A stretch of 64,000 nucleotides of DNA, taken from NCBI GenBank assembly GCA_964475485.1, contig CAYYWY010000002.1, positions 104,257 to 168,256 of the forward strand, in the 5' to 3' direction. Origin of the DNA: an uncultured Nitrospiraceae bacterium. Its GTDB lineage: Bacteria; Nitrospirota; Thermodesulfovibrionia; Thermodesulfovibrionales; UBA9159. Shown here piece after piece: positions 1 through 64,000 of this stretch (position 1 is the first letter of the stretch; every line of letters begins with the position of its first letter). The position numbers and the translations under genes are program-made. The notes under the pieces are model-generated. The model worked only from the letters and a program-made list of their open reading frames with translations, ran no database searches and was not told where the DNA came from.

Positions 1-649
1 CCCTGATCCTCTCCATAGCATTCTCTATCTGTGTCGCCCATCCGGACATTTCTTGTTCGAGCGTGATCGGCATGGCATCCATGAGATGGGTCCTGCCCGT
101 TTTCACTGTTGAATTATACTTTCCATGCGTGTTCCTTATCGCGCCCAGTAGCAAATCGAGCGAGGGCAGCAGGAGTTCTTTTACCTGGAGATATGCGGAA
201 ACGTGGATGGCGGTCGGTATCACGTCATTGGAGGACTGCCCCATATTCACATGGTCGTTGGGATGAACAGGTACTTTGGTATTCTTTATGCCGGTAAGTA
301 TCTCGTTTGACCTCGTAGCAATCACTTCATTGACATTCATGTTCGTGGAGGTTCCCGAGCCTGTCTGGAATATGTCGAGGGGGAATTGGTCGGCGAACTT
401 GCCTTCAATAATTTCATTACATGCCTGAATTACGGCGTCCGCCGGGCCTTTGTCGAGGAGGTGGAGTTCCGCATTCACCTCTGCACATGCGAGTTTTATA
501 TAAGCCATTGAGCGGATGAAGGCGGGTGGAAAGGTTATGCCGCTCACAGGAAAGTTCTCCAGAGCCCTCTGGGTCTGGGCTCCCCAGTAGGAATCTTTCG
601 GGACTTTCACCTCCCCAAGAGAATCCTTTTCTATCCTGTAATCTTTCAT
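1..649 (-). CDS. fumC: Class II fumarate hydratase, N-terminal ~216 codons (gene continues past left window edge)
   Basis: Own reverse-strand translation from ATG (cat at 647-649): MKDYRIEKDSLGEVKVPKDSYWGAQTQRALENF...DIFQTGSGTSTNMNVNEVIA...HPNDHVNMGQSSNDVIPT. It has the GSGTSxNMN and GQSSND signatures of the fumarase/aspartase superfamily; WGAQTQR favours FumC over AspA. Not in the ORF track because no stop lies inside the window. Confidence 0.85.
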   Translation of the reverse strand, partial: MKDYRIEKDSLGEVKVPKDSYWGAQTQRALENFPVSGITFPPAFIRSMAYIKLACAEVNAELHLLDKGPADAVIQACNEIIEGKFADQFPLDIFQTGSGTSTNMNVNEVIATRSNEILTGIKNTKVPVHPNDHVNMGQSSNDVIPTAIHVSAYLQVKELLLPSLDLLLGAIRNTHGKYNSTVKTGRTHLMDAMPITLEQEMSGWATQIENAMERIR

Positions 650-720
650 TGAACCAAAAAGCAACCGCGGGCTTCCTCGGCGGGGCGCCCGGGCAACAGC
701 CCATCAGAATCGAGTAACAC

Positions 721-855
721 CCGAATCCAACGATAAGCAGGCTAATTGTTTGTCCAGTCTGTCATTGCGAGCACCCGGCGGGTTCGTGGCAATCTCATTA
801 AGAAAGCCGAGATTGCTTCGTTTCACTCGCGATGACATTTCTTATCGCTGGATTT
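721..855. mobile_element. 135-bp MITE-like palindromic element, copy A
   Basis: Terminal inverted repeats ccgaatccaacgataag (721-737) and cttatcgctggattt (841-855). Flanked by a perfect 9-bp direct repeat GAGTAACAC (712-720 and 856-864). Core hairpin gtcattgcgag...ggcaatctc / gagattgcttcg...ctcgcgatgac at 761-836. The reverse complement of the 76-bp core matches copy D (40610-40685) at 67/76 positions by manual alignment. Confidence 0.7.
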
Positions 856-1286
856 GAGTAACACGTAACGCGCACGAGTGACAGTTATCTAAGTATATCA
901 ATTTCGCAGTTCCATTGCCAGAGGTTTTCCCGTGATTTGCCGATCCTCATTTCGTTATGTACTCCCTCGCTGGAAGGGGATGGGTCGAAATCCACTCACC
1001 GAAAGGGTGGAAGAAGGGTGGAAGGTTGTAAGGAGAAAGAGTTAAGGAGTAGTATTACGGAAAAGGGAAAGGGGGGTGGAACGATGCAGGAAGTGCGGAA
1101 ATTTCTTGCAAAAAAAGGTCTTGAGGCAACCCTGAGACCGGCTGTGCCTGTGGATGCAGGCTCTATAGTAAGGACGATAGAATCAGCCTCGATGGAAGAG
1201 GTATATTTGTTTGACGACCTTGACAGCAGTACATTTTGTGCGATACTTCTCTTATAGGTAAGACCCAAACCGAGGAGGGCTTTTCT

Positions 1287-2057
1287 GTGTCTGGGAAGGC
1301 GATCTGGAAGGGGTATATCAATTTCGGAGATGTCAATCTGCCGGTTGGGCTGCACGCAGCCATTAAAGAAGAGCGGATTCAGTTCCACCTCCTTCACAGG
1401 CGGGATCATGTGAAATTGCGTCAGCAGATGATCTGTGCTTATGAAAAACTACACGTTGCCGTGGAAGAGCAGGTCAAGGGTTTTGAAGTGGAGGATGGGA
1501 AATACATCATCGTCGATCCGGATGAGCTGGAACAAACGGCTCCCGAAAGAAGCCGATTGATCGAAGTGCACGAGTTTGTCAAAATCAGGGAGATCGATCC
1601 AGTCTTCCTTGAGAGAGCCTATTACCTGGCGCCGGGTATTAACTTAAAAGGGTATAACGCGCTTGTCGCGGCTTTGAAGGAAACAGACGCGGCGGGCATC
1701 TGCACCTGGGCCATGAGAAAGAGGTACTATTTCGGAGCCTTGCATGCAAGCGGGAAGATTCTTCGCCTGAATACCCTGCGGCATGCGGACGAGGTTGTTT
1801 CCGTAAGGTCGCTTGAACTGGAGCAAGTTCCCTTGCCTGAAAATGAGCTGAAGATAGGGATCGAACTGATCAATCAGCTGACCGTACCTTTTGAGCCGCA
1901 GAAATTCATAAACGAGCATCGGGCGAAGCTGCATAGTTTGATTGATAAGAAGGCCCGTGGAGAAAGGATAGCAATCCTGCGGCCCAGGCGTCTGAAACCC
2001 ACTGCACCGGATAAGCTGCTTCAGGCTCTTGAGGCAAGTTTGAAGAAGGTCGCATAG
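1287..2057 (+). CDS. ku: Ku protein (NHEJ DNA end-binding), paralogue 1
   Basis: KAIWKGYINFGDVNLPVGLHAAI...KGFEVEDGKYIIVDPDELE...IEVHEFVKIREIDPVFLERAYYLAP: bacterial Ku core. Likely start is GTG 1287, 6 nt after GAGGAGGG. The ORF-track start at 1236 is an upstream extension in the same frame. Confidence 0.85.
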   Translation: MSGKAIWKGYINFGDVNLPVGLHAAIKEERIQFHLLHRRDHVKLRQQMICAYEKLHVAVEEQVKGFEVEDGKYIIVDPDELEQTAPERSRLIEVHEFVKIREIDPVFLERAYYLAPGINLKGYNALVAALKETDAAGICTWAMRKRYYFGALHASGKILRLNTLRHADEVVSVRSLELEQVPLPENELKIGIELINQLTVPFEPQKFINEHRAKLHSLIDKKARGERIAILRPRRLKPTAPDKLLQALEASLKKVA

Positions 2058-2172
2058 AGCAAGAAGCGACGAGCAGGAGTAAGGAGCGAGAAACCGCTTG
2101 GTGATTGCTTTGCTTTGATTTTACTTCCCACTTCTTAATTCATATTTCTTAGTTGTTCGGTGGAGGGATGAG

Positions 2173-2952
2173 ATGGCTGTGCAGGGTATATGGAACGGAA
2201 CTATCAGTTTTAGCCTCGTTGCGATTCCGGTACAACTGGTTAAGGCAGTCGAACCGGGCCGCGTCTCATTTCGTATGCTCCACGACAGGGATTACTCTCC
2301 CCTCCGGAGAAGAATGTTCTGTCCCGAAGAAGAAAAGACGGTTTCTCCGGACGAGATTGTCAGGGGATACGAAATCGGTCCCGGGAAATACATACTGATA
2401 ACCGACGAGGAACTGGAATCACTGTCGCCCGAACGGAGCCGCACTATCGAAATTACGGAGTTTATCGATATAAATGAATTGGATCCGATCTATTATGATC
2501 GCCCTTATTATCTTGTACCTTCGAAGGGGGGCGAAAAGGCATATCGGCTGCTGGTCGAGGTGATGAGCCGGACAAACAGGGCCGGCCTGGCAAAATTCGC
2601 GCTGGGGGAGCGCGAGTATCTAGTGGCGGTCAAGAGCACGGAGGGAGCGCTGGCTTTGTTCACCCTTCATTATCGCGAGGAGATAATTCCTGATGAAGAC
2701 ATCTCTCCGAAGAAAGGGGAATTCGAAGCCGAACAGAAGAGCCGCATAAAGAAATACATCAGGGAAATGATGGCAGATTTTAACCCGGGAAAATACGCGG
2801 ACGAACGCCGGAGACAAATCATGGGTATCCTTAAGAAGAAGGCGAAAGAAAAGGTGCCGGTGGAGGCACCTCAAGTCGAAGGGGAAGAGGCGCCGGCCGA
2901 CCTTGTAGCAGCGCTCAAGGAGAGCATGCGCAAAGTGAAAAAGAACCTGTGA
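2173..2952 (+). CDS. ku: Ku protein (NHEJ DNA end-binding), paralogue 2
   Basis: MAVQGIWNGTISFSLVAIPVQLVKAV...RGYEIGPGKYILITDEELESL...IEITEFIDINELDPIYYDRPYYLVP: bacterial Ku core, clearly diverged from paralogue 1. Its stop overlaps the next gene's start (GTGA at 2949-2952). Confidence 0.9.
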   Translation: MAVQGIWNGTISFSLVAIPVQLVKAVEPGRVSFRMLHDRDYSPLRRRMFCPEEEKTVSPDEIVRGYEIGPGKYILITDEELESLSPERSRTIEITEFIDINELDPIYYDRPYYLVPSKGGEKAYRLLVEVMSRTNRAGLAKFALGEREYLVAVKSTEGALALFTLHYREEIIPDEDISPKKGEFEAEQKSRIKKYIREMMADFNPGKYADERRRQIMGILKKKAKEKVPVEAPQVEGEEAPADLVAALKESMRKVKKNL

Positions 2953-3854
2953 GCCGAAGAGCCATCGACTTGGCGGGGAGGAGACTTTCTTTATCGAACC
3001 TTGAAAAGGATCTCTATCCCTCCTACGGCTTTACGAAAGCCCATGTTCTGGAATACTACCGCCGGGTCGCAGTGTTCATCTTGCCCCATTTGGAGGACCG
3101 GGCATTGACTCTGAAGCGATATCCCGGAGGCGTGGATAAGGAGTTCTTTTTCGAGAAACGTTGCCCGGCTCACCGGCCTAAATGGGTAAAGACGGCGGAA
3201 CTCCTCAGGGAGGAAGGAGATCGGATGACGGTCTGCCTGGTCAATGATCTGGAAGCGCTGATATGGGTTGAGAACCTTGCGTCTCTTGAACTCCATGTGC
3301 CCCTTGCCAAAGCGCGTTCCCCTGAAAAACCCGATTCCATGGTTTTCGATCTCGATCCCGGCGATGGATCTGGCATTGTGGATTGCACAAGGGTGGCGCT
3401 TATACTCAGGGACCTTCTCTCCAATCTGAGGCTTGCAAGCTACGTAAAGACCTCGGGCAAGAGAGGTCTCCATCTCTATGTCCCCCTTAACCGCCTGGAA
3501 ACGAATTTTGAGGATACCCGAGCGTTTTCGAAGACCGTAGCGGAAATGATGCAGAGGAATTACCCGGACCTGGTGACCGCAAGAACGGCGAAGCAATACC
3601 GGAGGGGAAAGGTCTTTATCAACTGGTCTCAAAACGACTCAAGAAAGACGATGGTCTGCGTTTATTCCCTGCGTGCCTGCGAAAAACCGGTCGTTTCTTT
3701 CCCCTTTGCATGGAAGGAGTTGGAGAGTTTGGCCCAGCTGGGTGACCCGGATAAGTTCCAGATCATTCATTCGGAAGCCTTAAGCAGGGTCAAAAAACAG
3801 GGCGACCTTTTTCGGGAGGTGCTCGTGAAAAGGCAGAAGCTTCCTTATCTGTGA
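2949..3854 (+). CDS. Stand-alone LigD polymerase/primase domain protein (NHEJ PolDom)
   Basis: LSNLEKDLYPSYGFTKAHVLEYYRRVAVFILPHLEDRALTLKRYPGGV...MVFDLDPGDG...YVKTSGKRGLHLYVPL...GKVFINWSQN: archaeo-eukaryotic-primase-type LigD Pol motifs (DxD, SGxRGxH). GTG start overlaps the Ku2 stop. Confidence 0.85.
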   Translation: MSRRAIDLAGRRLSLSNLEKDLYPSYGFTKAHVLEYYRRVAVFILPHLEDRALTLKRYPGGVDKEFFFEKRCPAHRPKWVKTAELLREEGDRMTVCLVNDLEALIWVENLASLELHVPLAKARSPEKPDSMVFDLDPGDGSGIVDCTRVALILRDLLSNLRLASYVKTSGKRGLHLYVPLNRLETNFEDTRAFSKTVAEMMQRNYPDLVTARTAKQYRRGKVFINWSQNDSRKTMVCVYSLRACEKPVVSFPFAWKELESLAQLGDPDKFQIIHSEALSRVKKQGDLFREVLVKRQKLPYL

Positions 3855-4203
3855 AGAAGAAAGATCGATATGCAACCGTTGGGGACATTCTCAGGGAGGA
3901 TCATTCAGTAGTCTCCGGTAAGAGTCTTAATGCGGTTTCCGGAGCCAAACAGGGGAAATCCTCCGGGCTGAAGAGGATAAGCCGAATTCGTTTGAGCGAG
4001 ACAATTGAAAGGGAAGACTTAAAGGATGCGCCGGTTAGACCAAGATGCCGGTTGCATGGGTGAAGCCGGAGCTTGTCTGCGAGGTTGTTTTTCACGGCTG
4101 GACCGTCGAGAGGCTTCTGAGACAGCCTTTTTTCCTGCGTTTGCGCGAGGATAAGACCGCGCGCCAAGCGGTTCGCGAAATACCCGGAGAAGACAAAAGG
4201 TGA
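3851..4203 (+). pseudogene. Decayed remnant of an ATP-dependent DNA ligase (LigD ligase domain, C-terminal OB-fold end only)
   Basis: A 70-codon ORF (3851-4063, GTGA-coupled to PolDom) has no ligase adenylation motifs. After a frame change, a 52-codon ORF (ATG 4045 to TGA 4201-4203) reads MPVAWVKPELVCEVVFHGWTVERLLRQPFFLRLREDKTARQAV. This matches the conserved extreme C-terminus of LigD/ATP-ligase OB domains (WV.PELV.EV.F.EWT..G.LR.P.F.GLR.DK). No KxDG region is present. Confidence 0.6.
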
Positions 4204-4244
4204 CAGGTTCACTGATTAAACAAGAATACACGGCTGCTGCATAT

Positions 4245-4271
4245 TTGACTTTTCGGTGCAAACTGTATAAT
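4245..4271 (+). promoter_or_regulatory. Candidate sigma70 promoter (TTGACT, 15 nt, TATAAT)
   Basis: TTGACT at 4245-4250 and a perfect TATAAT at 4266-4271, about 30 nt upstream of ATG 4303. The spacer is short (15-16 nt), hence the modest confidence. Confidence 0.4.
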
Positions 4272-4302
4272 CTTGCTCTATCACTGTTCAGGAGGTATCT
4301 TT

Positions 4303-4695
4303 ATGGCTGATAGGATAAGGGTGGCTCTCATCGGGGCGGGGAGAACCGGCACCCCTCTTCTCAAGGAGTTCCTCAAGTACAGGTATGTGGAGGTTGTCGG
4401 AGTCGCAGACATAAACCCTGCTGCGGAGGGCATAAGGCTTGCAGCAAAGAAGGGGATATTCACGACGACAAAACCCATGGATATCGTGAGGAGGGCTGGT
4501 GACATCGATATCCTGATCGAGGTTTCGGGCGACAGGAAACTCAAGAGGAGTTTGAAGAACCACTTTGAGAAAACCGGGAACAAGAAAACGATCATTATGC
4601 ACGACCTCATAGTGCGTCTTTTTATCAGCGTCTGCACAAAGAAAGCGAAGCTGATCCCGGGCTTCCACCCGGAGGACATAGGAGTAGGAAGTTAA
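4303..4695 (+). CDS. Small NAD(P)-binding Rossmann-fold protein, function unknown
   Basis: MADRIRVALIGAGRTGTPLLKEF...VEVVGVADIN: GxGxxG dinucleotide-binding N-terminus. ATG 4303 is preceded by CAGGAGGT; the ORF-track start at 4273 is an upstream TTG. Confidence 0.55.
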   Translation: MADRIRVALIGAGRTGTPLLKEFLKYRYVEVVGVADINPAAEGIRLAAKKGIFTTTKPMDIVRRAGDIDILIEVSGDRKLKRSLKNHFEKTGNKKTIIMHDLIVRLFISVCTKKAKLIPGFHPEDIGVGS

Positions 4696-4754
4696 TTCGG
4701 GCCGTTTCGCAAAGGTAAATGGGGAAGGGAAGCGTTCATGCTCTCCTTCCTCTT

Positions 4755-5558
4755 TCACTTCAAACCCAGCACGTCCTGCATATCATAAAGGCCGGCCGGT
4801 TTACCATGGACCCATATGGCCGCCTTCAACGCCCCTCTCGCGAAGGTATCTCTACTGGATGCCCTATGGGTGATCTCGATCCTTTCACCCATGCCGCCGA
4901 AGAGCACCGTATGCTCGCCCACTATGTCTCCCGCGCGGATGGTCTGGATCCCTATCTCTTTCTTTGTCCTCTCTCCTATCATCCCCTTTCTCGCATATAC
5001 CGCCACATCATCGAGATCCCTCTTCATGGCATCGGCGATTACCTGCGCCATTTTCATCGCTGTGCCGCTTGGGGCATCTTTCTTCATCCTGTGGTGGGCT
5101 TCGATTATCTCAATGTCGTAGTCGTCCCCCAGAACCCTCGCCACGTCCCGCAGTACCTTCAAGAGAAGGTTCACACCGAGGCTCATATTCGACGCCATGA
5201 CGCAGGGAGTCTTCTTGGCAAGAGCCTCCACTTCACTCATCTGATCCTTTGTAAAACCTGTTGTTCCTATCACCATCGCCTTTCCTCTTTCAGCGGCTGC
5301 CCTCAGGTGTTCGAGAGTCGAGGTGGTGTGGGTGAAGTCAATTACGACATCAGTTTCGTCGAGTACTTCTTCAATGTTGTCACGTAAAATCACGCCTGTA
5401 TCACCTATGCCTGCGATAATCCCGGCGTCTTTGCCGATATCCTTATGGTCCTTTTTTTCGAATGCGCCGGTGAGTTTGAGAGACCCATATTCGCGGGAAA
5501 GTGCTGCAATCCTGCTCCCCATCTTTCCCATAGCGCCCGCAACAGCGATCCTTGTCAT
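4755..5558 (-). CDS. dapB: 4-hydroxy-tetrahydrodipicolinate reductase
   Basis: MTRIAVAGAMGKMGSRI...VVIDFTH...VIGTTGF...EIIEAHHRMKKDAPSGTA...GGMGERIEITHRASSRDTFARGAL. Start at 5558 (cat 5556-5558) with GAGGAGGT upstream. The longer ORF-track version reads through repeat B. Confidence 0.95.
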   Translation of the reverse strand: MTRIAVAGAMGKMGSRIAALSREYGSLKLTGAFEKKDHKDIGKDAGIIAGIGDTGVILRDNIEEVLDETDVVIDFTHTTSTLEHLRAAAERGKAMVIGTTGFTKDQMSEVEALAKKTPCVMASNMSLGVNLLLKVLRDVARVLGDDYDIEIIEAHHRMKKDAPSGTAMKMAQVIADAMKRDLDDVAVYARKGMIGERTKKEIGIQTIRAGDIVGEHTVLFGGMGERIEITHRASSRDTFARGALKAAIWVHGKPAGLYDMQDVLGLK

Positions 5559-5591
5559 GATGACCTCCTCCTTATCAATATCTTTACAGCC

Positions 5592-5682
5592 GTCATTGCG
5601 AGCGGAGTGAAGCAATCTCCGGAGCAAGTAATAATCGGATTGCTTCGTCGTCCCGAACGTCTTCAGGACTCCTCGCAATGAC
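5592..5682. repeat. GTCATTGCGAG...CTCGCAATGAC palindromic repeat, copy B
   Basis: gtcattgcgagcggagtgaagcaatc ... gattgcttcgtcg...cctcgcaatgac. It shares the same terminal and inner motifs (gtcattgcgag, gaagcaatc/gattgcttc) as copies A, C and D. Intergenic between dapB and yacG. Confidence 0.7.
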
Positions 5683-5705
5683 AGCGAGGAACGCCGCTCT
5701 TGTCG

Positions 5706-5903
5706 CTATTGGTCCTTCTTGTCCTTTTCTGCCTTTTCTTGTCTCTCCCCTTCCTCTTCTTTCTTTTCTTCACATTCAATCCTGTAATCTCCCGAAGCCC
5801 ATTTCCCCAGGTCAATGAGCTTGCAACGTTCGGAGCAGAAGGGTCTCCACGGGTTTTCCTCCCATGTGGTAATTCTCTTGCACATGGGGCACGTAATTCT
5901 CAT
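5706..5903 (-). CDS. yacG: DNA gyrase inhibitor YacG (zinc-ribbon protein)
   Basis: [38 protein letters not shown] matches the YacG pattern CPxC...NxxRPFCSxRCxxIDLGxW. Acidic/lysine-rich tail. Confidence 0.85.
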
Positions 5904-6427
5904 TCCGCAGTATTGTGAACCGTTCTGTTAATATTTTTCAAGCCTTTGATAAGGAGGTCCGAGGCGAGACCGTTCACCAGACCCGTTATCGTCCCGATGA
6001 GTACGAGGATGGGCGCTATAAGAAGTACCGGCTCGATCTGCCGGACGAACAGTGCATAGGCGAGGAAGAGCTGCGCGAGGTTGTGTAAGAGCGAGCCTAT
6101 GAGGCTCAGCCCTACTGGGCCAAAAATCCCCGGAAACAGGGAGAATGCAGAACCCATGGCAAGAAGGCTTGCCAGCCCCCCGCCCAGGCTCAGGAAAAAA
6201 CCTGGCCCGAGGAACGAACCTGAGAAAATGGAGGCAATTACAACACGGATGAGCGTCACCATCGCTGCGGCCCTGAACCCGAAAAGCATGAATGCTGTCA
6301 AACTTATGATGTTAGCGAGACCTGCCCTTACCCAGGGTATTGGCATAGGGATCAGACTCTCGAACCCGTGAAGGGCAAGCGCATAAGCCGAGAGTATGGC
6401 GATCCGGTATTTATCCTGAGACTGCAT
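5900..6427 (-). CDS. Gx transporter family membrane protein (heptaprenyl diphosphate synthase component I-like)
   Basis: Polytopic Gly-rich membrane protein ([22 protein letters not shown]...[18 protein letters not shown]). It shows the conserved genomic association with NusG-II and ApbE genes, which lie directly upstream here. Confidence 0.7.
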
Positions 6428-6803
6428 CCACTTTCCTGTCCTCCGGTCTTCCCGGCTCCCCCACTATTATATATATCCTTGCTGGAAGGCAGAGGATAAC
6501 CCCCCTGATTATCCACCCCTGGCGCTCACAGAGCCTGTTGGGACATGTGGGATTCACTACCCTGACCTTTCCATTACGTATCTCAACCGTTAAACGGCCC
6601 GAGGCTCCTTCCACATTTACCTTCCTGTCGGACTGCAAAGGATATCTGTAAGTGGCCTTCCCCTCCACTTCTATGATCACCCATTGTGATCGGGGAAGAA
6701 CTTCCTTTATAAAGAAGATGCCGGCGATTGAAGCGCAAAGCAGGAGCAGGAGGAGAATCCTGTCCCCGGGAGTTGTTCCGTTAATTGTTTCCCTGAGGCT
6801 CAA
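6411..6803 (-). CDS. NusG domain II-containing membrane-anchored protein
   Basis: N-terminal TM segment followed by VIIEVEGKATYRYPL...LTVEIRNGKVRVVNPTCPNRLCERQGWI, the typical PF07009-like CPxxxC region. Overlaps both neighbours (operon). Confidence 0.7.
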   Translation of the reverse strand: MSLRETINGTTPGDRILLLLLLCASIAGIFFIKEVLPRSQWVIIEVEGKATYRYPLQSDRKVNVEGASGRLTVEIRNGKVRVVNPTCPNRLCERQGWIIRGVILCLPARIYIIVGEPGRPEDRKVDAVSG

Positions 6804-7776
6804 TGCCGCCCTTCATGGCCGGGCTTGTGTGCATTCTCCCGTCCCTGTCTATGATGAGCCCCTCAAAGCCCATTCGTTTCAAGACGTCCATCCCTTTATC
6901 CGGACCAAGGACGAAGACCGCAGTGGAGAAGGAATCGGCGAAGACCCCCTCGGGCGCCATTACGGTAACACTCCTGCATCCATCAGCAGGGTATCCTGTC
7001 CTCGGGTCGAGAATATGATGGTATCGCTTGTCTCCGATAAAGAAATACCTTTCATAATCCCCTGAGGTTGAGATCGCCATATCCCTCAGCTCCACCGTGG
7101 CCACTATCTCATCATCCTTCCCTTTCTGTCTCGGATTTCGTATTCCGACCCTCCACGGTTTCCCGTCGGGTTTGCTCCCGAAGGCCTTTATGTCACCGGC
7201 AACGGCGACAAGGCCAGACCCGATCCCTGCTGCCCTGAGCGTTTCTACGGCCTTGTCGGCGGCATACCCCTTTGCGATAGCACCGAGGTCCATGAGCATG
7301 CCCTTCTTCCCCAGACCCACGGAGGATTTCTCCCTTTTGACGGTAATCCACCTGTAATTGACGAGGCCCAGCCTTTCCCTGACGGACTCTTCATCGGCTT
7401 TCCTGCCTCCCGGGAAGTCCCACAGCGAGATCTCTGGCCCTATTGTGATATCGAAGGCGCCTCCGGTTTTTTCAGACGTGTAGAGCGCCTTTTCGATCAC
7501 CTCGATTGTCTCAGGAGAAACAGGGGTCTCCTGTACGCCCGCGTTTCTGTTTATGAGAGAAAGCTCGCTCTTTTCCGAGAAGAAGTTGAACAGTCCATCA
7601 AGTCTTCTCACCTCTCCAAATGCCTTCTCCATCGCCCTGTCCGCCTTTTCGGGCGAATCAGCCACCACGGTAACAGTGACAAGCGTATCCATGAGAAGCA
7701 TGGATTTCTTGTAAATACGGTCTTTCTTGGGGGAACATGAAAAAAGAATAGTGGAAACCAGAAAGAAAAAAAGCAT
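6781..7776 (-). CDS. apbE: FAD:protein FMN transferase (ApbE family) lipoprotein
   Basis: LMDTLVTVTV...GGAFDITIGP...DLGAIAKGYAADKAV...ISTSGDYERYF...YHHILDPRTGYPA. Probable start is ATG 7776, giving the lipoprotein signal MLFFFLVSTILFSC. The ORF-track N-terminus (FKVQSLKFKVKG) is translation of the heptamer repeat. Confidence 0.9.
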   Translation of the reverse strand: MLFFFLVSTILFSCSPKKDRIYKKSMLLMDTLVTVTVVADSPEKADRAMEKAFGEVRRLDGLFNFFSEKSELSLINRNAGVQETPVSPETIEVIEKALYTSEKTGGAFDITIGPEISLWDFPGGRKADEESVRERLGLVNYRWITVKREKSSVGLGKKGMLMDLGAIAKGYAADKAVETLRAAGIGSGLVAVAGDIKAFGSKPDGKPWRVGIRNPRQKGKDDEIVATVELRDMAISTSGDYERYFFIGDKRYHHILDPRTGYPADGCRSVTVMAPEGVFADSFSTAVFVLGPDKGMDVLKRMGFEGLIIDRDGRMHTSPAMKGGIEPQGNN

Positions 7777-7782
7777 TCCCTT

Positions 7783-7814
7783 GACTTTGAACTTCAAACT
7801 TTGAACTTTGAACC
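7783..7814. repeat. Tandem heptamer array (AACTTTG-like, ~4.5 copies)
   Basis: gactttg aacttca aactttg aactttg aacc. It fills the short uvrA-apbE spacer just upstream of the apbE start. A related array lies at 43092-43119. Confidence 0.7.
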
Positions 7815-7820
7815 TGTTAA

Positions 7821-10379
7821 TCACGCCACCCTCATCATTCCGGCAGAGAGCTTGTGTTTCAGGAACTTCCCCGTGTACGAATCAGGATTGAGGGAGACAT
7901 CCTCGGGGCTCCCCGATGCGATCAACCGTCCTCCCCCTTCCCCTCCTTCAGGACCAAGGTCGATGATGTAATCGGAGGACTTGATCACGTCCAGGTTGTG
8001 TTCGATCACGATCACAGTGTTGCCCCTGTCCACGAGACTGTTCAGGACATCGAGGAGCTTCTGGATGTCGACAAAGTGAAGACCTGTAGTGGGTTCATCG
8101 AGTATATAGAGGGTGTTGCCGGTCGACCTCTTAGCGAGTTCCCTCGAAAGACGGAGTCTCTGTGCCTCACCGCCGGAAAGGGTGGGCGCCGGCTGTCCCA
8201 GCTGGAGATATCCGAGTCCCACATCCTCAAGTATCCCGAGTTTTTGCCTAACCACCGGAATGGCTGTGAAAAATTCAAGAGCCTCCGACACGGTCATTGA
8301 GAGTACTTCTGAGATATTCTTTGATTTATACCGTATGTTCAGGGTTTCACTGTTGTACCTCTTTCCTTTGCATATACCGCACTGGACATATGCATCCGGA
8401 AGAAAATGCATCGCGACCTTCAGGATGCCGCCGCCGTGGCACTTCTCGCATCTTCCTCCAGAGACGTTGAAACTGAATCTCGAGGATGTGTATCCTCTCA
8501 CCTTTGATTCCTGGACCTGGGCGAACAGATCCCTGATATGGGTGAAGACCCCTGAATATGTCGCCGGGTTGGACCTCGGCGTCCTTCCGAGCGGTGCCTG
8601 GTCGATGCAGATAATGTTATCTATTTTTTCGATTCCCACGATGGATTCGTGCTTCCCCGGCGTAAGATGACTCTTGTGGATGCTCCGCATAAGCGCCTTA
8701 TAGAGGATCTCGATGATGAGGGTGCTCTTGCCCGAGCCGGAGACGCCAGTGACGCACGTGAAGATCCTGAGTGGAATGCGCACATCAATATCCTTGAGAT
8801 TGAATTCCGCCGCACCCCTGATTTCAAGGAAATCAGCGGGCTTTCTCCTCTTCCGCGGCAGAGGTATTAAGAGTTCCCCTTTGAGATACTTTCCGGTTAT
8901 GGACCTTTCATCGGACTGTATCTGCGCGGGGGTTCCTCCGGCCACAACCCAGCCTCCCCTGGCGCCCGCCCCCGGACCGATATCGATTACATGATCCGCC
9001 CATCGTATGGTTTCCTCGTCATGCTCCACCACGATGACTGTGTTGCCGGCATCCCTGATGGATGAAAGACTCTCGAGGAGCCTTGTACAATCCCTTGGAT
9101 GGAGACCTATGCTCGGTTCGTCAAGGACATATAGCACCCCGGTAAGTGAAGAACCCATCTGGGTTGCAAGGCGTATCCTCTGGGCCTCGCCTCCCGAAAG
9201 GGTGAGGGACATCCTGTCCAGGGTTAGATACCCAAGACCCACCTTCATGAGAAAATTAAGCCTGTCGCTCACTTCCTTCAGTACCCTAAATGCTATTGTC
9301 TTTTCCCTTTCGGTCAGAGCGAGGACATTGATGAATGAAAAGGCCTCCTCAACGGTCAGGCGCGAGAATTCCCCGATATTTCTGCCCTGGATCTTTATGC
9401 TCAAGGCTTCCTTTCTCAGCCTAAGGCCGCCACACTCCTTACATTGCCTCATCTTTGAAGGAAGCACAAGTAACTCTTCGGCATCCATCCCCGCGGCGCT
9501 TGAGACCTCATCGCCTTCTCCTATGCCAAGGATGCCGAGTCCCCGGCAGCGCGGACAGGCGCCGTATGTGCTGTTGAATGAGAAAAGCCGGGGGTTCACC
9601 TCCGGGAAGCTTGCGCCGCAGTTCTGGCAGGCCATCGCCTTGCTGAATGGAATGTCCCTGTCTTCGGACACCAGATTGATTACAACGGTATCAGAATATC
9701 TCAGGGCGAGGTCGATGGCTTCCCTTATCTTCTTCTCTATGCCGTGCTTGATAATGAGCCTGTCGATAACGACCTCTATGGTATGCCTTTTCTGTTTCTT
9801 GAGGCTGAGTTCCTCGGTAAGGTCCGCTATTACGCCGTCTATCCTCGCCCTCACGAAGCCCTCATTCCTCATCTCGGCAAGCTCTTTCTTGTACTCTCCC
9901 TTTCTGTCCCGTACGATAGGTGCGAGGACCTGGAGCCTCGTACCGGGCGGCATGGACATCACGGAGTCGAGGATGCTCCCGATGTCTCTTGTCGAAATTG
10001 TGCCTCCGCAGTTGTAACAGAATGGTCTGCCGATTCGGGTATAGAGAACGCGCATGTAGTCATATATTTCTGTTATGGTTCCGAGGGTGGAGCGCGGGCT
10101 CCTTGTGACGGTCTTCTGATTGATGGCGATTGAAGGAGAAAGGCCCTCGATAGAATCAACATCGGGCTTCTGGAGCTGCTCAAGGAACTGGCGTGCGTAT
10201 GCTGAGAGGCTCTCCACATACCGTCTCTGTCCTTCAGCGTAAATGGTGTCTATGGCGAGGGAGGATTTGCCTGAGCCTGAAGGACCTGTGATGACTGTCA
10301 TCTTTTCCCTGGGGATTGACACGTCGATGTTTTTGAGATTGTGCTCTCGTGCGCCCTTTATGACAATAAAGTTTTGCAT
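7821..10379 (-). CDS. uvrA: Excinuclease ABC subunit A (UvrA), short form lacking the insertion domain
   Basis: [59 protein letters not shown]. Two ABC modules (GPSGSGKSS / GVSGSGKST; LSGGEAQR twice) and zinc modules are present. Start at 10379 (852 codons). Only about 35 residues separate CPRCRGLG from CKECGG. Confidence 0.9.
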
Positions 10380-10484
10380 GACGGCAATTCTTACTATAAC
10401 GTAAAAATGGAATGCTTTCAACGTGGTGCATGGGCGGTTTGCCGCACCAATGCCGCACTTTGGCTAGCCCATTTCAGCCAGATA

Positions 10485-10521
10485 TGACACATCTGTCACG
10501 AAAAACCTGACAGGATTGTCA
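10485..10521. promoter_or_regulatory. Two copies of a 14-bp palindrome TGACA-N4-TGTCA (candidate enhancer-binding-protein UAS)
   Basis: tgacaCATCtgtca at 10485-10498 and tgacaGGATtgtca at 10508-10521. Starts are 23 bp apart, and the sites lie about 45-80 bp upstream of the -24 element at 10563. Confidence 0.5.
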
Positions 10522-10562
10522 CGGCCTTTCGTAAATGATGAGATATTGAATGATTTCTGCAT

Positions 10563-10578
10563 TGGCATAAGGATTGCT
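10563..10578 (+). promoter_or_regulatory. Sigma54 (-24/-12) promoter candidate
   Basis: TGGCATaaggaTTGCT: GG and GC separated by 10 nt, close to the consensus TGGCAC-N5-TTGCW. About 225 nt upstream of ATG 10805. Confidence 0.6.
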
Positions 10579-10804
10579 TTTATGAAGTCCCGATTAGGAC
10601 TTGCTCATTAAGAAATCGCAATGTTGTAAGACAAATTCCTACAACCTTGTAGGATAAATTCAATTGACAATTGTCTGCATCGGTCTAATGCTTATAGTGT
10701 ATGGGAGAGATGAAAGCTGTGTTCGGGTGATGCCTTAGAACCGAGGACAAGGCCTTTTTGAAAGACAGGTTTTTCAGGGAAGGAAACAGGAAAAAGGAGG
10801 TTTC

Positions 10805-13800
10805 ATGAGAAACAGGCGAATCAGTTATTTCAGGGGACCGGCGATAATGTTTCTGGTTGCGGCAGCGTTTTTTGGCTGCCTCTTTTTTCAGACCGGCGTC
10901 CAGGCTTTTACCCTAAATGTAATTGACGGAAACGGCAACCCCATTGTCGGTGGTTTCAGATGGCTCCTTGAAGAAGACAACACCAATCAGTCTCCTCCAG
11001 GCGTACGGGTGAACAACAGCATAGGCGTCGATATACACAAGAGCCATGCACCTCTTGTTTCCAAAGGAAATGCCGCCGGGGATTATGTGATTATCAACTC
11101 AGACATCAACGGCTCTCCCCTTGATCCCGGAAAAAAATATTATGTCTCAGTTGTTCCCGACTCAGGATACACGATGAGCGGCGCGATGGTCGCTCCTGGC
11201 CAGGCAGCGGTGACGGTCAAAGTGCACAGCCTTCCCATACCTACAGCACAGATATCCGTTCTTGTCTTTGAAGATCATAACACCATTAATAACGTCTATG
11301 ACCCCGGCGAGCGTGGACTTGAAGGGTTCACGATACTCATCTCCGACCTTGCGGGGCCTGTTTCCCAGGACGCATTCGGGAACCCGCTCGGAACCGAGTA
11401 CGATGCAGGCGGCAATCCCATCCCGGGATCGGGCAACGGAGTGATCATGACGTGCACTGCCGCCGAGGTGGCAGGAGGATTGAGGGGATGTACCACCGTC
11501 GGTGAGGTGGTGATCAAGAACCTGCCGCCTGGGAAATACGGAGTCAGGGCGGTGCCACCTGCGGGTTCGAACTGGATCCAGACCTCCACTATCGAAGGAA
11601 CGCTTACGGTGGACGCATGGGTGAAAGCAAATGAACCGAGGAAGTTTTTTGAAGGTTTCGGCACAGGGTTCTATCATGTATTCCTCGGCTTTGTGGAACC
11701 GGGGAGCTTGCCTTGGGCGACTAATCCTCCCGGCGGGTCGGGTACTATTCAGGGCAGGAATGTCTTCAATCACTTCTCCCGCCCACCCACTCTTCAGGGG
11801 TTCTTCCCCGGACCCCCCGTGGAAGGCTGCTGGGTCGGCCTGAACGACCTCGTGACCAAGAGAGGTCTCATCGCCGTTCCCTGCGATGGAAACAGCAATT
11901 TCACAATTGCCGGAGTGCCTCCCGGAACATATCAGCTCGTGACATGGGACAAGAACCTCGACGCCCTGTTCGGGTTCAATCTTGTGACCGTCCCGGCCGG
12001 AGGCGGAATTGTGAATCTTGGTAATGTGCTTTCCTACAGGTGGTTCGGTACTTTGATGGGGACAGTGTTTTATGATGCCAACCAGAACGGGTTCCGCGAG
12101 CCCACAGAAACCGGGCTGCCGGATCAGGTGCTTAACATTCGTTTCCGCGACGGCTCGATGTACCAAACGACAACCACCGATATGATGGGGGAATACGCCT
12201 TTACAGAGGTCTTTCCTTTTTTCAAGTGGCTCATAGCTGAGGTGGATTTCGCCCGATATAAGGCAACAGGCATGACAACTGCCGTGGATTACGGCGGCGC
12301 GATCCCTCTTGCAAGCGGCTGGACCGTGCCTTCCTTTGATATGCTTAACCCTCAGCCGCAGGCGAGAGTTAACCCGAATACCGGCAACAACCTTTCAAGG
12401 ACAGAGAAGGGGCCTGTTCTTACTCAGGCCATGCACCTCTTTCTCAATCAGACTAACATAATCGATTGGGGTAAAGCTGACTATAGCCTCGGCCAGAACG
12501 GAGGTATTACAGGCGTTGTATATTATTCCACAACGAGAGCTGAGAACGATCCGCGATACGGAGCACCGGAACCATGGGAGCCGGGAATCCCGAGGGTTCA
12601 GGTCAATCTGTACAAAGATACGGACGCGGATGGCCTCATTGACGATATAAATGGGGTACCTGGAATCCAGCTGGCCGATGTCGATAACTTTCCCCTGGAT
12701 AATTTTCCGGGGCCTGAAGACATCGACAGGAACGGCAACGGGATATTCGATTTAGGCGACGCGATAGATGTTACCCACACAGACAGCTGGGACGACAATA
12801 CTCCGACAGGATGCATCCAGAATCTCCCGGTAATCAACGGCAAGCCCGTGAGGGAATGCTTCGACAACTTCGGCACATGGAACCAGGTGCGTCCGGGCGT
12901 GTTCGACGGCGGGTACGCTTTTCCTACCAGCACGACCATAGTTCTTTCACAGGGCACATATATCGTGGAGACTGTTCCGCCTCCTGGGTATGAGATCGTG
13001 AAGGAGGAGGACAAGAACGTTGATTTCGGTGAGGATTATATTCCCCAGTTGCTTCCTCCTGCCTGTGTCGGGGACGACCATGTAGTGCCCCCCGAACTAG
13101 CCCTCTTCCCGGGTGTGCCGGGTGCTTTTGCGGGCCAGACCAGGCCCCTTTGCGATAAGAAACAGGTTCTTGTGACGCAGAGCAGAAACGCTGCTGCCGA
13201 CTTCTTCCTTTTCACAGAGGTACCGAAGGCGGCGCGTGCAGTGGGTTTCGTCAACAACGACCTCGCGGCCGAGTTCGACAAGAACAGCCCTATTTATGGA
13301 GAGAAATCTGCCCCTGCCTGGATACCCATATCGATTCAGGACTGGACAGGACATGAAGTTGCAAGGGTGTACGCAGACGAGTGGGGTTCCTATAACGCCA
13401 TGATACCTTCCACCTATACCATGAATGTCCCGGCTCCTTCAGGCGTTTCTCCGAATATGCTGACACTTGTGCTGAATCATCCTATCCGTCCTGACGGCTC
13501 TATTGATCCCTTCTATGACCCGAACTACGCCACATCACCTTGGACGTTCCAATTCATGCCTGCGACCACGAGCTATCTCGACACGCCGAATGTCCCTCTT
13601 GCCGCATTCGTCGGCTATCCCAGAGGACAGGTTGATATGGAGCCCGCGGACAAAACGCCGGTAATATCGAAGGTGAGCGGGCCTGAAGGAGGACCTCTCG
13701 TATGCAACACGGGAGGCTCCCTTACCATTAGCTCTTCAGGTTCTGTGCAGGTGCCCAACCCTGACTATAATCCTTCGGTTCCGGGAAGTACCGCTCTTAT

Positions 13801-16423
13801 TACGCGGGATTACGGATTCGGAGCAACGCAGGGAAGTGTGAAGGTGGGCAATACGAGCCTCGCAATTACAAGCTGGAGCAACACGGTCATCTCTGCCACG
13901 GTACCGGCAGGAACGCCCACCGGACAGCTTGCAGTCACAAGGGCTGACAATAGCAGGTCTTCTGAAATAGGAGTGACCGTCCATGTCGTTGACTGCGCGA
14001 CTGTGACAAGACATCACGTTTCGCCAGGACAGTCGATTCAAGCGGCTATCGATGCGGCTTCCCCCGGAGATATCATCCTTGTTAATCCGGGAACATACCA
14101 TGAGAACGTCATCCTTTATAAGAACGTTGTTCTGCAGGGCTCGGGAGCAGGCGCATCCATGGGGGATTTGAATGCGACGATTATCTATGCAAATCCAAGC
14201 CCTGCTGACAGTCTTGCGGCATGGCACAATAAGGTTAGTCTGATAAGGGGCAATGACCCGTTCATTGCGAATGAAGCACCCGGAATAATGGTCTTCGGTG
14301 ACATAGCAGGCTCAGGCTTCTCCCTCACACCGGCGACTACTCCCCGTATCGACGGTTTCCAGATATTCGGGGCCATTCAGGGAGGCGGTATCTACCTTTA
14401 CAATCAGGCCCATCAGATGGTGATCAGCAATAACAGGATAAGAGGCAATCAGGGAAGCTACGGCGGCGGTATCACCGTTGGGGTGCCTGATGCCGGGACC
14501 GGGGCGTTCAGTAACTCTAATGTTACTGTCCAGTTCAACAGGATTACCGGCAATGGGGGAGTTTTCGGTGCAGGCGGAGTGGAGCTTGCCGCCGGTTCCG
14601 ACAATTATATTGTTCAGAACAACATAATCACCGGCAATCTGTCCCGCTGGAACGGCGGGGGCATAGCCCATTATGGGTTGAGCGACAATGGGCTTATTGC
14701 TAAGAACAAGATCACTTTTAACGAAGTGTTCTTCGGTGTGGCGGTCGGCGGCGAAGGAGGGGGTATCTTCATAAGCGGCGAGATCGCCAACGGAAATCTG
14801 CCTGGCGCTCTTGGGGACGGGGCCGGCAATGTGACGATCAACGGAAACCTGATCCAGGGCAATCTTGCAGGTGCAGGAAGCGGCGGAGGAATCAGGGCGC
14901 TCTGGTTCAATGGCGCCGATGTCCCCGACCCAATGCCGGACTACGCCCTTAACATCTTTAACAACGTGATGGCGAATAATGTAGCCGGATTTGCAGGCGG
15001 AGGCATTGCGCTGCAGGACGTGGCGGCGGCCAATATCATCAACAATACCATCGCATACAACGACAGCACGGCCACAACAGCGAACGCCTTTGCTCCCGGC
15101 AGCCTGAGTTCAACGCCCCAGGGAGCGGGCATTGTCTCGAATGTTCATTCAGCAGAACTTGCGGCAGCCACCGGCCAGACATTTTCCAATCCCCTTCTTG
15201 CAAACAATATCATCTGGCGCAACCGTTCATTCTATAACAATCATACCCTCAACGCGGGCGCAGGGGGGCTGGCTCCCAACCCGGCCGGTCCCTATTGGGA
15301 CCTTCAGGTTTCAGGGACTGCCGGAACCATGAATCCAATGTATTGCCTCCTTACGAGTACGACCGGCTATGATCCTTCCAACGTCTCCGGGGATCCGATG
15401 TTCGTCCTTGGATACACAAATTCACTTGCATCGTCAACGGTCCTGGATGAAGCCGGTAACGCGATCACGGTGCGGTACACGCCCCTGAGGGAAAACGCAG
15501 GAAACTACCACATCCTCGGAACATCGCCGGCTGTTGACAAGGGAGCCAATACCTATCTCGCATCTTTCCCTGTGCTGAACAGTGACTATGACGGAGACGT
15601 GAGGCCGAGTCCCGGAACGGGGATTTCAGACATAGGAGCAGACGAAATCAGCAAGACCACGGGTCTCCTTACAATCCAGAAAACAGGCACGGGAACGGGC
15701 ACGGTGACGAGCGGCGACGGTCTCATCAACTGCGGGGCCAGCTGCTCGGCGAATTATCCCCTGGGGACAGTGGTGACCCTCAATGCGCTACCCACTACGG
15801 GATCTGTTTTCGCAGGGTGGTCGGGCGCCTGTACGGGCACGAATCCGACATGCCAGGTCACAATGAATGCCGACAAGACGGCAACGGCAATGTTTAACGT
15901 AGCACCGGCGTGTACTTATTCCATTACCCCGACTTCCCAGAACTTCGGCTCCGGAGGAGGCACCGGTAATGTGAATGTGACAGCCACTGCCGGATGCAAC
16001 TGGACCGCTGTAAGCAACGCGGCGTGGATCACGGTCACCGGAGGTGCAAGCGGGACGGGCAACGGTGTTGTCACTTACTCCGTGGCTGCGAATACAGGCG
16101 GCGCAAGGACGGGGACGGTCACGATCGCAGGCCAGAATTTCACTGTGTCGCAGGCAGGAGCAGGCGTTACCTGTACATACTCGATCACCCCGACGTCCCA
16201 GGTGTTCCGTTCAGGCGGAGGCACCGGCAGCGTAAGCGTGATAACCACGTCAGGGTGCGAGTGGACGGCAAACAGCAACGCCGGATGGATCAAGCTCACC
16301 GGAGCAAGCAATGGAAAGGGCAGTGCGACGGTGACCTACTCGGTATCGGCGAATATCACCGGTATGACGAGGACAGGAACGATAACTATCGCGGGAAAGA
16401 CGTTCACTGTTACCCAGTATTAG
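10805..16423 (+). CDS. Giant (1872 aa) secreted multidomain protein: Ig-like/SdrD-B-like repeats, IPT/TIG, right-handed beta-helix, InlB B-repeat, 2x BACON-like
   Basis: Signal peptide [34 protein letters not shown]. SdrD-B-like segment [48 protein letters not shown]-like [12 protein letters not shown]...[18 protein letters not shown]. PbH1 repeats [46 protein letters not shown]. InlB B-repeat [25 protein letters not shown]. Two modules of [10 protein letters not shown]...GCxWTA.SNAxWI...VTYSV.AN...RTGT.TIAG..FTV.Q. Confidence 0.85.
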
Positions 16424-16505
16424 GATGGCTATGTTTCAGACACTATTCTTAAAGGATGCTTCCCCCGGTTCGACCGGAGGCGCGGGCCTGAAAAGGAGTG
16501 ATGAT

Positions 16506-17729
16506 ATGAGACTGAATTGTCGTTACGTGCAATACCTCTTTGCATTGCTTTTTGTGGCAGTGTTGATGATGCCGGCGGAAGGCGCGGTAAATATTCAGTG
16601 TCCCTGTCCCCCCGGCACCCCTGTTCAGCCCCCACCACCCGTGGGATCAGGGAATATTGAATGCACCATCGGCTTGAGGAATATCGCCTGCAAACATCTC
16701 ACCGCGGGGGATGGTTTTGTAAAGATGGCGGACGGCAGCGATATCTATATCTTCGGGTTCTCCGACGTCACGGGGCTTCAGGCGGACCAGGTTATGAACG
16801 CCGGGATGCTGGCGGCGAATTTCTCCGCGCCTACAATCATCGTGAGGGAAGGGCAGGAACTGTATCTGACCCTCACCAATGTGGGCATGGTGATGAGGCC
16901 GGACCTCTTTGACCCTCATACTGTCCATTATCACGGATTCCCTAATGCCTCTTCGGTATTTGACGGCGAGCCTATGGCGTCAATATCAGTCAATATGGGG
17001 GCGAGCCTCACTTATTATTACAACATTGTCGAGCCGGGTACGTATATGTATCACTGTCATGTCGAGGCCACGGAGCATATGCAGATGGGCATGCTCGGCA
17101 ATCTCTTTGTGACACCCGCACAGGACGGGACTACCATCAACGGTTTTTCGAAGTTCGCCTATAATGATACGGACGGCTCCACAGGGTATGATGTTGCATA
17201 CCCCGTTCAGATCGTAGCCTTCGATCCCATATTCCATGAGGCGGACCTTATCATTCAGCCTTTGCCTTTTGCTTCAATGTTCGATTCCTACGGGATGCTG
17301 AACGGAAGGGGATATCCGGACACAATAAACACCTCGGTGATCTTCAACAAAGACGGGATGCCTTCTCAGCAGATGAACGCGTTGATTACAGCAACCAAAG
17401 GTCAGAAAATACTCCTTCGGGTCTCCAGCCTCTCCACAGTCGATTTCAATACGTTGATATCTCCCTCTATCCCGATGAAAGTGGTGGGAAGAGGTGCGAG
17501 AATAGCCAGGGGCCCGGACCCCGACGGCGCCGGGCCGCTTCAGGGAAAGAACCTCTACTACACCACGAACTCCCTTACCCTCGGAGGCGGGGAGTCGTTT
17601 GACGTAATCCTTGATACATCCGCTGTTCCCGCAGGAACATACTTCCTGTACTCTTCAAATCTTCACAACCTTAGCAACGACAGCGAGGATTTTGGAGGGA
17701 TGATGACTGAAATCGTTGTGAACCCGTGA
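16506..17729 (+). CDS. Two-cupredoxin-domain multicopper-oxidase subunit A (domain 1 carries T1 site plus four T2/T3 His; domain 2 ligand-free)
   Basis: ATG 16506 after AAAGGAG; signal peptide MRLNCRYVQYLFALLFVAVLMMPAEGA. DPHTVHYHGF (HxxHxH) and GTYMYHCHVEATEHMQMGMLGNLFV (HCH..H....M). No HxH motif in the C-terminal half. Confidence 0.85.
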   Translation: MRLNCRYVQYLFALLFVAVLMMPAEGAVNIQCPCPPGTPVQPPPPVGSGNIECTIGLRNIACKHLTAGDGFVKMADGSDIYIFGFSDVTGLQADQVMNAGMLAANFSAPTIIVREGQELYLTLTNVGMVMRPDLFDPHTVHYHGFPNASSVFDGEPMASISVNMGASLTYYYNIVEPGTYMYHCHVEATEHMQMGMLGNLFVTPAQDGTTINGFSKFAYNDTDGSTGYDVAYPVQIVAFDPIFHEADLIIQPLPFASMFDSYGMLNGRGYPDTINTSVIFNKDGMPSQQMNALITATKGQKILLRVSSLSTVDFNTLISPSIPMKVVGRGARIARGPDPDGAGPLQGKNLYYTTNSLTLGGGESFDVILDTSAVPAGTYFLYSSNLHNLSNDSEDFGGMMTEIVVNP

Positions 17730-17753
17730 GTGAGAATGATCAGGAGGAAAGAT

Positions 17754-19058
17754 ATGAATAATCAAGCTCAAAAGCACAAGAGGATGCTCATTATGCTAAT
17801 GGCTGCGCTCCTGGTCGCTATTCCCGCGACCGGGGTGGCTGTTATTGATGGCATCAGCGGAACAACATTCAGCCTGACGGCAAAGGATGGTTATATCAAC
17901 ACAGGGGACGGAGATTCGGTTTACATGTGGGGATATGCCGACGGGGCAGGTCCAATGCAGTATCCCGGACCAACCCTGATCCTCAACCAGGGAAGTGTTG
18001 TTACGGTGACCCTGACTAACCAGCTGGCCGTTCCTGTTTCGATTGTTTTTCCCGGGCAGGATGTCACTGCCACGGGAGGGATGCCGGGGTTGATCACCCG
18101 GGAAGCGCCTCCCGGCGGTAGCGTCACTTATACGTTCACAGTCTCACAGCCTGGGACGTACATGTATCACAGCGGAACGCGTCCTGACCTTCAGGTCGAG
18201 ATGGGGCTAATAGGTGCGATAGTCGTTAGACCGGCACCAGGGCCAAATTGTCCAGCTCCGGCCCCGGACCCTTCGAAGCCGAGCAGGGGATACGCCTATT
18301 GCAGTCCTGATGCCTACTTCGACAGGGAATACCTCTTTCTCCTTTCCGATATGGACCCGTCGATCCATCAGCTTGTGGAGACGGGTAAAATGGAGAACGT
18401 AGACAATACGATGCGCTATCCGGTTTTATGGTTCATCAACGGGAGAAATCTTCCCGACACGCTGGCACCTGCCTTTGCATCCTGGCTTCCGAACCAGCCG
18501 TATAACATCTTTCCTCAGATGCATCCGTTTGAGAAGGTGCTGATGAGGATCATCGGCGGCGGAAGAGATCCACATCCATTTCACACTCATGGCGCAAACC
18601 ACCTCATCATCGCGCGCGACGGCAGGCTTCTGAAAACCACGGCGGCCACTTTACCGGACCTGGCCGAGTCCGATTTCACTACAACCTCCGTTCCCGGAGA
18701 GACAGTCGATGCTATTTACGTATGGACCGGCGAGAAGCTGGGCTGGGACATTTACGGCCATACTGATCCCACGTCTCCTTGCGATCCGACAGTGGAGTAC
18801 TGTCCTGACCACGGCAAGCCTTTTCCCGTAGTCCTCCCCAATCAGCTGGACCTGACCAATGGGATGTTCTGGAGCGGGAGTCCTTTCCTCGGAATTGAAG
18901 GTACTCTTCCTCCCGGTGAAGGCGGCTTTAATCCCTATGCCGGAATATTTATGATGTGGCACTCCCACAATGAAAAAGAATTGACGAATAACAATATTTT
19001 CGTCGGTGGCATGGCAACAATGGCGGTAATCCAGCCACCCGCCGCGCCGATCCCGTAA
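17754..19058 (+). CDS. Two-cupredoxin-domain multicopper-oxidase subunit B (domain 1 ligand-free; last domain has two HxH motifs, no T1 Cys)
   Basis: ATG 17754 after AGGAGGA; signal peptide. Domain 1 has VSIVFPGQ and GTYMYHSGTRP where MCOs have HWHG and WYHSH. The C-terminal domain has RDPHPFHTHGANH and IFMMWHSHNEKEL (HSH instead of HCH). Confidence 0.85.
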   Translation: MNNQAQKHKRMLIMLMAALLVAIPATGVAVIDGISGTTFSLTAKDGYINTGDGDSVYMWGYADGAGPMQYPGPTLILNQGSVVTVTLTNQLAVPVSIVFPGQDVTATGGMPGLITREAPPGGSVTYTFTVSQPGTYMYHSGTRPDLQVEMGLIGAIVVRPAPGPNCPAPAPDPSKPSRGYAYCSPDAYFDREYLFLLSDMDPSIHQLVETGKMENVDNTMRYPVLWFINGRNLPDTLAPAFASWLPNQPYNIFPQMHPFEKVLMRIIGGGRDPHPFHTHGANHLIIARDGRLLKTTAATLPDLAESDFTTTSVPGETVDAIYVWTGEKLGWDIYGHTDPTSPCDPTVEYCPDHGKPFPVVLPNQLDLTNGMFWSGSPFLGIEGTLPPGEGGFNPYAGIFMMWHSHNEKELTNNNIFVGGMATMAVIQPPAAPIP

Positions 19059-19071
19059 TGAGGAGGATGAA

Positions 19072-21717
19072 ATGAAAATGAAGGACATCTTGTCGGTCGG
19101 CAAACTCGGAGCGGTTGTTCCTATGCTGATGGTCGTCACCATTCTTGCGGCGGGAATATCCCATGGCGCCAGTGTTGACGTTTATCTCAAAGCAGGGGTG
19201 ACCACAAAGACTATTAACGGTGCTGCAATTGCTATGTGGGGCTTTGCTCAGTGTACGGACGGAACCTTTGCCTCTTGCGGGGCCGTATCAGTGCCAGGTC
19301 CGGCCCTGACGGCTACCGAAGGTGATGCTCTGAATATCCATCTCAGAAACGATCTTACCGGGCCATTCACCGAGCCTGTTTCGATCGTTATACCTGGCCA
19401 GATTACTGCCATGAATCCGGTCTGGATTGACGGCCTCGGAAATGTTGTCTCCACCGGCTCACGGTTGCCGGGCGACGTCACTTCGAGGGTGAGGTCTTTT
19501 ACGGCGGAGACGCCTGTAGGTGGAACCTCGACTTACACCTGGAGTAACGTTAAGTCGGGAGCGTACATATATCAGAGTGGTACACACCCGGCGGTTCAGG
19601 TACAGATGGGCTTATATGGAGTCCTCGAAGTCTTGCCGGTGACACCAGCCCGGGCTTACGAAGATCCTTCAACCGCTTATGATGCAAGGGTGGCACTTTT
19701 ATTCAGTGAAATCGATCCCGCCCTTCACAACGCAGTTGCGACAGGCACATACGGCCCCCCAGCTGGACCCGGAAGGATGACGAGCACAGTCAATTATAAT
19801 CCCGCCTACTTCCTCATTAATGGAGAACCGTACACGGCCGGTCTTGCGCCGATACCAGCTGGCCTTCCCGGGCAGAAGGTGCTTGTCCGTTTCCTTAATG
19901 CGGGGCTGGAATCGAAGGTTCCTACGCTCCAAAATCAATATATGACAGTGATCGCTGAAGACGGCAACCTCTATCCCAATCCGAAGGAACAGTACTCTGT
20001 ATTTCTGCCCGCAGGGAAAACTCTCGACGCAATTATGTCTTCTGCAAGCGCAGGATATATTCCAGTATATGACAGAATGCTGAACCTGACAAGCGGACCT
20101 GCATCGCCTGGAGGCATGCTGAGGTACCTGGAAATTGCCTCGCTTAACAAGTATGTTCTTACGGTGAACAAAGCAGGTTCAGGGACCGGGATAGTGGAGG
20201 CGACGAGTCTTCCCGGAGGCATAAGCTGCGGACTAACCTGCAATAGGGCATACAACGAGGGTACTATGGTTAAACTCAATGCGACACCTGCGGCAGGTTC
20301 GGTATTCGCCGGCTGGTCCGGGGCATGTGCCGGCACTGGTCCGACGTGCATTGTCACCATGGACGCCGCCAAGACAGTTACGGCAACTTTCAATGTTTCC
20401 GGTTCATGGATCACGGTGCTATCACCTAACGGAGGAGAGAACTTCCAGATTGGTACTACCCAGACGATTCGGTGGTCCTACAGCGGAACTCCCGGTACTG
20501 CTGTGCATATTCAGCTGCTCAAGGGGGGGGCGATTTATTCGACTATCACTAACAGTACCCCTATAGGTTCCGGTCAGTACAACTGGAACATCGGCAGATA
20601 CGCTGCCGGTAGTACGTACACGATAAAGATAACAAGTACGACAAACAGTCTTTACACAGACACGAGTGACGCTGCGTTCACTATATCCGGGGCTGGATGT
20701 GTCTATTCGATCTCGCCCACATCCATCTTCTTCCCAGTTGCAGGAGGCACTGGAAACGTGAATGTTACTGCATCTGCCGGATGTGCCTGGACGGCTGCAA
20801 GCAATGTGCCGTGGATAGCGATAACGGCGGGTGCAACCGGGACGGGCAGCGGGACAGTGACATACACTGTCTTTGCCAACACGGGAAATCTGAGAACCGG
20901 CACAATGACCATCGCAGGGAAGACCTTTACAGTGACACAGGACGGCAGTGGAGCCTGCACATATGCCATAGTTCCGACAAATCAGATCTTTAATGCAGCC
21001 GGAGGCTCAGGGAGTGTTACTGTAACCGCCCCTGCAGGATGCGCCTGGACTGCCGTGAGCAATGCTGCATGGATCACCGTTACAGGCGGAGCAGCCGGAA
21101 GCGGCAATGGTACGGTCACCTATTCGGTGGGCGCTAATGCGGGCGGTGCAAGAACCGGAACAATGACTATTGCAGGGCAAACGTTCACGGTGAATCAGTT
21201 GGCGCCGGTTGCTTGCACATATTCGTTGTCTCCAACGAGTCAGGCGTTTCTTGGTGCTGGGGGTACCGGCAGTGTGGCCGTGACAGCGCCGGCAGGTTGT
21301 GCATGGACCGCGGCGAGCAACGCCGCCTGGATCGCTGTTACCGGCGGGGCCGGGGGTAACGGCAACGGGACGGTGAATTATTCCGTAGCGCCGAACGCCG
21401 GGAATCAGAGGACAGGGACAATTACTATCGGAGGACAGACATTCACGGTGATTCAGGGCGGCGTTACAGTATCGGGCAAGATATTGAACGCCTCCGGTAT
21501 TCCAATTCCCGGGGTTCTGCTTACTCTTACAGGCCCGGTGACGACAACCACCACTACCGACAGATCGGGCGAGTACCAGATCAGGGGCGTGCCCGACGGC
21601 GGCTATATATTGACGCCGAGCCTGACAGGCTACGGCTTTACGCCTGCAAGCAGGTCATTCACTGTAAGCGGAAACAATGTTGAGGCACAGAACTTTACCG
21701 GAGCCAGATTGAGATAA
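19072..21717 (+). CDS. Copper-ligand-free two-cupredoxin-domain protein (subunit C) fused to InlB B-repeat, Kre9/KNH-like, 3x BACON-like and CarboxypepD_reg-like domains
   Basis: Signal peptide. MCO-like fold markers PGPALTATEGDALNIHLRN, VSIVIPGQ, GAYIYQSGTHPAVQVQMGLYGVLEV and YFLINGEPY..GQKVLVRFLNAG, but no HxH or HCH anywhere. Then [28 protein letters not shown]; WITVLSPNGGENFQIGTTQTIRWSYSG; three C.Y.I.PT...GC.WTA.SN..WI modules; VSGKILNASGIPIPGVLLTLTG...GEYQIRGVPDGGYILTP. Confidence 0.8.
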   Translation: MKMKDILSVGKLGAVVPMLMVVTILAAGISHGASVDVYLKAGVTTKTINGAAIAMWGFAQCTDGTFASCGAVSVPGPALTATEGDALNIHLRNDLTGPFTEPVSIVIPGQITAMNPVWIDGLGNVVSTGSRLPGDVTSRVRSFTAETPVGGTSTYTWSNVKSGAYIYQSGTHPAVQVQMGLYGVLEVLPVTPARAYEDPSTAYDARVALLFSEIDPALHNAVATGTYGPPAGPGRMTSTVNYNPAYFLINGEPYTAGLAPIPAGLPGQKVLVRFLNAGLESKVPTLQNQYMTVIAEDGNLYPNPKEQYSVFLPAGKTLDAIMSSASAGYIPVYDRMLNLTSGPASPGGMLRYLEIASLNKYVLTVNKAGSGTGIVEATSLPGGISCGLTCNRAYNEGTMVKLNATPAAGSVFAGWSGACAGTGPTCIVTMDAAKTVTATFNVSGSWITVLSPNGGENFQIGTTQTIRWSYSGTPGTAVHIQLLKGGAIYSTITNSTPIGSGQYNWNIGRYAAGSTYTIKITSTTNSLYTDTSDAAFTISGAGCVYSISPTSIFFPVAGGTGNVNVTASAGCAWTAASNVPWIAITAGATGTGSGTVTYTVFANTGNLRTGTMTIAGKTFTVTQDGSGACTYAIVPTNQIFNAAGGSGSVTVTAPAGCAWTAVSNAAWITVTGGAAGSGNGTVTYSVGANAGGARTGTMTIAGQTFTVNQLAPVACTYSLSPTSQAFLGAGGTGSVAVTAPAGCAWTAASNAAWIAVTGGAGGNGNGTVNYSVAPNAGNQRTGTITIGGQTFTVIQGGVTVSGKILNASGIPIPGVLLTLTGPVTTTTTTDRSGEYQIRGVPDGGYILTPSLTGYGFTPASRSFTVSGNNVEAQNFTGARLR

Positions 21718-21763
21718 CGATCGGAGCCGGAGAATGCAAGTTCACCCTTGGTTCGATGTGAGG

Positions 21764-21797
21764 AAAGGGCCGGGTTGCTTTGGCAACCCGGCCCTTT
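21764..21797 (+). terminator. Strong hairpin after the four-gene operon (15-bp perfect stem, 4-nt loop)
   Basis: aaagggccgggttgc tttg gcaacccggcccttt. It is followed by aaaacc rather than a U-tract, so it is an atypical intrinsic terminator or an RNA-stabilising hairpin. Confidence 0.55.
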
Positions 21798-21869
21798 AAA
21801 ACCGGGAGCAGATATTTTCTCTCCTCAAGAATGCTATAGTAATTATTGTATTGTAAGAAGCGATTTCTT

Positions 21870-22322
21870 ATGAAGACACGTAATCTTGCAGCGATAACTT
21901 CTTTTCTGTTTCTCTTCCTTGTTCCTCCTCAGGTCTTCTCCGAAGGCGGAACTAAAGAAGCTCCGGCTGCCGTGCAAAAAGGAGACCATGGCATTGAAAA
22001 GAGGTGGGGTGTGCAGATAATATCCTTACGGCTGTCTGCAGGAGGTGCCATGCTCGATTTCAGGTACAGGCTTACGGATCCTGAAAAGGCCAGGCCCCTC
22101 TTCGACCGCGGGATCAAGCCCTATCTTATCGATGAGACGAGCGGCGCCAAGCTTCTTGTGCCTAACGCCCCCAAGCTGGGAGCCCTCAGGCAGACCCCGA
22201 AGAATCCGGTTGCAGGCAAGAATTATTTTGTCCTTTTTACGAATCCGGGCGTTGTTAAGGCAGGGAACAAGGCGACCGTTGTTATCGGTGATTTTAGGGC
22301 TGAAAACCTCACCGTGGAATAG
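21870..22322 (+). CDS. Secreted hypothetical protein
   Basis: ATG 21870 gives MKTRNLAAITSFLFLFLVPPQVFSEG (signal peptide). I do not recognise any motif. Coding-like composition and no competing ORF. Confidence 0.5.
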   Translation: MKTRNLAAITSFLFLFLVPPQVFSEGGTKEAPAAVQKGDHGIEKRWGVQIISLRLSAGGAMLDFRYRLTDPEKARPLFDRGIKPYLIDETSGAKLLVPNAPKLGALRQTPKNPVAGKNYFVLFTNPGVVKAGNKATVVIGDFRAENLTVE

Positions 22323-22328
22323 ACAGAG

Positions 22329-24692
22329 TCAAGCCAATGTGACAACAGTCACGCCTGCCCCGCCTTCCGACTGTTCGCCCTTCCTGAAATGCTTTACAAG
22401 AGGGTGGTCTATGAGGTGTTCACGAACGGCCTTTGCAAGTATTCCAGTTCCGACCCCATGTATGATGGCAACCTCGGGGAGGCCCGCAAGGGAAGCGCGG
22501 TTCAGGAATGGTTCAAGACTCGACAGCGCCTCATCCACTCTCATCCCCATAAGGTTTAACCTTAAGGGAACCTCCTCTGCTCCCTCAATCCTCACTGCCC
22601 CCTCTTTCTCTTCCTTGATCCTCCCTCTCTGAGGCCCCGCATCAGCAGCCGGAACTTCTATTTCCTTTCCACCTGATCTCACTCTCAGACGCCCGCGTCT
22701 TTTGTCCACTTCGGTCACAAATGCGTCATAACCCAGGGATCTGACGAAGACCGTGTCTCCTGTCTTTATGGTCTCAAGAGGCAGGACGACAAGGTTGGCG
22801 GGGTTGAGTTCGAGGATCTTCTTCAGGATCTCCTCATGTTTTATCTCGACCTGCTTCATCAGATCGCGGCTCTTCTCTCTGTCTCTTCTCCTGATCTCTT
22901 CCAGGAAAGCATGCATCTCCCTCTTTGTTGCCGAGATAATCCCGGATGCCTCCCTGTATGCCTTGGCAAGTGTCTCTTTCTGCCGTCTTTCCGCCTCATT
23001 CAGTTGCTGCTCCAGAATGCGATTCTTCTCCTCCGCCTCCCTCTGCCGGATCATGAGTTCTTCAATGGCGCTTTCATAATGAGCCCTCTTTGCATTGAGG
23101 TCGGCAATGAGAGTGTCGAACTCAACCCTGATTTCCCCGAGGAGAGTTCGGGCCGATTCAATGACATGTTCCGGAAGGCCGTATCTCCTCGCTATTTCAA
23201 GGGCATGGGACCTTCCAGGCTCACCTATCCTCAACCTGTACAGAGGCGTAAGAGTACTTTCGTCGAATTCCATCGAGGCGTTGATCATACCCTCTGAGCG
23301 GTGCACGAACCCCTTTATATCGGTAAGGTGGGTAGTGGCAAAGAGAAGGGCGCCTCTTGCTTTTATCTCCTTGAGGACGGCGCAGGCGAGGGCGGCGCCT
23401 TCAGAGGGGTCGGTGCCGGTGCCGAGTTCGTCGATGAGCACAAGGGACTTAGCGTGAGCCTCCTTCAGGATCTCAGAGATATTCGAGATATGTGCCGAAA
23501 AAGTGGAGAGGCTGTTTTCGATGGACTGTTCATCGCCAATGTCGATGAGTACGGTATGGATGAAGGGGAAGCTCGATGACGAATCTGCAGGCACTGGCAT
23601 GCCGGAGAGAGCCATGAGCTGAAGGAGCCCTATGGTCTTGATTGCGATGGTCTTCCCTCCTGCGTTGGATCCCGTGATGACCATCACAGTATTTTCCCCT
23701 CCTATGGCTACGTCAAGGGGCACAACTTCCCGTTCCGCCGCAGTCTTCCGGAATGCCAGGGACAACAAGGGATGACGAGCATTTACAAGACTGAGGATGC
23801 CCGAATCATTTATTCTCGGGGAGGCCATGTCGAGCTGGTCAGCAAACATCGAGATACAGTTCAGAACGTCAAGTGTGACTACGATCCTGAACTCGACGTC
23901 CACCTCATCAGCCGCCACCCTTATTCTTGAAGAGATATCCCTGAGGATACGTATCTCCTCCGCCTTCTGCTCTGCAATGAGGTTTTCGAGTTCATTTGAA
24001 AGGCTGATAATGGCGAGGGGCTCAATGAAAGCGGTCTCTCCCGAGCGCGACACGTCATGCACCACTCCGGGTACCTGTCCTTTGGAATCCATCCTCACCG
24101 GGATTACCCATCTACCGGAGCGCTGAGTGACAAAGTTATCCTGTAGGAAAGATGATATCCTTTCGTCCCTCATCATCTCCTCGAGCTTCTTTGCGATCCT
24201 GCCCTCGAGGCGGCGCACCTGCGCCCTCAACTCGGAGAGCGCGACCGAGGCGGAATCAAGGATATTACCCTCGCTGTCGATGGATCTCAGGAGCAAGGAA
24301 AGGATGTCCGGGAGGCCCGTAAGGGGGGCTGAAAGTTCCCTGAGCGAGGGGAGGTCTACCCTGCCCGAAAGCTGAGCGGATATGTCGGAACATATCGTGA
24401 AAAGGGGGATGAAATAGGAGAGTTCCTTCGATTCAAGGACAGCGCCTTGGGGCCTGATCTTTTCCAGAAGGGGGGAGATATCCTCGAAGTGAGTGAGCCT
24501 GAGGGGGCTCCCCTCATTGGAAATCCTCCGTATCTCTTCAATCAGGACAAGTCTCTTTTCGATCTCCTCAACGCTCCCTGAGGGAAGGATGCCGAGCACT
24601 GCCCTTGCGGAAGCGCTGCCGTGAGAAAACACGGCGATCAACCTGAGGAGCTTGGGAAACTCAAGGAGATTAAGAGAGTTTTCCTTTATCAT
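22329..24692 (-). CDS. mutS2: Endonuclease MutS2 (MutS family ATPase with C-terminal Smr domain)
   Basis: ITGSNAGGKTIAIKTIGLLQLMALSG (Walker A), LIDELGTGTDPSEGAALA, and C-terminal Smr LNLMGMRVDEALSSLEPFLNRA...IIHGVGTGILAKAVREHL. Confidence 0.95.
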   Translation of the reverse strand: MIKENSLNLLEFPKLLRLIAVFSHGSASARAVLGILPSGSVEEIEKRLVLIEEIRRISNEGSPLRLTHFEDISPLLEKIRPQGAVLESKELSYFIPLFTICSDISAQLSGRVDLPSLRELSAPLTGLPDILSLLLRSIDSEGNILDSASVALSELRAQVRRLEGRIAKKLEEMMRDERISSFLQDNFVTQRSGRWVIPVRMDSKGQVPGVVHDVSRSGETAFIEPLAIISLSNELENLIAEQKAEEIRILRDISSRIRVAADEVDVEFRIVVTLDVLNCISMFADQLDMASPRINDSGILSLVNARHPLLSLAFRKTAAEREVVPLDVAIGGENTVMVITGSNAGGKTIAIKTIGLLQLMALSGMPVPADSSSSFPFIHTVLIDIGDEQSIENSLSTFSAHISNISEILKEAHAKSLVLIDELGTGTDPSEGAALACAVLKEIKARGALLFATTHLTDIKGFVHRSEGMINASMEFDESTLTPLYRLRIGEPGRSHALEIARRYGLPEHVIESARTLLGEIRVEFDTLIADLNAKRAHYESAIEELMIRQREAEEKNRILEQQLNEAERRQKETLAKAYREASGIISATKREMHAFLEEIRRRDREKSRDLMKQVEIKHEEILKKILELNPANLVVLPLETIKTGDTVFVRSLGYDAFVTEVDKRRGRLRVRSGGKEIEVPAADAGPQRGRIKEEKEGAVRIEGAEEVPLRLNLMGMRVDEALSSLEPFLNRASLAGLPEVAIIHGVGTGILAKAVREHLIDHPLVKHFRKGEQSEGGAGVTVVTLA

Positions 24693-24725
24693 TAAAGAGG
24701 GCGGTCAAACCCCTGTCAAAAGCGA

Positions 24726-25067
24726 TTAAAGCCCGAGCCCTTCAATTATCCTCTTTTTCTGCTTTTCTATTATCTTCTGGCCGTAATCAAGGGACTTGAT
24801 GACTTCCCTTTTGGCACTGTCGGAGAGCTCGACACCCCTCTCAATAATATCGGAGGCGGTGTCCTTTACCGTGCCGACGAAATCATCCACGGTCCGGATC
24901 GTATCCTCCACAAGCTCCACCGCGTCACGCCTTATTCGCTTCGCCGCCTTTGAAATATCCTTTCTTGTTTCGCGTCCGGACTTGGGCGCATAGAGAAGAG
25001 CAATCCCTGCTCCGATGAGTCCTCCCAGCAAAAAAGCGCCTGCAACGGCCCTGGTATCGTTATGCAT
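24726..25067 (-). CDS. YtxH domain-containing protein
   Basis: AFLLGGLIGAGIALLYAPKSGRETRKDI, followed by a helical/charged region typical of YtxH-like general-stress proteins. Confidence 0.8.
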   Translation of the reverse strand: MHNDTRAVAGAFLLGGLIGAGIALLYAPKSGRETRKDISKAAKRIRRDAVELVEDTIRTVDDFVGTVKDTASDIIERGVELSDSAKREVIKSLDYGQKIIEKQKKRIIEGLGL

Positions 25068-25284
25068 AATCGGTCTCCTTTCCGCGATTCCTTATGATTT
25101 AACTCTATCAGGAATGGGCGTAAGAGTCAATTCCACTCGAGAGAGGTATCGGATGGGAAGAGTTCCTTGCCTGTCCGGCTTCCGGCTTGCTGTGAGGCGC
25201 AGAAAAAGCCGCAGGAAAGCGGAAATTGACTTTTCAGCGGTGAGTATGTCAAAGTACACCTGCTTGGAAGTTTTTGTCAGACGA

Positions 25285-25323
25285 AAGACCGCAAGAACTT
25301 TTGACGTTGCGGTCTTTTTTTTT
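25285..25323 (+). terminator. Orphan Rho-independent terminator in the leader of the RRM-protein gene
   Basis: aagaccgcaa (25285-25294), 12-nt loop, ttgcggtctt (25307-25316), then a T-run to 25323. No upstream + strand CDS (ytxH is divergent). The RRM gene starts at 25366. Confidence 0.65.
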
Positions 25324-25365
25324 GCATGGGCTTACAAACCCATGAAACATAAGGAGGGCAAGAGG

Positions 25366-25686
25366 ATGTCGAAAAAGATCTATGTGGGGAATCTTCCGTA
25401 CAAGGCAGATGAAGAGACCTTGAGGGACGCTTTCGGGAAAAACGGAGAGGTACTGTCAGTGAGGATTATTACTGACGTGATTACAGGCCGCTCAAAGGGC
25501 TTCGGCTTTGTCGAAATGGCTTCAGAGGAGGAAGGTGAGAAGGCTATTTCAAGCCTCAACGGGACCACACTGTTTGACAGAACCCTGACGGTTAGCGAGG
25601 CAAGGCCCCAGACAGAAAAAGGCGGCAGGGGGGAATGTAGAGGAGCCCATGGCAGGGGTGGAAGGAAACCGGGCAATTGGAGATAA
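25366..25686 (+). CDS. RNA-binding protein (single RRM with Arg/Gly-rich tail)
   Basis: MSKKIYVGNLPYKADEETLRDAF...RSKGFGFVEMASEEE: the RNP2 (IYVGNL) and RNP1 (KGFGFVEM) motifs. ATG 25366 after AAGGAGGG. The ORF-track start at 25015 is spurious. Confidence 0.9.
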   Translation: MSKKIYVGNLPYKADEETLRDAFGKNGEVLSVRIITDVITGRSKGFGFVEMASEEEGEKAISSLNGTTLFDRTLTVSEARPQTEKGGRGECRGAHGRGGRKPGNWR

Positions 25687-25883
25687 GGGTAAACGGAAAT
25701 GACCTTGAGAGGGCGCTAAAGCTTCTCAAGCGTCAGCTCCAGAAGGACGGTCTTCTCAGGGAACTGAAGAAGAGGCGTTTCTACGAGAAGCCCTCTGTCA
25801 AAATGAAGACAAAGCAGAGAGAAGCCCAGAAAAGAAGAGTGAAGAACGCGAGGCAGATGAGGAAAAACAGCCATCTCGGTTAG
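25677..25883 (+). CDS. rpsU: 30S ribosomal protein S21
   Basis: EIRVNGNDLERALKLLKRQLQKDGLLRELKKRRFYEKPSVKMKTKQREAQKRR is the S21 family pattern (..FYEKPS..). TTG start at 25677 overlaps the RRM gene end by 10 nt. Confidence 0.85.
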   Translation: MEIRVNGNDLERALKLLKRQLQKDGLLRELKKRRFYEKPSVKMKTKQREAQKRRVKNARQMRKNSHLG

Positions 25884-25985
25884 AGCTGTGCGATCCTCTC
25901 CGCATTGTTCGCCCACTTCTTACCGCACGGCCCGCATCAGGCCATTCATCGACAGATAAAACACACATACTTGGACAGGAGAGAA

Positions 25986-27590
25986 ATGGATTGCAGGAAA
26001 TTCTATGAGTTCGGGCTTTCGGACGAGGTGCTGAAGGCCCTTTCAGACATGGGGTTTGAGGAACCTACCCCTATACAGAAGGCAGCAATAGGTCATGCGC
26101 TGAAGGGCAAGGATATTATTGGCCTGGCTCAGACAGGCACAGGTAAAACCGCTGCGTTCGGAATACCGGTTATCGAAGGATGCAGGAGCGGAAGAGGCAA
26201 GAACCCCAGCGCCATCGTGCTTGCTCCGACGAGGGAACTTGCAGTGCAGGTAGCCCAGGAGTTGAACAGGATCGGCAGATACAGAGGGATCGTGTCGGTT
26301 CCCATCTACGGTGGGCAGTCGATCGAAAGACAGATAAAGAGTCTGCACAGAGGTGTGGATGTTGTAGTCGGCACGCCGGGCCGCGTGATAGACCATGTGC
26401 AGAGAAAAACCCTTATTCTCAGGGATATCCGTATAGTTGTTCTGGATGAGGCTGACGAGATGCTTAACATGGGGTTCATCGATGATATTGAGAGGATACT
26501 GAGAGAAACCCCTAAAGAGAGGCAGACCATGCTGTTTTCGGCCACAATGCCTGAAGAGATTCTTCGTATCTCGGGGAAATATATGCGTGAGCCTGAAAGA
26601 GTCTTTGTAGACCCCAAGAAGATGGTGGTCTCGAAGATAAAGCAGGTCTTCTATGAGGTGAGGGAAGAGGACAAGTTGAAGGCGCTGACAAGACTGCTGG
26701 ACGTGGAATCACCCTCAATGACGCTCGTCTTCTGCCATACCAAGAGGGAGGTCGATGACGTCTCGGTAAAGCTTCAACAGATGGGCTACAGCGCAGGGGC
26801 GATCCATGGTGATTTCACTCAGTCCTTCAGGGATGAGACGATGGAGAAGTTCAGGAACGGAGAGACCGATATCCTTGTGGCCACAGATGTGGCTGCACGC
26901 GGACTGGACATTCCGGATGTGAGTCACGTTATCAATTACAGCATCCCCCAGAACCCCGACGGCTATATCCACAGAATAGGCCGGACCGGCAGGGCAGGGA
27001 AGTCCGGTATCGCAATAACCTTTGTGACACCGAGGGAATACAGGCAGCTGAGGCTTATAGAGAAATCGGCTAAGACTACTATAAACAAAGCGAAGTTGCC
27101 TACAAAGGACGAGGTGAAAAAGGTAAAGGAAAAGGAACTCGCCGAGGCGCTGGAAAGCATAATCGGAAGAGATGACCACAAGGAGTACTTGCCCCTTGCT
27201 GAACGGCTTTCTTCTATGTACTCGCCCATGGATATTGCTGCTGCAGCATTCAGCCTTGTTGCAGGCAATACGGAGGTGGAAGACATCTATGAGTTGGAAA
27301 GAGGGGGGTTCTCAGAACGCGCGGAAATGACGAGGCTTTTCGTGACCATCGGTAGAAAAGACAAGATCAATGTCGGCGACCTTGTGAAGTCGATTTCCGT
27401 CGAGGCCGATATCCCGGGCAGAAAGATCGGCAATGTCGCCCTCTTTGATACGTTCAGCTTTGTGGAGGTTCCTGCAAGCCTTGCCGACAGGGTTATCAGT
27501 TCACTCAACGATATGGTACTCCATGGCAGGAGAATACGCGTCCAGCCAGCCAGGAAAAAGAAAGGGCAGGTCACTCGGAAGACCGCCTGA
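25986..27590 (+). CDS. deaD: DEAD-box ATP-dependent RNA helicase (DeaD/CsdA-like with DbpA-type C-terminal RNA-binding domain)
   Basis: FEEPTPIQ, AQTGTGKT, VLDEADEM, FSATMP, HRIGRTGRAG. C-terminal ...RLFVTIGRKDKINVGDLVKSI...FVEVP. ATG 25986 after GGAGAGA. Confidence 0.9.
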   Translation: MDCRKFYEFGLSDEVLKALSDMGFEEPTPIQKAAIGHALKGKDIIGLAQTGTGKTAAFGIPVIEGCRSGRGKNPSAIVLAPTRELAVQVAQELNRIGRYRGIVSVPIYGGQSIERQIKSLHRGVDVVVGTPGRVIDHVQRKTLILRDIRIVVLDEADEMLNMGFIDDIERILRETPKERQTMLFSATMPEEILRISGKYMREPERVFVDPKKMVVSKIKQVFYEVREEDKLKALTRLLDVESPSMTLVFCHTKREVDDVSVKLQQMGYSAGAIHGDFTQSFRDETMEKFRNGETDILVATDVAARGLDIPDVSHVINYSIPQNPDGYIHRIGRTGRAGKSGIAITFVTPREYRQLRLIEKSAKTTINKAKLPTKDEVKKVKEKELAEALESIIGRDDHKEYLPLAERLSSMYSPMDIAAAAFSLVAGNTEVEDIYELERGGFSERAEMTRLFVTIGRKDKINVGDLVKSISVEADIPGRKIGNVALFDTFSFVEVPASLADRVISSLNDMVLHGRRIRVQPARKKKGQVTRKTA

Positions 27591-27837
27591 CGAACTTGAA
27601 ATCCCCTTTTTCCATATTCCGCTGTAAGGCATTGTCTAACAGGATGCTGAAAAAGCCTCTGAGTTGCATCCCTGCAAAGGTCTACGGCTCGCAGAGCTGG
27701 GGTGCTGAGGCTCTTCGCCGCAAGAACTCTCATTAATAATTCTTAATGACAGGTCATGGCTGTTTCTGCAGACTATAGATCAAAATGGAGACCAAGGGAG
27801 GGGAATCCGGCGAATAGATTCATCGAAGGAGGAAAGC

Positions 27838-28629
27838 ATGAAAAATCTTCTTTTGGGAATTCTTGCAGTATTCTTAGTTGCAGGGTGCGGAGGTGAGATC
27901 AAGCAGCTTCAGATGAAGGATAGCGCTGGCGCCGTAAAGACTGTAGATTTTCCTAAGGGCACGATTACCGGTGCGGCTTCAAAGGAGCAGGCAAGCACAT
28001 TGGCTCAGATTTTTGTTGAGTCTCATAATATGGCAATGGATGAGCTTGCCGGCATAAAGGGAGACGGTGAAACAATAAGAAAGTCGGCGCAGAGGATTGA
28101 GGAGGCAATCCAGAGGCTGGAAGAGGCGAGTCGGAAGACCCTTGAGGCGAGCAGGAGCAATCTCGAAACTGCCCAGAAGTCGCTCAGTATGATTGAACAG
28201 CTCTCGAAAAGACAGGGAACAGGGGAGATTACCTTGTTCTTCCCCGCCGGCGTAAGCACAGTAAGAAAAGATTCCCATGAATACAAAAGGGCGGTAGACT
28301 TTGCCGATTTCCTGGCAAGAGAAAGCCGCGGGCGGAAGGTACTCTTTATCTCTGTGGGCAGCGCCTCAGCATTCGGGGACAGGAAGCTCAATCAGAAGCT
28401 TGCGAAGAAGCGCTCCGAGACTTCAGCTGAGATACTGGAAAAGTATCTCGTCAATGTCCCGCATGAGTTCTTCAAGGTTTACGGCACCGGTGATACTTAC
28501 AGCCCGAGGAACGTCACAATGAAGGAGCATCAGAGATATCAGCACGCACGCGTAATCGCATTCTTTGAAAGCGACCAGATCCCTTCCCTTCCAGTGGAGC
28601 CGGCAGGAGAGAAGCCAGGGCAGAAGTAA
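27838..28629 (+). CDS. Lipoprotein, function unknown (possible divergent OmpA-like C-terminal domain)
   Basis: Lipobox MKNLLLGILAVFLVAGC. Coiled-coil-like middle region. The C-terminal region ITLFFPAGVSTV...FISVGSASAFGD..LNQKLAKKRSE is weakly OmpA-like. Confidence 0.6.
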   Translation: MKNLLLGILAVFLVAGCGGEIKQLQMKDSAGAVKTVDFPKGTITGAASKEQASTLAQIFVESHNMAMDELAGIKGDGETIRKSAQRIEEAIQRLEEASRKTLEASRSNLETAQKSLSMIEQLSKRQGTGEITLFFPAGVSTVRKDSHEYKRAVDFADFLARESRGRKVLFISVGSASAFGDRKLNQKLAKKRSETSAEILEKYLVNVPHEFFKVYGTGDTYSPRNVTMKEHQRYQHARVIAFFESDQIPSLPVEPAGEKPGQK

Positions 28630-28654
28630 GAAAGCTGAGAAAATATTGCATATG

Positions 28655-28691
28655 GAGGGCATCTGATTATTGTTTAGATTGGCCCTCTTTT
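28655..28691 (+). terminator. Rho-independent terminator candidate after the lipoprotein gene
   Basis: gagggcatct ... agat(tg)gccctc followed by tttt. Confidence 0.45.
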
Positions 28692-28739
28692 GCAAAAGGC
28701 ACCACCGCCGTTGCGGCGCGTTACTCGAACAGGAAAGAA

Positions 28740-28816
<77 letters not shown>

Positions 28817-28926
28817 AATAGAGAAGTTTAAACAGTTTCAAAAGCTCAAATAGTTCAAAAAGCAATAAAACAACTCACTCTTGAAGCTATTGTAACTTTT
28901 TACCCTTTCGCAACGCTGGATAAGAG

Positions 28927-28999
28927 TAGGCGGAACAGGGATCGAACCTGTGACCCCAGCCTTGTAAGGGCTGTGCTCTCCCAGCTGAGCTATCCGCCC
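28927..28999 (-). tRNA. tRNA-Val (TAC), CCA not encoded
   Basis: Reverse complement: GGGCGGA ta GCTC agctggga GAGC a CAGCC cTTACaa GGCTG gggtc ACAGG ttcgatc CCTGT TCCGCCT a (73 nt). Confidence 0.95.
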
Positions 29000-29061
29000 G
29001 AAACAGAATATTATTAAAATACAGCATGAGGTAATTTGTCAACCGTCCGGCGCGGAAATAG

Positions 29062-29090
29062 TTGACATCATTCCAAATGAATGTTATAAA
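29062..29090 (+). promoter_or_regulatory. Sigma70 promoter of the cold-shock protein gene
   Basis: TTGACA (29062-29067), 17-nt spacer, TATAAA (29085-29090). Predicts a leader of about 65 nt before ATG 29163. Confidence 0.6.
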
Positions 29091-29162
29091 AAAAGCGAGT
29101 CTAACCGGGAGGTCTTTGATTCCCGGTATTCTGTGATTTAATTCAAGGAGGAAGTGAGAAGC

Positions 29163-29366
29163 ATGTCGTTGGAAGGAAGAGTGAAGTGGTTTAATGATGC
29201 AAAGGGTTATGGTTTCATCCAGCAGGACAACGGTCCGGATGTCTTTGTCCATTATTCAGCCATTAAGACGGAAGGGTTCAAGACCCTGGTGGAGGGCCAG
29301 AGGGTGCAGTTCGATATCATCGAGGACGAAAAGGGACTAAAGGCGGCGAATGTCGTAAAGATATAG
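29163..29366 (+). CDS. cspA: Cold-shock protein (CspA family)
   Basis: [30 protein letters not shown]: RNP1 (KGYGFI) and RNP2 (VFVHY) motifs of the CSD. Confidence 0.95.
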
Positions 29367-29381
29367 GAATATGCCCGTTCC

Positions 29382-29420
29382 GGGTGAGGTGGTGATGAAT
29401 TTCCCCTCACCCGTTTTGTT
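29382..29420 (+). terminator. Rho-independent terminator after csp
   Basis: gggtgagg (29382-29389) ... cctcaccc (29405-29412) followed by gttttgtt. Confidence 0.6.
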
Positions 29421-29429
29421 GTCGAAGCT

Positions 29430-29912
29430 ATGCTTATAGGAGTACTCTCGGACACTCATGATGACATGTCCGCCATACGAAAGGCGGTGGACCTCTTCAA
29501 TGAGCGGAACGTCTCGCATGTGATTCATGCCGGTGACTTCACCTCTCCATTCACCTTTGAGATATTCCGCGATTTGCGCTGCGGGATGAGCGCGATCTTC
29601 GGAAACAACGACGGAGACAGGCTCCTCCTTAAAGAGAAATCGGGTGGGTGCATCCTCCCCCAGCCGTACATTATGACCTTGGAGGGCAGAAGGCTCGTGG
29701 TCCTCCACGAACCCGATGTCGTGAACGCCCTTGCCGACAGCGGGCATTTTGATCTGGTAATCTATGGACACACCCATCGGCCCGACGTGAGGAAGTTAAG
29801 GGATACCCTCATTGTGAACGCAGGGAAGGCGGCGAAGCTCCATAAAGGCGAATCCACGCTCGCCTTTGTTAACTTGGAAAGGATGGAGGCCGAAGTCCTC
29901 CCTATCCTGTAG
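29430..29912 (+). CDS. YfcE/MJ0936-family metallophosphoesterase
   Basis: MLIGVLSDTHDD...HVIHAGDF...FGNNDGD...VIYGHTHRP are the canonical metallophosphoesterase motifs. Confidence 0.85.
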   Translation: MLIGVLSDTHDDMSAIRKAVDLFNERNVSHVIHAGDFTSPFTFEIFRDLRCGMSAIFGNNDGDRLLLKEKSGGCILPQPYIMTLEGRRLVVLHEPDVVNALADSGHFDLVIYGHTHRPDVRKLRDTLIVNAGKAAKLHKGESTLAFVNLERMEAEVLPIL

Positions 29913-29989
29913 GCATCCATAACGTTGCATTTTCCGGCCGAGTATTTATAGAATTAATAAGGCCCTGGTTAAGGGTCTGAAGGGGAGAA

Positions 29990-31927
29990 ATGAAACTGGA
30001 TGACCTCAGGCTCAGCACCAAGTTCAGCCTCGCCGTGGGGCTTATTCTCCTCATTTTCTGCGTAGTTTTTTCCTTTCTCCTGTACCTCCATCTGAAAAAC
30101 AGGGTAATCGAGGACGCCAATGAGAAGACCCTTATCATCATGGCACAGATGGACGCTGTCGGCAATTACATCAAAGAAGAACTGCGCCCCAGAATGTTTG
30201 AAGTTCTCCCGCAGAACAATGAAGATGATTTCGTGGTCGAGGCGATGTCAACTACTCATGTCAAGCTTGGGGTCATGGAAAGGTTCAACAAAGGTTTGAA
30301 GGATTACATCTACAAAAGGGTATCAACTAACCCCATTAACCCCAGAAACAAGGCTGACTCCCTGCATGAGGAGAAGATCGCTTATTTCCAGGGGGACCAT
30401 AACAGGAAATGGTGGAACGGGGTAATTAAGATAGACGGACTCGAATATATAATGAGAGCGAAGCCGGTAATCACTGAGAGGAGCTGTCTGAAGTGCCACG
30501 GTAACCCTTCCAATGCGCCCCGGGGACTCGTAAGAAAATATGGGATAAAGTCGGGCTTTGGATGGAAGGAGGGGGATGTCATGGGTGTCGACTCGGTTAC
30601 GATTCCCCTTGCCGTAACCCTCGGACAAATTAAGAGTATTGCCATATCGACTTTTGTTTTCGGTTTTGCCACCCTTGTCTTCCTTTTTATATCATTGCAG
30701 GGTGCTTTCTGGAGCCTCGTGAGCAGACCCTTAACCAGGCTGACGACGGTATTCAAGGGCATTGCCAAAGGCACCGAGTCCCTCAATCAGGACATTCCCA
30801 TCGCTGCAAAGGATGAGATAGGAGAGTTGACAGAGTCCTTTAACCAGATGGCATATCATCTCTACAGCGCCCAGGAAGATCTGAGGAAGAACGCAGAGAC
30901 CCTCCATTCGATATTCGAGGGGATAAGCGATCCGATCGCCTTGGTTAATCCCGACTGTTCCCTTGAGATCACCAATACCACATATAGAGAATGGGTCGCA
31001 AACGGGATTACGGCTGTCTTCACAAGTGAATGTTCTTCGAGGGACTGTGATACCGATGCCGTCTGCCCTGCCTGTTTCCTCGAAAGGGTGACTAGGGAAA
31101 AGAAGGCACTGTCGGAATACTGGGATGGAGGCAACGGTCACTTCTATTACGTGCATTTCTATCCCATTTTCGATACAGAAGGGAACGTCATTAAGGCAGT
31201 GCATTACGTAAAGGACATTACCGACAAGAAGAAGATGGAGGAACAGATGAGTATGGCTGACAAGCTGGCCGCCCTGGGGCAGCTTTCCGCTGGCATCGCT
31301 CATGAGATAAACAACCCCCTCGGGGGGATACGGCTTTGCTTCAACAACCTCATGACCACCTCAATGGACGAGGAGACGAAGAGGATACACGTCGATGTAA
31401 TAAACTCGGGACTCATAAAGATCCAGGACATCATCAGTCAGCTGCTGGACTTCTCGAAGAAATCGGACTTAAGTGTTTCGAAAGTTTCCATCAATAAGCT
31501 TATCGAGAATGTAATGAAGCTCACCGAGTATCTTGTTTCCGAGAAGGATATCAGGGTTACGAAAAACCTTGCCCCTGACATGCCTGAGATCATGGTGGAT
31601 CAGAACAAGATGGAGCAGGTCTTTCTCAATATCATGCTGAACGCGGTTCAGGCTATGGACAACGGAAGACCCAGAGAACTGACCATCGAGACGTCATCAA
31701 AGGACGGCTACTGCAGCGCTTCCTTTGCTGATTCGGGACCGGGGATTTCCGAAACAGTTATGCCTCATATCTTTGAGCCTTTTTTCAGCACCAAGCCGGT
31801 GGGCGAAGGAACGGGTCTCGGCCTTTCGGTGAGCAAGTCCATCGTCGAGCAGCACAATGGCAGGATCGCCGTTGAGACCTCGAGTCAGGGAACGAGATTT
31901 ACGGTCAGGATACCTGTCTCGCTATGA
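29990..31927 (+). CDS. Sensor histidine kinase with periplasmic heme-c (DUF3365-like) domain, HAMP, Cys-rich PAS, HisKA and HATPase_c
   Basis: N-terminal TM; ERSCLKCHGNPSNAPRGLVRKYG (CxxCH); second TM plus HAMP (DEIGELTESFNQMAYHL); PAS with ECSSRDCDTDAVCPACFLE; H-box LSAGIAHEINNPL; G-boxes DSGPGI and GEGTGLGL. Confidence 0.85.
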   Translation: MKLDDLRLSTKFSLAVGLILLIFCVVFSFLLYLHLKNRVIEDANEKTLIIMAQMDAVGNYIKEELRPRMFEVLPQNNEDDFVVEAMSTTHVKLGVMERFNKGLKDYIYKRVSTNPINPRNKADSLHEEKIAYFQGDHNRKWWNGVIKIDGLEYIMRAKPVITERSCLKCHGNPSNAPRGLVRKYGIKSGFGWKEGDVMGVDSVTIPLAVTLGQIKSIAISTFVFGFATLVFLFISLQGAFWSLVSRPLTRLTTVFKGIAKGTESLNQDIPIAAKDEIGELTESFNQMAYHLYSAQEDLRKNAETLHSIFEGISDPIALVNPDCSLEITNTTYREWVANGITAVFTSECSSRDCDTDAVCPACFLERVTREKKALSEYWDGGNGHFYYVHFYPIFDTEGNVIKAVHYVKDITDKKKMEEQMSMADKLAALGQLSAGIAHEINNPLGGIRLCFNNLMTTSMDEETKRIHVDVINSGLIKIQDIISQLLDFSKKSDLSVSKVSINKLIENVMKLTEYLVSEKDIRVTKNLAPDMPEIMVDQNKMEQVFLNIMLNAVQAMDNGRPRELTIETSSKDGYCSASFADSGPGISETVMPHIFEPFFSTKPVGEGTGLGLSVSKSIVEQHNGRIAVETSSQGTRFTVRIPVSL

Positions 31928-33285
31928 AGGGAAAGATACTCATCATCGAAGACGAACCTTCCATGAGGCTTGGGATGAGCCACTTCCTTTCATCTTCCGG
32001 ATATGAGGTGAAGGTTTGCGAGGATGGCGCGAAAGGGATTTCGGCCATTGAGAAGGAGGCCTTCGATCTTGTCATTACGGACCTCAAGCTTCCCTATTAT
32101 GACGGGCTCACGATTCTCCACCGGATAAAGACGGTCTCACCCGATACCGGCGTCATTATCGTGACTGCTTATGCGGATGTGAAGACCGCCGTGCAGGCGA
32201 TGAAGGACGGGGCCTTTGACTATATCGCAAAACCGTTCTCCAATGAGGAGTTGGTGATAACCGTCGACAGGTTCCTTAAGTTCCGCACCCTCGAAAGAGA
32301 GTTGCTCCGGCTGAGGAGTTCCTTCCGCGAGGGAACATGTTTCGAGAATATCATAGGTGTAAGCAGCTCAATGAGAGACGTATTTGACCGGATAGAATCC
32401 GTTGCGAAGACTGACGTGCCGGTTCTTATTCAGGGCGAGAGCGGCACGGGGAAGGAACTCGTTGCAAACGCTATTCACAATATGAGCCCGCGCAGGGATA
32501 AACCCTACATAAAGATAAACTGTGCCGCCATTCCGGAGGCCCTTTTCGAGACGGAACTCTTCGGACATGAGAGGGGGACATTCACGGGAGCGACCGAAAC
32601 AAGGAAAGGGAAATTTGAGACAGCCAACGCTGGGAGCATCTTCTTTGACGAGATAGGGGAAATGCCCCTCGGATTACAGGCAAAGCTTCTCAGGGTCATT
32701 GAAGACCACACCGTCACCCGCCTTGGAGGCGACAAGCCTGTGAAGGTCGATGCGAGAGGCATTTATGCTACGAGCAAGAATCTTAAGGAGGTGATCAGGA
32801 CAGGGGGGTTCAGGGAAGACCTCTTTTACAGGATCAATGTCGTACCCATCGTACTCCCTCCTCTCAGGGAGAGGAAGGAAGATATCCCTTATATTATGGA
32901 ATTCTTCATCAAGTATTTTGGAGAAAAGTTTTTAAAACCGGAGTTGAAGATAACCCCGTCGGCCTATGAGGCCCTGATGGCGTACCGTTATCCTGGAAAT
33001 GTACGGGAACTGAAGCATGCCATAGAGAGGGCCGTGCTTCTTTCAAAGAACGGACTGATCGATCTGGGTGACCTTCCCGAAGAGTTTTCCAGCGGGGGGA
33101 GGCCTGAAGGCTCTGTAATTCATGAAGCAACTCTGCAATCAAATGTCGCAGGGCTGGAGAAACAGATGATCATCAATGCCCTTAAAGAGGCGAAAGGCAG
33201 GAGGATTGAGGCATCAAGAATTCTGGGGATCAGCAGAAAGGTTCTCTGGAAGAAGATGAGAGACTACGATATAGGCGCGACCTAA
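31924..33285 (+). CDS. Sigma54-dependent response regulator (NtrC family: REC, AAA+, Fis-type HTH)
   Basis: ILIIEDEPSMR...VITDLKLP (REC); GESGTGKELVANAIH; ETELFGHERGTFTGA (GAFTGA variant); C-terminal EASRILGISRKVLWKKM. Start overlaps the kinase stop. Confidence 0.9.
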   Translation: MKGKILIIEDEPSMRLGMSHFLSSSGYEVKVCEDGAKGISAIEKEAFDLVITDLKLPYYDGLTILHRIKTVSPDTGVIIVTAYADVKTAVQAMKDGAFDYIAKPFSNEELVITVDRFLKFRTLERELLRLRSSFREGTCFENIIGVSSSMRDVFDRIESVAKTDVPVLIQGESGTGKELVANAIHNMSPRRDKPYIKINCAAIPEALFETELFGHERGTFTGATETRKGKFETANAGSIFFDEIGEMPLGLQAKLLRVIEDHTVTRLGGDKPVKVDARGIYATSKNLKEVIRTGGFREDLFYRINVVPIVLPPLRERKEDIPYIMEFFIKYFGEKFLKPELKITPSAYEALMAYRYPGNVRELKHAIERAVLLSKNGLIDLGDLPEEFSSGGRPEGSVIHEATLQSNVAGLEKQMIINALKEAKGRRIEASRILGISRKVLWKKMRDYDIGAT

Positions 33286-33387
33286 GTTCCCAAGAGGGTA
33301 CAAATAACCATGACTAATGTTCCCATAACAGGACATTAATCGCTCACCGGATATTGTAAGCATTCATAAATAAAGGATTCTGTCACA

Positions 33388-33402
33388 TGGCACTGTCCTT
33401 GC
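33388..33402 (+). promoter_or_regulatory. Sigma54 (-24/-12) promoter
   Basis: TGGCACtgtccTTGCg is a near-perfect match to TGGCAC-N5-TTGC. It lies about 100 nt after the NtrC-type regulator gene and about 125 nt before the rhodanese ATG. Confidence 0.75.
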
Positions 33403-33524
33403 GAGCTCTTTACTATGACTATGAGAAGCATCCATCTTTTTCCTGATATTCCCATTCCTTAGAATTCCAATGGCGATACTATCGGGGGCCGGATGTATTT
33501 CACAAAATAAGAGAAGAGGAGGCT

Positions 33525-34502
33525 ATGATGAAGATGAAGAGGTTAACGGCGGCGGTTTCGATTGTTATCTTATTATTGCTGGCTGCCACGACAGCTCTGG
33601 CTGCTGGGTATGCAAATCCGCAACTGCTGGCGACGCCGGCCGAGATCGAGAAGAACATGGGAAAGTGGGTTGTGCTCGATTGCCGCGATGACAAGGCATA
33701 TGCAGAGGGCCATATCCCCGGCGCAATAAACCTGGGCGGCGCATGTGCCAAGGTGATGCGGGACACCACATTAAGGGTGAAGAAGACCGGAGATCTCGAG
33801 AAGATGCTGGGCGAGGCGGGGGTCAGCATGGACAAACCGGTGGTTGTTTATGCCGATGCAAAACTTATAACAGGCGCTTCTGTCGCTTTCTGGGTGCTTG
33901 AATATCTCGGGCACAAAGATGTACGTTTCCTCAACGGCGGTATTGAGGAATGGACCGCAGCCGGCAAGCCTCTTGAGAAGGCGCCTGTAAAACTACCGGC
34001 GACGGCATTCAAGGCGAATGTCGTTAAGAGCAGGATAGCTACTACCGACGAGGTAGTCAAGATCGCCAAGGGAGAGATCAAGGGAGTGCAGGTGATCGAT
34101 TCGAGGACGGAAAAAGAGCACAAGGGAGACGATATTAGGGCGCTGAGGGGCGGTCATATCCCGAACACTACGATGAACGTGTCCCACGTCGATACATATC
34201 ATGTCGAGACGGGAGAGCTCTATTCTGCGGACAGTCTTGAAGCGCTTTTCGGCAAGCTCGACAAAAACAAGAGGACTATACCGTACTGCCAGACCGGTAC
34301 GCGTTCCACCCTCACATATCTTCAGCTTAGGCTGATGGGGTTCAAGGACCCTGCCAATTACGACGACTCATGGATCATCTACGGGAGCAATGTGGATAAT
34401 CCAGTTGCGAACGAGAACTGGTACGACTTTGTGAAGGTGAATGATGCACTCAAGACCATTGATGCATTGAAGAAGGAAATTGAAGGGCTGAAGAAAAAGT
34501 AA
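33525..34502 (+). CDS. Periplasmic tandem-rhodanese sulfurtransferase (thiosulfate/3-mercaptopyruvate type)
   Basis: Signal peptide MMKMKRLTAAVSIVILLLLAATTALAAG. First domain: VVLDCRDDKAYAEGHIPGAINL. Second domain has the active-site loop PYCQTGTRST. Lys-rich coiled tail. Confidence 0.85.
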   Translation: MMKMKRLTAAVSIVILLLLAATTALAAGYANPQLLATPAEIEKNMGKWVVLDCRDDKAYAEGHIPGAINLGGACAKVMRDTTLRVKKTGDLEKMLGEAGVSMDKPVVVYADAKLITGASVAFWVLEYLGHKDVRFLNGGIEEWTAAGKPLEKAPVKLPATAFKANVVKSRIATTDEVVKIAKGEIKGVQVIDSRTEKEHKGDDIRALRGGHIPNTTMNVSHVDTYHVETGELYSADSLEALFGKLDKNKRTIPYCQTGTRSTLTYLQLRLMGFKDPANYDDSWIIYGSNVDNPVANENWYDFVKVNDALKTIDALKKEIEGLKKK

Positions 34503-34514
34503 TGAAATAACGAA

Positions 34515-34543
34515 TTGACACTTGGGGCTTTTAGTGCTCTAAT
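34515..34543 (+). promoter_or_regulatory. Candidate internal sigma70 promoter
   Basis: TTGACA (34515-34520), 17-nt spacer, TCTAAT (34538-34543), upstream of ATG 34579. Confidence 0.4.
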
Positions 34544-34578
34544 ATGCCCGATATTTGCTGAAAGGAGGCGAAGGAGAA

Positions 34579-34851
34579 ATGAAGACAGTTGCAATGTCGA
34601 TAAGCCTGGTATTCATGATGTTTCTTACGGGTGCGGGCTTCGCCGCACATCAGGAGGAAAAGGCGGCTCCAAAAGGAATCGTCACGAAAATAGCGGTTTC
34701 GGAATACGAGGTGACGATTAAGGACGACAAGGGAAAGGAAACTAAGGTAAAAGCCAAGGATATTTCCGATATCCAGGTCGGTGACAGCGTCATTGTCACA
34801 CAGGATGGCAAGATAAAGAAGGCTGTGAAGCCGAAGACAGGGGGGTATTAA
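34579..34851 (+). CDS. Small secreted Lys-rich protein, unknown function
   Basis: ATG 34579 after AAAGGAGG..AAGGAGA. Signal peptide MKTVAMSISLVFMMFLTGAGFAA. The mature part is about 65 aa and beta-rich (VTIKDDKGKETKVKAKDISDIQVGDSVIV). Confidence 0.55.
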   Translation: MKTVAMSISLVFMMFLTGAGFAAHQEEKAAPKGIVTKIAVSEYEVTIKDDKGKETKVKAKDISDIQVGDSVIVTQDGKIKKAVKPKTGGY

Positions 34852-34932
34852 GGATAATTCCAAGGATGAACTTCAATAATCCAATATTAGTTGACCGGTT
34901 TGCTATAGAGATTATCAGGAAAGGAGGAATGT

Positions 34933-36465
34933 ATGGCGGAGAAAAACAAGTTGTCAGCCCTGTGGAAAAATGAAGACTGGCTCGCCGTCTGGATAGGTTT
35001 TTCCCTTATCGTTCTGACCCTCGCAGCCTACCAGTGGAAGATACTGGACCTGAAGAAAGTCAACCCGAGCTTCAGGTGGGCAACGGACGGACAGATCGCG
35101 AGTCGTGTCGACAAATGGTCAGGCGCCATAGACCCGCTTATTAGGGATGCGGAGGCCAAGGGTGAAATGGGCACTGTGAAGCGGCTCCAGGCCCTGAAGG
35201 ATGCCCTTGCAAAAAAGGACAGAAAGGAAATCATGAAGGCTGCCGAGAAGGTTGAACCGATAGGAGGGCTTCCCGCGCAGGTGGCAAAGGAGATAATCGG
35301 GCACGCCAAGGCCGCTACCGGCAAGGTGTTCACAGGGGAAAATATCACAAGAGCCATTAAGATAGGAATTGTCTACCTCATTGTCGCCGCGATAGGCCTC
35401 GTGTTCATGGGGGGCGTCCCGCTGGGGAAATTCATCGTGGGGTTCCCTATAGTGTTCATCCTGGCCTGGTTGTCGCGCTTCATTGCCGGTAATGCGTGGC
35501 CCGTCGACTGGGGATTTGAGTATGTCGTCTTCTGCCTTATTGTCGGTCTTCTCATAAGCAATACCATAGGAGTCCCTGAATGGCTGATGCCTGCTGTGAG
35601 GACCGAGTATTACATCAAGTCTGGGCTCGTTATCCTGGGTGCAGGTATCCTATTCTTCGAGATACTCCAGGGAGGAGCCCTCGGCATAATACAGGGCGTC
35701 CTTGTCGTTGCCGCGGTATGGTACTTTTGCTTCTGGTTGGCGACAAAGGTTATGAAGGTTGACGACGACTTTGCCGCCATGCTTTCATCGGGCGTTGCCA
35801 TCTGCGGGGTTTCTGCGGCTATCGCCACCTGTGGCGCGATAGAGGGGGACAAGAAGAAACTCTCCTATGTGGCTTCTCTCGTCCTGATCGTGGCGGTCCC
35901 GATGATGGTCATCGAGCCATGGATAATCAAGGCCTTCGGGATCCCCGAGCTTGTTGGAGGCGCCTGGATTGGCGGCACTCTCGACACGAGCGGCTCAGTT
36001 GTGGCTGCCGGCGCACTCGTCGGCGAGGCGGCGATGAAGACTGGTGTCATAGTGAAGTTCTCCCAGAACGTCCTGATCGGCGTGGCTGCTTTTGTGCTTT
36101 CCATCTGGTGGACGGTAAAGAGGGGCGCTACTACAGGTCAAAAAGTGAGCGCCGGCATTATCTGGGAGAGGTTCCCGAAATTCGTGCTCGGCTTTCTTGT
36201 TGCGTCTGCATTATTCTCTTTCGTGCTTCACATCGATACAGTCGGCGCCACGAAGAGCGTTCTTGGCGAGTTGAGGACCTGGTGGTTTGCCCTCGCCTTC
36301 ATGTCGATCGGGCTGGAGACGCGCTTTGTCGATCTGGCGAGGATGGAGGGCGGCAGGCCCGCAGCGGCCTTTATCATCGCTCAGACATTTAATGTCCTCT
36401 GGACGCTCATACTGGCCTATCTTCTCTTCGGCGGGTATATCTTTCCGGTGCCGGATATCAAGTAG
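34933..36465 (+). CDS. YeiH/UPF0324-family putative sulfate(sulfur-compound) exporter, long form
   Basis: Polytopic membrane protein with SSGVAICGVSAAIATCGAI...GGAWIGGTLDTSGSVVAAG, typical of the YeiH family. It has an extra soluble insert after TM1. Confidence 0.75.
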   Translation: MAEKNKLSALWKNEDWLAVWIGFSLIVLTLAAYQWKILDLKKVNPSFRWATDGQIASRVDKWSGAIDPLIRDAEAKGEMGTVKRLQALKDALAKKDRKEIMKAAEKVEPIGGLPAQVAKEIIGHAKAATGKVFTGENITRAIKIGIVYLIVAAIGLVFMGGVPLGKFIVGFPIVFILAWLSRFIAGNAWPVDWGFEYVVFCLIVGLLISNTIGVPEWLMPAVRTEYYIKSGLVILGAGILFFEILQGGALGIIQGVLVVAAVWYFCFWLATKVMKVDDDFAAMLSSGVAICGVSAAIATCGAIEGDKKKLSYVASLVLIVAVPMMVIEPWIIKAFGIPELVGGAWIGGTLDTSGSVVAAGALVGEAAMKTGVIVKFSQNVLIGVAAFVLSIWWTVKRGATTGQKVSAGIIWERFPKFVLGFLVASALFSFVLHIDTVGATKSVLGELRTWWFALAFMSIGLETRFVDLARMEGGRPAAAFIIAQTFNVLWTLILAYLLFGGYIFPVPDIK

Positions 36466-36499
36466 TGCATGAAAGGGAGAGTGGGAGAGATTTCTTGAT

Positions 36500-36596
36500 G
36501 TCATCGCGAGGAGCGGTAGTGACGAAGCAATCTCAAGAGTGCGTTGCCTCTTAAACGAGATTACTTCCCCTGGATCAAATCCGTGGTCGCAATGAC
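36500..36596. repeat. GTCATCGCGAG...GTCGCAATGAC palindromic repeat, copy C
   Basis: gtcatcgcgaggagcggtagtgacgaagcaatctc ... gagattacttc...gtggtcgcaatgac. Intergenic between yeiH and the Sec-rhodanese gene. Confidence 0.65.
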
Positions 36597-36631
36597 GGTT
36601 CGATGGTGCAAGAGAAAGGAGGTGAGTGTGG

Positions 36632-37156
36632 ATGACAAACAGATTGAAAGGATGTCTTGTTATTGCAGTAGCCGTCGCATTTCTGGCAACAGGCGTTCAG
36701 GTGTTTGCGGGTGAGTGGTCTGCCGAGGCCATGAAGAAGGTCGAGGAGCTCAAGATCATGTCGAGGGACAAGAAGGACATGGCAGAGTCGATGCCCGGAG
36801 TCAAGAAGATTACTGGTGAAGAGCTCAAGAAATGGCTCGACGAGGGGAAGAAAATCGTAGTCCTCGACAACCGCGTTCCTACCGACTATGAGAAAGAACA
36901 TATACCCGGCGCAGCGCGGCTGGCCCCGGATGATCTTCTGGCAAAGGGGCGAAAGGCTGCCGAGTTCCTGAAAAAGGACGACACAATAGTCTTTTACTGA
37001 AACGGGGTAAAATGCTGGAGGTCTTCCGGCGCAATAGTCCTGTTGCAGGACGCGGGGTACAAGAACCTTCACTGGTACAGAGAAGGTCTCCCTGACTGGA
37101 TTAAGAAGGGCTACGACACGACAGAAGGAAAAGAACCAGGAACTTGGAAGAAGTAA
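36632..37156 (+). CDS. Secreted single-domain rhodanese with in-frame UGA (selenocysteine) at the catalytic-Cys position
   Basis: ATG 36632 (signal peptide MTNRLKGCLVIAVAVAFLATGVQVFAG). Reading through TGA 36998-37000 gives ...VVLDNRVPTDYEKEHIPGAARL...DDTIVFY-U-NGVKCWRSSGAIVLLQDAGYKNLHWYREGLPDWIKKGY...*. This is a complete rhodanese fold of the YCNGxxCxxS type with U replacing the active-site C. The ORF track stops at the TGA (36626-37000). Confidence 0.75.
37014..37030 (+). promoter_or_regulatory. Bacterial SECIS-like hairpin
   Basis: gctgga GGTCT tccggc: a 6-bp stem (one G-U pair) with apical loop GGUCU, beginning 14 nt after the UGA. The loop sequence is the same as in the E. coli fdhF SECIS apical loop (GGUCU). 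Confidence 0.65.
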
Positions 37157-37231
37157 GGAGTGAATGGAGTGCGGGCGCACGACATCTCATGCCCCGCACT
37201 CCCTCTGTTCAATGGTACCGTCTCCTTACAG

Positions 37232-37393
37232 ATGAAGAGAATTATCATCGAGATTGTGCTCATTCTACTGATTTCTATGCTCTTGTCTCTTTTCTATAAT
37301 GCGGTTTCACCGACTGGGATAAAACTATTCCCCGGGAAGGCAGCTAAAGGGGCAGAAATGAAAGAGGGTGTTTGGAGGACGGAGGAGGCATAA
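37232..37393 (+). CDS. Small single-TM membrane protein
   Basis: MKRIIIEIVLILLISMLLSLFYNAVSPTGIKLF... (53 aa). It resembles the membrane-anchor N-terminus found on some rhodanese/MauE-associated proteins. Short, so uncertain. Confidence 0.4.
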   Translation: MKRIIIEIVLILLISMLLSLFYNAVSPTGIKLFPGKAAKGAEMKEGVWRTEEA

Positions 37394-37394
37394 C

Positions 37395-37865
37395 GTGGGA
37401 GCGATTGCATCGTTCATTTTCAGGGTACTCATCGGAGGTATCTTCATAGCTGCAGGTCTTGCGAAAATATCCGATCCGGTCCGGTTTCTCCTTACGCTGA
37501 GGGAATTCGACCTATTTCCCGAAATCACCGTCCGGTTTCTAGCGATCTACCTCCCGTGGCTCGAATTTCTCCTAGGACTCTTTCTCATGCTCGGATTACT
37601 CTACCGAACGAGTTCCCTTCTCCTCATCGTTTTAAATGCGATGTTCGGCATTGCAATCGCATCGGTGATGCTGCGCGGCATGGAGATCGATTGCGGCTGT
37701 TTTGGACTCCTGGCGGATATCCTGAAGATCCCAGACATGGCGGATATGAGAGCGGTTATAAGGAACACCCTCTTTATCGGCATGTGTCTATATATTTTTC
37801 TCTCTAAGAGAACGGTGGTTTCGCTGGAGGGTTATATAAATAGGCTGAGTAGAATGGAGGGATAA
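37395..37865 (+). CDS. MauE/DoxX-family redox-associated membrane protein
   Basis: GTG 37395, 6 nt after GGAGGAGG. FRVLIGGIFIAAGLAKISDP...LPWLEFLLGLFLMLG...MEIDCGCFG (the characteristic DCGCFG motif). Confidence 0.75.
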   Translation: MGAIASFIFRVLIGGIFIAAGLAKISDPVRFLLTLREFDLFPEITVRFLAIYLPWLEFLLGLFLMLGLLYRTSSLLLIVLNAMFGIAIASVMLRGMEIDCGCFGLLADILKIPDMADMRAVIRNTLFIGMCLYIFLSKRTVVSLEGYINRLSRMEG

Positions 37866-37890
37866 AATTCATTGAGGAGAGGAGGAAACG

Positions 37891-38307
37891 ATGAAGGTTC
37901 TTGTGGCTTATGATGGTTCGAAGGCTTCCAAGAAGGCACTTGACAAGGGGGTGGAACTGGCAACGAAGCTCGGCGGAGATCTCTTGCTTCTCTCCGTTAC
38001 CGAGCCTGTATGTCCCATAGGGATTAGTGAAGCGGATTGCGCCAGGATGGATGAGATACTGAAGAACGAGACGGAGGGGATTCTCGACGGCATCAGGGGG
38101 GAACTCGAGAAAAAGGCGATCAAGGTGAAGACACTGGTAAAGAAGGGCAGCCCAGCCGATGAGATAGTTAAACTTGCAGAGAGAGAGGGCGTGGATACCG
38201 TCGTAATAGGGTCTCATGGAAGACACGGCGCAAAGAAATTCTTTCTCGGGAGTGTCTCTTCGAGGGTGGCTGAACGTGCGCCCTGTTCGGTCTTTGTCGC
38301 GAGATAA
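37891..38307 (+). CDS. Universal stress protein (UspA family)
   Basis: MKVLVAYDGSKASKKAL...VVIGSHGRHGAKKFFLGSVSSRVAERAPCSVFV. Confidence 0.9.
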   Translation: MKVLVAYDGSKASKKALDKGVELATKLGGDLLLLSVTEPVCPIGISEADCARMDEILKNETEGILDGIRGELEKKAIKVKTLVKKGSPADEIVKLAEREGVDTVVIGSHGRHGAKKFFLGSVSSRVAERAPCSVFVAR

Positions 38308-38490
38308 GATACATGACAAATCGGTTGCCGGAACCCGTCCCGATCCAGTTCAGCCTTCCATAAATGAGTGAAAGGCCCGGCGGCCTATGTGCTCCTCGGG
38401 GTAAATGGAAGCCCGGAGGGCCAGAAAGTGACCATAGTGTAAGGCTATAGTGGAGTGACAAGTCAATGAGGGTTTTCCTGATGGATAGGC

Positions 38491-38976
38491 ATGTTTAACG
38501 GAGTGATTCGCCTGAAAGCTTTTGCGGCAATTGCCGTGTGTTCGGTAGTCTTTTGCAATGGCATGCAGGTAACAGTCTGACCGGCACAAAGCGGAGAAGC
38601 CATGGTCTCTTACTCCACCTGTCTTGGAGGGAGCACAGACAACGTTGTCCATGGCGTAGCAGTTGACGGCAAGGGCAGCGCCTATGTAAGGGGATGAGGG
38701 ATGCCTTTGTGATCGAAATTGATCCCTCGGGGCATGTCGCCTTCTCTACCTATCTTGGAGGAAGCGCTCACGGGGGGGACCAATGCGTTCGTCACGAAGA
38801 TAGGCACTGAAGGGAGAGAGCTTCTCTTTTTAGGCGGTTCTTCTTATGGCAGCGGCTCGGGGATAATGGTAAGCGCAGAGGAGGATATCTTTGTGGCGGG
38901 CAACACAGAGTTAAAAGACTTTCCGGTGAAGAAGCCCTTTCAGAAGGCTTATTCGGATTACCCCTATTCTTTTTGA
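38491..38976 (+). pseudogene. Fragmented SBBP/beta-propeller-repeat secreted protein (multiple frameshifts and stops)
   Basis: Signal peptide MFNGVIRLKAFAAIAVCSVVFC then stop. Downstream pieces lie in different frames: YSTCLGGSTDNVVHGVAVDGKGSAYV, DAFVIEIDPSGHVAFSTYLGGSAHGG, NAFVTKIGTEGRELLFLGGSSYGSGSGI...IFVAGNTELKDFPVKKPFQKAY. This matches the SBBP repeat pattern (YSTYLGG..D.A.GIAVD..GNAYV.G.T.S.DFP; DAFV.K). A G7 run lies at one frame break. Confidence 0.55.
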
Positions 38977-39023
38977 CAAAAATAAAGCAGGACAAATCGA
39001 ATTTGTGAAAAAAGGAGAGAAGT

Positions 39024-39758
39024 GTGGATTTAGGAATCCTGGGTAAGGTTACATTCGATTTTCAGTTCCTTTCAGGTCTTGTAAGCATTGTTATTATCGA
39101 TCTGATTTTGGCGGGTGACAATGCCGTTGTCATCGCAATGGCCGTGAGGTCTCTGCCCAGAGAGCAGAGGAAAAAAGGGATTATTTTAGGCGCCGGAGCC
39201 GCTGTCTTGTTGAGAGTCATCGTCACGTTCTTTGTGTCGCAGCTGCTTCAGATAAGCTTTATAAAACTTGTCGGAGGCGTGGTGATATTGTGGATAGCAG
39301 TAAGACTCTTTATGGAGGGCGTTCCGGAGGAAGAAATCGAAAAGGAAGCAACAACGATTGCGCAGGCTATAAAGCTCATAGTGATTGCGGATATCACCAT
39401 GGCGATCGACAATATGCTGGCAGTCGGAGGCGCGTCCCACGGCAATCTGTTCCTCCTTCTTTTCGGGCTTGGTCTGAGCATCCCCCTTGTCGTCTTTACG
39501 AGCAACCTGCTTTCTATGCTGATGGATAAGTATCCGGTTATTATATACATAGGCGCTGCGGTGCTCGGGAAGGTGGGCGGTGAGATGATCATAACGGATC
39601 CCTTTACCGCGGGAATTCTGAAGCCCGGCAAATTGGCAATATATTCCGTGGAAGCGTTTTTTGCTGTCGGCGTCATCGTCGCAGGAAAGCTCTGGATGAA
39701 ATGGAAGATATCCAGGGTTGAAAGAGAGGAACGTGTTCATGAGAGCAGCGCAGACTGA
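39024..39758 (+). CDS. TerC-family (YjbE-like) integral membrane protein
   Basis: IIDLILAGDNAVVIAMAV...IADITMAIDNMLAVGGAS: the duplicated DN-containing TerC motifs. GTG start after AAGGAGAGAA. Confidence 0.85.
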   Translation: MDLGILGKVTFDFQFLSGLVSIVIIDLILAGDNAVVIAMAVRSLPREQRKKGIILGAGAAVLLRVIVTFFVSQLLQISFIKLVGGVVILWIAVRLFMEGVPEEEIEKEATTIAQAIKLIVIADITMAIDNMLAVGGASHGNLFLLLFGLGLSIPLVVFTSNLLSMLMDKYPVIIYIGAAVLGKVGGEMIITDPFTAGILKPGKLAIYSVEAFFAVGVIVAGKLWMKWKISRVEREERVHESSAD

Positions 39759-39767
39759 GGAGGTATT

Positions 39768-40571
39768 ATGTCCATCCTGACGATATCGAGAGAATATGGA
39801 AGCGGCGGTAGAGAGATTGGTAAGGCTGTGGCCGATGCGATGCACTATGAATACATCGACAAGGCGAGGATCCTTTCTGACGTAAGCGCACATGGCGGGA
39901 AGTGGGAGAAATGGGGAAGGGACCTTGATGAGCACTGCCCCACCCTCTGGGAGAAGTATGACTGGTCTTTTCGGGGTTTCGGTGCGCTGATTCAGAATCT
40001 TATTCTTGACTACGCGCTCAGGGACAAGGTAGTGATCGTGGGGAGGGGGGGGAATTTCCTGTTAAAGGATATTCCGCATGCGCTCAGGATTCGTGTTGTG
40101 GCGCCCCTCGAAAAAAGGGTGGCGAGGATTATGGAAAGGGAATCCGTCGACAGGGAAACAGCACACTGGCTGGCCGAAAAGACCGACAGGGAAAGGGCCT
40201 GTTTTCTCAATATCCTTTACGGCAGACCCTGGGACGATCCGGCGGAGTATGATGAGGTGTTCGACACAGGCAGTAAGTCCATCGAGGAGATTACGGGTAT
40301 CGTGATAAACGCTCTTACGGAAAGGGAGATATTCAGTACCGCTGAGGCAAGGAAAGTTCTCGAGATGCGTGCGCTTGCAGCAAAGGTTAAAGCAGGGATT
40401 CTAACGGATCCCGGGTTTTTTGTCCCGACCCTTGATGTACAGCACGACGAAAAAGGCCTTATTCTTCGTGGGGTGGTCCATAAACCCGAAGAGCACAAGC
40501 GTGTCGAAGAAGCGGCAAGGGAACTGGCGGGAGAAGTGCCCGTAAGGTGCGAGCTCCACTATCGTGGATGA
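39768..40571 (+). CDS. Cytidylate kinase-like family protein with C-terminal BON-like domain
   Basis: MSILTISREYGSGGREIGKAVADAM...VIVGRGGNFLL...ALRIRVVAPLEKRVARIMERE is the typical Cytidylate_kin2 family. The C-terminus LDVQHDEKGLILRGVVHKPEEHKRVEEAAREL is BON-like. Confidence 0.75.
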   Translation: MSILTISREYGSGGREIGKAVADAMHYEYIDKARILSDVSAHGGKWEKWGRDLDEHCPTLWEKYDWSFRGFGALIQNLILDYALRDKVVIVGRGGNFLLKDIPHALRIRVVAPLEKRVARIMERESVDRETAHWLAEKTDRERACFLNILYGRPWDDPAEYDEVFDTGSKSIEEITGIVINALTEREIFSTAEARKVLEMRALAAKVKAGILTDPGFFVPTLDVQHDEKGLILRGVVHKPEEHKRVEEAARELAGEVPVRCELHYRG

Positions 40572-40590
40572 CAGGAAATAACTATCTTCC

Positions 40591-40725
40591 AAATCCAGCG
40601 ATATAAAGCGTTATTGCTAGTGAAACGAAGCAATCTCGACTTTCTTAATGAGATTGCCACACACCCGTTGGGTGCTCGCATTGACCGTCCTGGCAACGCA
40701 TTGATCCAGTTATCACTGGATCTGG
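40591..40725. mobile_element. 135-bp MITE-like palindromic element, copy D (opposite orientation to copy A)
   Basis: TIRs aaatccagcgatataaag (40591-40608) and gttatcactggatctgg (40709-40725). The core at 40610-40685 matches the reverse complement of copy A at 67/76 positions. Same overall length (135 bp). Flanking 9-mers ctatcttcc/gtatctcta are only partly similar. Confidence 0.65.
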
Positions 40726-41158
40726 GTATCTCTAAACCGCAAGCATCCGTGCATAGCCTCGCGCCTCCCCTTTCTGAGGTAAGAGGAATCCTTGAATTCA
40801 GCGTATTCTTTCTTATTCCATACGGTTTCGAAAGGCTCTCCAAATATATTCCCAAAACTTACTTTTCAAGCCGATGCTCTTTGCCTCAAAAGATCTGCCA
40901 GGCAGAGAAGGATCTTCCGCGAGGCCGGAAAGGAGTGAAACGTCTCAATCACTTCATGATCTCTCCTCTGCCGGTTTAATGGAGAATCCATCATTTAGGA
41001 GGAGTTTCGGAAGGCATGAATCTTCACGATCCGTCCCTGTCACTGAGGATTAAGGCGGAAGGGACCGAAGAGATGTAGTGCGTGCTGGATGTGCTCAAAG
41101 ATACGGCGGGATATGATCCTCCTATCCGTGTGCCGTCAGGAGAAGAGCGAATTTTCTC

Positions 41159-41187
41159 TTGACAAGGATGCGGGGCAGCGGTATTGT
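41159..41187 (+). promoter_or_regulatory. Sigma70 promoter candidate for the Yip1 gene
   Basis: TTGACA (41159-41164), 17-nt spacer, TATTGT (41182-41187). ATG at 41219 after GGAGGGG. Confidence 0.5.
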
Positions 41188-41218
41188 GTATTATCCTGAA
41201 AAAGATGGAGGGGTAACG

Positions 41219-41815
41219 ATGAACTTCATTGAACGTGTCAAAGGTATTTTGCTTCGTCCTAAGGAGGAATGGCAGACGATTGCCGGAGAAACCACGACAG
41301 TTGCAGACTTATACAAAAACTATGTTATTCCCCTGGCAGCCATAGGCCCGATCGCATCTGTTATCGGGATGTCTATTGTAGGACTGAGCCTGCCTTTTGT
41401 AGGCACGGTCAGAATTCCTATAACCACTTCAATCGGCTCCGCCGTGCTCCACTACATCCTCACCCTTGCAGGGGTGTACATCCTGGCCCTTATTATCGAC
41501 GCTCTGGCTCCTTCCTTCTCAGGAGAGAAGAACCTTACCCAAGCTTTCAAGGTGGCTGTCTATTCGTATACGCCGGGCTGGGTGGTCGGGATTTTCTCCA
41601 TAATTCCTTTACTGAGCGTGCTCGGAATTCTGGGGCTTTATGGCCTCTATCTTCTTTATCTCGGACTTCCTGTTCTCATGAAGTCACCCCAGGAAAAATC
41701 CGTGGGATACACGATTGCGGTGATAGCCGCAGCCATCGTTATCTTTGTGGCGATAGGCATTGTATCCCGTGCCTTTATTACTTATCCCACGCCGGGCATA
41801 CCTATGCACGGCTGA
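41219..41815 (+). CDS. Yip1-family membrane protein
   Basis: MNFIERVKGILLRPKEEWQTIAGETTTVADLYKNYVIPLAAIGPIA, followed by five hydrophobic segments. This is the typical bacterial Yip1/DUF1282 architecture. Confidence 0.75.
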   Translation: MNFIERVKGILLRPKEEWQTIAGETTTVADLYKNYVIPLAAIGPIASVIGMSIVGLSLPFVGTVRIPITTSIGSAVLHYILTLAGVYILALIIDALAPSFSGEKNLTQAFKVAVYSYTPGWVVGIFSIIPLLSVLGILGLYGLYLLYLGLPVLMKSPQEKSVGYTIAVIAAAIVIFVAIGIVSRAFITYPTPGIPMHG

Positions 41816-41872
41816 GATTAAGAGAGAGCGTAATTTTTCTCAAAATAGGAGTGGAAAGCAGGACTTCTCTGG

Positions 41873-43399
41873 TTATGCTGTCCTGCGTAGACTGAGCTTC
41901 TCAGCAACCGCCTCCTGGGCCGACCGGGAATCCCAGTAAGCATATATCCTCGGTGTATTCCGCACGTTCCTGAGGACGTAAGGGTTTCCGAAGGATATGA
42001 AAATCTTTGCCCTGCCATCGAGGGTTTCAATTGCCCTTTGCACTCCTGCGGCAGTCTGACCCTTCCATGCCTTTATCTGTGAGAATACGCTTACTATGAG
42101 GTCATGGTCTTTCGGAATGAGAGCCCATGGTATGTCATCTCCCGGCATAGAGGAACAATATTGGAATCCTGCATATCTCTGCTTCAACACATTCACAAGG
42201 CGCTCGCCCTTTTCGACTTTGTCTTCACTCAGGATGATCATGAAGGGCTTTGTTATCTTCATATCTTTTTCCCCCTTTACGGTCACAGCCATCGCTGAGA
42301 GCTCGTCGGAAAGCCGTTGATGCTCAGTGAAGTCAATTTCTTTGCATGTCATGCCCGAAGCCTGCCTACCTGACAGGCAGGCAGGCCCTCGGAGTTCGTA
42401 GCCGGGGGGTCTTAATCGGGCATCCAGAACCTTTCTGGATTTCCCGGTCAAACCGGGGAATGACAAGAATCTGGTCTTACTCATGAAGTCATACTTCTGC
42501 TGGAGATAGGACGCCGTACTGTTCGGGTCTGTAGGATGGAGGATTATATCCACGCCGGCATTGAGGGCCATCAGGGAGGCTTCGTTTTCGGTGTACTGAC
42601 CGATCCCTCCCATATTTATGGCATCCGTGATGACCATGCCCCTGAACCCCATCCTGTCCCTCAAGTAAGAGGCTGCTCTTCCGGAGAGAGATGCCGGTAT
42701 TCCCGAAGGATCGAGGGCAGGGACACTCAGATGTCCGAGCATGATCATGCTTACTCCCTCTCTAATCGCCCTCCTGAACGGCAGAAGTTCGCGGTTTTCG
42801 AGGGAAGAAAGGTCTCTCTTTATCACAGGGAGGCTCATATGTGAATCGACCTCCGTATCTCCATGACCAGGGAAATGCTTCCCGCACGCCATTATGCCAT
42901 TTTCCTGCAGCACTCTTATCATCTCGGCTCCAAAAAAGGAGACCGTGTCAGGGTCTTCACCGAACGCCCTTGTGGCGATGATCGGATTGTCAGGGTTCGT
43001 ATTGATATCCAGAACAGGCGCCAGAATAGCATTTATCCCGGCATACTTAGCCTCAGCCGCAATAGCCTTAAATGCTTTTCTTAGTAGTTTTAACTTGGAA
43101 CTCGAAACTTGGAACTTGAGACCTTTTTTTGTTAGCGCAGATGCGATGGCCATGGCAGGCGGGAAGACCGTGCCTCCTTCTATCTGATGTCCCAGTCCCT
43201 GTTCCAGGTCGGATGCAATAATGAGAGGATGCCCCGACGCATTCTGAAGCTCCTCTATTTTGAATCTCACAGTCTCGACCTCGCCGCCGAACACGATAAA
43301 ACCTGCAACGCCTTTTCTCACAAGGCTGAGATAATACCCGAACTTTTGCTCTACTTCTGCGCCGTTTAGACGGGGTATGAGGCGGGAATAAGGGTTCAT
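41873..43399 (-). CDS. nagZ: Glycoside hydrolase family 3 beta-N-acetylhexosaminidase (NagZ-like) with C-terminal alpha/beta domain; carries two in-frame repeat insertions
   Basis: GINAILAPVLDINTNPDNPIIATRAFG, ACGKHFPGHGDTEVDSHMSLPVI, MLGHLSVPALD are GH3 catalytic-domain motifs. Insertions lie at 42348-42464 and around 43092-43119. Confidence 0.85.
   Translation of the reverse strand: MNPYSRLIPRLNGAEVEQKFGYYLSLVRKGVAGFIVFGGEVETVRFKIEELQNASGHPLIIASDLEQGLGHQIEGGTVFPPAMAIASALTKKGLKFQVSSSKLKLLRKAFKAIAAEAKYAGINAILAPVLDINTNPDNPIIATRAFGEDPDTVSFFGAEMIRVLQENGIMACGKHFPGHGDTEVDSHMSLPVIKRDLSSLENRELLPFRRAIREGVSMIMLGHLSVPALDPSGIPASLSGRAASYLRDRMGFRGMVITDAINMGGIGQYTENEASLMALNAGVDIILHPTDPNSTASYLQQKYDFMSKTRFLSFPGLTGKSRKVLDARLRPPGYELRGPACLSGRQASGMTCKEIDFTEHQRLSDELSAMAVTVKGEKDMKITKPFMIILSEDKVEKGERLVNVLKQRYAGFQYCSSMPGDDIPWALIPKDHDLIVSVFSQIKAWKGQTAAGVQRAIETLDGRAKIFISFGNPYVLRNVRNTPRIYAYWDSRSAQEAVAEKLSLRRTA
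42348..42464. mobile_element. 117-bp GTCATT...GGCATGAC palindromic element inserted in frame in the GH3 gene
   Basis: On the coding (minus) strand: gtcattccccggtttgaccgggaaatccagaaaggttctggat...cctgcctgcctgtcaggtaggcagg...cgggcatgac. Three internal hairpins. 117 nt equals 39 codons, translated as SFPGLTGKSRKVLDARLRPPGYELRGPACLSGRQASGMT between the two GH3 domains. Confidence 0.65.
43092..43119. repeat. Tandem heptamer array (AACTTGG-like, 4 copies) inside the GH3 coding sequence
   Basis: aacttgg aactcga aacttgg aacttga. Translated on the minus strand as part of KKGLKFQVSSSKLKLL, within a loop that looks about 12 aa longer than I expect for NagZ enzymes. Confidence 0.55.
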
Positions 43400-43472
43400 G
43401 AGGTATTATATCAGTTGATGAATGGCGGATAAAGGATTTAGAATCTCGAATAGTATCTGCAAAGGAGAAACT

Positions 43473-44378
43473 ATGGGCTTTTTTGACAGGCTTAAGGAAG
43501 GACTTGCCAAAACGAGAAAGAGCTTAATCGGCAAGGTGGAGGCGATATTCACAGGGAGAAAGATCGACGAAGAGACCCTGGAGGAACTGGAGGAGACCCT
43601 CATCACCTCAGATATCGGGACAAAGGCCACCGCCGAAATTGTGGAGTTGCTCAGAGACAAGGCGAGGAGGGGCGAGATAAGAGATTCGGATAATGTAAGG
43701 GAATTGCTGAAACGTGAGATGACGGCAATCCTCGGGCCTTCACAGCCTCTCGTCCCGTCCGGAGAGAAGCCCTTTGTGATCCTCACGGTCGGCGTCAACG
43801 GGGTTGGAAAAACCACGACCATCGGCAAGCTGGCAGGGCGCTTCATATCTGAAGGGAAGTCGGTACTCTTGGCTGCTGCTGATACCTTTAGGGCTGCGGC
43901 CATAGAGCAGCTCGAGATATGGGCAAGAAGGACAGGTGCGCAGATCGTGAAACATCAGAGCGGATCTGACCCGGCCGCAGTGGCTTTCGACAGTATCGAA
44001 GCTTCTCGAAGCAGGAATATTGACGTGGTGATTATAGATACGGCCGGAAGGCTCCATACAAAGAGCCCGCTTATGGAGGAATTGAAAAAGGTTAGGCGCG
44101 TGATCGACAAGTCTCTGCCGGGAGCTCCGCACGAAACACTCCTTGTGGTAGACGCTACCACGGGCCAGAATGCCATGAAGCAGGCGGAGATGTTTCACAG
44201 CACTGTAGGGATTACTGGCATAGCTCTTACAAAGCTCGACGGCACCGCCAAGGGGGGGATTGTGTTTGCAATAAGGAAGGAGCTCGGCATCCCCATACGA
44301 CTCATAGGTGTCGGCGAGGGTATCGAAGACCTCAGGGATTTTGATTCGAAGGAATTTGTCGAGGCCCTTTTTTCATGA
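43473..44378 (+). CDS. ftsY: Signal recognition particle receptor FtsY
   Basis: MGFFDRLKEGLAKTRKSL...ILTVGVNGVGKTTTIGKLA...LLAAADTFRAAAIEQL...IIDTAGRLHTK...TKLDGTAKGG. ATG 43473 after AAAGGAGA. Confidence 0.95.
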   Translation: MGFFDRLKEGLAKTRKSLIGKVEAIFTGRKIDEETLEELEETLITSDIGTKATAEIVELLRDKARRGEIRDSDNVRELLKREMTAILGPSQPLVPSGEKPFVILTVGVNGVGKTTTIGKLAGRFISEGKSVLLAAADTFRAAAIEQLEIWARRTGAQIVKHQSGSDPAAVAFDSIEASRSRNIDVVIIDTAGRLHTKSPLMEELKKVRRVIDKSLPGAPHETLLVVDATTGQNAMKQAEMFHSTVGITGIALTKLDGTAKGGIVFAIRKELGIPIRLIGVGEGIEDLRDFDSKEFVEALFS

Positions 44379-46224
44379 ACTCTATCCATATCGGAAGTGC
44401 AGCCCTGGCACCTGTCTCTTTTGTCCCGATTGGCTTGTGGTCATCCCTTCCGACCCATACGCCCACCACAAGACTGTCGTCGAATCCTATGAACCAGGCA
44501 TCCGAGTAGTCGTTCGTAGTGCCTGTCTTGCCGTAGTGGGTCTTTCCGAGTTCTCTAGCCTTTTGGGCGGTTCCTTCTTCCACAACGGCGCGGAGAAGCT
44601 TCTTCATCTCCTCCGCATCTTCCCGGGAAATGATATCCACCGCATCGGGTCTGGACTCGCTGAGGGGGATTCCGTCCTTATTGACGATCCACTGGTAGAA
44701 CAGGGGCTTCACGTAAACTCCCGTTGAAAAGGCACCGTAGGCTGAAACCATATCGATAAGCGTCACGTCCGATGCGCCGAGAGCGATCGGGAGATATGGC
44801 TGCAATTTGCTCTTTATGCCGAGCCTCTGAGCGGTATCGATTACGGACTCGATCCCCACCTTGTCGGCGAGCCTTACGGTTGCAGCGTTAAGAGATTTTG
44901 CGAGGGCTGTCTTGAGAGTTACCGTTCCGTGGTATTTCCCGTCGTAGTTCTTGGGAGACCAAAACTGTCCGGACCTTGCTCCCTTAAATGAGATGGGGGC
45001 GTCCATGATCGAGTCGTCGCAGCTCATGCCTTGTTCTATGGCCGAAAGAAAGACAAAGGGTTTGAATGCAGAGCCCGGTTGCCTGAGGGCCTGAGTTGCA
45101 CGGTTAAATTGGTTCTTCCAGAAATCGGAGCCCCCCACCATGGCTTTGATATGACCTGTCTTCATTTCCATGGCTACGAGTGCTGCCTGGACCCCCTTCT
45201 TTGTCCTCTTCTCAATAGAGGATATCCCTTTGGCAACCGCTTCTTCAGCCACTTTCTGCATTCCGTAGTCGATCGTGGAATATATCCTGTACCCGGAAGT
45301 ATAGAGCTCATTATTGTACTTGTTTTCGAGGTCATGACGGAGCATCTCGACGAAATAGGGGGCCTCGTATTTTCGGAAGTGAGGGACGGAAGGCATGGGT
45401 TGCTTCTCCGCCTCTTCGTACTGCGCCTTGTTTATAAATCCGTGGTGGAGCATCAACTTCAACACGGTCGATCTTCTCTCCCTGGCTTTTTCCAGGTTTC
45501 TGAACGGCGAGTAATGAGAAGGCGCCTTTGGCAGGGAGGCAAGGGTGGCCGCCTCGGCTATAGTGACGCTGTCGAGAGGCTTGTCGAAATACGTCTGTGA
45601 AGCAGCCTCTATCCCATACGCCCTCGTGCCGAAATATGCCTGATTCAGATAAAGGCCCAGTATCTCGTCCTTAGTATATCTCTTCTCTATCTGAATAGAG
45701 ATGGCAGCTTCCTTCAGCTTCCTCTTTATGCTCCGCTCGGGTTTAAGAAAAAGCATTTTTGCCAGCTGCTGCGTTATTGTGCTCCCTCCCTGTGCGATGC
45801 TCCTCGTCCTGATGTCGTGGTAAAGGGCCCGAAGGATACCGATGAAGTCAACCCCGGGATGGCTGTAAAACCGTACATCCTCAATGGCGACGAAAGCCTT
45901 TTTCACATGTTCAGGAATCTTATAGTGCGGAATGAATGTCCTCCTCTCCAGGTAGAGTTCTGCAAGAAGCTTTCCGTCCGAAGAGTAAATGAGAGACGAT
46001 TCAGCAGGGGAGTACTGCTCAAGAGCCCTGATGGCCGGGAGGTCGGAGATGCTCCAGTAGACAAACCCGGCAGAACCTCCTATAAGAGAGGAGATAAGCA
46101 GGAATGCGATTTTCCATTTTGTGAGGAGAAAACGGCGCGGCGCACCCTGCCTCTTTCCTTGACTCCTCGGGTCGCCTGCGTTCAGGGGATTCCCCTGACT
46201 ATGGGGCTGCCGAGACACTGGCAT
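44332..46224 (-). CDS. mrcA: Class A penicillin-binding protein (PBP1A; transglycosylase plus transpeptidase)
   Basis: AIEDVRFYSHPGVD, GGSTITQQLAK, RKLKEAAISIQIEKRY (GT51); SAFKPFVF, SLN, KTGTT (transpeptidase). Start is probably ATG 46224 (MPVSRQ...), which sits 6 nt after a TATAAT on that strand. The ORF-track start at 46308 would overlap hom. The 3' end overlaps ftsY by 47 nt. Confidence 0.9.
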   Translation of the reverse strand: MPVSRQPHSQGNPLNAGDPRSQGKRQGAPRRFLLTKWKIAFLLISSLIGGSAGFVYWSISDLPAIRALEQYSPAESSLIYSSDGKLLAELYLERRTFIPHYKIPEHVKKAFVAIEDVRFYSHPGVDFIGILRALYHDIRTRSIAQGGSTITQQLAKMLFLKPERSIKRKLKEAAISIQIEKRYTKDEILGLYLNQAYFGTRAYGIEAASQTYFDKPLDSVTIAEAATLASLPKAPSHYSPFRNLEKARERRSTVLKLMLHHGFINKAQYEEAEKQPMPSVPHFRKYEAPYFVEMLRHDLENKYNNELYTSGYRIYSTIDYGMQKVAEEAVAKGISSIEKRTKKGVQAALVAMEMKTGHIKAMVGGSDFWKNQFNRATQALRQPGSAFKPFVFLSAIEQGMSCDDSIMDAPISFKGARSGQFWSPKNYDGKYHGTVTLKTALAKSLNAATVRLADKVGIESVIDTAQRLGIKSKLQPYLPIALGASDVTLIDMVSAYGAFSTGVYVKPLFYQWIVNKDGIPLSESRPDAVDIISREDAEEMKKLLRAVVEEGTAQKARELGKTHYGKTGTTNDYSDAWFIGFDDSLVVGVWVGRDDHKPIGTKETGARAALPIWIEFMKKGPRQIPSNQNP

Positions 46225-46328
46225 GTTTCTATTATACCGTAACCATTGTGTCGGAAGTATTGAAGTGACGGGTGCTTTTGGCTCATAATATAGGAAACCT
46301 CGAACCAAATCAAGGAGACGAAGCCCGG

Positions 46329-47645
46329 ATGGCGAAAAAGGCTGTAAGAGTCGGTATTATCGGCTTTGGAACCGTGGGAACCGGTACGGTAAGGATACTT
46401 CTCGAAAACAGAAAGATTCTCTCACTGAGAGCGGGGTTCGACGTAATTATCAGGAAGATCGCCGACAAGGACATTCTAAGAGACAGGGGAATTGCGCTTC
46501 CCGAAGGCATACTCACGTCCGGTGCCGAGGACATACTCGATGACCCTGAGATCGACATAGTGGTGGAGCTTGTGGGGGGGATAAATCCTGCCAAGGATTT
46601 CATTCTCGATGCCATACGCAGGGGAAAGCACGTGGTGACAGCAAATAAGGCCCTCCTTGCAACGGAGGGAAACGAGATATTCAACGAGGCGAGGAGGTAC
46701 GGTGTTGACGTGGGTTTTGAGGCCTCCGTTGCAGGTGGGATTCCAATCATAAAAGTGATCCGCGAGGGGCTTGTCGCGAATAATATGATTGCGATATACG
46801 GGATTATCAACGGAACGTCCAACTACATTCTCACCAAAATGACTGAAGAGAAAGTCGGATTTTCAGAGGCTCTAAAAGAAGCCCAGAGGCTCGGTTATGC
46901 AGAGGCCGACCCCACATTCGATATTGAGGGTATAGACTCCGCGCACAAGCTGGCGATCCTCGCATCCCTTGCATACGATATACCCCTCTCATTCCAGGAG
47001 GTATACAAGGAGGGTATAACGAAGATAACTCCGCAGGATATCGAGTTTGCCTCAGAACTGGGATATAAGGTTAAGCTCCTTGCCATAACAAAGGCTTCGG
47101 ACGGCGAGGTGGAGATGAGGGTGCATCCCACAATGTTACCGGACGAGTACCTGATATCGAAGGTTGATGGCGTCTTCAATGCTGTGTATATCGAGGGAGA
47201 CGCGGTCGGGTCGACCCTTTATTATGGGAGAGGGGCTGGGGATATGCCCACCGGCAGTGCCGTAGTGGCCGATATCGTTGACATAGGGAAAAGCGTAATC
47301 ACGGGTGGTACGAGAAGGGTTCCTGTCGTACCAGAGTCCGGAGAGGTAGCCGGACTAAGGCATATCAAGAAGATGGAAGACATCGAGAGCATGTATTACT
47401 TCCGGTTTTCGGCGCTGGACAGGCCTGGGGTGCTGTCCAGCATATCCGGGATTCTCGGGAATCACAACATAAGTATAGCCTCGGTAATCCAGAAAGGGAG
47501 AAGGATCGGCGGTTCTGTTCCTCTGGTTGTCCTCACCCATAGGGCAATGGAAAGGGACGTCCTTCACGCGATAAAGGAAATCGACACCCTGCCGGTCGTC
47601 TCTGACAGAACATTGTTCGTAAGAGTTGAGGGGAAGGAAGAATAG
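46329..47645 (+). CDS. hom: Homoserine dehydrogenase (with C-terminal ACT domain)
   Basis: MAKKAVRVGIIGFGTVGTG...VVTANKALLA...ASVAGGIPII...NGTSNYILT...GYAEADPTFDIEGID...ACT: YYFRFSALDRPGVLSSISGILG. Confidence 0.95.
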   Translation: MAKKAVRVGIIGFGTVGTGTVRILLENRKILSLRAGFDVIIRKIADKDILRDRGIALPEGILTSGAEDILDDPEIDIVVELVGGINPAKDFILDAIRRGKHVVTANKALLATEGNEIFNEARRYGVDVGFEASVAGGIPIIKVIREGLVANNMIAIYGIINGTSNYILTKMTEEKVGFSEALKEAQRLGYAEADPTFDIEGIDSAHKLAILASLAYDIPLSFQEVYKEGITKITPQDIEFASELGYKVKLLAITKASDGEVEMRVHPTMLPDEYLISKVDGVFNAVYIEGDAVGSTLYYGRGAGDMPTGSAVVADIVDIGKSVITGGTRRVPVVPESGEVAGLRHIKKMEDIESMYYFRFSALDRPGVLSSISGILGNHNISIASVIQKGRRIGGSVPLVVLTHRAMERDVLHAIKEIDTLPVVSDRTLFVRVEGKEE

Positions 47646-47742
47646 AATGAGCTTTTCTTTTTTCGGTGCTTGTTGATAAAATGAGTTTGTGAATTAGCAA
47701 GCGACAGCGTGCCGTGAGAAAGAAAGCGGAGGAAAGGGATTC

Positions 47743-47988
47743 GTGGAAGATATCAGAGTGGACAAAAAGATAAACATAAAGGGCCTTGTCTGCCCTTACA
47801 CGTTTGTGAAGTCGAAGCTTGCTGTGGAGGATCTTGAGGTGGGCCAGGTTCTGGAGATACTTCTTGATTATGAAGAAGCGTCGAGGAGCATCCCCAAATC
47901 CATGGAAGATCACGGGCAGAAGGTGCTGAGGGTCGAGAAGATCAACGAAACCGACTGGATAATCCAGATAAGGAAGGAGAAGGAGTGA
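47743..47988 (+). CDS. tusA: TusA/SirA-family sulfurtransferase
   Basis: INIKGLVCPYTFVKSKLAVEDLEVGQVLEILLDYEEASRSIPKSMEDHGQKV: the conserved Cys-Pro motif and fold pattern of TusA-like proteins. GTG start. Stop overlaps the next gene's start. Confidence 0.8.
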   Translation: MEDIRVDKKINIKGLVCPYTFVKSKLAVEDLEVGQVLEILLDYEEASRSIPKSMEDHGQKVLRVEKINETDWIIQIRKEKE

Positions 47989-48788
47989 TGGAATTCACCG
48001 AGGACCAGCTCCAGAGGTACAGCAGGCACATAATCCTTCCGGAGGTTGGTGGTAAGGGGCAGAAGAAACTTCTCCGTGCGAAGGTGTTCATTGTCGGCGC
48101 CGGCGGACTGGGGTGTCCCGTGGGGTATTATCTCGCTGCCGCGGGGATTGGCACCATAGGTATTGTCGACAACGATTCCGTTGAACTCAGCAATCTCCAG
48201 CGCCAGATAGCGCATAATACGAGTCGTCTCGGCGTTCTTAAAGTTGACTCGGCAAAGGAGACTTTCGAGGCATTGAACCCTGATGTGAAGGTGATTGGGA
48301 TACGGGAGAGGATTACAAAGGACAATATCAAGGATCTGATAAGGGATTATGATGTTGTGGTCGACGGCAGTGATAATTTCCCCACGAGGTACCTCGTTAA
48401 TGACGCATGCGTGATGCTCCGGAAACCTCTTGTGAGCGGCGCCATCCTGAGGTTCGAGGGGCAGGTCACCACTATTGTACCAGGGGAAGGGCACTGCTAC
48501 CGCTGTCTCTTTGAAGAAATGCCCCCTGCGGGCCTCGTGCCTTCATGTCAAGAGGCGGGTGTAATCGGTGCCATACCGGGTGTGGTCGGCTCGCTTCAGG
48601 CCATCGAGGTCTTCAAACTGATCCTCGGGAAAGGGGATGTCCTCAGGAACACCCTTCTTATCTTTGACGCCCTCAAGACGACCTTTAGAAGGGTGAAAGT
48701 GCCGAAGAACCAGGACTGTCCCGTCTGCGGAGAGCATCCTTCTATTACGGAGCTGCAGGACTATGACGCAGGATACTGCAGGATATAA
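47985..48788 (+). CDS. moeB: MoeB/ThiF-family E1-like adenylyltransferase
   Basis: QLQRYSRHIILPEVGGKGQKKL...IVGAGGLGCPVGYYLAAAGIG...DNDSVELSNLQRQ...DGSDNFPTRYLVND; zinc CxxC pairs CYRC and CPVC. Confidence 0.9.
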   Translation: MMEFTEDQLQRYSRHIILPEVGGKGQKKLLRAKVFIVGAGGLGCPVGYYLAAAGIGTIGIVDNDSVELSNLQRQIAHNTSRLGVLKVDSAKETFEALNPDVKVIGIRERITKDNIKDLIRDYDVVVDGSDNFPTRYLVNDACVMLRKPLVSGAILRFEGQVTTIVPGEGHCYRCLFEEMPPAGLVPSCQEAGVIGAIPGVVGSLQAIEVFKLILGKGDVLRNTLLIFDALKTTFRRVKVPKNQDCPVCGEHPSITELQDYDAGYCRI

Positions 48789-48996
48789 CCTGAGTCAGTA
48801 ATACTTTCGCCCGGCATGGGAGAACTGTATTTCAGAAAGATTGAATTGGTCGTTGATGCGCTGCAAGGGTTGGATCAAATGGTGATGTATTTGCCTTCAT
48901 GGAAGTTATGGAACAGGGCGTTACCTGCTCCATGGCGAACCCAGACAATCTTGCTGCAAGCCAACCTTCCCATGCCTCGTCGTGGGTCATAGTGAA

Positions 48997-49440
48997 ATGC
49001 GCCGCTTGATTATCCCCGAACATATCTTTGAAGAGATGCTTGCCCATTGCAGGGAAGGCTATCCCGACGAGGCATGCGGCATACTCGCGGGGAGAGGCGA
49101 TGAGGTTCAGAAGATTTACAAAGCTGACAATATTGAGCATTCTCCAGTCAGGTATGAGATGGACTCAAGAGAACTCATCCGCGCCAATAAGGATATGCGT
49201 GAGAACAACTTGTCAATTCTTTCGATCTATCACTCCCATCCGTCCGCGCCTGCATATCCCTCTCAGACTGATATCAGTCGTGCCAAGCCGTGGAACGGCC
49301 TGCCGCCTGTCTATGGGGAAGCTGCTTACATCATTGTCAGTCTTTTCGAAAAAGAGCCTGTCGTAAAAGCCTTTTCGATCGGGGAGGGAATAGGGGAAGT
49401 TGAGGTCATAATAAGGGAGAAATCACCGGGTTTCTCATAA
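48997..49440 (+). CDS. JAMM/MPN+ metalloprotease (Mec+/CysO-hydrolase-like)
   Basis: EACGILAG...SIYHSHPSAPAYPSQTDI is the JAMM motif (E...HxHx7Sx2D). ATG 48997 preferred; the ORF track starts at GTG 48982. Confidence 0.85.
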   Translation: MRRLIIPEHIFEEMLAHCREGYPDEACGILAGRGDEVQKIYKADNIEHSPVRYEMDSRELIRANKDMRENNLSILSIYHSHPSAPAYPSQTDISRAKPWNGLPPVYGEAAYIIVSLFEKEPVVKAFSIGEGIGEVEVIIREKSPGFS

Positions 49441-49714
49441 ACCCGTTATTTCTGTGCCACGCCTCTCTCGAGAAGCATCCAGCTCTCAAGCGGGATAATA
49501 GAAATAAAGATGTCCGCCTCGCCTCTGTCACTCCCGATTGTTTGCACGGTGAGTTGCCGGAGGAGACAGAACAAGTATAGGAACTGTGGTGAGACTGACA
49601 GTCCCGTGATAATCCAATCAATCTATTTTATTTTGTACCCGTTTGGAGTAAAATATACTTTATTTCAACAAAGGATCCGGCAATTCTTCGCATTCAGTTA
49701 GACGGGAGGTGAAT

Positions 49715-50956
49715 ATGGGTTACGTGAGAGGTCTTAAGTGCAGAGAGTGCGGCAGGGAGTATCCTGTCGATCCCATATATGTGTGCGAATTCTGTTTCGG
49801 TCCGCTCGAGGTCGTGTACGATTACAAGAAAATAAAACGCGTTCTTACGCGGAAGAACATAGAGAAGCGAGAAAAGAATCTCTGGCGGTACAAGGAGCTG
49901 CTCCCCATAGACGGCGAACCCCAGGTTGGTCTGAAGTCCGGCTTCACACCTCTCATCAGGGCCGATAGCCTCGCGGAAGAACTGGGCGTCAGGGAACTGT
50001 ACATAAAGGACGACACGGTTGCCCATCCCACGCTGTCGTTCAAGGACAGGGTGGTTGCGGTGGCCCTTACCAAGGCAAAGGAGTTCGGTTTTGATACGGT
50101 TGCGTGTGCGTCGACGGGCAATCTTGCCCACTCTGTTTCGGCCCATGGAGCAAAGGCGGGTTTCAAGCGGTTTGTCTTCATACCGGCCACCCTGGAGCCG
50201 AGCAAGATTGTGGCGTCCCTTGTTTATGAGCCAAACCTGATTGCTGTTGACGGGAACTATGACGAGGTGAACAGGCTCTGCAGCGAGATCGCGAACAAAT
50301 ACAGGTGGGCATTCGTGAACATCAATATACGGCCGTTCTATGCTGAGGGTTCAAAGACCCAGGGATTTGAAATAATCGAACAACTCGGCTGGAAGGCCCC
50401 TGACAACATTGTGGTCCCATGCGCCAGCGGTTCGCTGCTTACAAAGGTCTGGAAGTCGTTCAAGGAATTCAAGGAGATAGGGATATTGAAAGAACTGGAT
50501 ACCAGGGTTTTCGCCGCCCAGGCAACGGGCTGCTCCCCCATATCCGCTGCCGTAAAGCAGGGTACTGATGTGATTAGGCCAGTAAAGCCAAACACTATAG
50601 CGAAATCCCTGGCAATCGGCAATCCCGCGGACGGCTTTTATGCGCTTCAGGCTGTTAAGGAGACTGGAGGATACGGCGAGGATGTCTCCGACGAAGAGAT
50701 CATCGAAGGGATAAAGATGCTTGCGAGGACAGAGGGGGTTTTTGCGGAAACCGCAGGGGGCGTCACTCTGGCCTGCACGAAGAGACTCATCGAGACGGGA
50801 AAGATAAACAGGGATGAGACAACGGTCATGTGTATCACGGGCAACGGGCTCAAGACCCAGGAGGCGCTGAACGGACATACCGCGTCTCCCCACTACATAA
50901 AACCGAACCTTGCGTCCTTTGAGGAAGTGCTTGGAAGGATTCAAAGCACAGAATGA
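49715..50956 (+). CDS. Threonine-synthase-family PLP enzyme with N-terminal zinc ribbon (candidate sulfur-carrier-dependent O-phosphohomoserine sulfhydrylase, MetM-like)
   Basis: LKCRECGREYPVDPIYVCEFCFGPLEV (4-Cys ribbon); HPTLSFKDRVVAVAL (PLP-Lys motif); ACASTGNLA; fold-type II PLP pattern. A separate canonical thrC lies 650 nt downstream. ATG 49715, 5 nt after GGGAGG. Confidence 0.7.
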   Translation: MGYVRGLKCRECGREYPVDPIYVCEFCFGPLEVVYDYKKIKRVLTRKNIEKREKNLWRYKELLPIDGEPQVGLKSGFTPLIRADSLAEELGVRELYIKDDTVAHPTLSFKDRVVAVALTKAKEFGFDTVACASTGNLAHSVSAHGAKAGFKRFVFIPATLEPSKIVASLVYEPNLIAVDGNYDEVNRLCSEIANKYRWAFVNINIRPFYAEGSKTQGFEIIEQLGWKAPDNIVVPCASGSLLTKVWKSFKEFKEIGILKELDTRVFAAQATGCSPISAAVKQGTDVIRPVKPNTIAKSLAIGNPADGFYALQAVKETGGYGEDVSDEEIIEGIKMLARTEGVFAETAGGVTLACTKRLIETGKINRDETTVMCITGNGLKTQEALNGHTASPHYIKPNLASFEEVLGRIQSTE

Positions 50957-51080
50957 AGGGAATCAGCAACAGCGGGCACAGAGACCAGCTGCAGGGTGCT
51001 CAAAGAAAACTGAAAACTAATGTGCAATCTGTGGCGAAAATATATTTGGCCCGGCTCGTCCGGGTTGGGAGGTGAGATAA

Positions 51081-51356
51081 ATGGCTGTAAAAGTGAGGAT
51101 TCCGACTCCTCTCCAGAGATTGACCCAAGGCAAGGAGGAGGTCGAGGGCACTCCTGGTACCATTATGGAACTTGTGACAGACCTTGACAAGAGGTTCCCG
51201 GGCTTGGGAGAGAGGATTTCCGAAGGCGGCAAGATTCGCAGGTTCGTCAACATTTATGTGAACGAAGAGGACATACGCTTTCTGAAGGCGGAGGAAACCG
51301 TAGTGAAGGACGGGGACGAGGTATCCATTGTCCCTGCTATCGCAGGAGGCATATAA
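51081..51356 (+). CDS. MoaD/ThiS-family sulfur-carrier protein (C-terminus ...AIAGG-I)
   Basis: MAVKVRIPTPLQRLTQGKEEVEG...IRRFVNIYVNEEDIRF...VKDGDEVSIVPAIAGGI: beta-grasp carrier with a diglycine followed by one extra residue. Confidence 0.8.
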   Translation: MAVKVRIPTPLQRLTQGKEEVEGTPGTIMELVTDLDKRFPGLGERISEGGKIRRFVNIYVNEEDIRFLKAEETVVKDGDEVSIVPAIAGGI

Positions 51357-51368
51357 AGAGGAGGATAT

Positions 51369-51605
51369 ATGAAACGGCGTGTGAAGTTGACCTTCCCGCA
51401 GCATCTCATTAAAGAACCGGTGATTTTCACCATGGCAAAGAAGTTCGATGTGATGCCGAACATCAGAAGGGCGAGGGTGACCGAGACGGTGGGAGAGATG
51501 GTGCTGGAACTGGAAGGGGCGGAGGAGAATCTCGAGAAGGGGATTCGGTCCCTGAGGGAGCAGGGAGTGGATGTGGAGCTTGTGGAAGGAGACATTATAG
51601 AGTAA
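51369..51605 (+). CDS. Stand-alone NIL-domain protein
   Basis: [66 protein letters not shown] is the NIL domain pattern (as in the MetN C-terminus and methanogen NIL-ferredoxin proteins). Confidence 0.7.
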
Positions 51606-51606
51606 C

Positions 51607-52668
51607 ATGGAATGGCGCGGAATAATAGAAGAATACAGACCATTCCTTCCTGTTTCTGATGCTACGCCGGTCATCACTCTGAAAGAGGGCAATACCCCTC
51701 TTATCAGATCGACGAACCTTGATAGGAAGCTCGGCATGGACCTCGAAGTCTACCTGAAGTTCGATGGTGAGAATCCTACGGGTTCTTTTAAGGACAGAGG
51801 GATGACCATGGCCATTTCCAAGGCGGTGGAAACAGGCTCGAAGGCCGTGATCTGCGCGTCGACCGGGAACACCTCTGCCTCTGCAGCGGCCTATGCGGCA
51901 AGGGCCGGAATAAAGGCGATCGTGATCATACCCGAGGGTAAAATAGCCCAGGGCAAACTGGCGCAGGCGCTAATTCACGGTGCTCATGTGCTCCAGATCG
52001 AGGGGAATTTCGACGATTCGCTCAAGATTGTGAGGGCCCTGTCAGAGATGTACCCTGTAACCCTCGTGAATTCAGTTAACCCTTTCCGGCTCGAAGGACA
52101 GAAATCCGCAGCCTTTGAGATCTGTGACCAATTAGGCTTTGCTCCCGACTTTCATGCCCTTCCGGTGGGAAATGCGGGCAATATAACTGCATACTGGAGG
52201 GGATATAAGGAGTTCAGGGAAAGGGGCAGGATCGCGGAACTGCCCAGGATGCTCGGGTTCCAGGCTGCCGGAGCGGCTCCGATTGTCCTTGGACGTCCCG
52301 TGGAAAAGCCGGAGACAGTCGCCACCGCGATAAGGATAGGTAAGCCTGCCAGCTGGAGGGGCGCAGAGGCGGCGAGGGATGAGTCCGGAGGAAGGATCGA
52401 AGCAGTGACGGATCAGGAGATACTGAATGCCTACGGTCTTATAGCGTCCTCGGAGGGGATATTCTGTGAGCCTGCTTCTGCAGCATCGGTTGCCGGTGTC
52501 ATAAAATTATATAAGGAAGGCTATTTCAGGAAAGGCGCAAGAATCGTCTGCACCCTGACAGGGCACGGACTGAAGGATCCTGATACGGTATTTAAGGTTG
52601 CCCTGGAACCTTTGAGAGTTAAGGCAGAGATAGAGATCGTGTCAAAGGTGATCGAAGAGATACTATGA
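51607..52668 (+). CDS. thrC: Threonine synthase
   Basis: [10 protein letters not shown]...[19 protein letters not shown]...[20 protein letters not shown]...[13 protein letters not shown]. Confidence 0.95.
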
Positions 52669-53876
52669 AATACATTGTAATCATCGGCGACGGCATGGCG
52701 GACAGGCCGCTTAAGGAGCTGGAGGGAAAGACCCCACTTCAGAAGGCATTCACTCCCAATATGGATAAACTTGCCAGGGAGGGCATCATCGGCTCCGTGA
52801 GAACGATTCCCCCCGGTTTCCATCCAGGCTCAGATGTGGCGAACTTGAGTATACTCGGGTATGACCCGAGGGCCTTTTATAGCGGACGTGCGCCCTTGGA
52901 GGCCGCGAGTATGGGGGTCGATCTTGCCGAGGGAGACATAGCCTACCGGTGCAATCTCGTTACTCTGAAATTCGATCAAAAGAGGACCCGGGCTGTGATG
53001 GAGGATTACAGCGGAGGACATATATCGACTGAAGAGGCTGCCGTCCTTATAAGAGACATTGACGCGAAACTGGGGACCGAAGAGATGAGGTTCTATCCTG
53101 GTGTGAGCTACCGTCACCTCATGGTATGGAAGAACGGATCACTGGATGTAGAATGCATTCCTCCTCACGACATCATCGGCAAGGAGATCTCCGATTATCT
53201 ACCTGCGGGGAGAAGCGAAGAGGTTTTGCGGACTGTCATGATGGCCTCTGTCGGAATCCTTGACAGTCATCCACTCAACAAGGAGAGGATTGCCAAAGGG
53301 AGGAAGCCTGCAAACAGTATATGGCTCTGGGGGCAGGGGAGAAAACCCCGGTTGCCGACGTTCAGAGAGAAGTACTCCATTGACGGAGCACTTGTCTCGG
53401 CCGTAGACCTGACAAAGGGGCTTGGTGTTTATGCCGGGTTCGAGATTCTCAAGGTTCCGGGCGTTACGGGATACCTCGATACCAACTACGCAGGGAAGGC
53501 CGAGTATTCCTTGGATGCGCTGGGAAGGCACGACCTCGTGTATATCCATGTTGAGGCTCCGGATGAAGCGGGACACTCCGGCAATTACGGGGACAAGGTC
53601 AAGGCCATCGAGGACTTTGACGCCCTTGTGGTCGGCACGATCCTCAGAGGAGTGAGGGCCTTTGAGGAATACAGGATCTTACTGCTCCCTGACCATGCTA
53701 CCCCTATCGAAGTAAGGACGCATACCGACGAACCCGTTCCCTTCGTCATATACGACAGCCGTGTAAAAAGAAAGAACGAAGGCGCCGCCTTCGACGAATC
53801 CCTCCTCCAAAGGAATGACTTGCTTATGATTGAGGAAGGACACAGACTGATGGATTATTTTATAAAAGGGGAATAA
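52665..53876 (+). CDS. Cofactor-independent phosphoglycerate-mutase-family protein (ApgM/COG3635-like; probable non-orthologous homoserine kinase)
   Basis: [26 protein letters not shown]...[15 protein letters not shown]...[12 protein letters not shown]...LLPDHATP are the metalloenzyme-superfamily motifs. The start overlaps the thrC stop (ATGA). Confidence 0.75.
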
Positions 53877-54042
53877 ACATTGCTGACAAAAGACTGCCGA
53901 TAGGATATGGGCAGGAATTCACAATCGACAATGAGAGTTACTCAGTTGAAGAATCTGACTGCGCTCAGGCCCTGTAAGTCCTTACTCCCGGTATATGCGA
54001 CTTCACAAATTGATTTTGTCGCCTCTGTCCCTGACTTCTCTG

Positions 54043-55059
54043 CTACAGTTTCTTCCCATTGAACTTCGCCAGTCTTCTTAACTGCACCATGAGTTCCGCA
54101 AAGTCCTCGATCCTGAGGGACTGGGGCCCGTCGCATAATGCCTTCTGTGGGTCGGGATGGACCTCCACCATGATTCCGTCCGCCCCGCATGCCATTGCTG
54201 CAAAACAGAGCGGTGCTACGTAGTTTCTTGCGCCCGTTGCATGCGAAGGGTCTATGATTATGGGAAGATGGGAGCGCTCGTGGATCACTGGTACGGCGGA
54301 GATGTCCAGGGTATTTCGCGTGGCATTTTCGAAGGTGCGTATCCCCCTTTCGCAGAGTATGACATCCTTGCATCCCTCCGACAAGACATACTCGGCAGAC
54401 ATGAGGAATTCCTGGATTGTCGTGGACATCCCCCGCTTCAGAACAATAGGCTTGCCGAACTTGCCGACCCGCCTGAGAAGCGAAAAGTTCTGGACGTTCC
54501 TTGCCCCTATCTGGAGCACGTCTGCATATTTACCAACCAGCTCCACATCCTCAGGGTTGATCACCTCTGTAACAAAGGGGATTCCTGCTTCCTTTCTTGC
54601 GGCAGCAAGAAGTTTCAGCCCTTCCTCCTCAAGTCCCTGAAAGGCATAGGGTGAGGTCCTTGGTTTAAATGCTCCGCCTCTGAGCATCCTGGCGCCTGCC
54701 TTTTTGACGCGTATTGCGGTCTCGACTATCTGCTTTTCATTCTCCACAGAGCATGGGCCTGCGATAACTCCGAAGTGTCCTCCTCCGAAGGACGCTCCGT
54801 CAACCTTGACCACTGTCGGTTCCTTCTTGATCTCTCTGCTGGCAAGCTTATAAGGCTGTAGGATCGGAACCAGTTTCTCTACACAGGGAATGGCCTCAAG
54901 GGCGTAAAGCAGATGCTTGTCCCTGTCATCTCCAACGGCACCGATAACTGTTCTTTCGACCCCGAAGATTGCGTGTGCCTTGAATCCCAGATCCTCCACC
55001 TTTTTCATTATGGACTCGACAGTCTTTTTCTTGCAGCCTCTCTTCAGAACTAGAATCAT
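54043..55059 (-). CDS. aroF: 3-deoxy-7-phosphoheptulonate (DAHP) synthase, type I-beta with N-terminal ferredoxin-like regulatory domain
   Basis: VIAGPCSVENEKQ...RGGAFKPRTSPYAFQG...LQIGARNVQNF...VLKRGMS...CERGIRTFE...IIDPSHATG. N-terminal MILVLKRGCKKKTVESIMKKVEDLGFKAH is like the Thermotoga-type enzyme. Confidence 0.9.
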   Translation of the reverse strand: MILVLKRGCKKKTVESIMKKVEDLGFKAHAIFGVERTVIGAVGDDRDKHLLYALEAIPCVEKLVPILQPYKLASREIKKEPTVVKVDGASFGGGHFGVIAGPCSVENEKQIVETAIRVKKAGARMLRGGAFKPRTSPYAFQGLEEEGLKLLAAARKEAGIPFVTEVINPEDVELVGKYADVLQIGARNVQNFSLLRRVGKFGKPIVLKRGMSTTIQEFLMSAEYVLSEGCKDVILCERGIRTFENATRNTLDISAVPVIHERSHLPIIIDPSHATGARNYVAPLCFAAMACGADGIMVEVHPDPQKALCDGPQSLRIEDFAELMVQLRRLAKFNGKKL

Positions 55060-55072
55060 GTAGTCCTCCTTA

Positions 55073-55110
55073 TAAACAAAAGACCACAGGATTCCTGCCG
55101 CCTGTGGTCC
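55073..55110 (-). terminator. Terminator/attenuator hairpin in the aroF leader
   Basis: Minus strand: ggaccacagg cggcaggaat cctgtggtc ttttgttt, a 9-bp perfect stem plus U-tract. It ends 5 nt before the aroF Shine-Dalgarno (AAGGAGG) and 14 nt before the ATG. Confidence 0.6.
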
Positions 55111-55240
55111 TTCTGTTATGGGTTATGTACCTTGTGCCATCAAAAAGCCGGCGACACCCCCTTTAGAAATAACCCTGGAGCCAGCTAAATCGGCCTGATG
55201 CATATTCTCCCAAGCACGATGATCTTTTTTTCATGCTTGT

Positions 55241-55269
55241 AATGTAATATCTTTCCCAAATTAAGTCAA
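55241..55269 (-). promoter_or_regulatory. Sigma70 promoter candidate for the aroF leader
   Basis: Minus strand: TTGACT (55269-55264), 17-nt spacer, TACATT (55246-55241). Predicts a leader of about 175 nt containing the hairpin above. Confidence 0.5.
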
Positions 55270-55397
55270 TGGGATGATTCACGGGAGTCGACTCAAACGA
55301 CCCTATTGGGCATAATCCATCGGAATTACGGGCAGTTGTTTGATGTCATCAGCGTTAACATGTTATAGTAGTTTCACAAAAAAGGAGGCCCTGAATT

Positions 55398-56618
55398 ATG
55401 CTTGTTGTCCAAAAATACGGCGGCACCTCTGTTGCAAACATTGAAAGGATAAAGGCTGTTGCGGAGCGTGTGGTGCAGGCCGCCCGGCAGGGCAATAAGG
55501 TGGCTGTGGTCGTGTCCGCCATGGCGGGGGAGACCGACAAGCTGATTAGCCTGGCCCATGAGATATCCCCTAATCCGAGTGAAAGAGAGATGGACCTGCT
55601 TTTATCTTCCGGGGAGCGTGTAACGAGCGCCCTCACTGCCATCGCGATTGAAGCTCTTGGCCAGAAGGCAATGGCCTTCACAGGCAGACAGATGGGGATC
55701 ATCACCGACACCGTCCATACAAAGGCAAAGATCGAGAGGATAACCGGGGAAAGGGCGAAGAAGGTTCTTGACGAGGGTTATGTGGTTGTGGTCGCAGGAT
55801 TTCAGGGGATAACAGAAGGGCATGACGACGTGACCACCCTCGGCAGAGGCGGATCCGATCTTTCAGCAGTTGCCATTGCATCGGCGCTGAATGCCGATCT
55901 CTGTGAGATTTACACTGATGTCGACGGGGTCTATACCACCGATCCCAATATAGTTCCGGATGCCAGGAAACTCGGGAAGATCTCTTATGAGGAGATGCTC
56001 GAGCTTGCGAGCCTCGGGGCTAAGGTGCTCCAGACCAGGTCTGTGGAGTTTGCAATGAAATACGAAGTTCCGGTTGTGGTAAGATCCAGCTTCAACGATA
56101 ATCCCGGCACGCTGGTTACCAAGGAGGATGAGGATATGGAGAAAGTTGCGGTATCTGGGGTTGCATATGACAAGAACCAGGCTAAGATTACCGTTATGGG
56201 AGTGCCGGACAGGCCCGGTATCGCCGCCAGGCTCTTTAAGGGGATCGCGGATGCCAACATCGTTGTGGACATGATCGTCCAGAATGTGAGCAGTGACGGC
56301 AAGGCCACGGATATTTCGTTTACAGTGCCGAAAACCGACAGCAGGAAGGCGGTAAAACTTACCGAAGAGATCGCGAGGGAGCTGGGGGCGAGGGGCGTAA
56401 CCCAGAGGGAGGATATCGCAAAGATCTCAATCGTCGGGGTAGGTATGAGAACCCATTCAGGTGTTGCAGCAAAGATGTTCGAGACCATGGCAGCACACGG
56501 TATAAATATCATGATGATCAGTACCTCGGAGATAAAGGTATCGTGCGTCATCGAGTCGAAGTTTACGGAACTCGCCGTTAGGGTTCTGCATGATGCCTTT
56601 GAGCTCGGTAAGGGGTAA
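55398..56618 (+). CDS. lysC: Aspartate kinase (monofunctional, two ACT domains)
   Basis: [25 protein letters not shown]...[11 protein letters not shown]...VVAGFQG...TTLGRGGSD...ACT: [19 protein letters not shown]. Confidence 0.95.
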
Positions 56619-56638
56619 GGAGCCTTACAAAAAAGGAA

Positions 56639-58231
56639 ATGATAACGAAGGGGCGGAAGATAGAGATTTATGACACGACCCTGAGGGACGGTGCGCAAAG
56701 CGAGGAAATATCCTTTTCGGTGGAAGACAAGCTTCGCATTACAGAGAAACTGGACGAGCTTGGCGTTCACTATGTAGAGGGTGGCTGGCCAGGTTCGAAT
56801 CCAAGGGATGTGGAATACTTCAGGAAGGCTAGGAAACTCACCTTGAGAAACGCGTGTGTCGCCGCTTTCGGAAGCACTCACAGGCCGAAGCACAAGGTCG
56901 AGGATGACGCGAATATCAGGGCACTCCTGAATTCAAAGGCAGGGGTGGTTACTATTGTCGGGAAGACATGGGATTTCCATGTGAGGGAGGCGCTGAGAAT
57001 ATCCTTGAATGAGGACATAGAGATAATCCATAATTCCGTTTCCTATCTCAAGAAAAATGTTGACAAGGTATTTTTTGATGCCGAGCACTTCTTTGACGGA
57101 TACCGGGATAATCCTGAATTCTCGGTAAAATGCCTCCTTGCGGCCCAGGATGCGGGCGCCGATTGCATAGTCCTTTGCGACACCAATGGCGGCACCCTTC
57201 CCGGCAATGTGAGGGCGATCATGAATGATGTGCGCAAGAGGGTGTCTGTGCGCATAGGGATCCATGCGCACAACGACTCGGAGTGCGCTGTCGCCAATTC
57301 CCTTATTGCGGTGGAACTGGGAGCCTCGCAGGTTCAGGGAACAATCAACGGACTCGGCGAGCGCTGCGGGAATGCAAACCTCTGTTCGGTCATCCCCAAC
57401 CTCCAGATCAAGCTCGGTCTTAAGGCGATCACCGACGACCAGATGAAGAGACTAAGAGAGGTTTCACGGTATGTGAATGAGATCGCCAACCTGCGTCATT
57501 TCAAAAGGCAGCCCTTTGTGGGTGACAGCGCCTTTGCCCACAAGGGTGGGATTCATGTGAGCGCAATCGTGAAGAGGCCCGAGACCTACGAGCACATAAG
57601 GCCTGAACTTGTGGGAAACTCCCAGCGTGTGTTGATCTCCGACCTTGCAGGCAAGAGCAATATCCTGAGAAAGGCTTCAGAGTTCGGGATTAAGCTGGAT
57701 CCTGATTCGCCTCAGATCCAGGATATTGTCACGAGGCTGAAGGATCTTGAGAATCAGGGTTTTCAATTTGAGGGAGCTGAAGCCTCTTTTGAACTCCTGA
57801 TGAAGAAGAACCTCGGACTTCATAAGAGATTCTTTGATCTTATCGGGTTCCGTGTGATTGTAGAAAAACGCAGAGAGAAGGAAGAGTCCCTCAGCGAGGC
57901 CACGATAATGGTGAGGGTTGGCGGGCATGTGGAGCATACTGCCGCAACCGGCAACGGACCGGTAAACGCCATCGACAATGCGCTGAGGAAGGCCCTCGAA
58001 AAATTCTATCCTCAACTGAAGCACGTTAAGCTGCATGATTACAAGGTCAGAGTTCTCGCTGCGGGCAAAGGGACTTCGGCGAAGGTAAGAGTGCTCATCG
58101 AATCTGGAGACGAGGAAAAGAGGTGGGGAACCGTCGGAGTTTCGGAGAATATCATAGAGGCATCATGGCAGGCGCTTGTCGACAGCATTGAATATAAGCT
58201 TCTCAGGGAAGAGACGACCGGAGTGTGTTAG
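56639..58231 (+). CDS. cimA: Citramalate synthase (CimA; LeuA/HMGL-like family, LeuA-dimer C-terminal domain)
   Basis: [20 protein letters not shown]...[12 protein letters not shown]...[15 protein letters not shown]...[13 protein letters not shown]. The length and the GGWPGSNP motif are typical of the CimA clade. The call over LeuA is by family resemblance only. Confidence 0.75.
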
Positions 58232-58259
58232 GCTGCTTATGTTGTTTTACTCAGAATAA

Positions 58260-59285
<1,026 letters not shown>

Positions 59286-59303
59286 AAAAACAATAGTCCG
59301 GGG

Positions 59304-59384
59304 TTAAGGTCAAGGCTGAGGGAGGGTTGAAAAAAGTGGGCATAAGGGATTCTTCCCTGACCTCAACCTCAGCCTTGACCTTAA
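59304..59384. repeat. Long palindromic hairpin (18-bp perfect outer stem) between ilvC and psd
   Basis: ttaaggtcaaggctgagg (59304-59321) pairs perfectly with cctcagccttgaccttaa (59367-59384). The inner arms are partly complementary. No U-tract. The 3' arm ends 7 nt before the psd ATG. Confidence 0.7.
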
Positions 59385-59391
59385 GGTAGAC

Positions 59392-60039
59392 ATGTCTAAA
59401 CTTGCTCCTGAGGGGTTCCCTTTTATCTTCGGATTTCTCGGTATTACTGTCCTTGTGGCTATTTTCTCACCATGGCTTGCAGTGGCTCCCCTCATTCTCA
59501 CCTTTTTCATGGTCTATTTCTTCCGGGACCCTGAAAGGGATATTCCCGAAGGAGAAAATGTCTTCGTATCCCCTGCGGACGGAAAGGTGATCCTGATCTC
59601 TCACAATCCCCCCCTCCCCCTCTTGTTAAGGAGAGGATCGGACGTGAGCGAAGGAGTTTATATCGAGGTAAGCATCTTTATGTCTCCCCTTGACGTGCAT
59701 GTGAACAGGGCCCCATGCGACGGGGTTGTGGAGTCGGTGGTTCACACGCCAGGAAAGTTTCTTTCCGCTTTCAAGCACGAAGCCTCACTCCGTAACGAAA
59801 ATATCGCCATGCTTCTCGACACGAGGCACGGCAAGGTGCTTGTCCGCCAGGTCGCTGGGTTCCTCGCAAGACGTGCAGTTTGTAGAGTGAAACCGGGAGA
59901 TAGCCTTGGGAAGGGCGAACGTTACGGGATCATTAAATTCAGCTCAAGGCTGGATATCTACCTGCCAAAGGAGACCCGTATTAAGGTCAAGCTTGGAGAT
60001 AAAGTGAAGGCAGGGGAGACCGTGATAGGGGAAATTTAA
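59392..60039 (+). CDS. psd: Phosphatidylserine decarboxylase (short, archaeal/alpha-proteobacterial-type proenzyme)
   Basis: FFRDPERDIP...SPADGKVI...SIFMSPLDVHVNRAPCDGVV...VRQVAGFLARR...GERYGIIKFSSRLDIYLP (the self-cleavage region is FSS here in place of G-S). Confidence 0.85.
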   Translation: MSKLAPEGFPFIFGFLGITVLVAIFSPWLAVAPLILTFFMVYFFRDPERDIPEGENVFVSPADGKVILISHNPPLPLLLRRGSDVSEGVYIEVSIFMSPLDVHVNRAPCDGVVESVVHTPGKFLSAFKHEASLRNENIAMLLDTRHGKVLVRQVAGFLARRAVCRVKPGDSLGKGERYGIIKFSSRLDIYLPKETRIKVKLGDKVKAGETVIGEI

Positions 60040-60490
60040 GCGTTGTTTGCTCAGTCAAGCTATTCTTTGCCCGGTGGCTGTCCTGGATATATTGAAATCC
60101 ATGGCACATCGAGAGATTCGCCTTTTCTAGTTCCCTGCCGAGATACGCCGCATGATCAAGCCTTGAGACAAGATTCCGTTCAATGGCTGTAGCAGGCTTA
60201 CACACCGGACCGCAGGTGCTTTTTGCAGCCATGCCGGATATTTCATGAAGGGCGTTAGATACAGGCACAGGATAACAGGGATCACATCCGAGGCAGTCGT
60301 GGGTCACTTCCGATTTCCTGACGATCTCTTGAAGCCTTGCCGCAACTTCTCCGTTTGTCTTTTCCTTCGTCAGCACTTCCCTGAATTCGACGAGCATATC
60401 GTAGAAACACTGGCATGTCCTGCACTTCTCTATCTGAGATATCTTCTCTACTTCATCACAGAGGGTTTTGAAGCCCTTAGTCTCTTCCAT
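59987..60490 (-). CDS. Cys-rich hypothetical protein (putative metal- or FeS-binding)
   Basis: CRTCQCFYDML...THDCLGCDPCYP...STCGPVCKP; the C-terminal LDHAAYLGRELEKA..G..YIQD resembles a DUF4346-like motif. The 3' end overlaps psd by 53 nt. Function unknown. Confidence 0.5.
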   Translation of the reverse strand: MEETKGFKTLCDEVEKISQIEKCRTCQCFYDMLVEFREVLTKEKTNGEVAARLQEIVRKSEVTHDCLGCDPCYPVPVSNALHEISGMAAKSTCGPVCKPATAIERNLVSRLDHAAYLGRELEKANLSMCHGFQYIQDSHRAKNSLTEQTTLKFPLSRSPLPSLYLQA

Positions 60491-60540
60491 TAACCAATCT
60501 CCCGTCCTTTATTAGAAGAACTTTTTCAGCTTTTCTTATA

Positions 60541-62820
60541 CTATCCGCCATCTCTTATATTATAGGTTCCAAGGAAATCTCTTTCTGTCTGCCTCTTTGA
60601 GTCAACCAACAACCTCGAAGCATTGGCCGCTACTGCCAGAGTCGGAAGCTCCTCGAGGGCCGCTGCCAGAACAGGTGTAAGTATACCAATAGAAGCAAGC
60701 CCCATAGTAATTATATCCCATGTTATGCCGAGGGCGATCCCCTGCCTGATAATCTTGTATGTGTTTCTTCCAATTCCTAATGCCTTTGGGATTTGAGACC
60801 AATCATCCCTCATCAAAGCAATATGGGCCGCTTCAATAGCCACATCTGTTCCGGCCACACCCATTGCAATACCTGCATCAGACTGTGCAAGAGCAGGGGC
60901 ATCGTTCACGCCGTCACCTATCATGCAGACTTTATGTCCTTCTTCCTGAAGTCTTTTCACGATTATTATCTTATCCTCAGGCAAGAGATTTGCTTTATAT
61001 TCGGCAATGCCGAGCTTTTTTGATATGCCTGCAGCAACCTTTTCATTGTCTCCGGTTAAAAGAATAAGCCTCTTTATCCCCATCTCTTTCAGTTCCTCTA
61101 TTGCCTTCGGAACCTCTTCCCTTATGACATCGGCAACGGCAATAATGCCTTGTACTGTTGAATCAACCCCTAAGAAGAGGACGGTCTTCCCTTCTGCCTC
61201 AAGCTCTTCTGACTTTGCTATTGCATAATCAGGAATAACGATGCCCTTTTCTCCCATAAGCTTCTGATTTCCGAGAGAAAGGATTTTCCCATCTGCTTTT
61301 CCGGTGATGCCCCGGCCTATGAAATATTCAAATCCCTCAGGCTCAGGAATTTCTATGCCTTCTCGTTCGGCCTTCTCAATAACCGCAGAGGCTATGGCAT
61401 GTTCGGAGTGTTTTTCTATAGAGGCAGCAAGACGAAGGATTTCTGATATTGAATAACTCCCTTTTATTTCCTCCCTTATATTAAGGGGGGATTGAGGGGG
61501 GTTAATTGCTATCATGTCCGTCACCTGCGGTTTTCCAAAGGTTACCGTTCCCGTCTTATCCATAACCAAGCAATCCACCTTTGCGAGAGCCTCCAGATAC
61601 AATCCGCCCTTTATAAGAAGCCCCCGTCTTGCACCACTTCCAACACTCGCAATAACGGAAAGCGGGGTGGCAAGACCGACCGCACATGGACAGGCTGCGA
61701 CAAGAACCGCAATGGAATAGATAGCCTTTCCTGAAATAAGATAGGTGAGAATAGCGAAAGTTACGGCTGACGGCAAAAAATAGGTTGTGAATCTATCAGC
61801 GAATTTCTGAACCGGTGCTTTATGAGCCTCCGCCTCCTCGACAAGCTTGATGATCTTCCCGAGGGTTGTATCCTCACCGATTTTCGCCGTTTTTATCTCT
61901 AAATAACCTGATTCATTCAGTGTGGCGGCAAAGACCTCATCTCCTCTACTTTTCTCTACAGGGATGGACTCACCTGTGATAGGGGCTTGATTCACAGAGC
62001 TTAAACCCTCAACAACGACTCCATCTACAGGTATTTTCTCCCCTGGTCTTACGACAACAATATCTCCCGCCTTTATTTCCTCAATACCGACCTCTATTTC
62101 CCTTCCATCGAGTTTTATCCTCGCCGTCTTAGGCGCAAGCTTTATGAGCTCCTTTATAGCTCGCCTCGACCTCGACACCGTGAACTCCTCCAGATAGTGA
62201 GCAAGATTCATAAAGAAGGCAACGAGCATGGAGGCCGTATATTCGCCAATAGCAGCGGCGCCGATGATCCCAACGGACATCATGAGATCAACGGTAATCT
62301 GTCTGTTTAAAAGACCACCGAGTGCCTTTTTGAAAATAGGATAGCCGCCGAGGAAGATCGCAAGAAGAGTGACATGCAGAGGGATTAATTCCAGTCCCTT
62401 TTCCAGAAGACCAAGATACTCAAGACCTATCTCACCAAGGGCAATAACACCGACAGCAGCGATAAAGGCAAGGCGCAGGGTGCCTGCAATGTCTCGTTTT
62501 TTTGACGGTTCTTCAGCCGGTTTACCAGCTTGAATCTCTGCCTTATGGCCAATCTTCTCAATGTGCCTGATGAGATCTGCCGTATTGATCTCATTCTCAT
62601 CAAAAGTGATGATGGCCTTCTCAGCTGCCATGAGGATTCTTAAATCCCTGACTCCTCTAACAGCTTTCAAAGCCTTCTCCACCTTAGACGCACAATCGGC
62701 GCAGCAGAGACCTTCTACTTTTAGCTCGATGGTTTTCATGTTCCCATCCTCTTCAACTGTAAGTCTTGAGTCATTAACCGCCACTGCAATGGTTGAGGTT
62801 TCCTTAACGGCTGACGCCAT
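60541..62820 (-). CDS. Heavy-metal-translocating P1B-type ATPase
   Basis: N-terminal HMA domain (KVEGLCCADCASKVEKAL); TM CPC motif (VAACPCAVGLATP); DKTGTVT; GDGVNDAPAL. The metal specificity determinants in the last TM helices are atypical, so the metal is not assigned. An alternative start is MKTIELKV at 62739. Confidence 0.9.
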   Translation of the reverse strand: MASAVKETSTIAVAVNDSRLTVEEDGNMKTIELKVEGLCCADCASKVEKALKAVRGVRDLRILMAAEKAIITFDENEINTADLIRHIEKIGHKAEIQAGKPAEEPSKKRDIAGTLRLAFIAAVGVIALGEIGLEYLGLLEKGLELIPLHVTLLAIFLGGYPIFKKALGGLLNRQITVDLMMSVGIIGAAAIGEYTASMLVAFFMNLAHYLEEFTVSRSRRAIKELIKLAPKTARIKLDGREIEVGIEEIKAGDIVVVRPGEKIPVDGVVVEGLSSVNQAPITGESIPVEKSRGDEVFAATLNESGYLEIKTAKIGEDTTLGKIIKLVEEAEAHKAPVQKFADRFTTYFLPSAVTFAILTYLISGKAIYSIAVLVAACPCAVGLATPLSVIASVGSGARRGLLIKGGLYLEALAKVDCLVMDKTGTVTFGKPQVTDMIAINPPQSPLNIREEIKGSYSISEILRLAASIEKHSEHAIASAVIEKAEREGIEIPEPEGFEYFIGRGITGKADGKILSLGNQKLMGEKGIVIPDYAIAKSEELEAEGKTVLFLGVDSTVQGIIAVADVIREEVPKAIEELKEMGIKRLILLTGDNEKVAAGISKKLGIAEYKANLLPEDKIIIVKRLQEEGHKVCMIGDGVNDAPALAQSDAGIAMGVAGTDVAIEAAHIALMRDDWSQIPKALGIGRNTYKIIRQGIALGITWDIITMGLASIGILTPVLAAALEELPTLAVAANASRLLVDSKRQTERDFLGTYNIRDGG

Positions 62821-62896
62821 GACAGGTGTGTGTCCCGCTTCTCCCTTTGATGAGTCAACTAGAGGGTGGAAGCATTAACCCTCAGGAAAATGTCGA

Positions 62897-63427
62897 TTAT
62901 TTGGAGAGAGAGTTCTTCCACCAGAATAACAGCTTGTCCCTATGCCCATATCGTTTCATTTCCTCATAGGCCTTCTCGAAGTTCCAGCCGTTTAACCGTA
63001 TACGATACGCTGCTATGACGACACCTGTCCTGTCGCTGCCACGGTCACAATGGACAAAAACGGGATGGTTCGCAGGATCAGTGATATATGCCAATGCTCT
63101 CTCTATTTCCTCCTTCTTCGGCGCAAAGAACGGGTGCATTGGAACATGGAAGAATTTTATTCCCGCTTCTTCTGCCCATTGTTTCTCCTTTTTCACCTCG
63201 CCGGGCACTTTTTCAAAGATTTCTCTTTCAAGATTGACGATAGCCTTTATTCCTATCTGCTTCAGCTCTTTAATGCCCTGCTCCCTCGGACGTGCGCCCC
63301 TGTAAATACCCGTATCCACTTTATGAAAATTTGGAATGCTCATCTCCCCGGACTGCACATAATTCCCAAAAAGAAAAAAGAAGCCGCCCATCATAAGAAT
63401 TATGAGAATGAGGCCTTTGTTTTTCAT
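62897..63427 (-). CDS. Membrane-anchored/secreted protein-tyrosine (dual-specificity) phosphatase-like protein
   Basis: N-terminal hydrophobic segment. VFVHCDRGSDRTGVVIAAYR is the HCx5R(S/T) P-loop. Confidence 0.8.
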   Translation of the reverse strand: MKNKGLILIILMMGGFFFLFGNYVQSGEMSIPNFHKVDTGIYRGARPREQGIKELKQIGIKAIVNLEREIFEKVPGEVKKEKQWAEEAGIKFFHVPMHPFFAPKKEEIERALAYITDPANHPVFVHCDRGSDRTGVVIAAYRIRLNGWNFEKAYEEMKRYGHRDKLLFWWKNSLSK

Positions 63428-63430
63428 ATC

Positions 63431-64000
63431 CTACTCTATCACCTTTCCATCTTTTATTTCATATACCCTCTCCGCCCTTTTTGCTATTTCATGGTTATGA
63501 GTAACGATGACGATTGTTTTGCCTTCCCTGTGGAGTTTGAAGATCGCCCCCAGGACCTCTGCCTCTGATTCTGAATCAAGATTACCCGTAGGCTCATCCA
63601 TCAATAAAATCTCAGGGTCGTTTGCCAGCGCCCTTGCGATGGCAACTCTCTGTTGCTGCCCGCCTGAGAGTTCGGATGGTTTTGCATTGAACTTTTCCGA
63701 AAGCCCTACCATTGATAAAAGACCTCTTGCCTTTTCCTTCTGCGCCTTTTCATCTGTTTTTAAAAACATCATGGCAGTCTCCACATTCTCTTTAGCAGTG
63801 AGATGTGGCAAAAGGTTGAAGAATTGAAAGACAAAGCCGATCTTTCTTGCCCTTAAGCCTGCAAGCTCACCATTGTTCATTTCTGTAATATCTATGCCAT
63901 CAATAAAGACACGACCTTCTGTAGGTCTGTCGAGGCCTCCCATCAAATGCATCAATGTACTTTTTCCATGACCTGATGGCCCTGTAATGCATGAAAACGT
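63431..64000 (-). CDS. ABC transporter ATP-binding protein (MacB/LolD/FtsE-like), N-terminus beyond right window edge
   Basis: Own translation to the window edge gives ...[22 protein letters not shown] (Walker A). Also [15 protein letters not shown] (signature), [12 protein letters not shown] (Walker B) and VTHN (H-loop). Confidence 0.9.

Follow-up and report, generated by a model that had tools for sequence, protein, structure and literature searches.

The window, a 64,000-nucleotide stretch from an uncultured Nitrospiraceae bacterium, carries six plus-strand ORFs at 47743-51605, located between hom on one side and thrC and a homoserine phosphotransferase gene (HomK) on the other, as assigned from the ORF list and from Pfam and NCBIfam searches. 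A sequence-only reading had proposed a six-gene sulfur-relay set within a hom-thrC block that also included a probable homoserine kinase. All six ORFs lie where it placed them, with strong family matches, and the flanking genes are as claimed, HomK being recognized by TIGR02535. The genes and signals of the region are listed below.

46329..47645, + strand: hom, homoserine dehydrogenase carrying an ACT domain at its C terminus (NCBIfam PRK06349, 540 bits, cutoff 205; Pfam Homoserine_dh, NAD_binding_3 and ACT); likely start ATG 46329, the mechanical ORF opening at GTG 46272
47743..47988, + strand: TusA-family sulfurtransferase, 81 aa (PF01206, E 1e-18), with the Cys-Pro motif (KGLVCPY)
47985..48788, + strand: MoeB/ThiF/UbaA-type E1-like adenylyltransferase, 267 aa (PF00899, E 2e-86; the ThiF match spans residues 12-247)
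48997..49440, + strand: Prok-JAB/JAMM metalloprotease, Mec/HcyD-like (PF14464, E 1e-24); likely start ATG 48997, the mechanical ORF opening at GTG 48982
49427..49445, + strand: terminator-like hairpin and T-rich tail that span the stop codon of the JAMM gene (consensus scan, pattern match only)
49623..49665, + strand: conserved AT-rich promoter-like motif, CTATTTnATTTT...TTTGGAGTAAAATA (upstream alignment of four Thermodesulfovibrionales)
49715..50956, + strand: predicted MetM-like homocysteine synthase, a ThrC homologue (PALP, E 5e-67, plus an N-terminal four-Cys zinc ribbon that matches Pfam NinF); likely start ATG 49715, the mechanical ORF opening at GTG 49709
51081..51356, + strand: MetO-like beta-grasp sulfur carrier, 91 aa (Pfam ThiS PF02597, E 3e-17)
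51369..51605, + strand: stand-alone NIL protein, 78 aa (PF09383, E 6e-19)
51607..52668, + strand: canonical threonine synthase ThrC (TIGR00260, 330 bits)
52665..53876, + strand: HomK, homoserine phosphotransferase related to phosphoglycerate mutase (TIGR02535, 564 bits, cutoff 446)
55398..56618, + strand: lysC, aspartate kinase (NCBIfam PRK06635, 619 bits)

The TusA stop and the E1 start overlap by 4 nt, the NIL gene starts 12 nt past the carrier stop with its own Shine-Dalgarno sequence, and thrC starts 651 nt past the stop of the MetM-like gene (about 650 nt in the earlier estimate). The complete genome of Dissulfurispira thermophila has the window's order, hom-TusA-ThiF-JAB-PALP(NinF)-ThiS-NIL-PALP-HomK, with TusA holding the same position; the arrangement is thus conserved, which rules out a chance juxtaposition. 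Farther downstream of HomK sit lysC, cimA, and ilvC; lysC opens the aspartate pathway, from which the cluster is fed. The family title of TIGR02535 is 'proposed homoserine kinase', and complementation experiments with Bacteroides and Dehalococcoides have validated the HomK family (GapMind 2026).

The hairpin at the JAMM stop codon suggests that a hom-TusA-E1-JAMM transcription unit ends there. The promoter-like block, which precedes the start codon of the MetM-like gene by ~50-90 nt, contains TAAAAT at 49649-49654 and is near-invariant in four Thermodesulfovibrionales whose upstream regions cannot be aligned elsewhere. From this alignment, it may act as a promoter of the MetM-like gene. No SAM riboswitch was found in the window, which counts against the route proposed below.

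The MetM-like enzyme shares 51-90% identity (median 60%) with 83 homologues from >11 phyla, compared with 28-37% with 11 ThrCs (five with solved structures) and 35% with the adjacent ThrC. The latter is a canonical enzyme, matching the Aquifex ThrC 2zsj with an E value of 1.6e-153 and carrying the full signature T88/S155/N157/R160/Q164/N188. The 84 MetM-like sequences and the 11 canonical ThrCs differ at six active-site positions, given here in T. thermophilus ThrC numbering.

Position 88: L in MetM-like sequences, T in canonical ThrC
Position 155: I or V in MetM-like sequences, S in canonical ThrC
Position 157: R in MetM-like sequences, N in canonical ThrC
Position 160: Y in MetM-like sequences, R in canonical ThrC
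Position 164: S or A in MetM-like sequences, Q in canonical ThrC
Position 188: S or G in MetM-like sequences, N in canonical ThrC

These positions are invariant in ThrC and all six are replaced in 84/84 family members; L88/R157/Y160 are found in every one of the 84, and T/N/R in 11/11 ThrCs. Four of the canonical residues (T88, S155, R160, and N188) are what we take to be the phosphate ligands of ThrC in the T. thermophilus structures (Omi 2003, Murakawa 2011). Sequences with the L/V-R-Y signature form a single NJ clade of 130 that includes no canonical ThrC, and the window's enzyme shares this clade with actinobacterial homologues controlled by SAM riboswitches. This clade, the low identity to the neighboring ThrC, and the different active-site signature agree with the claim of the sequence-only reading that the enzyme is distinct from canonical ThrC.

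A SAM-I riboswitch was detected with nhmmer directly upstream of the MetM-like gene, on the same strand, in 29/80 loci, and 17 of these 29 were confirmed with Rfam RF00162 (71-96 bits). Two actinobacterial loci, from Micromonospora and Nonomuraea, also have a SAM-I riboswitch in front. The Nonomuraea locus runs riboswitch, enzyme, carrier, both proteins being 51% identical to their counterparts in the window, and this is the order reported for Streptomyces metM-metO, including S. albulus metM (PMC12172450). The orthology of the window's enzyme to the characterized S. albulus MetM is indirect.

The carrier ends in AIAGG-I, as predicted earlier from the ORF, so that removal of a single residue would expose Gly-Gly. 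Its gene lies directly downstream of the MetM-like gene in 66 of the 76 loci with enough flank, across phyla. Recurrent neighbors of these loci are sulfur-assimilation and aspartate-family genes: CysK/M-type synthases, E1, JAMM, and TusA, along with clusters that resemble sulfite reductase, PAPS reductase, and DsrE/F on inspection of representatives, with no family search. None of the recurrent unlabelled neighbors, named by inspection only, resembled a molybdopterin or thiamine gene (MoaE, ThiG), an association that had been put forward as an argument against the proposed pathway.

The E1 scores 309 bits against MoeB PRK05690 (cutoff 266) and 343 bits against UbaA in NCBIfam, and no rhodanese domain was found in the 267-aa protein with Pfam or NCBIfam; its homologues score 330-385 bits in MetM-like clusters of other phyla. 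By analogy with M. tuberculosis MoeZ/CysO and with E. coli TusA and MoeB, we propose that the E1 adenylates the C-terminal glycine of the carrier and that TusA is the persulfide donor for this rhodanese-less enzyme. Elsewhere among the surveyed loci, TusA accompanies short E1 proteins (267-273 aa). The JAMM motif HSHPSAPAYPSQTD, of the pattern E...HSH-x7-S-xx-D, is seen in the translation, and the protein scores 74 bits against the NCBIfam desampylase, under its cutoff. Its proposed role is to trim the C-terminal Ile from the carrier and to free homocysteine from it. The TusA-E1-JAMM module is not at the locus in three close relatives (L001, L084, and L085) and may therefore serve several carriers instead of being dedicated to this one.

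The MetM/MetO route to homocysteine was reportedly described by Hasebe in 2024. GapMind 2026 sets it out step by step (MetO, Mec, MoeZ, and MetM); the cluster is thus a member of a published route, not a new pathway. The clade, the carrier adjacency, the SAM-I riboswitches, and the neighboring genes all support the O-phosphohomoserine-dependent synthesis first suggested from the sequence, and we consider it highly probable that the cluster is a protein-thiocarboxylate route of the MetM/MetO type, leading from O-phosphohomoserine to homocysteine within an aspartate-family operon of the Thermodesulfovibrionales. Judging from family matches, Hom would supply homoserine and, with HomK, O-phosphohomoserine, a branch point for which ThrC and the MetM-like enzyme would compete. 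JAMM would take the extra residue off the carrier, the E1 would adenylate the exposed glycine, and the TusA persulfide would supply sulfur to give carrier-COSH. The MetM-like PLP enzyme would then eliminate phosphate from O-phosphohomoserine. Unlike in ThrC, the phosphate would not be retained to steer water onto C-beta, since the residues that hold it are replaced, and the carrier thiocarboxylate would instead be taken at C-gamma. Homocysteine might be freed directly, or by JAMM after an S-to-N acyl shift.

It seems unlikely to us that the cluster holds a second threonine synthase, or a synthase/deaminase, in the ThrC-like protein, with the carrier, E1, JAMM, and TusA merely nearby and serving something else, such as Moco synthesis, tRNA thiolation, or protein conjugation. 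In favor of this reading, TIGR00260 (NCBIfam thrC) scores the protein at 299 bits, above the cutoff of 167, all database annotations are 'threonine synthase', the E1 scores best against the MoeB and UbaA models, and some close relatives have the E1 module unlinked. Moreover, a Microcystis 'ThrC' of this family, reportedly 51.6% identical to S. albulus MetM, was reported to have threonine synthase activity in vitro, with ThrC-like kinetics on O-phosphohomoserine, as well as threonine deaminase activity, and methionine did not rise when it was overexpressed (PMC12172450). This explanation, which the sequence-only reading had itself named as an objection, is weakened, but the Microcystis activity keeps part of it standing. 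A second threonine synthase is nonetheless hard to reconcile with a canonical ThrC in the same operon, with six replacements fixed throughout the family, with the carrier adjacency across phyla, with SAM riboswitches instead of threonine-/isoleucine-type controls, and with the lack of MoaE- or ThiG-like recurrent neighbors on inspection. Even less probable is that the ThrC-like enzyme takes O-phosphoserine and the cluster makes cysteine. Its carrier, E1, JAMM, and PLP enzyme, each confirmed by family match, do share the logic of M. tuberculosis CysO/MoeZ/CysM/Mec, where CysM uses O-phosphoserine and CysO-COSH, and in 20/76 loci CysK/M-type enzymes are clustered together with this E1 and JAMM. 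However, the window's enzyme is of the ThrC type, not the CysM/CysK type, regulation is by SAM, and the adjoining hom, thrC, and HomK are makers of O-phosphohomoserine. Loci with a CysK/M gene also keep the MetM-like gene; this addition suggests two different products.

TusA and NIL had been flagged as under-described additions, and the case is stronger than claimed, as NIL is a recurrent third partner (37/76 MetM-like loci) and is fused behind the carrier Gly-Gly in 8 loci, an arrangement implying that JAMM cuts the fusion. JAMM is encoded in 7/7 complete carrier-NIL fusion loci vs 10/60 of the remaining loci with a carrier (Fisher p = 2e-5, with no phylogenetic correction). The AF2 model of the window's NIL (pLDDT 83.6) has an ACT-like beta-alpha-beta-beta-alpha-beta fold whose best structural matches are MetN C2 domains (TM 0.84, rmsd 1.0 A); N31 and A35 correspond in alignment to MetN N295 and A299, the key ligand-contacting Asn being retained. 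On this model, NIL would be an ACT-like small-molecule sensor, with the C2 domain by which MetN binds methionine as its nearest relative. It would be made stoichiometrically with the carrier, and we propose that it serves the carrier system as a regulatory or adaptor subunit, most likely binding methionine or homocysteine and modulating the carrier, protease, or enzyme. We found no published description of NIL as a partner in a MetM/MetO-type route, and this widely conserved, methionine-sensor-like extra partner is the new part of the finding.

It is possible, though less likely, that the core pathway holds with NIL as a mechanistic adaptor or chaperone and not a regulator. An adaptor could, for instance, keep the homocysteine part of the carrier adduct in place for JAMM, hand homocysteine to methionine synthase, or be a cleavable Gly-Gly cap. 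The 1:1 translation in the fusions and the presence of JAMM in those loci would fit such a role. Many loci have both NIL and a SAM riboswitch (including L006, L015, L027, L028, L049, and L077), so that NIL is not merely a replacement for riboswitch control, and the DUF39 route to homocysteine, itself unrelated, needs a NIL-ferredoxin protein (PMC5764234), which suggests a link to homocysteine chemistry and not to methionine sensing alone. On the other hand, NIL is missing nearby in roughly half of the family and in every cyanobacterial locus, which makes it dispensable for the chemistry, and allosteric domains that bind methionine are its nearest relatives in both structure and sequence.

Six consecutive open reading frames on the plus strand (47743-51605) were assigned to families with unambiguous matches in Pfam and NCBIfam. 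The six-gene sulfur-relay set that the sequence-only reading had placed within a hom-thrC block was thus recovered in full, with hom, thrC and the homoserine phosphotransferase gene HomK flanking it:

47743-47988 (+): TusA, 81 aa, with a Cys-Pro motif
47985-48788 (+): E1, a ThiF/MoeB-type adenylyltransferase, 267 aa, rhodanese-less, with a start codon that overlaps the stop of TusA
48997-49440 (+): Prok-JAB/JAMM protease, likely start ATG 48997, with an intact HxH-x7-S-xx-D motif
49715-50956 (+): MetM-like enzyme, a threonine-synthase homologue, 413 aa, likely start ATG 49715, with an N-terminal four-Cys zinc ribbon
51081-51356 (+): ThiS/MoaD-like carrier, 91 aa, C-terminus AIAGG-I
51369-51605 (+): stand-alone NIL protein, 78 aa, starting 12 nt past the carrier stop, with its own Shine-Dalgarno sequence
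Upstream of the six-gene cluster: hom
Directly downstream, starting 1 nt after the NIL stop: canonical thrC
Downstream of thrC: HomK homoserine phosphotransferase (TIGR02535)
Farther downstream of HomK: lysC, cimA and ilvC

The source bacterium belongs to the Thermodesulfovibrionales (Nitrospirota). The enzyme of Dissulfurispira thermophila is 90% identical to the window enzyme, and the gene order is the same in its complete genome (AP022873.1). A consensus scan placed a terminator-like hairpin on the JAMM stop codon, and an alignment revealed a promoter-like block upstream of the enzyme gene that is conserved in four related genomes. Judging from these two elements, the genes appear to be split into two transcription units: hom-TusA-E1-JAMM and enzyme-carrier-NIL-thrC-HomK. 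Some close relatives have just the latter unit at the locus. E1 and JAMM are separated by about 210 nt (48789-48996), a spacing that is just 80 nt in D. thermophila; the window gap holds a 58-aa ORF (48816-48992) that is not conserved, and it gave no Rfam match. The carrier starts 125 nt downstream of the enzyme gene, and this spacer holds a small GC-rich hairpin (51044-51058, CCCGG-CTCGT-CCGGG), just before the carrier's Shine-Dalgarno sequence, that may have a role in differential expression.

The window enzyme is a fold-type II PLP protein (Pfam PALP, E 5e-67). A scan of one genome per species, based on a 9-sequence alignment, yielded 80 loci whose protein products are 55-87% identical to it and which represent more than 11 phyla. 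In a joint alignment, the window enzyme was 51-90% identical (median 60%) to the 83 other members of the MetM-like family and 28-37% identical to 11 canonical ThrCs, which included the adjacent paralogue (35% identical) and five enzymes with solved structures. The lysine aligned with the Schiff-base residue K61 of Thermus thermophilus ThrC is kept in 84/84 family members. Six positions that are invariant in 11/11 ThrCs are replaced in 84/84 MetM-like sequences.

Residues separating canonical ThrC from the MetM-like family (T. thermophilus numbering)
Position 88: ThrC, T; MetM-like family, L
Position 155: ThrC, S; MetM-like family, I or V
Position 157: ThrC, N; MetM-like family, R
Position 160: ThrC, R; MetM-like family, Y
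Position 164: ThrC, Q; MetM-like family, S or A
Position 188: ThrC, N; MetM-like family, S or G

We take T88, S155, R160 and N188 of the T. thermophilus enzyme to be the residues that hold the phosphate of the substrate or product. ThrC requires that phosphate for directing water onto C-beta. The loss of these residues would fit an enzyme that releases the phosphate and accepts another nucleophile at C-gamma. In a neighbour-joining tree, the sequences with the L/V-R-Y signature formed one clade of 130, with no canonical ThrC inside. This tree agrees with the earlier claim that this ThrC-like enzyme is distinct from the canonical thrC product, as do the low identity to the paralogue and the replaced signature. 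[quoted passage not shown] The best cysteine-synthase model reached only 35 bits (E 9e-9; cutoff 387), and true CysK/M genes are absent from the window cluster and present in other loci.

Homologues from Nonomuraea and Micromonospora, both preceded by SAM riboswitches, are 51% identical to the window enzyme and share its neighbour-joining clade. The Nonomuraea homologue was retrieved by tblastn of a plasmid collection, in which a chromosome is filed as a plasmid. The homology search seeded with the Micromonosporaceae representative P0126 gave matches that were all from Micromonosporaceae. A cyanobacterial member is reported to be 51.6% identical to Streptomyces albulus MetM (PMC12172450). Orthology to this characterised enzyme is indirect and, judging from these comparisons, appears well supported. 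Separately, about one-third of the zinc-ribbon ThrC-like representatives at 36-42% identity have neither the ThrC nor the MetM-like signature. They carry A88/T160-type patterns (e.g., KSTGNANTNTKKDGN), suggesting one or more additional subfamilies that are uncharacterised.

The gene directly downstream of the enzyme encodes a carrier in 66 of the 76 loci with enough flanking sequence. The window carrier (PF02597, E 3e-17) is 51% identical to that of Nonomuraea and ends in AIAGG plus one extra Ile. Among the carriers of the various loci, 40 terminate in GG, and about 18 extend 1-6 residues further. A SAM-I riboswitch was detected with an nhmmer profile immediately upstream, on the same strand, in 29/80 loci, and all 17 of those checked against Rfam passed RF00162 (71-96 bits). 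The Nonomuraea order of riboswitch, enzyme and carrier is the arrangement attributed to S. albulus metM-metO (PMC12172450). No SAM riboswitch was found in the window at the Rfam gathering threshold, at a permissive threshold or with the custom nhmmer profile, and the 275-nt region 5' of the enzyme gene contains only the conserved promoter-like block. The SAM riboswitch is a regulatory feature that is not required of every member of the MetM family.

Taken together, the clade, the six-position signature, the carrier adjacency and the riboswitches support the MetM/MetO-type O-phosphohomoserine route that had been proposed for this DNA. None of the conventional met genes was found among the window ORFs scanned, a set that left out several smaller ORFs. 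Because a thiocarboxylate route from O-phosphohomoserine to homocysteine has been described for S. albulus by Hasebe et al. (2024, Appl Environ Microbiol 90:e01247-24), according to the account in GapMind 2026, the pathway is already known, and the cluster is a new member of it in a new phylum. GapMind 2026 lists the steps MetO, Mec, MoeZ and MetM, also names HomK, and states that MetM is often misannotated as threonine synthase. One published result runs counter to this: a Microcystis member of the family acted in vitro as a threonine synthase and as a deaminase, and methionine did not rise when it was induced; that work used sulfide instead of a thiocarboxylated carrier (PMC12172450).

An unbiased census of neighbouring genes returned CysK/M-type synthases, E1, JAMM and aspartate-family genes, with TusA in 6 loci. 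Clusters resembling an Rrf2 regulator and sulfite-reductase-like, PAPS-reductase-like and DsrE/F-like proteins were also recognised by reading representative sequences. No recurrent molybdopterin-synthase-like or thiazole-synthase-like cluster appeared among the labels assigned in this way. We therefore rejected a linkage to Moco or thiamine genes; the co-variation with such genes that had been named as evidence against the route was not seen, the neighbours being sulfur and aspartate-family genes.

Several loci had a distinctive organisation. In the non-Nitrospirota loci L006, L015, L019, L021, L033 and also L016 (e.g., L006:6815-12032), a single SAM-riboswitch-led operon encodes the MetM-like protein, a carrier-NIL fusion, one or two CysK/CysM-type synthases, E1, JAMM and sometimes TusA, which places a cysteine-synthase-like gene under SAM control. 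The Nitrospirales loci L023, L031, L037, L038, L042, L046, L073 and L080 have CysK-like, E1, MetM-like, carrier, NIL, second E1 and JAMM genes, always in this order, and thus two paralogous short E1s per cluster; a ModC/CysA-like ABC ATPase gene lies nearby in 10 loci. In four cyanobacterial loci (L050:6274-6534 and three others), the MetM-like gene is preceded on the same strand, at a distance of a few hundred nt, by a gene for a second small ThiS/MoaD-like protein ending in PPVSGG, with the downstream MetO-like carrier also present.

The window E1 has 267 aa and matches only ThiF in Pfam. The MoeZ model PRK07878 aligned with it over profile positions 14-273 of 392 (308 bits; cutoff 647), and no C-terminal rhodanese domain of the kind present in MoeZ was found in it with Pfam or NCBIfam. 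We propose that this E1 works like the adenylation half of MoeZ, with TusA replacing the rhodanese domain. The E1 gene is translationally coupled to TusA, and, across the loci, every cluster in which TusA adjoins the carrier or E1 has a short E1 (267-273 aa). With longer E1s (346-478 aa), which we assume to bear rhodanese domains, TusA was not seen, except for one weak case (locus L010, 355 aa). On these grounds, TusA plausibly supplies the persulfide. The JAMM protein (PF14464, E 1e-24) carries HSHPSAPAYPSQTD and an upstream DEACG in its translation, and the metal-binding motif E...HxH-x7-S-xx-D is present.

We infer the following chemistry from these parts. Hom and HomK would provide O-phosphohomoserine, for which ThrC would compete. 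JAMM would trim the carrier, and E1 would adenylate it and, with sulfur from TusA, convert it to the thiocarboxylate (carrier-COSH). The MetM-like enzyme would then transfer the thiocarboxylate onto O-phosphohomoserine by gamma-replacement, and homocysteine would be freed either directly or by JAMM following an acyl shift.

Among the closest known systems is MetM/MetO of S. albulus. In both, a ThrC-homologous PLP enzyme adjoins a ThiS/MoaD-type carrier, neighbouring genes supply O-phosphohomoserine, and a JAMM protease and an E1 are needed; SAM-riboswitch control is shared at the family level, and a riboswitch-controlled actinobacterial enzyme and its carrier are each 51% identical to those of the window. 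Unlike the S. albulus system, the window lacks the riboswitch, has all components clustered inside hom-thrC-HomK, has a one-residue C-terminal extension on its carrier and has a NIL-domain protein after it. Its E1 also differs from MoeZ in lacking the rhodanese domain and in being paired with TusA. The CysO/MoeZ/CysM/Mec pathway of Mycobacterium tuberculosis likewise uses an E1-made carrier thiocarboxylate and a JAMM hydrolase. In that pathway, as proposed for the window, the thiocarboxylate attacks an intermediate that is bound to PLP and arises from an O-phospho amino acid. Unlike CysM, the window PLP enzyme is of the ThrC type, and its predicted product is homocysteine. The proposed substrate is one carbon longer, so the reaction would be a gamma-replacement instead of a beta-replacement.

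In 2011, Krishnamoorthy and Begley, whose study is cited in PMC5764234, reportedly described a protein-thiocarboxylate methionine pathway in Wolinella succinogenes (HcyS/HcyF/HcyD/MetY). There, a JAMM protease is said to trim an extra C-terminal carrier residue and an E1 to activate the carrier, with homocysteine as the product. The window cluster would share the extra carrier residue for JAMM, the E1 activation and the product. However, the PLP enzyme of Wolinella, MetY, belongs to the fold-type I O-acetylhomoserine sulfhydrylases and uses O-acetylhomoserine, whereas the window enzyme is a fold-type II ThrC homologue that would act on O-phosphohomoserine.

TusA with a short E1 and, above all, the NIL partner make this cluster a variant worth following. 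NIL is found near the carrier in 37/76 loci from at least 11 phylum-level groups, and in none of the cyanobacterial loci. In 8 loci, carrier and NIL form one polypeptide, in which ...AIAGG is followed by a linker of 4-22 residues and the NIL domain. Because the carrier needs a free Gly-Gly, such precursors must presumably be cut. Of the complete fusion loci, 7/7 encode JAMM; among the remaining carrier loci, 10/60 do (Fisher p = 2e-5, with no correction for shared ancestry). Cleavable carrier fusions have precedents: PMC4326299 and PMC8832034 describe MoaX (MoaD-MoaE) of M. tuberculosis and the DRJAMM-cleaved MoaD-MoaE of Deinococcus. On those accounts, a carrier there also bears a C-terminal partner past Gly-Gly and needs cutting for activity. 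In MetM-type loci, however, the partner is NIL and not MoaE, and in the window the two genes are separate, 12 nt apart.

The window NIL protein matches PF09383 with 68 bits (cutoff 24), a family that the C2 (NIL) regulatory domain of the methionine importer MetN matches as well. Its AlphaFold model (pLDDT 83.6) has a beta-alpha-beta-beta-alpha-beta fold and superposes best on this C2 domain, which binds methionine (TM 0.84; rmsd 1.0 A to selenomethionine-bound 3tuz); the next-best matches are ACT domains of amino-acid-regulated enzymes. N31, the conserved Asn of the N-I-L motif, aligns with MetN N295, which hydrogen-bonds methionine and whose replacement in N295A abolishes binding, and A35 aligns with the MetN interface residue A299. 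Unlike the MetN domain, the window NIL stands alone and is not attached to an ABC ATPase (elsewhere it is fused to the carrier). A further difference is the motif N-I-R-x-A, which the 39 NIL sequences found with MetM-like genes have in common and whose invariant Arg is family-specific.

NIL was also compared with the DUF39 and NIL-ferredoxin system (MA1821/MA1822, DvMF_1464/DvMF_0262) of methanogens and Desulfovibrio, in which NIL is likewise tied genetically to homocysteine synthesis. That pathway starts from aspartate semialdehyde and bypasses homoserine (PMC5764234). Its NIL domain, unlike that of the window, shares a polypeptide with a 4Fe-4S ferredoxin domain and has DUF39 as its partner. 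Pfam detected no ferredoxin domain on the 78-aa window NIL, and there was no DUF39 match among the window ORFs scanned.

In the most likely reading, NIL is a binder of methionine or homocysteine that tunes the system; an adaptor or cap with a solely mechanistic role is a serious alternative. Two other readings were rejected. NIL is not simply a replacement for riboswitch control, because many loci carry both. Nor is it a fragment of a methionine ABC transporter: it is a conserved stand-alone protein, and among its 4156 database matches at E <= 0.001, the best 120 all have 78-97 aa and only the NIL domain. Within the preferred sensing role, a more specific scheme is possible, if doubtful. NIL could be an unrecognised third MetM/MetO component, a methionine- or homocysteine-sensing ACT-like module stoichiometric with the carrier and made in 8 lineages as a JAMM-cut carrier-GG-NIL precursor, whose ligand would gate carrier maturation or enzyme activity. 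If so, an amino acid pathway would be under feedback through regulated processing of a ubiquitin-like protein, in a manner reminiscent of ubiquitin fusion precursors. We found no paper connecting NIL with ThiS-type carriers, thiocarboxylates or JAMM, and the earlier remark that the combination with TusA and NIL seems under-described holds, NIL being a recurrent partner. The recurrence of NIL and its fusions with the carrier point to an undescribed regulatory or adaptor layer, and the NIL domain gains a second independent link to homocysteine synthesis, beside the methanogen pathway. In the Nitrospinaceae locus L035 (11296-12032), the gene right after TusA encodes a protein of 183 aa in which two NIL domains lie in tandem, amounting to a covalently joined form of the MetN NIL dimer; the MetM-like, carrier and E1 genes are 3 kb away.

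In thousands of genomes, the MetM-like enzyme is annotated as 'threonine synthase'. The L88/R157/Y160 signature, combined with an adjacent carrier and a SAM riboswitch, offers a simple re-annotation rule that would close the gap at homocysteine for many uncultured phyla, among them Nitrospirota, Nitrospinota, Verrucomicrobiota, Planctomycetota, Chloroflexota and Cyanobacteria. Since the window brings all the parts together where the threonine and methionine branches leave O-phosphohomoserine, the partitioning between the two is directly testable.

Three other regions of the window were noted. At 1236-3854, a pair of neighbouring Ku-domain genes and, after them, a gene with a LigD primase-polymerase domain look like a bacterial non-homologous end-joining module, with no obvious ligase domain in the same ORF. 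In a putative large extracellular oxidase cluster (10805-21717), a protein of 1872 aa (BACON, beta-helix, SdrD-B and InlB-B-repeat domains) precedes three multicopper-oxidase-domain proteins, the last of which also has BACON and CarboxypepD_reg domains. Finally, the region 29990-36465 encodes a Tll0287-like sensor kinase and an NtrC-type regulator, which form a sigma-54 two-component pair, and after these a protein with tandem rhodanese domains (33525-34502) and a membrane protein resembling YeiH (34933-36465). Lying 13 kb upstream of the six-gene cluster, the region may represent a second module related to sulfur.
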